Of a stretch of 64,000 nt of DNA, positions 1-64,000 are shown piece by piece. Made by a program: the position numbers and the translations under genes. The DNA lies in the NCBI RefSeq assembly GCF_037042905.1, contig NC_087245.1:27344001-27408000 (forward strand), read 5' to 3'. The DNA is from Lytechinus pictus. Taxonomy: Eukaryota. The stretch's first letter is position 1; each line of letters opens with the position of its first letter. The notes below the pieces were generated by a model, which worked only from the letters and a program-made list of their open reading frames with translations, ran no database searches and was not told where the DNA came from.

Positions 1-666
1 TTTGTAAAATTTCTGCGAATCCCGTAGAACATGGTTTCCGCTCTTAAAAGAGACAACTAGAGAAAAGGGATGTCACAGTGAACTTGATAAATTTGCTTCC
101 ACCTTGATAAATGTATTATCTTCCTTTGACAACGGTTTTACTGTTATTGTAATGGTCATTTCTTATATTACCTGTCCTCTAAACGTTGAAACAAATAACT
201 GATCCTGTCTGCCCCTTGACATTGTAAATTGGTTGCTGTCCTCACGCGGTGTCTTCAAAGTTTCAAGAGTCCTTGGTCTCTGATCAATGAACTATGTCAT
301 CGAGACATTCCCTTTACCATCTCCCTTCGCTCAGATTTCCCAGTGGCATTATGTGAACAACATTTTACAGAATAACCTTTTCTAAAATTCGTGCTATACC
401 CTTACAACCTCTCCCCATGAAATAATTATTCTCCATAGCAGAGTCAAATATTAAAAGAGTAATACCGGGGAAGCCATGATAAGAAATTAATGAGTTTTAC
501 TTATTTTTTTTTAAATCGGTTTAAGGGGACAAATATACCATGGCATAAATCCATTGCATTCAGTTCGCTGGTGAGGCCTCTTCACAGCTTAACAAGAAAA
601 ATAAAACACTGCGCTTTTTATAACAAAGTAAGGGGACATAAATGAAATATTTTGCAAAGGCCAACT

Positions 667-672
667 TTTATT
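667..672 (-). terminator. Candidate polyadenylation signal of the neuropeptide gene
   Basis: AATAAA on the minus strand followed by a GU/U-rich tract (~590-610). 1-3535 lacks obvious repeats, consistent with a long 3'UTR. Other AATAAA hexamers occur (e.g. ~1437, ~2597, ~3086). Confidence 0.3.
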
Positions 673-3535
673 TTAAGATTTTACTGACAAATACGACACA
701 TTTCCTGTCTCTCGTTTCGTGAATACGCTGCCAATTATTTTTTTCGGTTTAGATCATTATTTGGTCCAAAAAATGAAAGAAACTTTCAATAATTTGCGGA
801 CATCAGATTACCTACGTTAACCATCTCTCTTCAGGTACACAGCCATACACATGCACGCTATTCCACTCTCAAGTACTCAAAACCATAATACATTTGACAT
901 TTTTTGACCAGATGATATATATTTAATAACACATCATGTGAGATATAAAGAAATATTGGGTTTACATGAAAATAATAACACACCTTTACATAGAAAATAG
1001 TACAATTCTTTGATGATAAAGTTGGTTTTAAATAACAAATTGATATTTACAAGTAAATTGAGATGACCTGTTTACAGGGATCGTGTTCATATGCTCTAAG
1101 TTATGGTAAAATAACAGTGAAATAGCTATCAATATTTGCGTGTGGTAAAAGAGAACGTAAGAAAAAATGTGCATTAGCATAAAGGGTGGCAGAACAGTCT
1201 GAAATACCAAAGAAAACAATCTGCAAACTACAAAACAAAATAAACAATACGTATAAGGTAACAGTGACAATTCGAACACGCATACTGTATATTTTCTATC
1301 ACTGATTCGGGAAACCTTTGTCTTTATGTTGTGTACACATATGTTGGAATAAAGAGGGGGTATTAAATACCTATCGGTAAATCGCCATTGATGCCAATAT
1401 AATTGATAAATCTGGAACATTATTGTATGATCTGTGTTTATTCTCATTATTCGTATAGTACTTTTTTAGCAGGCATGCCAACGAAACCGACTCCAAACCT
1501 ACCCATTATGTCATTAAAAATAACGCTAATTTTATCGGTTTGTAGTCGGTATTTCGTAAGTGTGAAAGCAACGTAAGGTAACTTGTTAAGTAAAAACTTT
1601 AAAGAAAAATTGAATGGATAAAAACATTATGAGTGTTTTGAATTTACATTGGTATTAAAGTTGTTCCGCAGTTATAATCAACGGTATTGCATACACTTTT
1701 TAATGGGATAAGTTACTATTTTAACTACATTGGAATGACTCCAACCAGTTTCCTTTCACATCTGAAAAATTTGGTTTGAATAACGGTACATATTAAAACA
1801 ATTTAATAAAACAGAAATTATCCAACCCCTAGCACGTGAATCTTCAAATCATAATAGGTCTATATGCTATCATTGAACTTTTACCAAAGTGTATTCTTCT
1901 TAAATAAAATGAGAAGTAACAAGCGTTAAGTCTTTAGACTTTTTACCTTATCTTTCCAAATGAAAAGAGTTACAATATGCACAAAACGATTTATACAAGA
2001 AATGTATGTCATAAATTGAATACCAAATTTGAAAAAAAATTTATAATCAGCTTGATCACAAAGTTGTCCATAATTGTGTAACACATATGACTTCATGGCC
2101 ATATAATTATACGACTGTATACCATGAACCAGTTTGGACCAAATATCATTCACAAACTCCTCCATAATATTCGTGAAAGGTGCAGTTGAGTGTGATACAT
2201 CAGACACAAATGGTAGATACATTTATATTAAACCTCTTTCCGACGTTGGTTCAATAATACATGGTTTATATCGTGGGCATTCCGTGTGATAGAAGGCAAT
2301 ACTAAGTAAAGTTAGGCATATATACTTCAAGCAATATGCATGCTATGTGGACAGAAAGCTACGTGCCAAGTGCTCTCTAGACCTCTCCAAAGAGTCCTGA
2401 GAGAGTCGTTATAGTTAGGAATAAACTCCCAGTGGATTGACTTTGCTGGCTGTTGACCGCAGCTAGTGGCAACTTGTCTCAATCATATGTCGTTTTAGAC
2501 TGCCTTTGTATAAAAGAACTCCTTCATTTTCTTAAAAGGAGAACCAAAGGAATTAAAAACAATTTTTGACGCTGCCTTGCCACGAAGATATTAATGTTTA
2601 TTTTCACTTCCGTTATTTTGACTATCGTGTACACCTACGGTATTCTAATACACTGATTATGTGAAGGAACAGCACACCTCGTAGTTAATCAGTATCGATA
2701 AGAAAGTAGATTTAAAAAATAAGTTCATTTAATCTGCAGATAAAGGTGACATCGACAACCGTTGACGTCATCTCATCTCGACTGTATCGTAATAACGACA
2801 ATAGATATTTCAAAATCCTTCAACTTACATGTCAACATCTTTAATATTATACTAAAGTAATGGTACGGAGCACTGCCAATTAAGGTGACCAGAGTAAAAA
2901 GCTAAGAAATACTCTACTGTGGTAAAAGCCAATATTGTTAACAACCTACAATAATTAGCAGTCCTACATTAAAGAAGGTAATCTTAGTCTATATTCTTCA
3001 AGTTCGGAAAAGAAAATACCTTCCTAATGCTGACATATTTTATATATAGAATTCCACTTTGAGCGAGTATAATCACGTATATACCTTTATTCATAATGTT
3101 CAATCGGGATTAGTGCACATCTGACTCCGTCTCCCGAAGTACCATTCCAAATATACTACAATTAAAGAACACAGTTTTGGGGAAGGATTCGAAAACACTC
3201 TACCCTTTTTTAGTAAAGGGTTTTTAAGAATATACATCCGTTGAAATTAATATAATCCACACTTTTGGCAGTATATGTTCATAGAATAATTGGTTATTAG
3301 TTGTGCCACCTTTATATTATATTGCGTAATTCAATCTACTCCTTATCAGTAGTATCAATATAGAACAGTTAAATGAGAGGGAATTTTAGTACCACCCCTG
3401 CATGGATATATATTCCATAACGCCCAAGGAATCAAAGGTATACTTTGATAATTGCCGTTTTGTTTGCTTGTGTACATGTGTTTTATGGTCATCTCCTGTT
3501 CAAAAATAAAAATCCGAAAGTTCTGCTCAATTCTA

Positions 3536-3699
3536 TCATCTCCTACCTTGCATGGACATTATTTGATTGTTATGGTCAATTAAGTTTCTTCTTGCGTTTG
3601 CCAATGCCTCCTGGTGCTTGTTCTTAAGGACCCTTCTAATGACATCCATTGAAACTGGTTTAAACGATTCCAACAAAAACCCAGATCGTCGGCTTCTTT
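3536..3699 (-). CDS. Coding exon B of CRH/DH44-type neuropeptide precursor (mature peptide, amidation signal, stop)
   Basis: Acceptor tttatatctttcattgcAG ends at 3700. Phase-1 join G|AA gives E, then RSRR (furin-type site), 46-aa SGFLLESFKPVSMDVIRRVLKNKHQEALANARRNLIDHNNQIMSMQ and GRR-stop. MDVIRR and Asn at -8 from the amide match the CRH/DH44 pattern. Confidence 0.85.
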
Positions 3700-4243
3700 C
3701 TGCAATGAAAGATATAAACAAATAAACAAAGTGGATTATTGGAAGATTATTAATGGAATCTTAAATCCTTTCACATGCATAGATTTAACCTTCATTTAGG
3801 GAGTCGTTTCTGTGCAATAATAATTAGACATTCATATTTTTACAAGAATTAAACTTGGGCTGAACATGAAAAATAATCAGCCCAAAATGTAAATTTTCAA
3901 GTTTTAAACATATTTATGCGAACATTATAGGGGGTATATTTCCGGTAGATATGGCCACTGTTTATCAATTACCCCCTTTAATGCTTTGCACGCTGAATTG
4001 ACTGACAACAGCGACTACTGTTGTCTTGATATTTTCTTGAATTTTGATATCCATTCTGCAACATTCACACTGATGATTATATTGTAGATGTTATCGGAGA
4101 ATTCTAGCTATCATTTGTAGAAAGACTGCTTTAGCCATGGTTGCTGACTCTGAGAATGCCAATTCTGTACACATGCGTCTTTGGACGTGTGTGTGTGCGC
4201 GAGTGCACTTACACTGGCAATCGCGGACTTGGACACATGCTTC

Positions 4244-4313
4244 AAATTTATACCGAAAACATACAGCGAACCAAGGACGTCCTCGGTTTGCTGTATGTTT
4301 TCGGTACAAATTT
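4244..4313. repeat. 70-bp loopless palindrome
   Basis: 35-bp arms centred on GACGTC, 3 mismatches, all transitions. Confidence 0.9.
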
Positions 4314-5703
4314 CGTTGACCATCGTGAACGATTTTAATGGTCTAATGTTCTTTCATTTACACGGACAGATAAAAAGAAGTCGATTAATAAGGATCATGA
4401 TGATATAAGCTGTCCTCAGTTATTCATTGAAGTTCATATGACTCCATGTTGACTAGATGCCTATACATAAGTCTTCGGTTATATAGTTTTAATTTCTTAA
4501 CCCCCCCCCCCCGAAATTGTGCCCTCGATTTTTGCCCAAAATGTGCGTCAGTTTTTACATGTGAATTGGTGTAACTTTAAAAACGGAATAAAAGTGACAA
4601 GCATATCAATGGGTAGGAAGTTGGATAGGAAAGTAACAGGAGTAGTAGAAGTAGAATTAGCAGTATTAGTAGTAATAGAATAGTAGTAGAAGTAGAAGCA
4701 GCAGCAGTAGTCCAATTGGTTGTAGAAGTAGACGTTTTTTTTATTTAGCACTTCAAAATTTTATGATATCTTAACCTTTTTGCAAAAATATTATTATATA
4801 TTATCAGTTCGGTAATGCATTATAATTGCAATAGTGAATTGTTAGTACTTGGTACTTGGCACATTCAATTACAATTACCAAGTTATCATTTAGTCGCGAG
4901 TATATTGACAACATGCATTTATTCACTCCACTCAATTCAAATTCAAGAACGAAGATGAGCGTCACAGATCACAATTATATTTTGGTCAATTTGCCTGAAA
5001 TCTCTATATAATTATGTCAATAGTTTGATATAGAGACGCTTCTCCCCTCGGTGCAAATTAAACACTTTGCTCTATTTGGAACAAAACCTCATATTAATGT
5101 ATCTTCAAAGTTATTTGCTCCTGCACTTGAGAGTTGTATTCAACAAATAAAAATAATTGATAGAAGAAGACATTGAAAGGGTTTCAAAGTACAAGTAACG
5201 GACGCCGAGAACCACTTTACCTCTCCGAGTGTGTATCTCTCGTCCAAAATGTAAAGTAGAAATTAAAATTAGCAACAGCCCTTCAAAAGATACGGAGTTG
5301 AAGAAACTACCGGGTAGATATGCATTTCATGAAACAATGTTTATATCTGCTATGTTTGCATGGCAACTAAAATACATTTTAGTGTCATGAAAACGACCGA
5401 CTCATCTCCTTTTCACAACCGAGTAATAAACCAATATCATTCTTTTGAGAGTAAACACACACTGACATGGAAAATATTTAAATAATGTCATGATGGATTT
5501 GATATCAGGGTCTAATCATAATGAATCCCTTGCGAATAACTGTTCGATGTAATTGATATTTCAATATGGATATCAATATTACGATTTTTATTTTTTGAGG
5601 TACATTTGAAATTACAATGACTATCTGAAAGTGATGAGCTTGTACATAAGGGTGAAGCAGCGAGAGAGAGAGAGAGAGAGAGAGACGAAAGAGAGGGAGA
5701 GGT

Positions 5704-5743
<40 letters not shown>

Positions 5744-5842
5744 CATAATATGTATATATATATATATTTGAATCTGATATCACTTTATTGAAGTCACAAT
5801 AAAGAAAAGAAAAAGTAAATACAAAGACATAATAAAGATTAA

Positions 5843-6445
5843 AGGGATACTGCGGGCTGAAAATATTCATTTCTTGATAAATAGAGTAAAATTCACAAAG
5901 CAAAGTGCTGAAAATTTCATCAAAATCGGATAACAAATAATTAAGTTATTGAATTTTAAAGTTTAGCATTATTTTGTGACAATAGTTATATGCACATCAT
6001 CATGAATATTCATTAGGTGGGCTGATGATGTCACATCCCCACTTTCCTTTTTCTTATGTCATTACATGAAATCATAATTGTTTCATTGTTTCATAGTAAT
6101 GTGTGAATAATGTGTCTCCTCTAAAATGAAATAAGTTGCAGCAATTAATACCAGATGCACTGATCAGTTGTCTATCCAATTTTTTTCAGTTCTTGGTAGA
6201 AATATTTTGAATAAACCTAATTTCATATAATAAAATACAAAATAACAAGTGGGGATATGACATCATCAATTTACTCATTGAATATTCATAAAGACATGCC
6301 CAGAACTGTTTCACCGGAATAATGCAAATCTTTAAAATGCTATAACTTTGTTATTCGTTGTCCGATTTTGATCAGATTTCCAGTGTTTTGTTTGTCTGAT
6401 TTTTCTTTATCTGTTTAAATCATAATTTCAGCCCGAAGCATCCCT
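5843..6445. mobile_element. Kolobok-like non-autonomous DNA transposon (MITE)
   Basis: TTAA|AGGGATAC...GCATCCCT|TTAA, long imperfect TIRs, related to the 10774 and 20905 copies. Confidence 0.85.
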
Positions 6446-9400
6446 TTAAGATAGGCCCAGGTCATGACGCATTACTGTCGATGCATGGCAGTAGAATAAA
6501 ATTTAATGTACAATGTCGATGTAAGTAACAGGTACATAACTTATACATATAAAATATCTTTAAAATGAGTATGTGACATGATAAATTACAGCCAAAAGTT
6601 AGGGTAAATATTACAATAAGAGAGAAAAAGAAATATGCATACACACACATATATATTTATACTAAGTTTACAAATATTAGGTTGGGACCAGTCTCCAAAT
6701 CATAAACAAATATCAGGAGTAATTCCGACCACAATACTAAATCTGATAGGCCTTCTATTAAGATAAAGATTATGGATAATAAACAAACTGTATACCATGT
6801 CATCAATGTCAATATAATATCTAACCTTCCACTTGTACATTATATACGTAGAAAGAAGAAATAGAAAGCAATAGAAAGAGGAATGAAGATGGAATGAGGA
6901 GAGAAAGAGGGAATATAGAAAAAGGAAAGAGAGAGAGAGGGGGAGAAGAGAGAGATGGGAGAGAGAAAGAGATAGAGAGAGAGAGAGAGAGAGGGGGGGG
7001 AGAGGGGGGGTGGGTAGAAAGGAAGAATTAATACTCCTTTTGAAATAATGCCGATTGCTATTTAGAATATGACATAAAACCACAAATTACGAAACGCATC
7101 CCATGAAATACCGCTGGATCATAAATGACTTCAAGCAGTAGGTGCTATATCGAGGATTTCCTATCTTATATCACCAGAGGTGTTGCATTGGATTACACTG
7201 TTTGTGGGTATATGGGCTAAATATATTACTTCCGTTATGAACAGTGCGAAACAAAAGAAACAGTTTTTTTAGAGAGATATTGCGATCGTCAAAAAAGTCA
7301 ACCAGTCAAAGTGGGCAAAATGTTTAATCAATGTGACGAGTCGGTAAATCTTGTTAAAGTGTAATTCATACACGTAGGTGTTTTTCCATGTATAACGAAA
7401 CACACATTTTAAGTGATTTTTATTTCTTATTAATCCTGCATATGTCATAATTATGAGGTAGCTCTTTTTAGATACATTAGCGATAGTAATTACTTCATCT
7501 AAAAAAAAAAAAAAACTCGACCATCTCCTTTATCTTACCGGAAAGAACATGTTCATACATCAAAATACTGAAACCATCTCGATTAATGGAGTATTCTGAT
7601 ACGACATCCCGAAACAATACCCTCATGAAAAACATTTTTTTGCGGCAAGGTAAATTTACATTCTGAGAGAAAAGTCTTTATCAAAATATCTGCATTTGAC
7701 CATAAATGGCAGGATTGAATCTTGACCCTTGCCCCATTTAACTTTGTAATTACCATTAATAATCGGAGTATTGTTTAATCTGCTATGACGTTTATAATCA
7801 CTTTCGTCACCTCTTGACTTTAAAACCAATTGGGAATAGAAAAATCAAAATACCGTTAAGGGTAAATACGTTCAAGGTTTTATGACGTCAGAGTTCCCAC
7901 CGATGACATGTATCCAATTTTAGGGCTGAAGTCGAGAAGTTTTGGTGATCGGAAATGAATATCAATGAATCCAATCTGAGAAATTGTGATAATTATTTTG
8001 TCAGTGAAACCCGATTCGTATCCTTAAACGGTCGAGAAACCCCATCCGTATCGTATGCTCCCCATCGATAATAAGATATTCTGAATGAAATGTACATCGG
8101 AAAAAAGCTTTCAGGGGAGAGGCAACGACTTTTGGGATAATCCCAGCAACAGGGGACATGAAACGGAATATCTTACCGATGGATATTTAACGAGACGCAA
8201 ATTAAAGAGACTAGGGAAGAACAGCAAATGACGAACACGAGCTGCAAATTGGCAATCATTTCAAGCCTCCTTCAAGACCAATGGCTGGACTTCGATCCCT
8301 TGATAATTATTCCTAAATGATTACAAAACACCCAAACTCCCCTATGTTTTGACATCTATAAGGTTTGTAAAAACAGAGGTGAACATTCGTAATTATTACG
8401 ACTGCCCAAAGAACCAGAGACTGCCCCAAGGTAAAATCTTATGGTGATAATTAGAACCTTCTCCTTCGGTTAGATAAATCTGTAGGAGTCCGAATTCACA
8501 CTCATCCTGCTTGCAAAATAGCCGTGTCGCAAGTAGCATCGCAAATCAAGAGCTCTATGAACATTTTGTAAATGTTATTATTCTGTGACACAAGTAGATT
8601 CTTACTCGTGTAATGAAAGAACACCTTGGCGATTTGCAGAATTTCCTCGGGCGGTATATAATACACGTTTTTAATCTCATTTACCCGAGGAACGCGCCTC
8701 AAACAGATTACCGTCGAGTTGGCAGTGTAAGCCGACAAACTAGTGAAATTCGACCTACAAAGTGATTAACAGAAGATGGAATGAAAAATTAGATCGTTAT
8801 GTAGATACCATTTAACTGATTAGCAAACTATCATACCATCGTGGTAATACTAACAGCAAAGAATCTTCGTCTGAAAAAGAATTGTTTATTGCACATGAAC
8901 TATGTATTACAAATATTCATTTCTAGATGCAGGAATATTTATTCAGTAATCTCAAACAATTACACCATATTAACATCTGGTCGGAACTAGAAGATGATTC
9001 CCCCACACAACGACGGAATTCTCGTAAGAATAGTAATGAGACTATTGCGTCTTGCAGACAACAGTTAGACGTATCACCGATTCTACTATCGATGGTGTAG
9101 TGATCGATAGTCCTCCATTTTTGATTGATTTCTTTCAATCTGCATTAAGTGGTAGATCAATAAATGTCTTCACCCATGTTAGACCCGTCACTTTTGAGAC
9201 AGTTGCACGTGCCTTAAGGTCCCTTAGCATTCCCGATTGTGCGTTGATTTCCGATAAACGTTTTGAGAATGACCAATGAAAGAATCAAGTTTCTCCAGTC
9301 TTAAGTCATTTGATTAAAAACAAAATGTGTCGTTATACCATAATCTATCACGATCAAAGTTATTTGCCATTCCCAACACTATGATTAATACCCCCTAATT

Positions 9401-10066
9401 ATGTGTCTCTAATATACCATATCGTTAACATAAGGAGTTCTTAAAGTTAAATGATCCAATCTCTACACACGCTCGGTTAACTTGCAGTACTCGGTCATAT
9501 CATGTCATACGAAAGTGTAATAATATTCATTGCAATTTAATGACACTCCCATCATCTAATGCCCATAAAACACTCAATCAATTAGATGTAAACTTTATGA
9601 TATTTTACAGTAAAATGTAGATTATCATTTTTCAACTATCGATGGGCCATTTACATTTTTTCCCTTCCCATTTATTTATTTTTCCTTTTTTTCAGAGGTG
9701 TCTCCCGCTATGAAAGTTTAAAAACAGAGAAGGGTTCAGCCAATTGGCGACATTGACGTGAAGAGTATCGTCCAGCTGACTCTAAATTAAACAGGTTGAG
9801 AAGAAGAGGGGGTAAAAATTAGTAACGAACGAAACAGGAGTTAGCAAACAGCTTATACCAATATTTCAATATTTTCATCAGTCAAATGAATATATATGTA
9901 TTGACTTAATCTATAATTCCATAGCTGATGTGAATTGAACTGAAAAGCAAGAATGGTTTTGAGCATTTTACTTCAGACTTTGAATGTTTCAGATGTTCCT
10001 TCCACTTTTCATGTCTCGTTATTTCCATTGATTTAGCAGTCGAGCATGTCTAATGATAGATCTATT

Positions 10067-10205
10067 CTGGGGAGTGTTTCATGAATCAATTAGTGATTTT
10101 CACGGACGAATTTGTTCTAAGCCAATCAGATGCAATGATTTCAGTAGCTTACAATAGTTTGCCATTAAAAATCATCGACTATTTGTTTAATGAAATACTC
10201 CTCAG
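10067..10205. mobile_element. Short palindromic Harbinger-like MITE
   Basis: ctg|GGGAGTGTTTCATGAA...TTAATGAAATACTCCT|cag; termini similar to the 43919 element. Confidence 0.65.
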
Positions 10206-10773
10206 CTTTCTTGATGTACAGCATTTCCATCCTAAATATTCAACATCTCTGGGATAAACGTAGAAAGTAAAACCTGAAGCCAATATTTCTTTATTTCTTA
10301 AAAATCTATAAATATACAATTTAAATCCTGATGATATTTAATGTATCACCAGAAAAGAGCAAACCATGTGGAAAAGTGATATTGTCCTGACATCAAATTG
10401 AACCTCCTGGCAGATGCCACAATCCAACAAAGAACTTGTAATTCCTGATATTACTTTATTACCTAGGAACATCCAGGTCGCTGATTTTATCTTGGTCAAC
10501 TAATTACATCATTGTGGAGCATGCCTCCTAGCTGTTCACCATATATATCAAATTGCAGTAAACTGATAAATGAAAACCCCGCGACATAACTGTCACCAAT
10601 TATGTGATAAAATCGTCAAGCAAGTCATCTTCGGTAGCAGAGCATCGTCTGTCCCCTTAGAAATGCAATTAGCGGGTTAAGATAAAGACGCAAAGATGCA
10701 TGAAAATCAAGAATTTGATTCCTCGAGTGAAAAAAAAAAATGCTTCTTCATCTTTGCACAGACCATACCTTAA

Positions 10774-11378
10774 AGGACAAGTCCACCCAACAAAATGTAA
10801 ATTTAGATAAAAAGAGAAAAACCCAACGAGCATAACTCTGAAAATTTCATAAAAATCGAATGTAAAATAAGAAAGTTATGACATGTTCAAGTTTCGCTGA
10901 ATTTCACATAAAAGTTATATGCACATCCCGGTCGGTATGCAAATGAGGGAACTGCACGATGACATCACTCACTCATTTTTCTTTTGTATTTTATTATATG
11001 AAATATGACATATTCTAATTAATTCCTCATTGTCCTGTGAAACAGAGTTTTATTTCTCCCTGAACATGTGGAATTACCATTGTTTTAACGTTATATGGTT
11101 CAGTCAAGTTGGTCCTTATTGTCAAATCTGTAAAAATTGAAATATTGTATAATTAAAACAATAGAAAACAAAATAAATAATGAGTGAGGGACATCATCGA
11201 TTCTTTCATTTGCATGTGACTAAATTGTGCATATAACTATTTTGCAAAAAATAAGCGAAACTTTAAAATGTCATAACTTTCTTATTTACATCAGATTTTG
11301 ATGAAATTTTCAGCATTATGCTTGTCTGATTTTTCTCTATTGATTCAAATCAACATTTTTATGAGGTGCACTTGACCT
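10774..11378. mobile_element. Kolobok-like MITE
   Basis: TTAA|AGGACAAGTCCACC...GGTGCACTTGACCT|TTAA; close homologue of 20905-21507. Confidence 0.9.
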
Positions 11379-14300
11379 TTAAACATTTCGCAACAGATGG
11401 TAATTTTCTTGGTGTTATATTCCAAGTTCGTAAAATGGTAATGACTGATTATGATTAGTGAAAAGTAAATCACATGGTAAATGTGTTATTTCCTCATCTT
11501 TACAAAGTTGAGTTTTGCTTTTAGTTGATCTCTCACGTTCACAGCTTTTCATCTACATAACGACTCATAATGATCAAAATTTTAAGGGATGCGCGAATTG
11601 TAGTTTATTGCTCTGTGTATACTACCTTTGGTAAAAGTGCGATAAACTGTCTACTATCCTCGATAAAAGTTTCTCGCTCTGTGAACCTCCTTTGCTACTA
11701 TTAGCAAAAACAAACGCCATAAAATATCAATGGAATACATCTCTAGATTAAAACAATCAGAATGGTGTGCAAAAGAGGGATTAAACTGTTGTTTAACTAG
11801 TGTCTAAATCTAACCCTAAACTTTTTCATTTTATATAGATGTCACTATCCCCATTTTCTTTCGATTCGCTAAATATCTTGAACGAAAGACCTAGTTTTGG
11901 GAGCTATAATACTGATGTGTAATTTTTTTTTTTGTAGCAACCCCAAGATATTTAAGTTTCATGGCGTATTAAAGAGGCTCTCCTTTAAAAATTTTCATTC
12001 AATTAATAAGGACACTTAAAATTTAAGTCAACACGTGGCTCTTCTTGTGTAGTTCATTTACATTTTCAAAAATCATTGCCCATGTGAATAGGTCCCACAT
12101 TTAAATGGCCAAGTTTTTAATGCGAACTTACCACCTCATGACACTACACCGTGACGCGTTGATTAGGTAAAAAGCCATTATCATTGATTACCTTTAATCA
12201 AGCTAATATCTTAATCTCCCAGTAAAACATAAAAAAATGATATCAATGGCATATATGAAAACGAATTCCATTTTACATTTCATGTCCATTAGGCCTATCA
12301 TTCTGTTTGCGATTCTTATTGCTATATTTGCGCGCCTGACATTTGTACCTTTGGATCGAATGGTACGTTTTTCTTTATATCAATGCATGATCTGACTGAA
12401 TTAATGGCACTAAGAGAGATATCATCAACGGCAAAAAGGCATGTTAGTCCAAGTTCAGAGGAACCCACATTTCTAGCTCGTTATATCGACTCAGAAATTA
12501 ATGCAAGCAAACACCGCAAATGCACAACTAATTTCTTTGTGGAGTGAAAGACCAAACAGAGAGCCGGTTAGTCATAAGTGTCTGTCAGGTCCTCGTCCAT
12601 TCGAGAGCAGATTGATGGTGGCTTTGAAGAGCAAAATAAGCACATGAAACAACCCAGGTAAGTAATCACGACTCCTACTAATGTGTGAACACAATACGAA
12701 CGATGGGAAGAGAAAGGTAATGAGACAATGACAATGGTAGTGAGAGAAGGGTGGGAAAGTAGATTTGCATGGCAATGGAGAAAGCGAGTGGGCGGGTGAG
12801 TGTGTTTTTGAGAGAGAAGTGAGAAGTGGAGCCTGTGAGTGAATGAGAACAAAAAAGAAGGATGATAGAATGGGAGATTCGGGTTTTAAAGAGGATGCAG
12901 AACTCCATAGTTTTAGGCATATAGTTTTAATTCTTATACATCATGTCAGCATACGTCATCGATAAGACAGGGCTATGAGCTAACTCAGACATAATGACTA
13001 TCGGGGACAGTCTTACAAAGTAATTAAGCATAAAACGAGGACAGCCAATAATGAGGTTCACTATTAAACACGACTTGTACCAAATAATTTTCAGTAAGTT
13101 CACCCCTGGCATGACGTATATTAATCTTTTTCTTTCGTTATCAGAAATAATAATACGAGATCTAATCTAATTCTAATTGGGATTACACTGCACTTTAGAG
13201 TGTGTACTTCCTATTATTTTTTGCTTGATATTGCTTATTTCGGTATTTATGTCTTGTAAATAAATGCTTTAATGATGAGAAAAATGATGATTCATAAGGG
13301 AAATGGTTTTTCAATTTTCCGGACAATGGCTTGGGCGCATTTTCAGTCGTATTTTGACACCTTCAGTAATGATGACCTTTTGTTTGTCATCGCTTTTGGA
13401 ATCCCAATTTCCGATCTCAATGGACCATGTTCTTGTCAAGACGAGATGTGTATTCTATCTTCGTAGTAAACATGACAATGATGACTCAAATAACAGAGGC
13501 ACAGGAAATGTGATATAGTTTTTTAGCTCGAAGTTATTTTAAAAGTTACTTTGTTGCAAACACACTACGATGTCATTCTTCAATCAATGCATTCACCAAC
13601 AATGACATCAACGAACTGTAAAATTTTAACTAGCACGAGGGTAATGATGTGTCTAACCAATTTGGGGCAGTATTTTACCCAATGTGGGAAGCATATTGTT
13701 CAGTATAAGGTTAGAAAAAATAAGCAGCAATTACTTTAGAATGGACCAAACTTTCATCACACTGGATAAATAAAAATGCCCAAAAGAGATACCCAATGTT
13801 GGTTGGACACATAATTACCCTCATGGAGCATTTTTACCCAATATTTTTTAAGGTGTAAATATACCATTAAGTTAAAGAAGATATACCTACTATTATTATG
13901 ATTATACATATACGAATATGTATATCAATATATAGGAATATGTTTATGTCTCCCTTAAATAATATTTCTATTCATGACTTGTAGTTGATTAGAAACTAGA
14001 CAAGAGTTATATGATATGTTGGTAGAAACTTTAGACCTTTCGTTTGGGTATTGATGTAATTCATCGTGCATATCCTTATTTAATGTTTCATTTATTTATT
14101 GTGACAACAGCAGAAGCTAGAACATGCTTTAAATCTCAATACCTGTTGATTAAATAAAATGCCCAAACCACATCCTTATCCGTGGTCAATTTAGCTGAGC
14201 AATAACAGTAAAAAAAGACTTGATTGCGGGGAAAGCCTTGCTGGTATTCATACCACATATTGTCCTCATAAAACTAGGGCTAGTTGTAATTTATTCTTTA

Positions 14301-14917
14301 AAGGAGGAAATGTCATCCCGGTTTTAGATTTGAACTGCAGTGCACTTGGCATCGAATAACTTCAATTAAAAGCGTGACAGTCTAAATGGCTCAAAGACAG
14401 ATCGATGACAAATCTTGAAAGTGATAGATTTCAAACCATCTTCAACATTTTTCAACTTTTCGAAGAAGCAGTAGGGAAATGGATTAAACGGCGTGGTCAT
14501 GTAGAGCCAGAGTCGACACGGAACATTCTACCTCCTTGATACTTTTTGACCTATAAGAGACATGACAGCTCATTGATTTATATTCTTTTATGTTTCTATG
14601 CATTCATTCATTTATCTAGTAATAAATCATCTATTTTACAGCACTTATACACACACCCACCCACCCACATACACACACACACTATTTATCAATTATGTTT
14701 CTAAACACATATCTATAAATGTATTCCTTAACTTATCAATATTTATTGTCATTTACATTTTAATATTTATTGACCAAACTAAATGATAAGGTGGAAAGGA
14801 TAAAGATTTTATCATCATTATTATCAATTTGCGTTTGACAACGGTTAATCATTTTTGATATGGTAAAAGGATGTTCGATAATTGCATAGTAAAACATTAA
14901 ATCATTTGTCCGTCCAT

Positions 14918-15002
14918 CATTCATTCATTTATTCATTCCTTCATTCATTCATTCATTCATTCATTCATTCATTCATTCATTCATTCATTCATTCATTCAT
15001 TC
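14918..15002. repeat. (ATTC)n microsatellite
   Basis: Direct reading. Confidence 0.95.
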
Positions 15003-15489
15003 GCCTTTCCCTTATTTTATTAATAGATGAATGTCTGCATTTCTCTATTCTGTTTATTTTGTAATATTCATTTCCCCAAACTAATCGATAAAATAGAAGG
15101 TATCTTTGTTTAGCAATGGTTGATTATATTCAATATGCAGATATGGTAAAATGGATGTTACATGATTACAAAGTAAACGTTCATTTATTTATTGATTAAA
15201 ATATGCATTTCTTCATTCATTTTATTATTTTCTAATCACCTTTTTATCAAAGTTATTCATTTTCAACAAGAGCTTTTTTTATTTATTTTTCGGGGGGGGG
15301 GTGGGGTCATTAAATAAAACATCCTTCTGGAGCACAACTCGGCTGATAAAAAAAATATTCATTTAAGAAATTAATGTAGGACACCAGGATTTTGGAAAAG
15401 ATTTCTTACCCGTACAATTCTTATTTTTCATATTTTCTTTTACTATTACTACATTTTATTACAATAATAATAGAGACAGCGATCGTTAT

Positions 15490-15635
15490 GTTGTGATGAT
15501 CATAATGAATATGACGATGATGATTATGATAATGATAATAAGAATAAGAAGAATGATGATGATGTTGATGATAATAATAATGGCGATAATAATAATAATA
15601 TTAATAATAATAATACTAATGATAATAAAAGATAA
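15490..15635. repeat. Degenerate (ATG/ATA)n microsatellite
   Basis: Direct reading. Confidence 0.85.
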
Positions 15636-16615
15636 TTACACAACTCGTTCACTGATTCTTTGATCTACATACACACACAGTTAAATATTAGTAGAAAAAA
15701 AACCCATATTTTTAATGGTTATTGAGGTAACCTTTTCCATACCACAGCAGCCTCTCCAATTCTTATTCAGGTCCTATTTTCTTTATCATGCAACATGAAA
15801 CTGTATTTGTTCTTCTCATTGACTTGTTTGTTACTTTTTATTCTCCATGTATTTGAAATGCCGACTAGAATAATAATGATACATACCGTTGTACCGAATT
15901 AATTACTTTTTATCATTTTTCAAGATCACTGAAATTAAGTTATTACATTTTCAACTCTCGGCGGATAACGCGATGAGCTGTATTTTAATCAACGAACAAT
16001 TTGACAGATGCACCAACCTGGAAAGCTCAAGAGAATGTATTTTGGAAGGTGCTTTTCTTTGCTGACAGAAAAGTAATCGATTTTAATCTCAAGACTTTTG
16101 TCGCCCAGGGCTTCATTTTCGTTGAAAATTTGCAATCGAGGAGATCTGTGTTCAAGAATTATGATGTATCGTTTTTCAGGGCGACGTAGCGTGGGTTAAT
16201 ACTCGCAGCTATCGCTTATTTCCCGAAGGAAAATTATATCCAATTGTTTTTAAATCGACATTGATACCCCTTTGTCGTGTCATGTAAGGGATAATATAAC
16301 ACAACACAGCAAATTATATTGAAAATGAGATCTCTGTAAAATACATGGACAAATAGTCTTACTTTAAACATCCCCCCAAAAAACCTTGAAATTCAGAAAA
16401 CAAGATTAAAAAAAAAATCATAATTCAATTAATATTGGTACACAAGGTTTTATATCTGTACACAATTCATCTTTTAAAAATGATGAGAATGTGAGAGTTC
16501 AAATTCAAAGCATTGGACAAACAACAAATTTCTCGCGAATATGTGTCCTTGCCTCCAAATTTTCACAATCAATTGGTTATAATCTACTAAAATGTTTGTT
16601 TATTTGTTACCAATA

Positions 16616-16823
16616 TACACTCTAAAAACACTGAATAAAGATTTATCCTGGGAACATGCATTTTTGCTGTTTTTTTTACCCTATATTGGGCTAAATGCAT
16701 TTTTTAAGGGTAAATTTCAACGCAACATTGCGTAAAATTCACAAAATATTTAGTATCTGTTTACCCAACTAACATGCATGTTCCCATTTTACCCATTATT
16801 GGGTAAACCCTTTTTAGAGTGTA
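16616..16823. mobile_element. CACT-terminus MITE with TA flanks
   Basis: TA|CACTCTAAAAA...TTTTTAGAGTG|TA; internal TTTACCC motifs; related fragment at ~13640-13856. Confidence 0.8.
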
Positions 16824-17030
16824 TTTGGTCGGACACATATTCACCGACAGTTGAATAAAGTTTGGCCAATCCCTTTCACGAGTTTTAAGTTACGTGAGTG
16901 TACAGGCTTATTTTAAAACTTAAAACGTTTTAACTTCATCCATCACACTAGGTTACCAACTTTTGTATAAAGACATGCAAGTAATTATACATATATCTTT
17001 TTTTTTATTTGGTGGTGTATTTCTACTCAC

Positions 17031-17244
17031 CCATATCATTATAGTTATCATCATAGAGTAACTCCGGTAATGTCTTATCCGGTGAGAGGAGGGCACGGAG
17101 CGTGAGGTAATTTTCAAGAGAAGAAGATGGCGATAGCTGACGTGAGTTCTGATCTGCAACAGGTTGGCATTGTCCGAAGCGAAGGAGAAGACAAGCTGCA
17201 AGGAGGATGGCTCTACTCAGCTGGCAAAGTGATCGCTTCATCAT
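17031..17244 (-). CDS. Coding exon A of CRH/DH44-type neuropeptide precursor (signal peptide + propeptide); whole exon 17031-17352 including 5'UTR
   Basis: ATG at 17244 (the track's 17250 start is TTG) gives MMKRSLCQLSRAILLAACLLLRFGQC-QPVADQ...LLYDDNYNDM, with basic n-region, hydrophobic core and small-residue cleavage site. Acceptor ttcccttttccttacttttcAG ends at 17353, with CTAAT branch-like motif upstream. Donor ATGG|GTGAGT at 17030 (phase 1). No upstream ATG in the exon. Confidence 0.85.
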
Positions 17245-18087
17245 GGACAAATGGAGACGCGATAGTGTGGAAGGGATGTCTTTCAGAGTATGTAGCTTGC
17301 GTTTCCCTGCTCAAGTGATTTTCCTCAGCAATTTGTGGCAAATCTAAGCGGTCTGAAAAGTAAGGAAAAGGGAATATTAGAGGTTTGAATAATGCAACCT
17401 AGCAATATTTTGGCATTAGTGCTTCATGTGGTATTCAAATTCATAAACGAAACTACATTTACTAGTTTATAAATTGCAAAGAAACATTTACGAAAAATTA
17501 TGACTGGCTGTGTCGTATATGTCGTAAGAAAGTTCTGGGTTGTTTGAATACTGAATCAACTCGTTTTATCCAGAGATTTCCTAATTGGCATTGGAGCAAA
17601 ATATAGACGCGCATCCTTTTCACTAGGAAAGCCATACATCCGACGTAGTCTCGGCATGCTCAAGGCCATTGTGGGATTCAAAATTCCTTTTTAGGTCCAT
17701 CACGTCACGTCTGTCTTCATGTAACTCGAGAATAATGCCCATTTTCGAGGGGTGGGGGGGGGGGGCTAATTACGTAGAAATAATGTAGAACGCGACATGG
17801 AAATATCGAAAATTAGTATTTTCAGATTGAAGGAAGACACACACACGCGTTTCCGCAGACGTCTACATCCATACCCTTATCCTACCCCTCCACAAACACA
17901 AGGAGAGAGAGAGAGATGGGGGGGGGGGGGGAATCAGAATAAGGACAATAAACGCATGTGATGGAATGTACGTATTTTGGAACAATTATCATCATGATAC
18001 CCAATTATTGGACAAATTCTCAAGGGGTAATAAGGCGAATGGAAACAACCACTAGAAAAGCAACCTAACTCGCATTACTTAACTCAC

Positions 18088-18364
18088 CACAAACAGAAAA
18101 TCTGAGATGAGCTCAGCACTCTCTACCTGAAACCACACATCGAGTGATCAACTCTCTTCAGAAGAGTTTTAAAATCAAGACCAATCCTGTCAATAGCTAC
18201 GAGTCACCATGACTCGATTTCAAAGCCCAAAGATTCAAATTTTCTTGACCAGAAACGACTCTCCCGCTCAATCATTTTCAGGACATTACTCTCTGATGTA
18301 AATCTCACAGGAAATAATCATGATAATCGGGCAGATACTGCCATTAAATAAGGCATTTTATATA
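18088..18364 (-). promoter_or_regulatory. Alternative candidate proximal first exon/promoter
   Basis: TATATAAAA 18364-18356, CAGT Inr-like motif ~18339, donor GTG|GTGAGT at 18087, ~735 bp upstream of the exon A acceptor. Contains several upstream ATGs. Confidence 0.25.
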
Positions 18365-20750
18365 CTAGTACTTAGCTTTATTTTTCCTACATCATAAAAT
18401 TGAAAATGCTCTAGGTATTGCTAACGATGTGAGCTCAGATTATTAATAGTATAAGAAATTACAAACAAGTGCCCCCGAAGCTCACTCTGTACATTAATCA
18501 TTTTGACTGTTTGCCCATTTATATTGATATATGGTATTAGCATTGAAAAAACTCGAATTATGAAATCTTATGTATTGTAAACATTTTTTGATACTTGAAT
18601 AAATCATGTATATGGTGCAGGACTCGAGCCTTTCTGATTTCTACCCGTGTGCGTAATTTTGTTGTCATCCCACCAACATAACCTACGGGCGACGCATCGC
18701 GACGCCGGGATATTTTGATGGGGAGGGGCAGTGGCATATGACCTAAAATGTGACATAATATCTAAAAGAAAGAATTATAAGCACATTATAGAATTATACC
18801 ACGTAGAAATTATTTTCGACTCTTCTTCTTCCTTTCCTTTCTCCCTCTTCTTTGGTTTCGTTTTCCTCTTTTTCTTCACTATATACTTGCATGATCATCG
18901 GGAGCTGCCCTTGCCCCCCTCGTGGCGCCGCTCCTGACAGAAACAACTTCCCAACAATAATACACTTTCTTATTTGAAATATTACGTAATATTTCTCGGC
19001 TTGGGTAAATCAGTTTCGTTTGTGTGACTATTGCCTTTAAACAAGATGTTTTTATTTGATGCCAACATAACTCTTCTTCCAACAATACAAGCGTAATTCG
19101 GAAGGTCCATCACCGGTCGCGCTTTCTTTGATAATAGTGCATATTTCAACAAATAGGGTTGGATATTAATATTATTCGTGTGGTAGAGCGATTATAAAAC
19201 GAGAAGTGGAGTACGTGAACTGGTTTTCACTTGGTGTCGTGCGCACGTGCAATTCTACCATATTTCGTTCCGCCGTTTGGTTACAGTATTGACAAGATGA
19301 CATTGATCTTTTCCCTGAAATAATTTGCAGACTCTTCCCCTTCAAATATGTATTTTACCTATCATTAATCAACCTCAGGTTAAGGCAGGAAGGGAATAAG
19401 GTTGTCTGACTTTCCATTTCTGGAGGGAAAATACATTCAACAGTCTAGTTCACTCCTATGTCAGTATTTGGATTTCTAACAGTATATTTTAATTAAAATT
19501 GGACGCTGTTTGAGCACCCCATCATGTGCAAGACCTAAAACCATTCTAGTTTCTTGAATAGTTTTACTTTATTAATGGTGTATGCTAGTAATATATCGCA
19601 TCCATATATCATGGAGCTATCATGTATTGAAGTGATAGTTGAACCGAAATAATCTCGGAAACAGTTTTCCTTAAATGATTCTTGATTCTATCTGCATGTC
19701 TGCATATATTCAAGTAAAGTGAGATCGATTGCTAATAGAAAATGATGAAAATTTGTTTCATGCAATTTATATATGATCATTGTTTTTTATGGAGCTCATA
19801 GATCTGTAGATAGAACTGAGAGTAAGCTTGTAGCATACTGTGGTATTACCTGTTGCTGCTGTCTCATTTCTCTTTTCAATTGGAGGCAGGTTTAAATTGG
19901 AAACTGTAAAACCCTTTTCAATGAAGAAATCTGGTATTACCTTTAAAAACGGTTTAAAAAGAGAAAAGAACTAATATGAGCAAGTATCCACAAACTAAAG
20001 TCCCGCAATTCAACAGTTCAGTTACTGTTATCTATTTCACAAGGTCGATCTGTATGTCGTATTTCCCAAAATAAAGCAGTCCTTTAATCGGAAACCGTAT
20101 TGCCGGATGCTACATCATTTCAGTACACCAATAATAGCAGCATCATTAAACTTTTTCAGGGCTCTTCAAAACATTGAAGACAATGAGTAAATAAGAAATA
20201 GAGAGGGGGAGAGAGGGGAAGGACGGAGGGGAAGACAGAGAGGATAGGATGATCAAGGCGTAATGAACGAGAAAACAAGATCCGAACCACATTGAACATT
20301 ACTTTGTGCACGAATTCTTGGAATCAGGGGCGCCATTCACCATCATTTTAGCGGAACGGGCTGTTGTCGGTGTCGTCTTATATACAACCTTCTGTTTTTC
20401 GTTCCATGTTTGTCATTTTGCGCACACCATTGATCAGTCTGTTTTCCCCATTCGAGTTGACGCAAACAAAGTAATGCCTCGTTTATAATATGAAACCCAC
20501 CCACACTAAAGTTCTATTGTTTGGCTTCAACCTCCTCCCACGGGAAGAGGTTTGAAACTTAAAACGCAAGAAAGTCAACGGTTAGAGATCTATTTATATT
20601 TTCAAACGTTATAAGGAGTTTTTATGTATCATGACTTTCAACACGTGTTCATTAAAATAAAAATATCATCGTTGACTGTAGACTCAGAACCCTGATCTAC
20701 TTTTGTACAACTATCCAGGTTTTATTGAATTAATGCACATATATTGCACA

Positions 20751-21624
20751 TTGAATATTGTCCATTTTTAAGTTCCTTCTGATGACTATTCGTTGTAACA
20801 ATCTAAGTAAACGGGTGACTGCTTTACTGAAACGTCTGGCATTACATAAATGGGAATAGAAAACAATGTTGACGTACCATAAGTTGAATATTGTCCATTC
20901 TTAAAGGAAAAGTCCACCCCCAACAAAAAGTTGATTTGAATAAAAAGAGAAAAATCCAACAAGCAAAACACTGAAAATTTCCTCAAAATCGGATGTAAAA
21001 TACGAAAGTTATGACATTTTAAAGTTTCGCTTAATTTCACAAAACAGTTATCTGTACATCCTGGTTGGTATGCAAATGAGGAGACTGGTGACATTATCCA
21101 CTCACTATTTCTTTTGTATTTCATTATATGAAATATGAAATATTCTAATTTTCTCCTCATTGTCAAGTGAAAAATAATTAAGTCCTCACTGAACATGTGG
21201 AATTAGCATTGTTTGATACTATATGGTTCACTCAAGATGGTGCTTATTGTCATATCTGTAAAAAATGAAATTTTGTATAATTCAAACAATAAAAAACAAA
21301 AGAAATAGTGAGTGATGGACATCATCGACTGACTCATTTGCATGTCACTGAGGTGTGCATATCACTGTTTTGTGAAAAATAAGCGAAACTTTTAAATGCC
21401 ATAACTTTGTTATTTTACATCCGATTTTGATGAAACTTTCAGCATTATGCTAGTTTGATTTTTTTCTGTTTATTCAAATCAACGTTTTTCTGGGGTGGAC
21501 TTGACCTTTAAGTTCCTTTTGATGACTATTCGTTGTAACAATCTAAGAAAACGGGTGACTGCTTTGTTGAAACGTCTGGCATTACATTAATGGGGATAGA
21601 GAACAATGGTAGGCGTACCATAAG
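20751..21624. repeat. ~133-bp tandem duplication, second copy interrupted by a MITE
   Basis: Copy 1 20751-20883; copy 2 20884-20904 + 21508-21624. Confidence 0.9.
20905..21507. mobile_element. Kolobok-like MITE
   Basis: TTAA|AGGAAAAGTCCACCC...GGGTGGACTTGACCT|TTAA; empty site visible in the adjacent duplicate. Confidence 0.92.
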
Positions 21625-21884
21625 TCAAGGCTCCCCAGAAAGTAGAAAAATAAATATATGTATGATAAATTATCATCTAAACAAATTATACCACAACCTA
21701 ATGCAAGTATATATGTTACGAAATAAGTTCTCAATGTCACAGTATTCACATCAATTATATTTCCACTATAATCAATTTGCTTTGTACTGTCACTGGCATT
21801 TCTCATACATTCAACCCTTTATGTAGAAACACATGATTCTCACACTTTATTAAGGTGTGTATATGTATAGATATATATATATAT

Positions 21885-22855
21885 AAAGTTCGCACTTTGA
21901 AAAAGCCTTGGGAATTAAAAAATATACAACATGTGGGTATTTTTTTCACATATAATCTTGGGTTTGGGTCTAATCTATCCAATGAAAGTAAAGCTTTGAC
22001 AGAATGTTACACTTGAGTGAGCACTGTCCATTTTTGTAAAGATAGCAGAAATCTGTTTGCGCAGAAATGCTCGTTTTCACGCTGTTTCAAGGGGAAAGGG
22101 CGAAATTAAATTTACCCTGCGAATCATTTCTCATACATTTCCCTTGCACTTTTGGTCAATTGAAATTAAACGGATACATTCAAACATTTTGTAACAATTT
22201 TGCCACCCAAGTTGACATTTCAACAATTAGTAAGTACAACCTTCACCCTTTTTGTACCAGCTGGATCTGAGGACATAACTGAATCTGAACAAAAGTTTAT
22301 TTCATGCATCTCCAGCATTTTTTTACTAAGTTTTTATCATTTAAAGTGGGTTTACATTTCATTTTTCATTTAATACTTGTTTCTCCACACTTTTACCAAG
22401 CTTGATAATGATTAACAAAATGAAAGTCAAGCCTAAGCCATTTCATGTAAATCACAGCTCAGTGTAAAGCAAATATCGTCACGATGGCCTGGGTGTTTGG
22501 GAGAGTGGGGTGGGGCGCAGTGCACCCTTCGAAGTGTTTTGGGCAAGGAATAAAGTTTAAAAAAGGTAAAAGATATCTTCAAATCAATTTTACGAGCTAA
22601 ATTCAACGTGTTCTTCATGATTAAGGTCTACATTTATTCACATAACTATTTCAAAGTTCTGCGCAAATAATTTTCACTAACTTTTCAAAAGTAAGTGGTG
22701 CTCACTTAAGCGGAAATATTTTTCGACAGTTATATCGTCATTTGCTTAAATGGATCTGTCCCGATGTTAAAATGTGGAAAATGTTCAGGATATTACAAAT
22801 GTATCATTTTACAGGATTTTTTCTAACTGTAAACTTTTTTTTGATACGCAATGTA
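21885..22855. mobile_element. Tc1/mariner-like non-autonomous element, left terminus eroded
   Basis: Right end ...TGTAAACTTTTTTTTGATACGCAATG|TA; left AAAGTTCGCACTTTGAAAAAG roughly mirrors it; lies in (TA)n. Confidence 0.6.
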
Positions 22856-25855
22856 TACATATATATACATATGCTCTAATACTGAATATCTAAAAACAAA
22901 AAGACGGGGAATATTATGCACCCCGCAGGGCTAAAAGGATGCAGATGACTACTTATATCATCTCACCCATTTCACACCGTCTTTGAAGAAGAACAGAAGC
23001 GCCATTAATATAGGAAACCATTATGCAAAATTCAAGTGTTTCCTACGTCTTTTGACCTTAACGAATTGCTATATCAAGATAACACTCATGCAACCACGAT
23101 GGGAGGGGGGTAGGGGGTTGTAGGCTTTTCGTAAGTTCATTAATCTGTCATCTTGATAACAAACCAAATATTTAGTATAATATTCGTCTGGTCAATCAAC
23201 TAAATATTTCAAATTATACAAGGATTGAATGTAAATGTGTATACCATGTTTATTCCGTTTTAGTTTAAGATACTTGCTCGTGCATGACTTGTGTAAGAAT
23301 TTGTTTGTGGGTGTGGACATGGGCGTTTTAGTTGGTTGAAGCCTATATGGTAATATTTGTTAACAATATTTGAATTTTTATATAAACAGAAAAATAAAGG
23401 TGTATATGGAATTATATCAAAAGGACAAGGGCCACATAGACTTTGATTGTTATGAATCTTTAACAACCCTTGAATGCATGAGTATTTTTGGTGAGTGTAA
23501 ACCCAGCTTTAATCATGTCGTTGCCTTTATGTAACTTTGTTTTAGAGTTGAAATGACCGAGCCCTTCAGTCCCAGTGTAGTATCAGAGCTGGAGGCATAG
23601 GAAGAAGGCATAGGTCCGGAGCATTCACCTATGGAACCTGTAACCTAATTCCATCCATTACCCCTTGTTCGATCCGGACACACACTTTTTTGAAACTGGA
23701 TGCACTCCGACTTCCTTTTATTACTTCAATATAGAACTCATCACGAGCACTTAAAAATGTTGATCAGAGACGGCGTGTTTGGACCTCAAAGGACGATGTA
23801 ATGATAGGGTAAGTTTGTCCCTCTCTCTCTTTTCTCCCTCTTTCCATCACTCTCTCTCTCCCCTCTTTCTTTCTTTCTCTTTTGTTGTTTGCCTTTAAGT
23901 GGTAATTTTTCCCTCTATGGTCAGTTTCTATCTACATCACCTACTCACCACACCAACGGTCCCAGTCATTGTGTTTTAAAATGTTATGAATTCAGAATTT
24001 TCTTATCGATATGGTTGAAATGTTACCATGCGATGTTTCGCAAACGTACGGCTTATGTCTATGCTTAGGCGCCAAAACGCACATGTTGATCAATGCTTAA
24101 CCTCATTAATATTTACCCGACATCCCGTCTGCATGGTCTGACCAGTACGGTGATGCATTCTATACTACACGCAGTCGGGAAATTTTAAGTGAAAATTATT
24201 AGTTACACTTAAATAATTATGACCCTTTCCCCTTTTTCCTATTCAATGTTGAAACTCGGTAAACATTACAATTTTATCTTCAAGATAACAAATACACTGC
24301 CGCAACTAGATATTGGTATTTGAATTGGTCCATGATGTGCACTCTTTGATCTGCACATTTTGAAATGAAGAAAAACTAGTAAAGTATTCGTATTTCATTA
24401 AAAAGCTCTCTCACCATTTCCCTCTGAAATCACAGACATGAGATATTTAAAGTACATCTACATCTCGTGTGCTAAATGATCGCCATATCGTTTTCATTAA
24501 TTGAAAGCGTTAATGCATTTCTATTCATTAAAAGTATTGGATTCTTGGACAGAAATGTAGAGAAAGATTGACAGAGAAAGCGATAGGGCCGATGAGAGGG
24601 AGGAGGAGAGAGAGCACACGAATGAGAAACTAGCGAGAATGAATAATATCCAATGACATTGAACACTGACATAACGATCATTCCATTAACAAGTATTTAC
24701 AAGCCCTTTCTTGATTTGGGTCTCTCTCTATAATGTTTATGATGTAAAGAAAGAGATGGGGCGCCCTGTTAATTAGATCGCTGCTTCTACCTTCATTAAT
24801 GCTGACAAGAAAAAAAATTAACAAAATTTCAAATTGATCACGAAGCATTGCCTCTGCCAAAGAAGGGTGCCGTAAATTGTTTGGAAACTCTATACCCTTC
24901 TTCTTCTACGTTGTTGCATGTACTAGTGAGGATTGTTGGGGGTCGCCTCATAAATTCAGTACAAGTGCAGTTATCGTGGAGTGTTTATTGAAACACGAGA
25001 AGATTAATGTCTGCAAAGAATATTCTGGAGGGAGAAAATTCAGAGATTAACCTGTCAATCATGGGAAAATATGGAGGAAAAGAAAGTAAGCAATGCATGG
25101 GCTATCAGATTCAATAAAAATAAATACGGCATAATAGAGTAATGAGGGGCCATATGCAGCCATATGATTATGTAGGTAACTACTTTTGTTATATATTTGT
25201 GTATTTTCAATTAAAACGATAGACGAGTAGGACCCAGACAGATTAAGTTAAATCTATTTGTTTTCTCTTATATGTATACTGGGTATTCAAGCTCAAACAA
25301 CATCACGAATATTATAGTTGAACAGTTATCTCTAACGCGACAATTTGTCCAAAGCCACAGTGATTTGCCTAAAATGTGTGTCGGAGCGTGTCGCATTATG
25401 TTACATTGCTATATAATCTAGAAAATAAAGACTATAATTGATATGAGTAGATTCATTTAGTGGTAGAATAGACATGTTGTCAAATAAAATGTTACATATT
25501 TATAATTCCTAATTTACTACTAATTTACTGATAAATATAAACAATCTTATTTCAGGAATACATTGATAAATACACAAGTAACTGAAATGCTTTTAAAGGT
25601 GAGTGAATTATAAACCTCTATTCTCCAATGTTTTTTTTTTCTCAAAAGGGTGCCCAGCAATTCAACAATAAAACTGCATTGTAAGCGGAAACTCAGGTTG
25701 GAAATAACCTTGGAAATAAATAGATCTAGAATTAAGTTTCATAGAACATAATCCTTCAGCAAGGCTTACAGCGGCTTGCTATATTTATTTCTGAATTGAA
25801 TTTCTTTTTATAGTATAAATCATTCAAAGATTTCTGCGTCGGCGTCAAATGTAAG

Positions 25856-25948
25856 AAACAAATGAAGATTTTATATAAAAACGCCTTAAAGAGACATAAT
25901 CTCTCTTATGTCTCTTCATGGCGTTTTGTATAAAGTCTTCATTTGTTT
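25856..25948. repeat. ~93-bp hairpin (inverted repeat)
   Basis: ~43-bp arms AAACAAATGAAGA...AGAGACATAA / TTATGTCTCT...TCTTCATTTGTTT around loop TCTCTC. Confidence 0.85.
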
Positions 25949-27048
25949 ATATGAACACACACGCTTAAAGTGGTGTGCTTCTCCTACTTGAAAATGATTG
26001 AGATATTACTATATTGGCAAACTTGAAATTCATAATTACACTCGTATATTGCATAAATAAATGATTGCGTTTTTGTATCTTTATAGCAGGCAGATAAGTG
26101 ATTTATACTGTCCAGAGTGATGAAAACCGCATTTCCGTTTCAATGCTTTAAAGAAAAAAATGTTCGAATGTTATCTCCACGGTATTTTACTCGTTACAAA
26201 ATGCATAATAGTTTATACGATGAAATATTCATCAGGAGATAATCGTCGAAGAAAGAGAAGAAAATAAACATTAATGAGTATGTATGGACTAGAAATACAT
26301 GACATTCTGAAATAAAGATGTATAAAGAATGGTAATGATCATGATGATAGTTGGGTGATGATTATGATAATGAAGATGATTGCGATGAGGATGATGAAAG
26401 TAAAAATGAATGTTATCTGTATCAACATCACTGACATTAACTCTAAAAGAATGAAGGAATGTCAAATTTGGGTATAGAATAATCTTTTATGTCAAATGAT
26501 GAATAGCTAGAGCATTAACAGATAAGCGGAATATTTGAACAGATGAAAGAATACTAGTAAAAGATTTTTATGAAAGCGAGAGGAGGGGGGGGGGGGTATT
26601 AGAAACATTGGCATAGTATAGACACCAGAGTTTTATCTGCACATAGGAGAACATTAAGACCTTAAAACGATTGGGGGTAATAGAAAACCAATGCCTCCAT
26701 ACCAAACCTGACAGAATACTCCCGCTACTGAGATGTCTTTATTCCTCCAAAAATGATCAGTAAATAGAAAATAGATCGGATAATCCCTTGTATTACAATA
26801 AGGAAGATTGTCTTTCTGCAATTACTATTCAGCCACCTGCGACCAAGGCAAATACAAGAAACAACATTGTCAAACCTACACGTACAACTTATCATGGGTA
26901 ATCCATGGATTACCCATGATAAGTTGTGAAAAATCCCCAACAAAATGACAAAATATTGTGTTAAAGGGTGAGTATTCATGTATTAAGTTAAAAACAGATG
27001 AGATAAACTGCATGGTTTATTGATGCATTTCCACACAACGTTCATGAC

Positions 27049-27623
27049 CAGTGTTTCCACCGTGGGAGGAAATCTGTCCCCAAAGGTAGGGGGGGGGGAC
27101 CAGGGGCTGGAAACTTTGACAAGCCAAAAAAAAAAAATATATATATAAGGTCATTCAAAAAAAAAATACAAGCTAAAAAAAAAAGGTTTTCACCCAAAAT
27201 GTAAGGTCATATAGTCCAAAATATTATTTTGATTGGGATTTTTCTCCATCATGAAAGACCAAACATAGTAGGAGGGACATTTGATATGAAATTTTATTTT
27301 TAACGAAAATCGTTCAAAAACAAAGTGAGCCTAAAACTTGGTCCACGTAACCAAAGTCGAAGGATTTAAACTATTTTGCTGAATGCACTTTAAAAAAACA
27401 GCAACAAAATTACAAAATGAAAGAGCGGAGCGCGAGCAGAATTTTTTTAGCTACGGATGAGGCAAATTCTTTGAATATAACATGCATGTTGAAAGTTGCT
27501 ACGTTTAATAGTAATTTTCCGATTTCCCGGAATTTCCTGGAATTGTTTCATTTCCCGAAAATTACGTGAAAATTATCCGGATTTCCCGGAATTCGGGAAA
27601 TTTCCTTCAAAGTGGAAACACTG
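27049..27623. mobile_element. hAT-type non-autonomous element
   Basis: Perfect 12-bp TIR CAGTGTTTCCAC; 8-bp TSD TTCATGAC/TTCATAAC; subterminal TTTCCCGG repeats near the right end. Confidence 0.88.
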
Positions 27624-28075
27624 TTCATAACATTGTACGTTATTTTACACAACAAAGATGCATGACCTCTTTTAACCCAAAATGTGTAATAGTGAATATT
27701 TAGTGGTGACCGACAACTTATACATAATTTATTTTTTTCCCATCAATAATCAATTTCTGTCTACGTCTTCTTTTTTCTCATTGACCAAATGATTGCTCAT
27801 TTTATTCAAAAAATTGAATCATATCTAATAGAGATATGAACACATTGTCTTATGGGGATTTGCAAGAAAGTTAAGTTGCAATCGATGTGAAATCAATCAA
27901 TCAATCAATCTACGTTGCTAGAAACAGGCCTGCGATCAAGTGCAAGTTGCTGCAATAGGGAATACATCTCTAATATTTCACCTAATTTGCAAACGATCTG
28001 CATTATTTTGCAGCTGCAAACACAATCTGCAGCCCAATACTAGACTAACGGGGACAAAGCGTAGGCCTGTTTTAA

Positions 28076-28651
28076 AGTGATCATTTCACTTTGTTCTGAT
28101 TTAAAAAATTCCCCTTTTGGTTCTTGAAAATGGGCTTAACATTAGGCTTATAGTGTAAAAATACCATCCCAAAAGTTTCAAAGTATTATATCCACAGGAT
28201 CAATTTTAAAACCTTAAAGATGTAAACCAAAGTTTGAAAATAATTGGGAGTTGGTTTCAATGACTATGTGTATACAGTGAACCTGTGCACCACAACACAC
28301 GAACTCTAGATGAACACAGCATGGCCTACATAGAGTGTGTACTAGGTATACACTGAATGTTCAGTGCAGTTAATAGCGTGTGTGTGTAAATAGGAGATAT
28401 ACACAACAAAAGGCAGTCAAAATAGCCAACGGACTTTTTGAATTGGAGTAAACTGGTCATAAGCTTAACCTGTCTACTAGACGGTTCTCATAATCAAGCT
28501 AATAAATTGCTACTTGTATCTAAATTAGAGTTTTTCATTCTATATTGTGGTATGTTTCAGGGTTTTTGAGGACAAATACATGCACTCATACACATGTTTT
28601 GTCTCAGTTTGAGAATTTTTTAAATCAGCTGCTCACAGTTAAACGATCCCT
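28076..28651. mobile_element. Kolobok-like MITE, second family
   Basis: TTAA|AGTGATCATTTCACTTTG...CACAGTTAAACGATCCCT|TTAA. Confidence 0.75.
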
Positions 28652-29011
28652 TTAATGCAGGAATAGAGTAAGTTGGCAATTTTCCATATTTATCGTATAA
28701 TTGCTCCATAATGTATAATATATGTTTTCATAGAAAATTGCACACTGAGCATTTACCCACCAGATAAAAAAGAGATAAGCCAAATTTTTTTCAAACATTC
28801 CCAACTTTATTTCCTCAAACAGGGGTTCCTCACCAACTGAGGACAAGGTTAAACTGGACGAGTTACTTAAGTTTAAAAAAACATTTGATATTTCATTTAA
28901 CGAAATAGAAGAGAACAAAAGCGCGTCACCAGTGATTTGCGTCTTGTGCATTATAAGCGAAACATTAAAATGTTATCTTTCTTATCCCCTCCTTATCATG
29001 TTCCTAGGAGC

Positions 29012-29188
29012 CTGGGGGCCGTTTCATAAAGCTGTTCGTAAGTTAAGAGCGACTTTAAGAACGACTGGTGATCCTTTATTGTGGTAAATGGTATATTCAT
29101 TGGCGATGGTTACGCGCGTAAGAAATGTTCACCAGTCGTTCTTAAAGTCGCTCTTAACTTACGAACAGCTTTATGAAATACCCACCAG
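29012..29188. mobile_element. Palindromic Harbinger-like MITE
   Basis: ~55-bp near-perfect TIRs TTTCATAAAGCTGTTCGTAAGTTAAGAGCGACTTTAAGAACGACTGGTGA; CTG/CAG flanks. Confidence 0.88.
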
Positions 29189-32100
29189 ATCTGGTTGAAA
29201 AGGTTGGAGAAAAGGCAAACATTTCTATTTTGGTCCTTTCCAATCAACAAACCTCCTTTTTATACTCATCAGACACGCATTGTGATCAGTGGCATATCAC
29301 AATGCGACTTTTTCACTTATAATTTAGTAGCCCGTGGGGAATTTTCATTTCAAACAGCATCAGTCATGATCATCTTTAGATTATAATTCTCATTGCTTAT
29401 CAAACATCTGAGTTTAAGCAGCCATTGGAAAACTGATTGCTTCACTATCTTGTCGATAAAAGTATATCAACTCCGAAAATAAATATGTTTGAATAAAATC
29501 CTTTAATCAGTCAATCGATATACGTGTTTAGCTACTATTCAGAGAGGAATCCCTTTGCCGCAAATAATAGGCATACATTATATTTACTCTAACTCAATTT
29601 GTTAGCGCGTTGATTTTTTTTCTTCGTATGATATTTCGTGTGAGCGCGGAAAATACATAGGGTGTAATTCAAATGGTTTTCGAGGAAAAATCTTGGCGAA
29701 AGAATTACTTTGGAAAGATAAAATTCGGTATATATCTATATCATAAATTTGATATTTATTTATTTGTATCTATGTTCTTTGCGTCTTTTTTTCTGATCCA
29801 GTATCTATGGGTATATTTTTTAAATTTTATAAAACGTTGCTAGACATGAACGAGTTCTGAAAACTACTACTCAATAGATTATATAATCAATTGAATTAAA
29901 ATGAAACAAGTAAAAATTACCGAATGGTATGACTAAAGTATATTGATAGCAACAAAAGAGAAAGAATATACACGATATACTTTCAAAACAGTCATGTACA
30001 ATTCCCTTTTCTTACAGGCCCATGCTTTCAGGGAACTAACCTTGCAAATCTTGTTTTTCACATTTTGTCTTAGGCCCTTGTGGGAGGGCAATTTCCTCCT
30101 GGTTCCTCCTCCCCGGATTACAATCGCATTAAACCCGATCCGACATGTAAGGATCGCGTCCGCTCGAGATGGTTGTATAAACGCGCACGTAATTCAATGA
30201 AAGTAGCAAACAGTGACAGACATAAAGCTCAGTGGGCATGGTAACAAGTTCAAACAGGTTAATCTTACGCTAATTCAGAAGAAGTCCGTGTCTATTCCAA
30301 TATATCTTACTGCATGTGGCAGAGAAGCTTGGCAGCAGGGCTGTTGCTGCACATTTTGGTAACTTGCAAACTTTCGTAACACAAAAGGTGACGTAATTTT
30401 TATTTTGTTCAGTCATGTCCCACACGTCTCTTCTCCCTTTTTTTATTTTTACTTTTAGTTATTTATCTATCTATCTATTTTATTTATTTATCTATTATTT
30501 TGTATTTGGGGAAGAGCCTTGCCCCAACCCCGTCGTGGCACCGACCTTGTTAGTATACGTCGATATATCAACTGGAGAAAATGAATAAAATAAGTGAACA
30601 TGTTTTTTGTGTATGATTAATTAGAGATAGAATCAAGGAGATCAAAGCTAAATATAACTTGATTGGATTTTGGTTTTATTGATTTTCCGTTTCGCAGTTG
30701 TCAAGAAAAAAGTCAAACATATTTACAAGCCATAATATCACATACAAGATGACTATAGATTTAAGGAATACGATTCCAAGATAAAATATGATAATTCTGA
30801 GCGAACTAATATAATAGAGAGATACGAAAAGGCAAGAGAAATCAAGATAAGGTAAGGGAGAGAAAGGGAGAGAGAGAGAAAGAGAAGGGGGTAAGGAGAG
30901 AGAGGGGGAGGTAACAAAGCCTGCACAATTTAGTGTGATGGTGTTGGTGTACGTGACCTTTTTATGAGGGTGTGTGTGTGCGCGGGAGTTAATTGAGTTT
31001 GTATGTGTGGTGGGGCACGGGGAATGAGTAAATGTTGAGGGGTGTACGTATGGGGGTAAAAGTCTTCAAATATGAAACAGTACTGCCGTACATTATACGA
31101 CTCCCTTTCGTAGGATATGGTTGAAGCGTGAAACTATGGCTCCATTCTTTCTCGTTAAAATATAACTAAATAACCGTATGTGTGGGTGTGGGAGCTTTGG
31201 GTGTGAGAGAGTGTGCGTACGCCCGCGTGTGTGTGTTTGAGGTTACTGAGACAGATAGACATGATAGAGAAGGAGGGCAAGGCCGGAAAAGGGAGAGAGT
31301 AAACTAGTAGTTTGAATTTATTAAAACTCATCCGTATAGTCCCAGTAGTAAATTGTGCCCATCCATTATTAATTGTGATTTACAATGCGGAACTGCATTT
31401 AACACATTATGTGACAGCACATTTCAATAATCTGTCAAAATCGCTAACCAGTCATATTTTATAAGAACCAATTTGCGCCTCTTGGAAATTAAACTGGGAT
31501 AAGAGTTTTAAATATCATTAGTTGAGCTTAAAGTTCATTTTCATTATAGTTTTTAATTTTGCTAGTTTTTATAGACACAAATCAGTTCTTACCCCGCAAA
31601 CCTTTTAGGTAATGTCATATTATTTACTTTAACGCGACTCATAAAATTTGTTCATGAATGTATTTTCAATCGACGGGCTCCACCTATAACTCATGAGAGA
31701 TAAATGAGTGTGCATGTTACGATCTTTGTTTGTACATAATAACGTTAATTTGGGAAACTAAGTAAGGTCTGACTTTATTATACGAAGCATCATATACTTT
31801 ATATGTGTTTGATAACATGTTACAGACGTTTCACCCTTTAACGCAAGCTTTCCTGTGGCTATTTCTATTTAATCAAAGAAGATACCTAAGACGCTGCCCA
31901 CACAAACGAATGTTGACCGACCTTTTTTTTCTATCGCTTACTGTAAACCTAACACCTTTGACTTAAGGTCCAGGTTTTTTTTTCCCAATCGATCAATGCG
32001 TCGGTAACGCCACGAGCACGACGAGTCAGCTTTTCAAGTTCACACTTTGATTTATTTTGGTAAATGGCAGGAAGGAGAATGGAAGATTTTTTAAAAGTTG

Positions 32101-33112
32101 AACTTCCGGCTAAAATGTTTGAAATCTCCATCGAACGGAATCAATATGGCTCTTATTTCCTTCAGTCCTTTCGAAAGAGATATGCGTCCGTGTTATTCCT
32201 TATTATACCTTGTATATATTTTCATCAGAATATAGCTACAAATTACACCACATTTACTAAATTATTTACAAGCTTAGAGCTTATGATAAATCATTTACTT
32301 GCAACGCCGAGCTCTTAATGCCCTGCTTGAGAAAAAGGGAGCTTTAACCGGCGCTCTTGAGTTCAAGATCGAGTTTTGTTGATGCAAACTCTTAGCTCCA
32401 TCACTTAGGGTGTCGTGGCTTTCTAAGGTTAAGTGGGATAGGATGGACTCGTTCGATAAAAACACTTGATTCGGAATCGATATACCTATATCTTTCAAAT
32501 ATAAGTTAATTATCTATAACTTTTTCTTATTAAATAAGTCACTAAATGACAAGAGTGTACATCTTAGCGTACATGCTTTTTGAATTTTGACCAGATTATT
32601 ATGAGATTAATTTTGATATCAATCAAAAATTGGTAGGTATATTTACAAACAACGATGTATTAGTTGCATCCATTACGTTTATAGGGATTGATAGTGGGAA
32701 GTAATCATTCGTTAATATGTTTTTGCTTTTGGTATTTAAAGTTGAATTTACATAACAAGTCAAAAATTAATTCATAGTTCTTAAGAAATGAAATTGTGAT
32801 TGCGTTATATTGGAATATATAGCTTGAACCATGTGCATCATTGGTTTACAATAAAAATAGTAGATAGTATGTCTTTTAGATGAGCAGGATGACAGGAAGA
32901 TTAACATTTATCACACTCATCACCATCCCATCTATTATCAATGATTTCTGTACGAACAACAAATCTTTCATAATTACCCGAAATAATTATGAAAAAAAAA
33001 TCCTCAGAGCTTGTGCCGAAAAGTAAATAATGTTGTTTCTTTTTTTGAAGCATTTAAGTCCCTCAAGAATTCATCTTGTCTGAAGGGCTCAAGATGACTG
33101 AATTTCCCTTAC

Positions 33113-33148
33113 CAGTGAGGATTCGCTTAAGAGGGGGTTTTCCTCAAC
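33113..33148 (-). other. Candidate 36-nt exon
   Basis: tgtattctttgcAG | GTTGAGGAAAACCCCCTCTTAAGCGAATCCTCACTG | GTAAGG; same strand as the neuropeptide gene. Confidence 0.25.
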
Positions 33149-35219
33149 CTGCAAAGAATACACAATCTCTTGTGAATTTCAAGTTGATTTAAAAGTCATG
33201 TCGTCTCAAGACTGAGAAAACAGAATACGGATAACTAGCACACTCCAAGGTAATACTGGTAGGTGCATCTGATTGATTTTTAATATCAAACGATAGCATC
33301 CTTTATTTTATTCACGTCAAGACTAAGGGATGTTTCTCAATCATGCTAGTTGCATCTGTCTCTTTCAAGGTAAAATGGTTCCCTAAATAGATTATTTTCA
33401 TTTCGATACACCAAGCGCTATTTCTGAAAAACCATAAGTACCGAGAACAAGTGCATTGATTTTCCATCAGTTTCTTTGTCTTTTATAAGATTTTTTTGAG
33501 GGGGGGGGGAGGGGTTGTGCCGACTTTAACACTCCATCCCAATTTCTTCATCCTATATGGATTGTAAACAAAACAGCAACCCTGTAACCACTATAAGAGG
33601 AAAGCCACGTTAGGTATAATCACAAATAGTTTTTAATAGTAACCGGTTTTCTTATCGTCTAATATGACTTAAGATCGTAAATAAGAAGCAGGGAGTTACC
33701 TCATAACTCTCTGATAAGAAATAAGCATGCCACTTACGACTCCTATAAGTGCCCTGCCTCCTTACAAATGAAAATGCTGGCTAGCAGTCCATTGGGAAAA
33801 GAAACCCAAAGGCTTATTGTTTAACAAAATCAGATAAAATTCATGGATTGTTTGTAATGAAAGATGAATTAGGATTCTGCATTGGAACTGTATTGGAAAG
33901 AGTAGGTCTATATATACAATATCCGTACCTTTTTGTTCATTTGGTTAAAATCAATGATGGGGATGGACCTTTAAAACTTTCAGTTCTATCCGTTGAATTC
34001 GCAGACCAATGTTTTCAGCAAGGCAATAGCACACACACTCTGTCTTCAATTCATGGTATTTCAATCCATTATGACGCTTTCTTGATATTTTTTGATGATC
34101 AAATGGGGATTTCTATTTGTCTAAAGAGTTCTTACGATATAAAGATACCGCACTTGTTGAGATGATAATGTTCAGTGTGATATCAATACACGGGATGAAA
34201 ATCTCTGAGTTGTAAATATTACGATAGATTGAACAAAAATAATCCACGTTTTTAATCAAACCCCTTGAATTTAATCTCAGAAGTGAGCTGAAACAGATTC
34301 AGAAAGATACCACTTTTTTGTGATTAGATGCGTGGTAAATTATTTCAAACATCAGCTGGTATCTAAACGGATATTACGAAATTGATATCTCCAGTAACAC
34401 TGTCACATCAACAGGGTTTTCAACAGTAAAAAAAAAACAAAAAAAAAAGGAAAATGAAAAACTTGAGAGAGTCAAGGAAATTGTACCAGGGCATAGCAAA
34501 CATCTAAACGTGGAATGCTTATGCGATACAAGACATTATCGAAACGATGATAGAGTATCGGAAGAAAAAAGAAGCACAGACGAGGAACAATTTTGAGAAA
34601 GGCAAGGAAGTTTATTTAAGAAAAGATTACATGGAGGACATCTTGATTCGATGTAAAGGAAACCACGATAAGCTGTAAATCGGATCGGTATAACGTCATC
34701 TAATTTGCAAGTGTCAATGTCCTCTACTGTCACCCGTGAGGTTATCAGTAATATCTTTATATTTGAACATTCACATCGAAATAAATCAATAAATTGCACT
34801 AGGTTGTAAAGAGCTATGAAGAAGCAGATTATCATTGGTACTCTTTGACAGGTCAACGGCCTTTCTGACTTTCTAAATCCGCTAAATTTTCTTTTCTTTT
34901 CTCCCCACCATTTTTATTGCTTATACTGTGAGTTGAATTCTTTTACTCTTTTGTTGTTGTATCATATTATACTTGTACATAATTATGTTTGTATATTTTT
35001 AAAGGATGTAAAATGAATGAATTGAATTGAAAACTCTACAACAGAATTGTCCAGTCATGGGCGGAGAAGATATGAAAGAGTGAAAGAAACATCAAAACTG
35101 GTGTGCTCCACCATGTAATAAAAATAAAATCAGTTTTGGGAACTCGATTACAATGATCCGAGAGTAAACCAGTTCACATCTACTCTAGATAAGCCTACGA
35201 GACAAGGGGTACCAGGAAA

Positions 35220-35646
35220 GGTTAATTTCAAATTGGTCTAATGCCAATTTGTCCAATCACCAACTCGTCTCCTATCATTTGGTCTACCATCAGTTCGCCC
35301 ACTATCCACATGGTCTTAATGCCATTTCGTCCACTCACTATTTCGGTTTAATAACCAGTTGGTCCAATAGCCATTTAGTCCATATACCATTTGGTCTAAT
35401 TAGATGAAGCGTTAATTTGGCGAAATGAATGAAAAGAAAATGGGTATTAGACCAAGGCTATAGCGGATATGAGACGAAATGGTCATAGACGAACTGGTTA
35501 TTAGACGAAGTGATTATTGGACCAAATGGTTATTATACAAAATGGCTTTTAGACGAAATTTGATGGGCGTATGCCATTAGACTAAATGAAGGTAGGCAAT
35601 GTGATGAGTGGACGAATTGGTAGTAGACGAATCGGCAGTTTAATCC
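35220..35646. mobile_element. Foldback MITE of short GGTCTA/TAGAC subrepeats
   Basis: Left half rich in TGGTCTA/CGTCT, right half in TAGACC/TAGACGAA; flanked by direct AGGAAA (35214-35219, 35647-35652). Confidence 0.75.
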
Positions 35647-36329
35647 AGGAAATACTAACTGAAGACACCGCCTACTCTTAGACACTGAGGAATTCTATGA
35701 CCTACTTTTGGCGGGAGCTCTAACCAATTTGCGCTGCTCCCTCTAGAATTTGGCGGGAAATTGTCGTCAAATGACACCATTCCTCTGCCTGCTTCCTAAC
35801 TGATAAACCATGGTAGCCAAAATGTTCTGTGATCAATGATGTCAGTTGGCACGTAGCATGTTGCCGCCAACCCATATAGATATGATCGCATCTTAATCTA
35901 TTTGTAAATAGTCCAGATAAGATCAGTTAATGTTGAGCATCGTGCATTCATGATTATTAGTACCTAATATGGATATCTGAATTGCATCTCCATTTGACTG
36001 AATTCAAAGAAAATCTAGTTAAAGTAAAATTGATTCTAAATTCAGGTAAAACTGGTACACGCAGTTTTGTAGATTACAGTTTGGCTTTTATGACCTAACT
36101 TCCGTGATCAATAAAATGTATACGTAAATGGGCGTCAAACGAAATAAAAATTTCAATCAGGGACTACTTTAATTTTTAATTTATTTTTGGAAACCCATTT
36201 TTAGAAGATAGATTGACATCTTTTCTAAGCAGTCACACTGTTTTGCTATGAAATCAGTTTTCCTCTTTAATCGCATACTATAAACATAATAAAAACTAAA
36301 AAAAAGGTCCACAACCTAAATGCCACAAT

Positions 36330-36612
36330 ATCATCATATCAGGGTGCTATCGTGCACCTCACATGGGAAAGGTTAAAATATGTACTTTTGTTGGCATCCT
36401 TGCACTTATTTGCATCCTAAATTTTGCAAGACCAATTTTAGCACTTTTTCATGGGCACTCAATGCATTGAAGAAATTAATACTGCCAGGTACACATTCAC
36501 CTCACCTTGGTCAAATACAGCACAGTGGATGAATTCCACCGCAATGACTAGGAATTGAACCCAGGCTCATGTGTCTGAAAGACGAGAGTTAGAACCACTA
36601 TCAAGACACGCC
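36330..36612 (-). mobile_element. Degenerate tRNA-derived SINE
   Basis: Minus strand head GGCGTGTCTTGATAGTGGTT (A-box-like), B-box GGTTCAATTCC (36561-36551), then GGTGAGGTGAATGTGTACCTGG core; 3' boundary approximate. Confidence 0.6.
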
Positions 36613-37725
36613 CTTTCCTATGAAGGGTACAATCCTGATCCCATTAGAGTGCACAATGTTGTTTATAGCGCCCTTGAGGGTGAAAAGTTGCACCAATAAA
36701 AATTCTTGATCTGAAATAAGTGTACAGTTATAAACTATTGAAAAAATAAAATTCTACACCACACAATTAAGACGGCCAAGAGTGTTCAATTTTTCAAAAC
36801 AAAGGGCAATTTTGCCGTAGTAAGAATGAACCCTCATTCGACGAATTCATTAATTGTCGTGTTAATTATAACATCAAAGTGTTAATCTAGTAGGTTAAGG
36901 GTTCGATCATCCCTTTAAATAACAGTTTAGATTTCGGAATTAAACAATAACAAATGTATATGGGAACGTATAGAATAAATCTAGATGCGAGGAATAGTCC
37001 AAATCAAATTATAGTGGAGAGCGAGACTCAAGAAACCCCCGCTGCCATTTCCAGTTCTGACTTTTGTGAGGTTGTAAATTTACGTATGTCACGAGCCATC
37101 GGTCAGATCGGTTAGTGGTTTCTTCTGAATGTCCGCATCAATCGGGATCTTTATCATACGCACGCTTCTTCGGTGTAAACGACCATCGGTGATTCTTCCC
37201 AGTGTATCGTAAATGCTCTTTAAAAAGTTAAGTGCTAAATCAGCGGTTTTAAGAGCTCCAGGTGCTGATTTGCCGCACTAGAAGTGCCAAGACAGCGCTT
37301 GCTATACATTTAGCACCCGAAGTGCTTAAAATCAGCACCTGAGGTGCAATTACTTTGATAGGAGCTCCACACTAACAATAAGATAGGCCTATTATTAAAA
37401 GTGCCCCCTTCTGACGTACAGGCAGGTCTTAGAATATCTCATTTGGTTGTACGATGCTCCATTTCTTGCATTTCCGTTTGAATAATTTATGAAAAATGCT
37501 TATTTAACAAATTAAAATTGCGGTTTTTCATTCATGCACCGTGCGCTATGCATTATACTGCTTGAATAATTTCAGGTTTTTATCGCCTCGTTGTTTTGAT
37601 TTTGACATGTACATGGTCAGGAAGCACACAAATTCGCATTGATAATCCTTTAAGAGAAGTATTCATCTGTGCTTGAGGAACTGAACGTTTCCTTCTTCAC
37701 TACAAAACACATTGGTTTCGATCCA

Positions 37726-38036
37726 CTGGTCCGTATTCTGAAGTTGGGTTTAATCTTTACTTTAGTCTAAAGTTGTGTATTAACTACAGATAGCCAATCG
37801 TGACATAAATTACTTAACACGTGAGGTTCAAACATCCCCTCATTTCACACTGAAGTCACTGCTAACTGTCTGGGATAATAAATAAGATAGTTGTCTTCAC
37901 CTTTTAAGGATTAGTGAATAGCACAGTAAACATATGAAACATACGATGTAAACAGAATTCTGACGTTTTTGGCTTCCCTTGATTTTAGCACAGAAATTGT
38001 TAAGTCTAAGTCAAACCCGACATCAGAATAAGGATC
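37726..38036. mobile_element. Harbinger-like MITE (decayed)
   Basis: GGTCCGTATTCTGAAGTTGGGTTT...AAACCCGACATCAGAATAAGGATC. Confidence 0.6.
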
Positions 38037-38222
38037 TTTGAGTATATAATTTCATCTTTCTCGGAATTTAATACATTTTTAATTATCAAGCGAGCAACAG
38101 TTTGAAGTGTCATAATGAAAGACAGAAAATGTCCTTCATCGTGCTACTTTCACACCAATGAAATCGCCTACATACCTACCGATAGCACGTCATTCAACAT
38201 GACGTAAATAGCTTTGATCTGT

Positions 38223-38356
38223 CTGGAACTCGTAACACAAAGATTAGTAATCAATGTAGAAGAATTATGTTTATGATTGATTGCATTGACAACAGTGTAC
38301 AATCGATCGTCAATATCGAACATACGATCAATCGCTTACCTTTGTGTTACGGGTCG
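38223..38356. mobile_element. Short palindromic MITE
   Basis: CTCGTAACACAAAG...CTTTGTGTTACGGG. Confidence 0.6.
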
Positions 38357-39793
38357 GTTTGGTTTGTGTGACTTTGCAGCAGTGAATCGTACGAAATAAT
38401 CACCCGTATCATGCACATCAAGATGACACTCATAATGATGATAATAAAACAAAAATTTTGTTTTGTAAAACTTAAAACATAGTGTAGGCCTACTAATGTT
38501 GGATAAAATCTTTATTATGATATTTCGAAGCATCTGAATTGGTTCAATATGAGATGTAAACATAACTGTGAAAATAAGTAGAAATGTTTGTAACATTACA
38601 CGAGGCATTTCATACGCCATTCATGTCGCACTGATAATCATGTAATATTCAGTTAAGTTTTTTCTGATAGAACAACCACGACGTCTTGTGATTTTCATCC
38701 CAGTCGCTCTGAGCCTACAGGACGGGGGTGATTGATTGGAAGGAAACGGTTTGCTGCCTTGTAAATTCAAGTATTAACGATGAAACACCGTTTGATCCCC
38801 TTGAGGAAAACCCGCGAAATCAAAGAGGTCAATTATACGCCAACATCTTGGGTTAACGGTGAAGAAACAGGTTTCATCTCTGATCGTTAATAATTGAATA
38901 TCTTAAAAAGACGATAAATATTTTCATTGATTTTGTTTTGGAAATGGCAAACTGTAATTCCCTTGGGTGATATTCACATCGAACGGAATAAAAATAGTGA
39001 ATTATACTTATAATGTCTAGGAACGGAAATATCAAAATGATAATAGATACCGTTTATACTTGAGATCTACCTTGAAAATCACAAATAACTATAAAATTAT
39101 AAGATTCTAAGATTGAACTGAATTGAATTGAGTTAAGAGGTAAAAAATTTAAACATATACGCATAAGACAATAGTCTATATAGACCTGTCATAAATTATT
39201 TTGAAAGTAGACGGTTTTTTTTCTTCAAAATCGGATCATAAGATGCAGGTAAATGAATGTGAGGGTGGTCGACAAGGCTACATTATGTCTCCCAAATACT
39301 TTAACTCATACAGCAAGTTAAGATTCATGACGTTGTAATATGAAAGAACCAAAATTTGGAAGGGCAGACTATCAAAAACAGTTAGTATACCAATGACACC
39401 CTTTAATCGTGGAGAGAAAGACCGGAAACGATTTTGGTATAACGCTAACAGAAAAAAACAACATTCAGTTCGATATTTTTTAATACCCCATACAGTTTGA
39501 TTAGGAAGAAAGTGATCACTTTAGGTTAACCACCACTCAACGAGGCAAATTGCTTTATTTTGATTGCCTACAGGCATTGCCATTACCAGTAATACAAGGG
39601 GGTAAAAAAATCGTGAAAATTTCATTTGCGAAATCACCGTATTGGAAGTCAGAAATTAAAGATGCCTTGGTGCCTTGCAGGAAACAAAAGGTAACTGGAA
39701 TATCGTGAGTTTAGGATTGAAATTTTGCAAGGACACTGTAGGAAATCTGGCAAATTATAATGGCTTTCAAAAAAGAAAGATGAACAATGGTGC

Positions 39794-39827
<34 letters not shown>

Positions 39828-42179
39828 AAGGGGGGGGGGGAGAAAGATAATAAATATAGGGGGAAGGAGATATGGATCGAATGTGCCAGAAGTTTAATAG
39901 TCGAAGAGTCACAATGATGTTAATCGTTACTAAATTAAACGAATCTGGGTTAGTAAATGCATTTCAACTCGACAAGTTGGTAACAAAGATGCAAAGTTCC
40001 CGAAAGGTCTATTCCGGCAATCTTCATCAGTGATCTCGTACAATGAACTAAATCACTAGAAAGAGAGTGCTATCAGTAGCTCTACAAAAGTAAATCAATG
40101 TATAGCGGGTCACTTTCCGACATGATTAAAAGTATTCAACTGAATTCTTTGTGGGTTAACTTTGAAATACCTGAGAAGCAGGTGCTTGACACAGTATGAC
40201 GGTAAAAGGACTACTTTGCTTCCGTTGGGTGAATTTCGTATTTCATAAATAACAACATTGTCGTTATAAGAAACAACCTAAGGGTGTTCGGAGGTATTCC
40301 ATGTCAAATTGGGTATGTTACCCAGCTCTAGACGGCTCTTTAAAAAGATGCCACAGTTGCGGTGTATCACATTCTGAGGACTATCGACCGCGTGTAATTA
40401 ATCTGAACGAACTTTCATCATTAACACCTCCATGGGTCCTCAGATGATAACTGATAGTAACAGGAATATGACTGAAATGCATTCACAAGCAAACACTGTC
40501 AAATTTAGAATAACAAAGAGAGGGAGAGTAAGAGGAGCTAGACGGTGTGGGAAAGAGAGAGTAGAAACGAAAAGCAGAGAGAGAGAGAGAGGGAGGGGGA
40601 GGGGGGGGGGGGAGGGAGGTGGAGATCGAAAAAGACAAAGAGGGAAAGAGAAATGGAAACTGATAGGTTTCTATAATTGGTGAGTAAAATAATACATAAT
40701 TTGAAATTCTATAGAGAGAGAGAGAGAGAGGGGGTGAGAGGGTTTGTTTGGATCTATTGTTTATGGATTGGAAGGATAATGTGGGTGTGTGAGGGTGCCT
40801 GGATGGTGTTAATTTGTGATGAGGGTGTGTGTGTATGTGTGGGTGGGGGTGAGCGAGCGTGGGTAAGATCGGGACGAAAGTGGAGAAAGTGAATGCTTTA
40901 GAAGTGTGAAAGAGAAAGGAGAAACAAGCGAGCAGACCTTTTAACGAGAATCACACATACAATCATTATTTCATAAATGTCACGTTTTGCTATTTCATGT
41001 TGGCGATACTACAGGGAATAATAGTCATATAATCGAGCCTCGGACGGTATTAAGAGAAGACACTATATTTTAACTAGTTATTGCCAATGCTCGTTGGGAC
41101 TACGGACTAGGATAAAAAGATCAAATTTTCCGGACTGAGTTTGCTATGTAGCCGCATGACGAGAATTGCTTTTATAAAGTAGTGATTCCTCCAAGGAGGG
41201 CGATACATGTATATTCATAAACATGAATATGATGGAAATGATTTATTAACTTAACCTATCTGTAATAACCTTTTATATACCAAATTCTATCTGAAGTTTA
41301 TTATTTATGTCCTTTGTTATATAACTTGGTTTCAGTTCATGTCAGAAAACGTCTTCATAAGGTAGAAATTATGTTGGATGCATAATTCAAAACACATTGT
41401 CTGTTACCTTATTATGTGTTTATGTATACAACGTGAAAAAAAAATATAAACATTGAGAAAAAACACGCTTTATGTTGTATTTGAATATTTATAATTCATA
41501 AATCAGGTTTGTGAACAAATGAGATGCGTTAGGAAAAACGCCAACTGTGACATGCTACATCAATCACATAACAAATTAATAATTGCTAATTAAATTACAT
41601 AATCGATCAAATATAAAATGAAGAAATGCCAATTAAAACTCCAAAAATAAAGTTTCCACAAAACGGAAATTTGTATGTCAATTATTGTCTCCCCCATGTA
41701 TATCACTCTTATTATCGACTTTCAATCATATAGAACATGGAAAAGAACTAAGCTGGAAGAGAGAAGTTCGCAATAAGGGGTGAAGAAAAAGAGTTCGAAT
41801 TTCAACAACAAAGCCGAATGTGGAGCGGCGACAGAGACTTGATATCTTTTTTACGTCAGATGAAGAATAACCTAGACGCATTTAGGAAGCAAATTGTCAC
41901 CACGACAGTTTTATTGAAAAAAATGATGATCCCTTCTAAATTTCTCTTGCTTTTCTTTCTTTTTTTCACTCCTTCTTCCTTCATATCACTTTCTTCCATC
42001 ACGCTTTTTATTAATCTGCATTTTTTGTCGTTCTATATAACCCCATTTCCCTGTATTGGGAAACAGACTGTCATGACTGTCGAACTAAAGAAAATTCTGT
42101 GCCGATCAGATAGACGGCGACTAACAACATCACACACAAATTCTGCCATTACTACATCTTCTTCTATTTTTACCACTTA

Positions 42180-42211
42180 TAATATTACTAATACTGCTTC
42201 TACTGCTGCTG

Positions 42212-42249
<38 letters not shown>

Positions 42250-42331
42250 ACTACTACTAATACTACTACTACTACTACTACCGCTGCTGCTGCTTTTGCT
42301 GCCACTACCACTGCTAATACTGTTACTGCTG

Positions 42332-42369
<38 letters not shown>

Positions 42370-42408
42370 GCTTCTTCTGCTACTACTACTACTACTCCTA
42401 CTACTAGT
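42180..42408. repeat. Compound (CTA)n/(CTG)n microsatellite
   Basis: Direct reading; source of the spurious poly-Thr/Ala and poly-Ser ORFs. Confidence 0.95.
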
Positions 42409-43918
42409 GATCATGTGAACATATTATTCATCGTTTGCACCTCTGACCCGGATAACATATTTTCAATATCTTACCTTTAACACTGCTGAAAATTTAAATA
42501 TACAACCAATAATTCTCAAATGACATTACCATACCGTGAAAACAATACACCAAAACGATTTTTTATATATAAACTATATGTTCAAAATATGTTTGTTTGT
42601 GATCTAGGATTTAGAATTTTAGTCATAAAAGAGGTGAGATTGGACCTAAAGTAGACACGTAGGATTAGATCCCAAGAGAGTGTTGGATATTCACTAACTA
42701 TCTTGTCCATAGTAAGTAGATACGTGCGTCAATCCTGGTCAGATGGGACTCCGGCATCTGAACAAGAAGATAGTTGGAAAATGTTGCCAGCAAAGGCCAC
42801 TCTACAATCCATTAAACGATTCGGTAATATATTATTTGAGAGACACCTAAGCCTACGCTACAGAGCAGCTCTGCTAATCTCTAGTGAGGAAAGATTGCCC
42901 ACTTATCCGATCCCATGAAAAGTGGGGGAGAATGGGCGATCGATAGCTCTGTAAATATCGCGATCTTGCAAACCGTTTCTTGCTGGAGATTCTTACTCGT
43001 ATTACATAATTATGAGTGGTAATAATACCAATTAACTTCATCTAATCAAGTATCACATTAACTGATATTTGATTAATTGATTCGTTCGTTAACTTACAAA
43101 TCTTTAAAATGTGCCATTTTGATGGCCCAGGTGTTCACACTTTGTTCCTCAAACAGTTTGATGCTCTTTGGGTGCCATGGGAAATCCGAATCTTCAGATG
43201 TTTGAAGTGGTATTGATCTTCTTTTAATCTGCTAAGCTACAATAAGAGTTTTAACAATTATGATTTCGCTTGCTTACGTCAATGTTACGAAGATGGTATA
43301 TTACAACTCATGCGTAATCTATAGCAAAATTACACACGTGTCGTAAATCATGCAGTCAGTTAGCATATCAAGTAGACCATATTTATCTCTGAAATCATAC
43401 TGGATGTGATGACCAGTTTATAATCAATGTTCAACGTTGACATAAACTTAACATCATTACTATCGAATATTAATTATAGATATAAGTCTTTTTGTGAGAA
43501 ATACCATAGCAGACTTTCCCTGCTTGAAGGATCACATTGTTACACAGTGTGTTCTCATAGTAGATTATGTGTGATTCAAAGTGTTCAGCTGCTCACATTT
43601 GTGAAGATAATTTCACACTTTGGGCACCTCCAATGATGGATGGGTGTTCACAGTGTGGACTATGAGAGATTTACAAAAATGAAATTTTAGCCTTCTTAAA
43701 GAGTCAGGATGATTTTACATTGTGTTCCAAACTGTGTACACACTTTGGACTCACACTGTCGGTGACATTGCATTCATTCCTGTGTCGTTTTGATTGCTAT
43801 TAAAGCATTTTCACAATCACTTCGCAGACGCCTTCTATTATGAAGAGAATCTATTGTCAAACGCCCATTACAAAGCAGTCTTTGTCGAAAATTTGTGAAT
43901 CAAAACTGCAGTGCCGTC

Positions 43919-44081
43919 CCGGGGAGTGTTTCATGAAGGACTTGTCAGACGTTTTATCCGACAAGTCCTGTTTTATCCGACATTTACCATAGTAACAGTG
44001 GCTCTCGGCCAATCAGAATCAAGGAAAGATGTCAGATCTGACAACTTGTCGGACAAAAATGTTGATGAAACGCTCCCCTGG
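43919..44081. mobile_element. Palindromic Harbinger-like MITE
   Basis: GGGGAGTGTTTCATGAA...TTGATGAAACGCTCCCC; internal TGTCGGA/TCCGACA motifs. Confidence 0.8.
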
Positions 44082-47000
44082 TCTCTGGACAAACGACATA
44101 TTTGCAATTTTTAGTCCAGTCCGAATCTGAAGACGATGTGCTGTCCCGGTCCACCAACTTTCGACAATGACCTCTAATCGGTCCATTGTGATGTCACGGG
44201 CGTTTTCAATAGATTCTCAACGTTGTAGAAAGTGTCTGCGAAGTGGCTGCGAAAACACGCTAATAAGTTAACGACTTGATAATCTGCACACAGCAAAAAC
44301 GGTGGTGTAAATCAGGGTGTGCATACAGGTACCCCACTCATTTTACTAAAGTGTTAAATTAACACTTTTAGTTCAACACCCATGGGTAGACAATACCTTT
44401 GGTTTTAACTTTTACACTCTGGTTTTATGTTTAAACTTTAGGGTGTGATGGCTCAATTTTAACACCTTAGAGTGTGGTCCTATAGGGACACTAAATGGTG
44501 TCGGTTTTTACACCCCATTAATTGTCTACAGTGCTCTTTTGCTGTTAAATGCCAAATTGTTTTATATCCATTTGTATTATACGCATACGTAGGTGAGAAA
44601 TCAACTGTTGTTAATGGATTGAACTTATAATTAACAGATGGACCAATGAAAAAGGAACCTTTCTAATTGATCGACTCTCATGGCAAAAAAAAAAGACTTC
44701 GTTTTCGTGATTGTTTGATCAATATTTCCATCCTGTAATAACACTTTCGACAAATGTTGCAGCGTGTCATTTAAATTGTTGAGGAAGGGGAGTAATCTAA
44801 TAGATTGATGAGTGGACATGATTCTAATTGCGATGAAGAATACCGATAGATTTTAATAATCAAGATAATCCAGTCAAATAATGCGGCATCACGCTGTAAA
44901 CTCGACGTAGGATGAAGTGAATTATTGCGATTCGCTTCCCCTTGTGACATCCTTTGGCTTCGTGTACTCTCTGCGGTTCGAAGAACATTGTACGCACCGC
45001 GGACATGCTCGATGAGTAAAAGATGTTAACATTTCGAAAGAAACAATATTAGATTAGAAAAGATGGAAAGGGGATAAAGGGACAAAACATTTCGCCCCAA
45101 CTTTATCTAGTCTGCCTCTCTTCTTTTAACATTTGAATCTTCGCTTTTTGCTGACTTGGCAACAAGAAAATAGCAAAGCGACTGTTTTGATTTCCCTAGA
45201 AAAAAAATCGCCTTTGCTATTATCACTTAACACTTATGCACTTCAAAGTCGGTTTTTTGTTGTCCTCTTTCTTATTATGTAATTACTTTTAACTTATGAA
45301 TACAGCTGTGTATCTTCGCTGCAATTTTGTAATGCCTAATTATAATTCCGTTTAAGCTTTTTTCTCTCCCTCTCTATCTCTCTCTGTCTCTCTCTCTGCT
45401 ATGATTTCCCTCTATCTTCTTCGCTCACTTTCCTTCTCCACTGTGTCCACTTTTGTTTCTATCCAACTAATTTTTTCTCTTATTGCTTGCATGGTCTCTT
45501 CCATCTATCTCTTAGTTTACTCTCAGCCGTTTCTCACTCTTTGTCTTTAATGGGTAAATTATTTGACATCTCCCTTCTATTTTGTACTGCAATATATGTT
45601 TGAATTGTTTATGTATATTTTCTTTCAATATATTCGCCCAATGTAAATGTCGTTTGTGTTTGTATATATACTTTATATCATTTGTATGTACAGCCAGTGG
45701 AGGCCAAATTTCTATGTATTTTATCATGGATCAACAATAAATGAATCTGAATCTGAATTAAGAAACTCATTATATGGTAGGAGTCAACCAGTGTTGCCTT
45801 GAAGAGCAGAGCGACTGTTTTGATTTCCCTGGAAAAAATCACCTTTGTTATTATCAAGAAACTCATTATATGGTAGGAGTCAAGAAGTGTTGCCTTGAAG
45901 ATTACTTTTTTAAGTATTTATATTATATGAATGAACGTTGACATGATGTTACCAAGTAAATATTTTTGTCCATATACGCCAACACTCGCATTATTTTAAA
46001 AGACGAAGATATCAAAGAGGACGGTGATGTCAATGACGTTTTGATTCACATGTAATAATTACTTAGCAGAAAATAATTCCGTTAAATTAGAACAGTTTGA
46101 CGTCACTGACGACATTACGATCCTACAATTACTATATTTATCGCGTTTACAATTTGAATTAAGCCAACAATGCTAACTTCGCTCTGGAACTGGATCTTAA
46201 GTGGCTCTTAAAATAACCCCCATACAACAGAACCCTTCTCTTCTGCGAAGACGTCTGAAATTAAAAATTAGAAATAATCAATTGCCCCGAACAGGTTGTT
46301 AATGCATATACTGTAGGAGTAGCACTTTTGTCGCTTTGTCAATAAAATCATTATCAGATTACGTCACATATGTTAAAAATCTTTTAATATTTTGATGTAC
46401 CGTTTTTATTAGTAATGTGGAGCATTAAGATTAAATGGTATTTTATTAACCTGTAACAATATTATTCTTTGACCTTCCCATTGTACAGAGTATTTTTACA
46501 CATTAGTAGTCTGACGTCAAAGATTGCATTACCATGATCACTGCAGTAAAATACTATACCACCTCAATAAACTCAAACAAATCGACATCAAATAATTCCC
46601 ATTTGAGATTTAATAAAGATATAACGCTCATAAAATATATCCGAAGGTCTAATAAATGTCAAACGACAACCATGTCAACGGCAATAATATAATGATGAGA
46701 TTAATATCAACGAGTACAAACAAATCACCGACTTATTATACTACGTTCCATGCAGCTCATTTGGGGGAAACAATGAGCACCCTATATGACTATTAAAGTT
46801 TATATCTTAAATTTTGGTAATTGAATATTCTATTTCAGTATTTTGGATTAGATAAAAATATGAATTTCATGTTTCCCTGATTGTGAATTGATAATATTGG
46901 TGATGTTTTATTGTTTATCGCGACATATTATGTACATATATTATATAGACAATCATCAAAACTCACAACAAAAATAGAACCTCCCTGGCTTGTTAATAAA

Positions 47001-48150
47001 GGAAAACATGAATTTGGGTGTAAATATTTAGTGCGTGGCAAAAGTAATGTATCTTTTAGAATTTTGTAAAGCCAGTTTATTTCCGTCTGAAAATCCATAT
47101 TAATCTTAATTATTGGGTGTACAGTATGGAAGTGCGGGGTGAGTTCACCTGCACTTTTAATCAGGCTTGGCTTTGATTAACTAATGAAAAAAAAAAACAA
47201 TCGTTCCATATAAGGTATTTTGATTGTTTTATCTTCAATGGGGTTTCAAAGGAGTTTCATCAAGCGAAAGTGATTTGATTATTTTTTTGTTATTAATGAA
47301 TATTTTCTCAAATCCAAATTTGGGATTTTTTTTACTCGGGAACGTAAGGTTGAAAAACTAAATTGACATTTACTTTTAAGAAGCTTTAATTCATATCTCT
47401 GGAAATTATTTTGAATTAATCAAATTTCCTCACACCAGCAATATTCTTTATCCATTCGGCTCCGTAAAGACTTTGTCAACTATAGTTGTTCTTTTCTATT
47501 GCAAACAATAATGTTTGAGGATATTCCTATTCTTATTAATGTCATTGTTGAAATTAAGATTAGAAATACATAATCATTGAAAGTGATATGTCAAGTACAT
47601 GTATATCGTCTTTATAAAGCTTGGCAACAATGAGTAAATTATTCTCAAACATGATGATAAAAAGAGAGAAAAAAACCCCTCACAGATGGACAGAGGAGGG
47701 AATGTGGAACAAAATTCGCTATCAATTGAAAATTCAATGGAAAATGACATTGTAACTGGAATTGATAGAGAGATTTGTTTTTGTTCACGTTTCAGTTAAA
47801 CAGCATATTTTACCTCTAAAAGGCTCTGACTTGGATGTATTCAATGAATACAGGGAAGCAACTGTTTTATCAAACATTGTTTCACCTTTTTGATAAATAA
47901 AATAATCTAGAGGAATTCCGAAATCTTGCAAAAGGATATGATGAAATATAAATGTATATCCAGTTAAGACCCCGAATCTAAACTGGTTTATCTTTAGTAC
48001 ATTTTATTGACGTGAGGAGAGGTAAATTCTACGTGAAGATGACACGTCATTCATACAGTTTAGGCATATAGTAAGCACTGCATTATTTCACATAAATCTA
48101 TTTAGGTCGATAGTTTCGAAAGTCCGTTTGAATTATTCAAAACGAAAGAC

Positions 48151-48256
<106 letters not shown>

Positions 48257-50470
48257 TTCCGCATCAACGGAAACCATTTGACATCTTTATTTGCGTTGAA
48301 GGAGTATATAGGCGGAGTCGATTGGAACAGACTTTACCTAATGCACACACCATTCTCGCGTCATTAGACCCTCGGGTCGTTCTTCAAACAAAAAGTCAAT
48401 ACATTTTCAAGGTATTTATCTTAGCGCCCCCATTAATGAGTGTCGGTTGGTTTTTATGGGTCCACTTACAGTGCCTATGGATATTAGTTAATCGCGGAGA
48501 AAATGCACGAGTGGAATAATATGTGGGTGGATTTAGCATATTTTGAACAACGTTAGGATAAGAGCATGGTACATACAAGATCTCACGCCTTGGTAATAAT
48601 TTATGATGGAGAAGAAGAAAATATTATAATTATTTCGTAATATCGTTCAATTAAAATGAGCTCATTTAACGAGTTCGAAATGAATTGAATAAAATCGTTA
48701 CCGGAGAATGTAATCATTAAAATAAAGTGAATGGTTTCAACATCCTGAACCGCATTTCATTTCTAACATGGATGACCAAATTATTGGTCAACAGTCAACA
48801 TGTACAGCCTCTAATCTGCTTCATTATAAAAGATTTAAAAAGAGCAAGTATATCCAGAAAGAAACTGTTGGATGTTTCAAGAACACAAAGGGTTGAATTT
48901 ACTAATTGATTTGCCATTATTTACATCGGAACAACTGATAAGAAATAATCTAAGCATGGTACCACAATTATGACATTTGAATCAAAGGTATTACGTTATT
49001 TTTCATCAAACTTCATGCCCAAATAGAAAAAGAATATACGGAAAGGAAGGAAGATAGAGAGAATGAGAAAGAGAGAGAGAGAGACACACACACCCACACA
49101 CACCCTCTCACACATAACAAGGTGAAAGGCAAAGGGGAGGGGGGGGCTGATAATTGACAGAAGGACTATATAGGGTGAGGATTGAGTATGGGACAACCCA
49201 TGGCTGTGGCGGATAAAAGGTGTTGTAGTTCTGGATATTTGTCGAAAGGTTCACTGAGACCATACGTTTCTGAAGAAATACAAATAATGACATATCCCAA
49301 TAAAGTACACTCATTAGTGGAGCCTTGTTTTAATTCATCCTCCGCACCGCAGCATTCAGCCCTCCGAAATCAAGTATCCCCTTGTTACATATAAGTAGAT
49401 AAACAGTATCAATATGGGCTAAATATTTTGCATTTTCTGAAATGCAATTAACAGCCATTCCGTAATCATCTTTCGCGATACATTTGCTATATCGCTTCAA
49501 ATAAGTGTCATAGTGTCATTTACCTTGTGGATAATGGCTCTTACCAGTGGTCATCCACTTAAAAATGCATGTGCAGAGAGATAGAGAGAGAGAGGGGGGA
49601 GATATAGGAGAGACAACAGAGAGAAAGAGAGGGGGAGAGATTTAATTGGGGAAACGAAAGGAGGGGGTTATTAATTTTTTCAAATAAAATCCCAAACTTT
49701 TTATGTGGATGGTCACAGATTTAATGTAACGGGGGGGGGGGGGGGGGCGTAACCCCACCTAATGTTAAAAAATAGTCAACACAACCACAAAATTGAATGA
49801 GTAATATTAATCGAGAATCGAGACAAAGTGTGAATCCGTGATTTCTCAGGTGGAGTGGCATTTAAAACAAAGAAGCTAGGAAGCATTTCCCGTTTTCGCG
49901 GAGAATATTTTGCCGTTCTCTTATTTTGACAATAAAAAGAAAACGAAAAATAAATGAATAAAGGTATGATACTATAATGCACAGTAAAAATGCTGTTTAA
50001 ACTTCCTACACAACGCTATTTGATATATGAATTACTTTTTAGCACTTTTAAGAATGTCTAAAATCTTAATCAACAAAGATGATTTTAATATTTTAATCTT
50101 CAATAAATTATACATATTTGTTAAAGGTGTTATGCAATTTCTGTAAATCCCATAAAGTAAACGGCGTTGTATTTTACTTAAAACCGTAAATAGTATTGAT
50201 ATGGTAATGATGGCGGCTCATCTACAGCCGGGGGTAATTATTATAGTGTCACGCATTTCAGTTAAGATTTTCGATATTCTCTTATCAGGTGCATATTTCC
50301 ATACTTATGCTTTAATTAGTGTTTATTATATTAAATTGCATTCTAATCATTTATGTAAAAAATATCTTGCTAAGATCAATTGTGAATGTCACGTTCAACT
50401 AGCCCAGTAACCTGCACACAGCCAAGCCCTCTTTACTGTAATCTAATGTGCTCAGGGTCGAACCCTTCTG

Positions 50471-50741
50471 GGCCCCGTCTCACAAAGATTTACGATTGAT
50501 CAAATCAATCGTAACTCTATGGAAATCCATCAGTGTCATAATTTTTCTCTATGAAAAATTTGCACAATGTACTTTGCATGCAAAGAGAAGCGCAGTGAAT
50601 TTTCAGGAAAACAATGAATGCATGAATATACATCATAGTTAGAAAATATTTTGAACAAACATGCATAATAGATGTTGAGGTTGCTGGCCGTCCATAGTTG
50701 TGATTGATCAGATCAATCGTAACTCTTTGTAAGACGGGGCC
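50471..50741. mobile_element. Harbinger-like MITE
   Basis: CTG|GGCCCCGTCTCACAAAGA...TCTTTGTAAGACGGGGCC|CTG, 3-bp TSD. Confidence 0.85.
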
Positions 50742-51999
50742 CTGGTCTGTCCACTGTGTATTCATTTTGACTTTAATTTGTCTTTCAGAAATCGCTAGCA
50801 GTGTATCTCCCTTCTTTGTGACCTTGCATCTACTTTCAGAAGTTTTACTCTCCTCACTTTCTCTTTCCAGTGACTTTCATCCCTCCTCATTTTCCCCTCA
50901 AAGTGACTTTCCGCCCTTTCACACTGTAAAAAAAACACCGTAATTTGAATGAGGATTCCAGTGAAAAAATCAAATTGAAAGGCTAACGACGAATTTTAGC
51001 ACGTGTGAAACCAAACTAGAATGGGATTAGAATCACTAACGTTAATCACAATCACGAATTCAAATTCTACTCCGGAGGTGAATTCCAGTTAATTTTCATT
51101 CAAGCCTCATTTCAATAACCATAACTTTGTTATTTCTTGACCATTTTCTGTAATTGAGGTATCAAATTAAAGAGCAGATATTGAACTTTTTAAAATTGTG
51201 GTCCTCTTTTTGAAACCCAGATACAGTCCGCCAAATGACTCTTTGGTATCCCCTCTTCAAATTATTTTCGCTCACTCATGCGTGAATGGGGAATAATCTA
51301 AGTAACATCAGATGAAAGAGGAGATGCTAAGCTTTACAATGGTAGGTCATTTGTATATTGTATTTGTGATTAAGTTATGATAAATCATCGATAAATCTCG
51401 GTTTCGTTTTTTGTGGGACGCACTTTACATTAACATTGAAAAGGCTTCTTCATTATATTATTAAATGAACACATTTTTTTTTAAACTGACTGCTCCAAAG
51501 GTACTATCTGTGTTTTATCCTTTAAATTCCTCACATTATCGCATTACATCTGCGTAACATGAATCACGAAATTATTTCATAATCAATTTGGCATATGAGA
51601 GGGAACATTCTTTAGAAGATAATTTGGCGCCGTCAACCATGTATGGGGAATATTTCATTTAATATGTACGTGACTGAGCATAAGACCGACATACTAATAC
51701 ATGATTACACTCTCATATACCAAAAAAATATCCAAAACCTTTCAGTGGATAAAAAGACCAGATGAGCTATGAGGATTTAGGTACCAACGGCCATCGAGGA
51801 GACAGGAGTTAAAGTTGAGCATGTCGGAAACCTCAACATCTAAAATGGTAAAATAGTCCAAGATAAATAGAACTATTCTGCATAATAAACAGATACTCGA
51901 GCACCAAAACACAGCAACGTCACCACAATTACTCTGCAAATTTTACTGAAGTACAGAATTGTAATCAGCAAAAATATTGGTAAAACTTAGTTAACTTAC

Positions 52000-52281
52000 C
52001 GTTAAAAAATCTGGCCTCCACTCTCCCAATGGTTAATGTTACGTCGTCGACGCTGAATCCGTTGGTACGAATCCGCGACGTTGAATGGGGTACCGTCGAT
52101 CTGTCTGCCTAAATCTCCTTTCCACTCTCGTTCTTCGTTTCAGATGGACCAGTCTTTTTCAGTCCTTCGATGGTTTTCTGTTCTCAATTCTCACAGAGAT
52201 GAAAATGGGATGCAAACTCCAATGATCAGCCAATTTATAGCTACGCTGTAGGAAGAAAAAAAATGCGCGCACGCTCATTGG
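52000..52281 (-). promoter_or_regulatory. Candidate promoter plus non-coding exon (CCAAT, TATA, strong donor)
   Basis: Minus strand: CCAAT 52281-52277, TATAAA 52239-52234, no open frame, donor AACG|GTAAGT at 51999. A good acceptor (ttttttcttcctacAG, 52246) means it could instead be an internal exon. Confidence 0.4.
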
Positions 52282-54232
52282 TCGATGCAACGAACAATGA
52301 AAATCTCATCACCGAGCATCCTTTAGCATTTGTTGAGGCAGGTTAAAAGATCATTTTTTCCCGGTAGCATTTAGTCTAATATTACCTTGTTACATTTCTT
52401 TTGTTTCTTCATTTTGACAAATATATGAAATTCACGTAGAAGCTGGAAATGGTCATGTATGTATACTATATTGGACAATGCAGTTTCTGTTATTGAAAAT
52501 GCACCCTATGTGTTTTTACGTGTCTTCTTTTGTAGTGAATTCGATCACAAATTTTGTAAAACTGATATCAATTTACGTATCCAGATTAACAAATAGAATT
52601 TATTGGCATGCATTTGATTTGGAACACCCTTTCCGCGTAAAATGACGGAATAAAGTAACGTGATTAATGTCACGTACCTTGCTATAACAGCAATGTGAAT
52701 CTTTACAAAATTTAAATGTCATGCTGACCTTATGGAAATCAGTTCAAGGTTTTGGAATTTGCCTTAAATTCGAATTTGTACTTCTAAATTTCCAACAGAA
52801 AATATAATAGAATTATTGCAAAGTTTACATTTGATAGCATTAGCGGGAACATATGAATCGTACGCATAAACCTATATTATTATTATTATTTTTCAACAAT
52901 GATTCTAAATACAAACGGTAAATAGAGATCTGTAAAATTATAAGTGGAAAGAGGGTATCTACTTATTGAAAAAAATATAGCTTCACGAAGAGAACTTTTA
53001 TTATAAGAGTGGAAATAAGGACGTTTCCATTTTCGGAAATAAGTATGGTCATAAATGTCATAGAGATTACAATAAAATCTTTACAATTCAAGGCGTAGGC
53101 CTACCTAAAGAAAAGGAGATGTATTTGTAGTTGTCATATTTGTAGTACAGGTCTCTTTTGGTGATAGATGGGTTGGTTTAGTCGTTGTTAATTGTTTGCC
53201 ATTTGCATTTTATTTATCTTTCTTTTAGGTAAAATTGCAATTCAGGATTTTATGTTCAAATTTCTAAGATGTAAAAAAAAACGTGACAGGTGTGGACGCA
53301 TTTCATTATTACAAGACACTCCTTAATAATACGGGGAAGGGATAATTTTCTTTCGGGTGAAAAGCGGCTACAGGAATATCTCTCATGGTTATTGTTTCAT
53401 TCGTATTTTCATTTAATTTGTGGCTTTAGAGATAGATCGAAGGGGGTGATGTTCTTTTGGTCTTTTGGTTTTAGCAAGAAATGTCCATCTTGACAAATTG
53501 TAAACGAAGTTGAACGATCACCATCATCACCGTGCGAAGTTTAGTGAATGAAACGCTGTAGTGATATTTTTATTTGCCTAAAGATTGTGATTCCAAGCGT
53601 TGCTCGAACCCTAACCCATTTTTACATGGCAAGCGATGACAAGTGCGTTGAGCTATTAAGAGAAGTTGTATTTTGTTTCGAAGAAATCCGTGATACACAG
53701 ATTGGTCGGAATTTCGTCGAAAGGACTGCAGGCCCACTGTGGATTCAACAATAAGTCGGTGACAGAGTAACCTATTTGGCTAAGGTTCTGATCAACTGGT
53801 TATATCACTTAAAAAAAAAAAAATTTAATATATATTTAAGATGAAGTTCTAAATCGTCTTTCCTTTTAGAATAGTATTTGCTTTTCATACGGTATTAGAT
53901 AACAGTGATATTCTTCAACCGAAACGCTGGTTTAAACTTTTAAGTCAACAATATAGGCTCAATTTCGTTCTCTTTACCTCTCTTTTTAAACATTATTTAA
54001 ATCATTTAAATTGAGAATCTTATCAACATCCCTTTCTTACACACCCAGCACCCACACCCTACAGTCACACACACATACAGAATCGAGCTCACTCACTCAT
54101 CTGTTACACACCATGTCTCGTCTCTCTCTTTTTTATCTTTTACACACCCGCACCCCACAAACACATATGTACACACACACACGCACACACCCACACAAAC
54201 TTACGCATGGTCTCTTTCTGTCTGTTTCTCAA

Positions 54233-54272
<40 letters not shown>

Positions 54273-56339
54273 GTCTCTCTATCTTGCTCTCTCCTTCTTG
54301 CATAGTCACAACTTTACCCAAATATTACACACACAAACACACCCACTTCCGGTTTCTACATCTTTTACAAACTACCCCCACCCCCCTCTCTCTCTCCCTA
54401 CGTGTGGGTGTACACGCGAGCATGTGTTTTCCATCGTATTTTCTATCCACTTTCTCTATGCATCTTTTATACCAATTCTCCACCATATCCACCGAAACAA
54501 AGCCATTTTGGCCAACTTCCTGCGATCATGATTCAGACTTGTTGTTTATAAACAATGCCGGGTCTGATCATGAGCTGATATGAGTATGGGTTACACATGT
54601 GTAAGCTGACCTGCATGCGATGATCAGATGAATTTGTGGATTAATTCTCACATCTATATATTCTCAAGAGAATTTGAACATAATTCGTTTAAGTTTACTC
54701 TTCGTGAAACATACGCACACGGATTTATTTTTTCAATCATCTATCATCACCTTTTTTTAAAAAGTATTCTTCTTTTCAGACATTGTTTTGATATTGAAAA
54801 TTGAAGATGAGCTTTAAGAAACTTTAAATTTAAATAGCATTTCCTTTTCCCGGCGCTAGAAGATAATTAATGAAATCAGATGTAACCTCTGATATAAAAT
54901 CATACTTGAAGGAAAACGTTAAAAGTCGTATCAACTCCGGCAGAAGGATCATTTCGATGAAAAGAAAAAAAAAATTAACATGACCCTGAAAAAATTCATC
55001 AAAAAGCGTTAAAAAAAATGTTAGGACGTTATCGAGTTTTTCTTAATTAAAAGAAAACAGTTTCATATATGCCGGATTAAATAAATGGATAGATGTAATT
55101 AGCATGGGGATAAGCGAGCACAAGAACAATAATGGACTTTCGGTGAGGCGATGTCTTGACTACTTTCACCTCGATCATTCTCTGTCTGGTGATTGAAAGC
55201 CTTTTATCGTTGATACAAGCAGACTTTCGCGTAAAAATATACAATGTGACGTGGTGGTAAACTGTGATATATTGGATATGTGTACAGAGATCAGGTTGAA
55301 AAGGTGAGCTAGATTTTCGATTGTTAACAATGACTCTCTAGCCCATTCACCCTACGATACTGTGAATCATTCCATAAATGAATATGAAATAAATATAAAT
55401 GTGATACAGATAATACAATTTTGGGGGTTACATTGGCAGTACCGAATTACTGGCATTTGTGCATACATGATAAACAAAAATATCTTTAAACTCTCATGAA
55501 ATTACATGAAGATGTAACAAAGAGGTAACACACTCGCTATTTATTTGAATGCTGAATTCAAAAGTGAATTTTCTTCTGGGGAGGCAGGCTTCGCGGGGAG
55601 GCAGGCTTCGCGAATTCTGCATTTTTTTTGTTTGGCACCGATAAGAAGAGGTGTGGCTTCTTTTTGGTACCCCCATCAATCACTCATGTACGGAAGCTAA
55701 AAAGTGCCACCTACAAGGCGACTTGTGTAACTCGCCAAGGCGCCTTGTTCTAGCCAAAAAGCCCGTAAGGCGGCTCGCCAAGGCGCCTTGTCTGAGACGA
55801 GAAGGCGAGATGGCGACTTGTACAAAGTCGCCAAGGCACCTTGTCTAAGACGAGAAGGCGTGAAGGCGACTTGTACAAACTTGCCAAGGCGCCTTGTTTA
55901 AGACGAAAAGGTGACTTGTACAAACTCGCCAAGGCGCCTTGTCTGAGACGTGAAGGCGTGATGGCGACTTGTACAAAGTCGCCAAGGCGCCTTGTCTAAG
56001 ACGAGAAGGCGTGAAGGCGACTTGTACAAACTTGCCAAGGCGCCTTGTTTAAGACGAAAAGGTTAGAAGGCGAGTTGTACAAACTCGCCAAGGCGCCTTG
56101 TATAAGACGAGAAGGCGACTAATACATACTCGCCAAGGTGCACGTGACACAATATAGGCTATTGAAGCGAGCTACCGCGTTCGACTGCACGCAAGGTACT
56201 CATAGTCCAGGATAGAAGAGGCATAACCTTATTTTTTATTTATACAATATTTTTTAATGGTTTCTCGTCGCGAGGGTGCTGATTACGAATCTGAATGATG
56301 CCACTCGTGTAACATTGAGCATTTTCCGGAAATTGGCAG

Positions 56340-58040
56340 AATCCAATATGGCCGCCAAAATATTCATATTACCCATGAAAATCATAAAATTGCCAAAAAA
56401 TTTGTTATAAAATGTATGTAATTGTGTTGCAGGAGTGAAATACTCTGAATTTTTTTTTGAAAAAATATTTATTTCTTGATATTCAAAATGGCCGCCACAG
56501 ACCGCTGTATACCCTATTATGTACAATATGAATAGGGAAAATTAAGTTTTCACAAAATTGATCACTAAACTACAAGTAATTGTCATCTATGAACGAAGTA
56601 ATAATCATCAATGCTAACATGATATATCATTTATCATGTCATGTATAGGAAAATTGTTGTATTCAATATTCAAAATAGCTGCCACTGGCCTAAATAGTAT
56701 TATTTTCTATGGCAAAGGGGCCAACAAAAATCGCAAGAGTGAGCACTAAAATGCATATTATTAAGAAAAAAACGAGTGGAATACTGACTAAAAACACAAT
56801 TGCTAACGAAATATATTTTTAATATGCCATGTATGTGATAAATGCTGTATTTTGATATTCAAAGTGGCTGCCAAAGGCCCCAACAGTATTATGTACAATG
56901 AGAAAGAGGACCAAAGAAATCACAAGAGTGAGCACTGAAATGCATTTATTTGTGATGGATAAGTGGATACTGTCTAAAAACATATTTTCAACGAAATATA
57001 TCATTCAGGTTTAAAGTTTGTGTTTAATACTGTATTTTGACTTTCAAAATGGACGCCATAGACATTGATTGTATTATGTACAATGCGAACTAGGAAATAA
57101 ATTTTCACACGAGTGAGCACCATAAATGCACGTAATTGTGATCTATGATAAAAATATTGTCTGAAAGCATAATTTCTAACAAGATATACCAGTTCTTCTG
57201 CCGGGTAGGTGATAAATACTGTATTTTGAAAGTCAAAATGGCCGCTACAGGACCAACAGTATTATGTACCATGTGAATGGGGACAAATGATTTTAATAGA
57301 TTTTGGCTTTGCTTGACTAAATGGTGTGTGAAATATTGTCTGAAAACATGATTACTAACGAAATATATCATAGCATCTAAAATTTAGGTGATAAATGTTA
57401 TATTTCAAAATTCAAAATGGCCGCCATATGCCCTTTTGTGAAAATTATCTGTCCTCATTCAAATTGTACATAATACAATAAAGGCCCATGGCGGCAATTT
57501 TCCATTTCAGAATGCAGCATTTATCACCTTAAATGCACCAGACATGATGTACCTCGTTAGGAGCCATGGTTTTAGACAATATTTCACTCTTACATCACAA
57601 TTATATGCAATACTTATAGTCAAGCAAAGCCAAATTCTGTCAAAATTATATGTTCCAAATTACAATGTACATAGTACTTCTAGCCATTTTGAATTTCAAA
57701 GTACAACACTTATTACCTCCATGACCAATATGTGATGCATTTATTCAGAGATCTTGTTTAAGACAATATTTTTACTCATACATCACAGTTACATGCATTT
57801 TATGATTCTCACTCTTGTAAAAAAATAGATTCCCTATACGCATGTAACATAATCTAGTTAGGGCTTGTATCATCTATTTGGAATGTCAAAATACAGTATT
57901 TATCACTTACTTGGCAGAAGAAATGCTATATTTCATAAAAATCATGTTTTCAAATAATTCTTTATCATACAAAATGATTTTATGGATTTCATAGTCAAGT
58001 AAATCCAAATTCTTACAAAATTACATGTCCCCATTTACAT
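56340..58040. repeat. Degenerate ~187-bp periodic array carrying CAAAATGGCCGCC, orientation switch at ~57450
   Basis: Motif at ~56485, 56671, 56860, 57044, 57234, 57413, then inverted at ~57489, 57681, 57870. Confidence 0.75.
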
Positions 58041-58048
58041 TGTAGATA

Positions 58049-58512
58049 TTGTACAGAACTAGAAACTCAGTGCACAATGGTGTAGTGGTACCGCTTGTAC
58101 GCACGCAGGCTGGAAAAAATGCCTTGTCTCATAGTGATGCCATTCTTTGGAATCAGCTGGATAGTGTTACCCGTAGTGCAGTCTCGAGGCAATCCTTTGC
58201 TACGTCTTATTGGAGAGCGAGACACTACTACTAAATTAAAAATAACTACCCCTATCTGATTGGTTCCAGGGACAAGCAATCAAGTAAACACAAAATTAAT
58301 CAATAATCATATGATCATAGGGAATATAAACTTATCTGGATTTGCTTCTGCGCAATATATATGTTGACTTTTGTTCTACATACACACATGTATTTCAGTA
58401 TGTCTGTGTGTATGTCCTGCAGGTTGCTTGTCTCTTTAAACATATTTTTTTTCCTTGTTTACAGTGCTTAGTCCACTGATGGGGCTACCATGGGTAAATA
58501 AATAAATAAATA
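58049..58512 (+). mobile_element. 5'-truncated L2/CR1-type LINE 3' fragment
   Basis: YRTRNS..VVVPLVRTQAGKNALSHSDAILWNQLDSVTRSAVSRQSF resembles the C-terminal TR..VP..RT..GK..F...A..LWN.L motif of CR1/L2 ORF2; ends in an (AAAT)n tail. Confidence 0.7.
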
Positions 58513-60491
58513 TATATGGAAAGCAAGGTTTTGCCTCTTCTATCCTGGACTATGAGTACCGTACGTGCAGTCGAACGCGGTAGCTCGCTTTAATAGCCTA
58601 TAGTGCGTCACGTGCACCTTGGCGAGTATGTATAAGTCGCCTTCTCGTCTTAAACAAGGCGCCTTGGCGAGTTTATACATGTCGCCTTCACGCCTTCTCG
58701 TCTTAAACAAGGCGCCTTTGACAGTTTGTACAAGTCGCCTTCTCACCTGTTCGTCTTAGACAAGGCGCCTTGGCGACTTTGTACAAGTCGCCATCTCGCC
58801 TTCTCGTCTCAGACAAGGCGCCTTGGCGACTTTGTACAAGTCGCCATCTCGCCTTCTCGTCTCAGACAAGGCGCCTTGACGAGCCGCCTTCCGGGTTATC
58901 TGGCTAGGACAATTAAGGCGACTTGGGGAGTTACACAAGTCGCCTTGTAGGTGGCAATTCAAGCTTCCGTACTCATGCATAGCCAAAATTGGCCGGCAGA
59001 GCAGAAAACAGCGCTTTTTTCTGCGGAAGTGGTTGAAAGGTCATCGTAAGCTCCGCCCCAAAATTACGTTTTGGATGTCAAAGCATTCACACGGCTGTTT
59101 CGCTCCGTCATTCCCGAATATCATCCCTGGAAAACACCTTGATACCGTCATTTGAATTGCGCATTTCAAATAATGCTATTTTGTATTCACACACTCAAAC
59201 TGCGTCATTCAAATTATGCCATTTTGCATTTACACGCTCAAATCGCGTCATTCGAATGATCATTCGAATGACGCAGTTTGAGCGCGTGAATGCAAAATAG
59301 CGTAATTCGAAGTGCGCAATTCAAATGATTTCGAGGTGTTTTCCAGTGACGATATTCCAGAATGACGGAGCGAAACAGCCGTGTGAATGCTTTGACCTCC
59401 AAAACTCAATTCTGGGGGCGGAGGCTAATTAGGGTGACCTTTCAACCACTTCCGCAGAAAACCCGCTATTTTCTCCTCTGTTGGCAAATTTTAGCAATGC
59501 ACGAGTGATTGACGGGGTACCAAACAGAAATCACACCTTTTCTTATGGTGCGAAACGGAAAGCCGCATAATTCCCGAATCCTCCTGAGCTGTGTGAACGG
59601 AAGATGATTCTAGCGTCATTACAATTCAGCATTACAATCAAGCATTCAAATGACGCGAAATGCGAGCGTGTGAAACCCCTCTCTCTTATTTAAGCTCAGG
59701 GTTTTATCGGATGACATCAAAGCATCTGGTAATATAAGTATCTTTTTTTTTTTAAATAAATCGTGACAGCGAACCACACTATTTAAAACCTAAACACGTA
59801 TTTAACTCTATGCTGAGACCATAGAGTTAAATACGTACCTTGTGTGTGTGTGTGTGCGCGCGCGTAGACGCGTGTTTACGAGAGTGGGTATGATTACGTG
59901 CAGGGGGGGGGGGGGGGGTGTGTATTTGCGTGTGTTTTATTGTGTGTGAGGATTTTATAAGCGTGGGGTTTATGAAAATGACTTTCAGGTCTACAATTAC
60001 ATCATTGGAGCTAAGTCGACAAGAAGCCATTGAAACATTGAAGTGGAAACGATAATATTTATGTTTACAACAATATTCTCTTAAGAAAGCTTTTCTTCGT
60101 AGTGTCTTGTTCTTAATCATCATCCCTTCTTAATATAAGTAGTCTTTGAGGTTCTGCCGACACATTATTTGATGATCTTCGGTGGCATTATTAAAACATT
60201 TTCCCCTTTTATAACATGTTTTTATCGTCTTCTCTCAATTAAGATATAAAACAACAATGTAAGTTCATTGTTATCTTTTGTTTTATAACGTGTTTTATTG
60301 TCTTCTCTCAAATAGAATATAAAACAACAATATAAGTCTCATAAGCTAATCATACAATCACTGAAAGAAGTATCATCACAGAATTACAAAATTGTACAAG
60401 GATCATTGAGAATGAAAAACAAAGTGATAATGATAATTACGAACCTTTTTTTCAAAACAAATTGAAATTCAAAAGAAACTGAAATAATAAA

Positions 60492-62903
60492 GAAAACAAA
60501 AACGATAAAAATACCAGTTGGGATGGGTCCACCATCCCCTCGAGACCCTAACCCCTCCACTCTTAATCAAAACTAGCCTCCTTCTTCCTTTCCCTTTCCT
60601 TTTCAGGGGCCGCGGAACGGTTTTGAAAGAGGGGGGGGGCGGCTGACCATGCAAAAAATAATAATCAGATGGTCATTCACGTTTTCGTACACGGTTTTGG
60701 AAAAAAGGTGCTGGTGCTGAAGCCGCCGCATCCCTCCGTTTTCGCGGCCCCTGCTTTTTAAGTACATACCAGAAAAGATCTTTGGTTCAAAGGTAAATGA
60801 TTATCGTTGTCCTGGGCCCTGTTGCATAGAAAATTATGTATTGATTTATGTCATGATTTATGTCATATAGCATAAATCATGACGTAAACAGAAATATTGA
60901 CATAAATCCCGTTGCATAAAGCTTTATGTCATAGATCACGACATAAAATTGACATAATATCATATTTCACCTTTTCTCTTTCCTTTTCTTTTTTGGTCGT
61001 GAATTTTTATTTTATTATTATTATTATTATTTTCTTTTTGTTTGTGGCGGGGGGGGGGGGGTACAGTCCCCAAGCCCCTCATCTGTACGCCACTGCCTAT
61101 CTATCCCACTCACATGACTTATGAAACTTAAGGCACGTAGGATTATTCTTACAAGCTTTTTTCCTTCATAAGTAGTAACATCTAAAAAATAGAATATTGT
61201 CTTGTTTCAAAGAGGCACTTGTTAACACATAAAAAGGGGACGTTTTTCAGGAAAAAAGGGACACAGAACACGTTCGTGAGGGGCACTTTTCTTGGGTAAA
61301 AAAGGGGCACTGATTCGAGACAGTGCACTTTATACAAGAAGGCAAAGGGGCACTTGCTCACATATAAAACGGGTCCTTTTCAGGTAAAAGGGGCACAGAA
61401 CACGTTCGAGAGGGGGCATTTTTGTTAAAGATTGGCAATGATACGACAAATGGCACTTGAAAACAAAAACGATAAAAATACCAGTTGGGATGGGTCCACC
61501 ATCCCCTCGAAACCCCCTGACCCCTCCACTCTCTTAATCAAAACTAGCCTCCTTCTTGTTTTTCCTTTCCTTTTCAGGGGCCGCGGAACGGTTTTGAAAG
61601 AGGGGGGGGGGGGCGGCTGACCATGCAAAAAATAATAATCAGATGGTCATTCACGTTTTCGTACACGGTTTTGGAAAAAAGGTGCTGGTGCTGAAGCCGC
61701 CGCATCCCTCCGTTTTCGCGGCCCCTGCTTTTTAAGTACATACCGGAAAAGATCTTTGGTTCAAAGGTAAATGATTATCGTGGTCCTGGGCCCTGTTGCA
61801 TAGAAAATTATGTATTGATTTATGTCATGATTTATGTCACGATTTATGTCATATAGCATAAATCATGACGTAAACAGAAATATTGACATAAATCCCGTTG
61901 AATAAAGCTTTATGTCATAGATCACGACATAAAATTGACATAATATCATATTTCACCTTTTCTCTTTCCTTTTCTTTTTTTGGTCGTGAATTTTTATTAT
62001 GTTATTATTATTATTATTTTCTTTTTGTTTGGGGGGGGGGTACAGTCCCCAAGCCCCTCATCTGTACGCCACTGCCTATCTATCCCACTCACATGACTTA
62101 TGAAACTTAAGGCACGTAGGATTATTCTTACAAGCTTTTTTCCTTCATAAGTAGTAACATCTAAAAAATAGAATATTGTCTTGTTTCAAAGAGGCACTTG
62201 TTAACACATAAAAAGGGGACGTTTTTCAGGAAAAAAGGGACACAGAACACGTTCGTGAGGGGCACTTTTCTTGGGTAAAAAAGGGGCACTGATTCGAGAC
62301 AGTGCACTTTATACAAGAAGGCAAAGGGGCACTTGCTCACATATAAAACGGGTCCTTCTCGGGTAAAAGGGGCACAGAACACGTTCGAGAGGGGGCATTT
62401 TTTGTTAAAGATTGGCAATGATACGAGAAATGGCACTTGAAAACAAAAACGATAAAAATACCAGTTGGGATGGGTCCACCATCCCCTCGAAACCCCCTGA
62501 CCCCTCCACTCTTTTAATAAGAACTAGCTTCCTTCTTCTTTTTCCTCTCCTTTTCAGGGACCGCGGAACGGTTTTGAAAGGGGGCGGCTGACCATGCAAA
62601 CAAATCATAATCAGATGGTCATTCACGTTTTCGTATTCAAATTCAGAAAAAAGGTGCTGGTGCTGAAGCCCACACAGCCCTCTGTTTTCGCGGCCCCTTC
62701 TTTTTAAGTACATACCGGAAAAGATCTTTGGTTCAAAGGTAAATGATTATCGTGGTCCTGGGCCCTGTTGCATAGAAAATTATGTCTTGATTTATGTCAT
62801 GCTTTATGTCACGATTTATGTCATATAGCATAAATCATGACGTAAACAGAAATATTGACATAAATCCCGTTGCATAAAGCTTTATGTCATAAATCACGAC
62901 ATA
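60492..62903. repeat. Tandem repeat, ~970-bp unit x 2.5
   Basis: Units start at 60492, 61459 and 62439; near-identical; each holds a CAGGGGCCGCGG...CGCGGCCCCTG mini-element and a TTTATGTCA-repeat element. Confidence 0.95.
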
Positions 62904-63264
62904 AACGGCGGCTTTCCGCAAGAAGGGACTTATTAAAAGGGTACTTTTACGATGATATTTTTAATTATGCCCTTTGTAATTTGATGATATTTTGAGTTTG
63001 GCTATCGAGTTTCGAAATAATTTTTGTGTCATTGGATAGCCTATAGTTTATTCTTTAATATTTGAAAAATATAATACTCGTAAATATTTATATTAAGAAA
63101 TAAGCAGAGCTAGGCCTAAGCATAATAGTTAGTGTCCTTGCTTATTTGAGGATAGGATATTATAATTGATATCAACGTACATATTTTTCAAGCACCACCC
63201 CTCCCTCCCCAAACAGTGATAATAACTTTGACTTTCAGTCTAGAATCGCCCCATGCTTAATTTA

Positions 63265-63935
63265 AGGCCTGGTCGCACCGCCCGAGCGTTGTTGGAGCGG
63301 TCGTGGAGCGGTAGCGAGAGAGGGTCGAATTTCGACAACGCTCGTCACCGCTCACAAAATTGGGGAAAAATCTAAAACATGGGCGTTGCCTTAGCGGTGC
63401 ACCGCTGAAGCCAGCGTAGCTTTAGCGTTGGTTTAACGGTGGCGAGCGGTCGCGAGCGTTGGTTTAGTGGTGACTCGAGCGTTGATAGAGCGGAGTTCTG
63501 CGCATGCGGGCGTCGCACAGTGGGCCAGAATGAGTTGAAAGTGCGCCAAAATTATTTTCCGTGTTATATATTTACTTTAACATGTAGATTAAGAGTAATT
63601 TTGGGCGAAGAATCGACTGAACATAATTTAAAGCCCACATGACATCACTTTGATACCAAATTTTGATTGGCTGCTTAAAACCTATCTGTGAAAAGAAAAA
63701 TTACGCTAAACAATGTGAAGTATACAAACTTTGTGTTATGTGTTACTTTAAGATTGATCAGAGTGAATGTTGGTTTATGCTTCTCACATGCCTAAAAAGT
63801 GTGTATGAGATCCTGAAAATAATTTCATGGGATCAAAATGATCATTAGATTAAAAAAATACTTAGCGAGCGGTGATGATTTTTTCTCTCCGCTCCACGAC
63901 CGCTCCAAAAACGCTCGGGCGGTGTGACCAGGCCT
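63265..63935. mobile_element. PIF/Harbinger-like non-autonomous element
   Basis: TTA|AGGCCTGGTCGCACCGCCCGAGCG...CGCTCGGGCGGTGTGACCAGGCCT|TTA; ~45-bp TIR, 3-bp TSD. Confidence 0.9.
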
Positions 63936-64000
63936 TTAGATGTGATTAAACAAGAAATTTGGTACACACATTGGGTGATTTCAAGTCCGGTGTTGGCGTT

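What the first reader, a model, noticed from the sequence alone, without database searches (positions are those of the whole stretch)
3536..17352. Hidden split gene for a CRH/DH44-type amidated neuropeptide
Seen: two short minus-strand ORFs 13.3 kb apart join through canonical phase-1 splice sites into a 125-aa prepropeptide (signal peptide, acidic spacer, RSRR, 46-aa peptide, GRR-stop). Knowledge: CRH/urocortin/insect DH44/mollusc ELH peptides are ~36-47 aa amidated helices. The last 34 residues (MDVIRRVL...IDHNNQIMSMQ) align without gaps to locust DH as I recall it (MDVLRQRL...IKANKDFLQQI) and share the Asn at -8 of CRH (NRKLMEII). Inference: a divergent, probably echinoid, CRH-family ligand. 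Its N-terminus lacks the usual PSLS/PISL motif, so it would be easy to miss by BLAST and may be annotated only as uncharacterised. Starfish and brittle-star CRH-type precursors are known; whether this one is described I cannot tell.
Basis: partly seen in the sequence, partly recalled or inferred. Interest (0 to 1): 0.85.

Follow-up and report, generated by a model that had tools for sequence, protein, structure and literature searches.

The report
Unannotated CRH-type neuropeptide gene, likely urchin
This is a real, spliced gene, likely of a sea urchin, whose 125-residue product is predicted to be secreted and cut to release a 46-residue amidated peptide that is likely a new, divergent member of the CRH/DH44 stress- and diuretic-hormone family.

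Summary
Confirmed. Minus-strand exons 17352-17031 and 3699 onward join in phase 1 into a 125-aa frame: signal-like N-terminus, spacer, RSRR, 46-aa peptide, GRR-stop. Contigs from two studies join 17031/3699 exactly. A second species shows the same splice in 3 of 4 runs and no listed change in the peptide exon. A likely non-coding first exon lies at about 52206-52000 (not read-tested). Family rests on architecture and pattern; Pfam, PDB, Atlas and protein searches gave no CRF hit. Asn(-8) and hydrophobic(-4) match 9 of 9 complete echinoderm CRH-type peptides seen. Gapless overlays give 8/44 identities with locust DH and 8/41 with human CRF, including receptor contacts Ser7, Asp9, Asn34 and Met38 (shuffle p 5e-4 to 5e-3). 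No spliced orthologue was found in the protein collections, and no paper found names it. This scan had not noted this sequence, but noted another CRH-type gene 249 kb away (unchecked). Verdict: new member of a known family; processing, receptor and function are inferred.

The parts
52234..52281 (-). Candidate core promoter: CCAAT at 52281-52277, TATAAA at 52239-52234 (inferred)
   Evidence: the only TATA + ATG-free exon + donor + CCAAT combination on the minus strand in 22501-64000 (1 of 2 TATA-donor pairs); 0.005-0.02 expected in simulations; length window chosen after seeing the candidate
52000..52206 (-). Candidate non-coding first exon, about 207 nt, ATG-free, donor G|GTAAGT (inferred; no reads laid here)
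   Evidence: transcript contigs carry 181, 183, 185 and 187 nt upstream of exon 2 in 4 of 5 contigs, 91 in the fifth (the three organism-B values assume an exon 2 of equal length)
17353..51999 (-). Inferred intron 1 (34.6 kb); its acceptor at 17353/17352 is supported by contigs
   Evidence: table 8: both contigs leave the genome at 17352 and show no further piece in 2600-22500
17031..17352 (-). Exon 2 (322 nt): 108 nt of leader, then 214 coding nt from ATG 17244
   Evidence: orthologous unspliced ORF P0001, 68-72% identical
17167..17244 (-). Predicted signal peptide, residues 1-26 (cleavage after Cys26 judged by eye; SignalP not available)
   Evidence: Hydropathy core at about residues 13-21, peak 3.3; hydrophobic core and Cys-Gln-Pro-Val junction kept in P0001
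3700..17030 (-). Intron 2, 13,331 nt, phase 1, GT-AG
   Evidence: same splice in organism B from loose ends in 3 of 4 runs
3686..3697 (-). RSRR, predicted convertase site
   Evidence: Sequence; fits R-X-K/R-R consensus (recalled)
3548..3685 (-). Predicted mature 46-residue peptide; helix predicted over residues 13-45
   Evidence: (mean pLDDT 87.8, single sequence); no listed substitution in organism B
3536..3547 (-). Gly-Arg-Arg-stop amidation and cleavage signal
   Evidence: Sequence
2600..3535 (-). 3' UTR of exon 3 (covered down to 2600, the edge of the stretch laid; the X15 contig runs on for 1695 nt)
   Evidence: table 8

Best explanation
This is a spliced gene encoding a 125-residue protein that is predicted to be secreted, cut at RSRR and at the terminal RR, and amidated, releasing a 46-residue helical peptide that likely activates a CRH/DH44-type class B1 receptor and raises cAMP. 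Shown: exon structure, splice, open frame, conservation in a second species, and an exon-2 orthologue in a third unnamed source. Predicted: signal peptide and helix (residues 13-45). Inferred from the family: convertase, carboxypeptidase and amidating-enzyme processing; two-step binding, in which the amidated C-terminal end (Asn39, Ile42, Met43) docks on the receptor's extracellular domain and the N-terminal Ser12-Met13-Asp14 stretch enters the transmembrane core; and neuronal or neuroendocrine release. The physiological role is not shown. A neurohormonal or neuromodulatory role in stress, feeding or reproduction is a guess from relatives.
For: Splice and frame. Constraint: 0 of 158 coding nt versus 5 of 107 UTR nt differ in run X14 (Fisher p 0.010); the two coding changes that could be read are synonymous (one computed, one read by eye). 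Architecture (one long peptide at the very end of a precursor of about 120-130 aa, then Gly + basic residues) is that of starfish ArCRHP and brittle-star CRH1-4. Of 43 O. victoriae precursors listed, only the 4 CRH and 1 PDF precursors end in G-K/R-R (by eye). Asn(-8) and hydrophobic(-4) occur in 9 of 9 complete echinoderm CRH-type peptides seen (8 brittle star; 1 starfish) and here. Of 7 CRF contact residues named in PMC10886364 passages, Ser7, Asp9, Asn34 and Met38 are identical, Leu8 and Leu37 are conservatively changed, and Ile41 is not kept. Class profile: 12 of 21 columns, p 5e-4 gapless, 5e-3 best of 9 registers; best of 45 rotations 9, reversed 6; strict contact pattern 23 in 1,000,000 shuffles and 1 of 8775 window 46-mers. 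Gapless locust DH overlay 8 of 44 (by eye).
Against: No CRF or ELH Pfam hit at E<=10 for any of 5 pieces. No CRF, urocortin or DH chain in PDB sequence searches or Foldseek. Atlas gave nothing usable. 9 of 21 CRF class columns are not met, among them Phe12, Leu19, Arg35 and Ile41. The loose profile is reached by 80 of 8775 window 46-mers, mostly low-complexity ones, and it was built after the likeness was seen. Two registers one helix turn apart score alike (12 and 11), so part of the match may be helix periodicity. Arg-to-Asn spacing is 22 against 19 in brittle-star CRH1 and CRH4. The peptide holds two internal RR pairs. If the two unlisted organism-B differences were coding, the constraint test falls to p 0.16; within organism A it is not significant (p 0.61). 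Two raw RNA runs (about 6 in 100 read) showed no reads on exon 3. No peptide, tissue or receptor data.
Confidence: 0.8

Rival explanations
1. The precursor is real but is cut at the internal RR pairs (residues 17-18 and 32-33), so the active product would be a short amidated peptide (13 residues) and the CRH likeness is vestigial or chance.
For: Two internal dibasic pairs in the sequence; no family hit for the long peptide.
Against: Both pairs lie inside the predicted helix. Locust DH, isolated as a peptide according to PMC3061863, also carries an internal RRR. The whole exon, not just its end, is unchanged in organism B, and CRF-like residues sit in the N-terminal half.
Confidence: 0.07
2. 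It is a helical amidated ligand of another class B1 receptor (PDF-, PTH/glucagon- or calcitonin-type) or a lineage-specific orphan peptide that converged on a CRH-like pattern.
For: Echinoderm PDF precursors were first misnamed CRH-type; all database searches are blank; two equally good registers.
Against: One peptide, not two. It lacks the N-terminal NDF motif of the brittle-star PDF peptides, and the amidated brittle-star PDF peptide has no Asn at -8 (by eye). No cysteine pair, so not calcitonin-type. PTH- and glucagon-type peptides were not compared with a tool.
Confidence: 0.1
3. On novelty only: this gene is already catalogued, as a sea-urchin CRH-type precursor or under an Np number, in a paper or supplement not visible here.
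For: PMC4772807 says in passing that CRH-like precursors were found in S. purpuratus, though its CRH section and figure legend list none. The 38-gene list of PMC6209648 was not found in the main-text parts seen and its supplement could not be read. A 2021 starfish CRH paper and the 2012 and 2018 urchin peptide surveys are recalled, not seen.
Against: 0 papers hold any of 4 peptide words. 'CRH' and 'corticotropin' occur 0 times in the main text of PMC6209648. No spliced form or full-length orthologue in three searches of the 5.8-billion collection or among 1.84 billion representatives. The printed remark could refer to the other CRH-type gene.
Confidence: 0.25
4. Chance pairing of two short frames, or a non-coding transcript.
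For: No homologue of the peptide exon in protein collections; no reads in two RNA libraries.
Against: Exact exon joints in five studies of two species; coding-versus-UTR contrast; conserved exon 2 protein.
Confidence: 0.02

Closest known systems
Brittle-star CRH-type precursors 1-4 (Zandawala et al. 2017, PMC5627052; supplement passages and file 4 seen)
   Same: Precursor size, peptide at the extreme C-terminus, G-K/R-R end, Asn(-8), hydrophobic(-4); a D-aliphatic-aliphatic-R core as in O. victoriae CRH1 and CRH4. Like CRH1: no internal KR in the spacer and no N-terminal Gln.
   Different: 46 residues against 41 and 44 in the two counted; three more residues between the core Arg and the Asn; tetrabasic-type RSRR site; low overall identity (by eye).
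Asterias rubens ArCRH (Semmens et al. 2016, PMC4772807; section 17 and supplement passage seen)
   Same: 130-aa precursor with one terminal amidated CRH-type peptide; Asn(-8), aliphatic(-5), hydrophobic(-4).
   Different: 41 residues with N-terminal Gln; little identity in the N-terminal half.
Locust diuretic hormone, DH44 family (Schistocerca DH printed in PMC3061863 Table 3)
   Same: Same length (46); gapless overlay with Met13, Asp14, Val15, Arg17, Leu20, Ile36, Asn39 and Gly2 identical; amidated.
   Different: The N-terminal Pro-Ser stretch and the mid-helix hydrophobic run are not matched; 8 of 44 identity only.
Human/rat CRF and urocortin 1 (PMC10886364 Table 1 and passages)
   Same: C-anchored gapless overlay with CRF: Pro5, Ser7, Asp9, Leu15, Ala22, Ala24, Asn34 and Met38 identical; amide signal.
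   Different: Five extra N-terminal residues; Phe12, Leu19, Arg35 and Ile41 classes not kept; no database-level similarity.
A second CRH-type gene noted by this scan 249 kb beyond the window (e1-9937113, unchecked)
   Same: Described as a two-exon prohormone with a CRH/DH44-type amidated peptide in the same genome.
   Different: Described with an extra KR-flanked 41-residue piece and a RefSeq model; this gene has no internal KR-flanked piece, and its sequence look-up matched no earlier window.

Membership tests
CRH/DH44/ELH neuropeptides | Secreted precursor with signal peptide | tested here: inconclusive
   Hydropathy core and conservation in P0001; SignalP not available
CRH/DH44/ELH neuropeptides | Peptide of about 40-46 residues at the precursor's C-terminus, bounded by basic sites, with Gly amide donor | tested here: met
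   compared
CRH/DH44/ELH neuropeptides | C-terminal Asn (CRF Asn34, -8) with hydrophobic residues at -5/-4 | tested here: met
   Asn39, Ile42, Met43; family Asn named in PMC7481443; 9 of 9 echinoderm peptides have Asn(-8) and hydrophobic(-4), 8 of 9 hydrophobic(-5)
CRH/DH44/ELH neuropeptides | N-terminal aliphatic-Ser-aliphatic-Asp activation motif (CRF 6-9; 'Leu, Ser' in PMC7481443) | tested here: inconclusive
   Val-Ser-Met-Asp lies at CRF 6-9 in the gapless register, but Val replaces Leu/Ile, and in the alternative DH-like register the same residues align with the core helix instead
CRH/DH44/ELH neuropeptides | Aliphatic-aliphatic-Arg core starting a long helix | tested here: met
   Val15-Ile16-Arg17 (DH register) or Val19-Leu20-Lys21 (CRF register); helix 13-45 predicted
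CRH/DH44/ELH neuropeptides | Match to a Pfam CRF or ELH profile | tested here: inconclusive
   No hit at E<=10; HMMER filters drop weak matches, and no accepted echinoderm CRH-type peptide was run as a positive control, so the blank cannot be weighed
CRH/DH44/ELH neuropeptides | Activates a CRH/DH44-type class B1 GPCR | not testable with these tools
   Needs a receptor assay; no receptor sequence was available
CRH/DH44/ELH neuropeptides | Conserved synteny or intron position with other CRH-type genes | not testable with these tools
   No genome held; no other gene found in the window
Echinoderm PDF-type precursors | Two tandem peptides, each with an N-terminal NDF motif | tested here: not met
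   Single peptide, motif absent (by eye)
Calcitonin-type peptides | N-terminal cysteine pair | tested here: not met
   No Cys in the mature peptide; compare

The most novel reading that the evidence does not exclude
This gene and the CRH-type gene noted 249 kb away are a linked, ancient pair rather than a recent copy. This one would correspond to brittle-star CRH1 and the other to CRH2-4, so the duplication would predate the urchin/brittle-star split (about 0.3 on its own), against the published view of an ophiuroid-only expansion. In the boldest form the pair would be a surviving counterpart of the two pre-vertebrate genes (CRH/UCN1 and UCN2/UCN3), with this peptide keeping the vertebrate Ser-x-Asp activation loop at exactly the CRF distance from the amide. 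The probability given is for the boldest form.
Probability: 0.1. Interest if true: 0.7.

Novelty: new member of a known kind. Interest (0 to 1): 0.42.

Why it matters
Sea urchins are a main model for deuterostome neurobiology, yet no urchin CRH-type peptide sequence turned up in the papers searched. This gene gives a defined, synthesisable candidate ligand for deorphanising the CRH/DH44-type receptors and a probe for in situ work. It was not found in the protein collections searched and is invisible to Pfam, so standard neuropeptide surveys would miss it. If the neighbouring gene is confirmed, urchins have two linked CRH-type genes, which bears on when the family first duplicated in deuterostomes. 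The kind of system is well known, so the interest is moderate.

Tried and rejected
Pfam on 5 pieces of the gene: only Neugrin at E 0.1-0.14, below cut-off. Homologue searches: peptide exon against longer proteins, 0 of 17 candidates; exon 2 frame, 1 of 17 (P0001); profile of P0001 plus exon 2, 1 of 1072 (P0001 itself). Search of 1.84 billion representatives: one hit, P0002, rejected as summed weak matches over pyrin repeats of a fish protein. Metagenome scan: L001 and L002, rejected as chance matches inside bacterial-type ORFs (the scan covered 20 of 64 parts). PDB sequence hits: designed helical filaments and cyclin A2, chance. Foldseek: 0 matches; a lone helix is uninformative, so no further fold search was run. 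Atlas: no usable hit, then hits of at most 0.85 to helix-turn-helix clusters. No RNA holder was listed on record. Raw RNA runs X19 and X20 gave no cover of exon 3 (tissue unknown). No paralogous exon in the window (tblastn, best other hit E 0.12). No Rfam or tRNA match. 12 other long frames: no Pfam hit above cut-off. No complex prediction was sent, as no receptor was at hand. A computed alignment or tree with real CRH-family sequences was not run, so identities to printed peptides are by eye and the family p-values rest on a class profile. Earlier-findings look-ups by sequence, near, relatives and a second word set were empty.
Full report
Observation. The window is 64 kb at 35.6% GC with no long coding frame. 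On the minus strand an exon runs from a pyrimidine-rich acceptor at 17352 to a G|GTGAGT donor at 17031. Its ATG at 17244 has an in-frame stop upstream in the same exon and gives 214 coding nt. A second exon starts after a TTGCAG acceptor at 3699. Joined in phase 1 across 13,331 nt they give 125 codons: hydrophobic N-terminus, spacer, RSRR, 46 residues, GRR, stop at 3536. A CRH-like ending occurs once among 7768 stop-ended segments of the window, against 0.05 per simulated window (pattern set post hoc).

The gene is real. One contig of run X1 and one of run X15 (two studies, organism A) pass from 3699 to 17031 with consecutive record coordinates, and both leave the genome at 17352 (table 8; the joint row itself was among 532 not shown). 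The runs are not on record as RNA, but a GT-AG-exact joint is what a spliced transcript gives. In organism B, contigs of 4 runs from 4 studies cover the peptide exon. In 3 of 4 the loose end beyond 3700 is the 3' end of exon 2 with one synonymous change; the fourth contig stops short. All 6 listed substitutions and all 3 listed insertions lie in the 3' UTR. In X14, 0 of 158 coding nt and 5 of 107 UTR nt differ (p 0.010). If the two unlisted differences of the other runs were coding, p would be 0.16; within organism A the contrast is not significant. An unnamed 525-bp contig encodes P0001, 68-72% identical to exon 2 and reading into the same donor context. Two raw RNA runs, 6 in 100 read, had no reads on exon 3, which fits restricted expression but shows nothing by itself.

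A third exon. The contigs carry 181, 183, 185, 187 and 91 nt upstream of exon 2 (the three organism-B values assume equal exon length), and no such piece was shown in 2600-22500. At 52281-52000 lie a CCAAT box, TATAAA, an ATG-free stretch of about 207 nt and a G|GTAAGT donor. It is the only such combination upstream, with 0.005-0.02 expected (length window chosen after seeing it). The gene therefore likely spans about 51 kb. No reads were laid there.

What family. Database tools are blank: Pfam, PDB sequences, Foldseek, Atlas (29, 74) and protein collections (9, 25, 68); P0002, L001 and L002 are chance (26-28, 37, 38). The case rests on printed family members compared by eye and on a class profile. 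(a) Architecture: of 43 O. victoriae precursors only CRH1-4 and PDF end in G-K/R-R; PDF has two peptides with an NDF motif and its amidated peptide has no Asn(-8). (b) All 9 complete echinoderm CRH-type peptides seen have Asn(-8) and hydrophobic(-4), as here. (c) Locust DH is also 46 residues and overlays without gaps at 8 of 44 determined positions. (d) Anchored at the C-terminus, the last 41 residues overlay human CRF at 8 of 41, and residues 10-15 (PVSMDV) fall on CRF 5-10. Of seven CRF contact residues named in PMC10886364, four are identical, two conservative and one (Ile41) lost. The class profile scores 12 of 21 (p 5e-4; 5e-3 over 9 registers); the strict contact pattern appears in 23 of a million shuffles and 1 of 8775 window 46-mers. 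Against: the loose profile is reached by 80 of 8775 window 46-mers; it was built after the likeness was seen; a second register four residues away scores 11, so helix periodicity contributes and true column homology is unresolved; 9 columns fail. AlphaFold2 predicts one helix, residues 13-45.

Mechanism. Shown: transcription, splicing, frame and conservation. Predicted: signal peptide and helix. Inferred from established family knowledge: cleavage at RSRR and RR, trimming, amidation of Gln46, then the two-step binding described for CRF, with Gs and cAMP as for DH44. Confidence 0.8. Rivals: another class B1 ligand or orphan (0.1), internal RR cleavage to a short amide (0.07), artefact (0.02). 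'Works like a CRH-type ligand' and 'is a member' stand close together here: no defining feature failed, three are inconclusive, and the receptor and synteny tests could not be run.

Organism and neighbour. I did not test the taxon. Earlier unchecked notes call this genome a sea urchin and describe a different CRH-type gene 249 kb beyond the window end, closest to brittle-star CRH2-4 and with an extra KR-flanked piece. This gene lacks such a piece and an N-terminal Gln, like brittle-star CRH1 (by eye), although its C-terminal end resembles one CRH2 more. PMC5627052 treats the four brittle-star genes as a lineage expansion. PMC5818035 infers two ancestral genes before the vertebrate doublings. 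Hence the novel case: about 0.3 for an echinoderm-level pair and 0.1 for the deeper link.

Novelty. Ten searches of the open library found no paper naming this peptide, and four peptide words gave 0 papers. Seen: PMC5627052 (passages, section 10, supplement passages, file 4 whole; its .ai figure files unreadable), PMC4772807 (passages, section 17, supplement passages), PMC6209648 (passages, section 12; supplement unreadable and may bear on novelty), PMC6586643 (passages, outline), passages only of PMC5860471, PMC12638048, PMC7481443, PMC3061863, PMC10886364, PMC5818035, PMC9759900 and PMC10508912, and a word count of PMC9793003 (0 hits). PMC4772807 mentions S. purpuratus CRH-like precursors without listing one in the parts seen. 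A 2021 starfish CRH paper and the 2012 and 2018 urchin surveys are recalled, not seen. Prior description stays possible (0.25).

Verdict. Observation confirmed, interpretation supported with one correction, new member of a known kind, interest 0.42.

Noticed in passing
window 5839-6449, 10769-11382, 20900-21512: Three palindromic elements of about 610 bp with TTAAAGG termini, MITE-like and very deeply covered in read data; two lie in intron 2 and one in the inferred intron 1.
   Followed up: partly
window 55688-56244 and 58511-58972: GC-rich arrays of a 53-bp unit as an inverted pair, flanking an imperfect palindromic region of about 1 kb (56808-57950) with 185-bp repeats; likely a decayed DNA transposon.
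   Followed up: no
window 60492-62905: Tandem duplication with a period of about 970 bp, about 95% identical.
   Followed up: no
window 18854-20926: A 2070-nt low-depth contig in run X15 covers non-coding sequence upstream of exon 2, as pre-mRNA of a long first intron would; DNA is not excluded.
   Followed up: partly
window 46098-46105 and 46512-46519: Two perfect CRE palindromes 414 nt apart, about 6 kb inside the inferred first intron; 4 occur in the window, chance not assessed.
   Followed up: no
window 53636 (+ strand frame end): A 24-residue stop-to-stop segment with two Cys ends in GKR-stop; no precursor context was sought, probably chance.
   Followed up: no
P0001: The only database trace of this gene found is an unspliced read-through ORF of exon 2 on a 525-bp unnamed contig.
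   Followed up: yes
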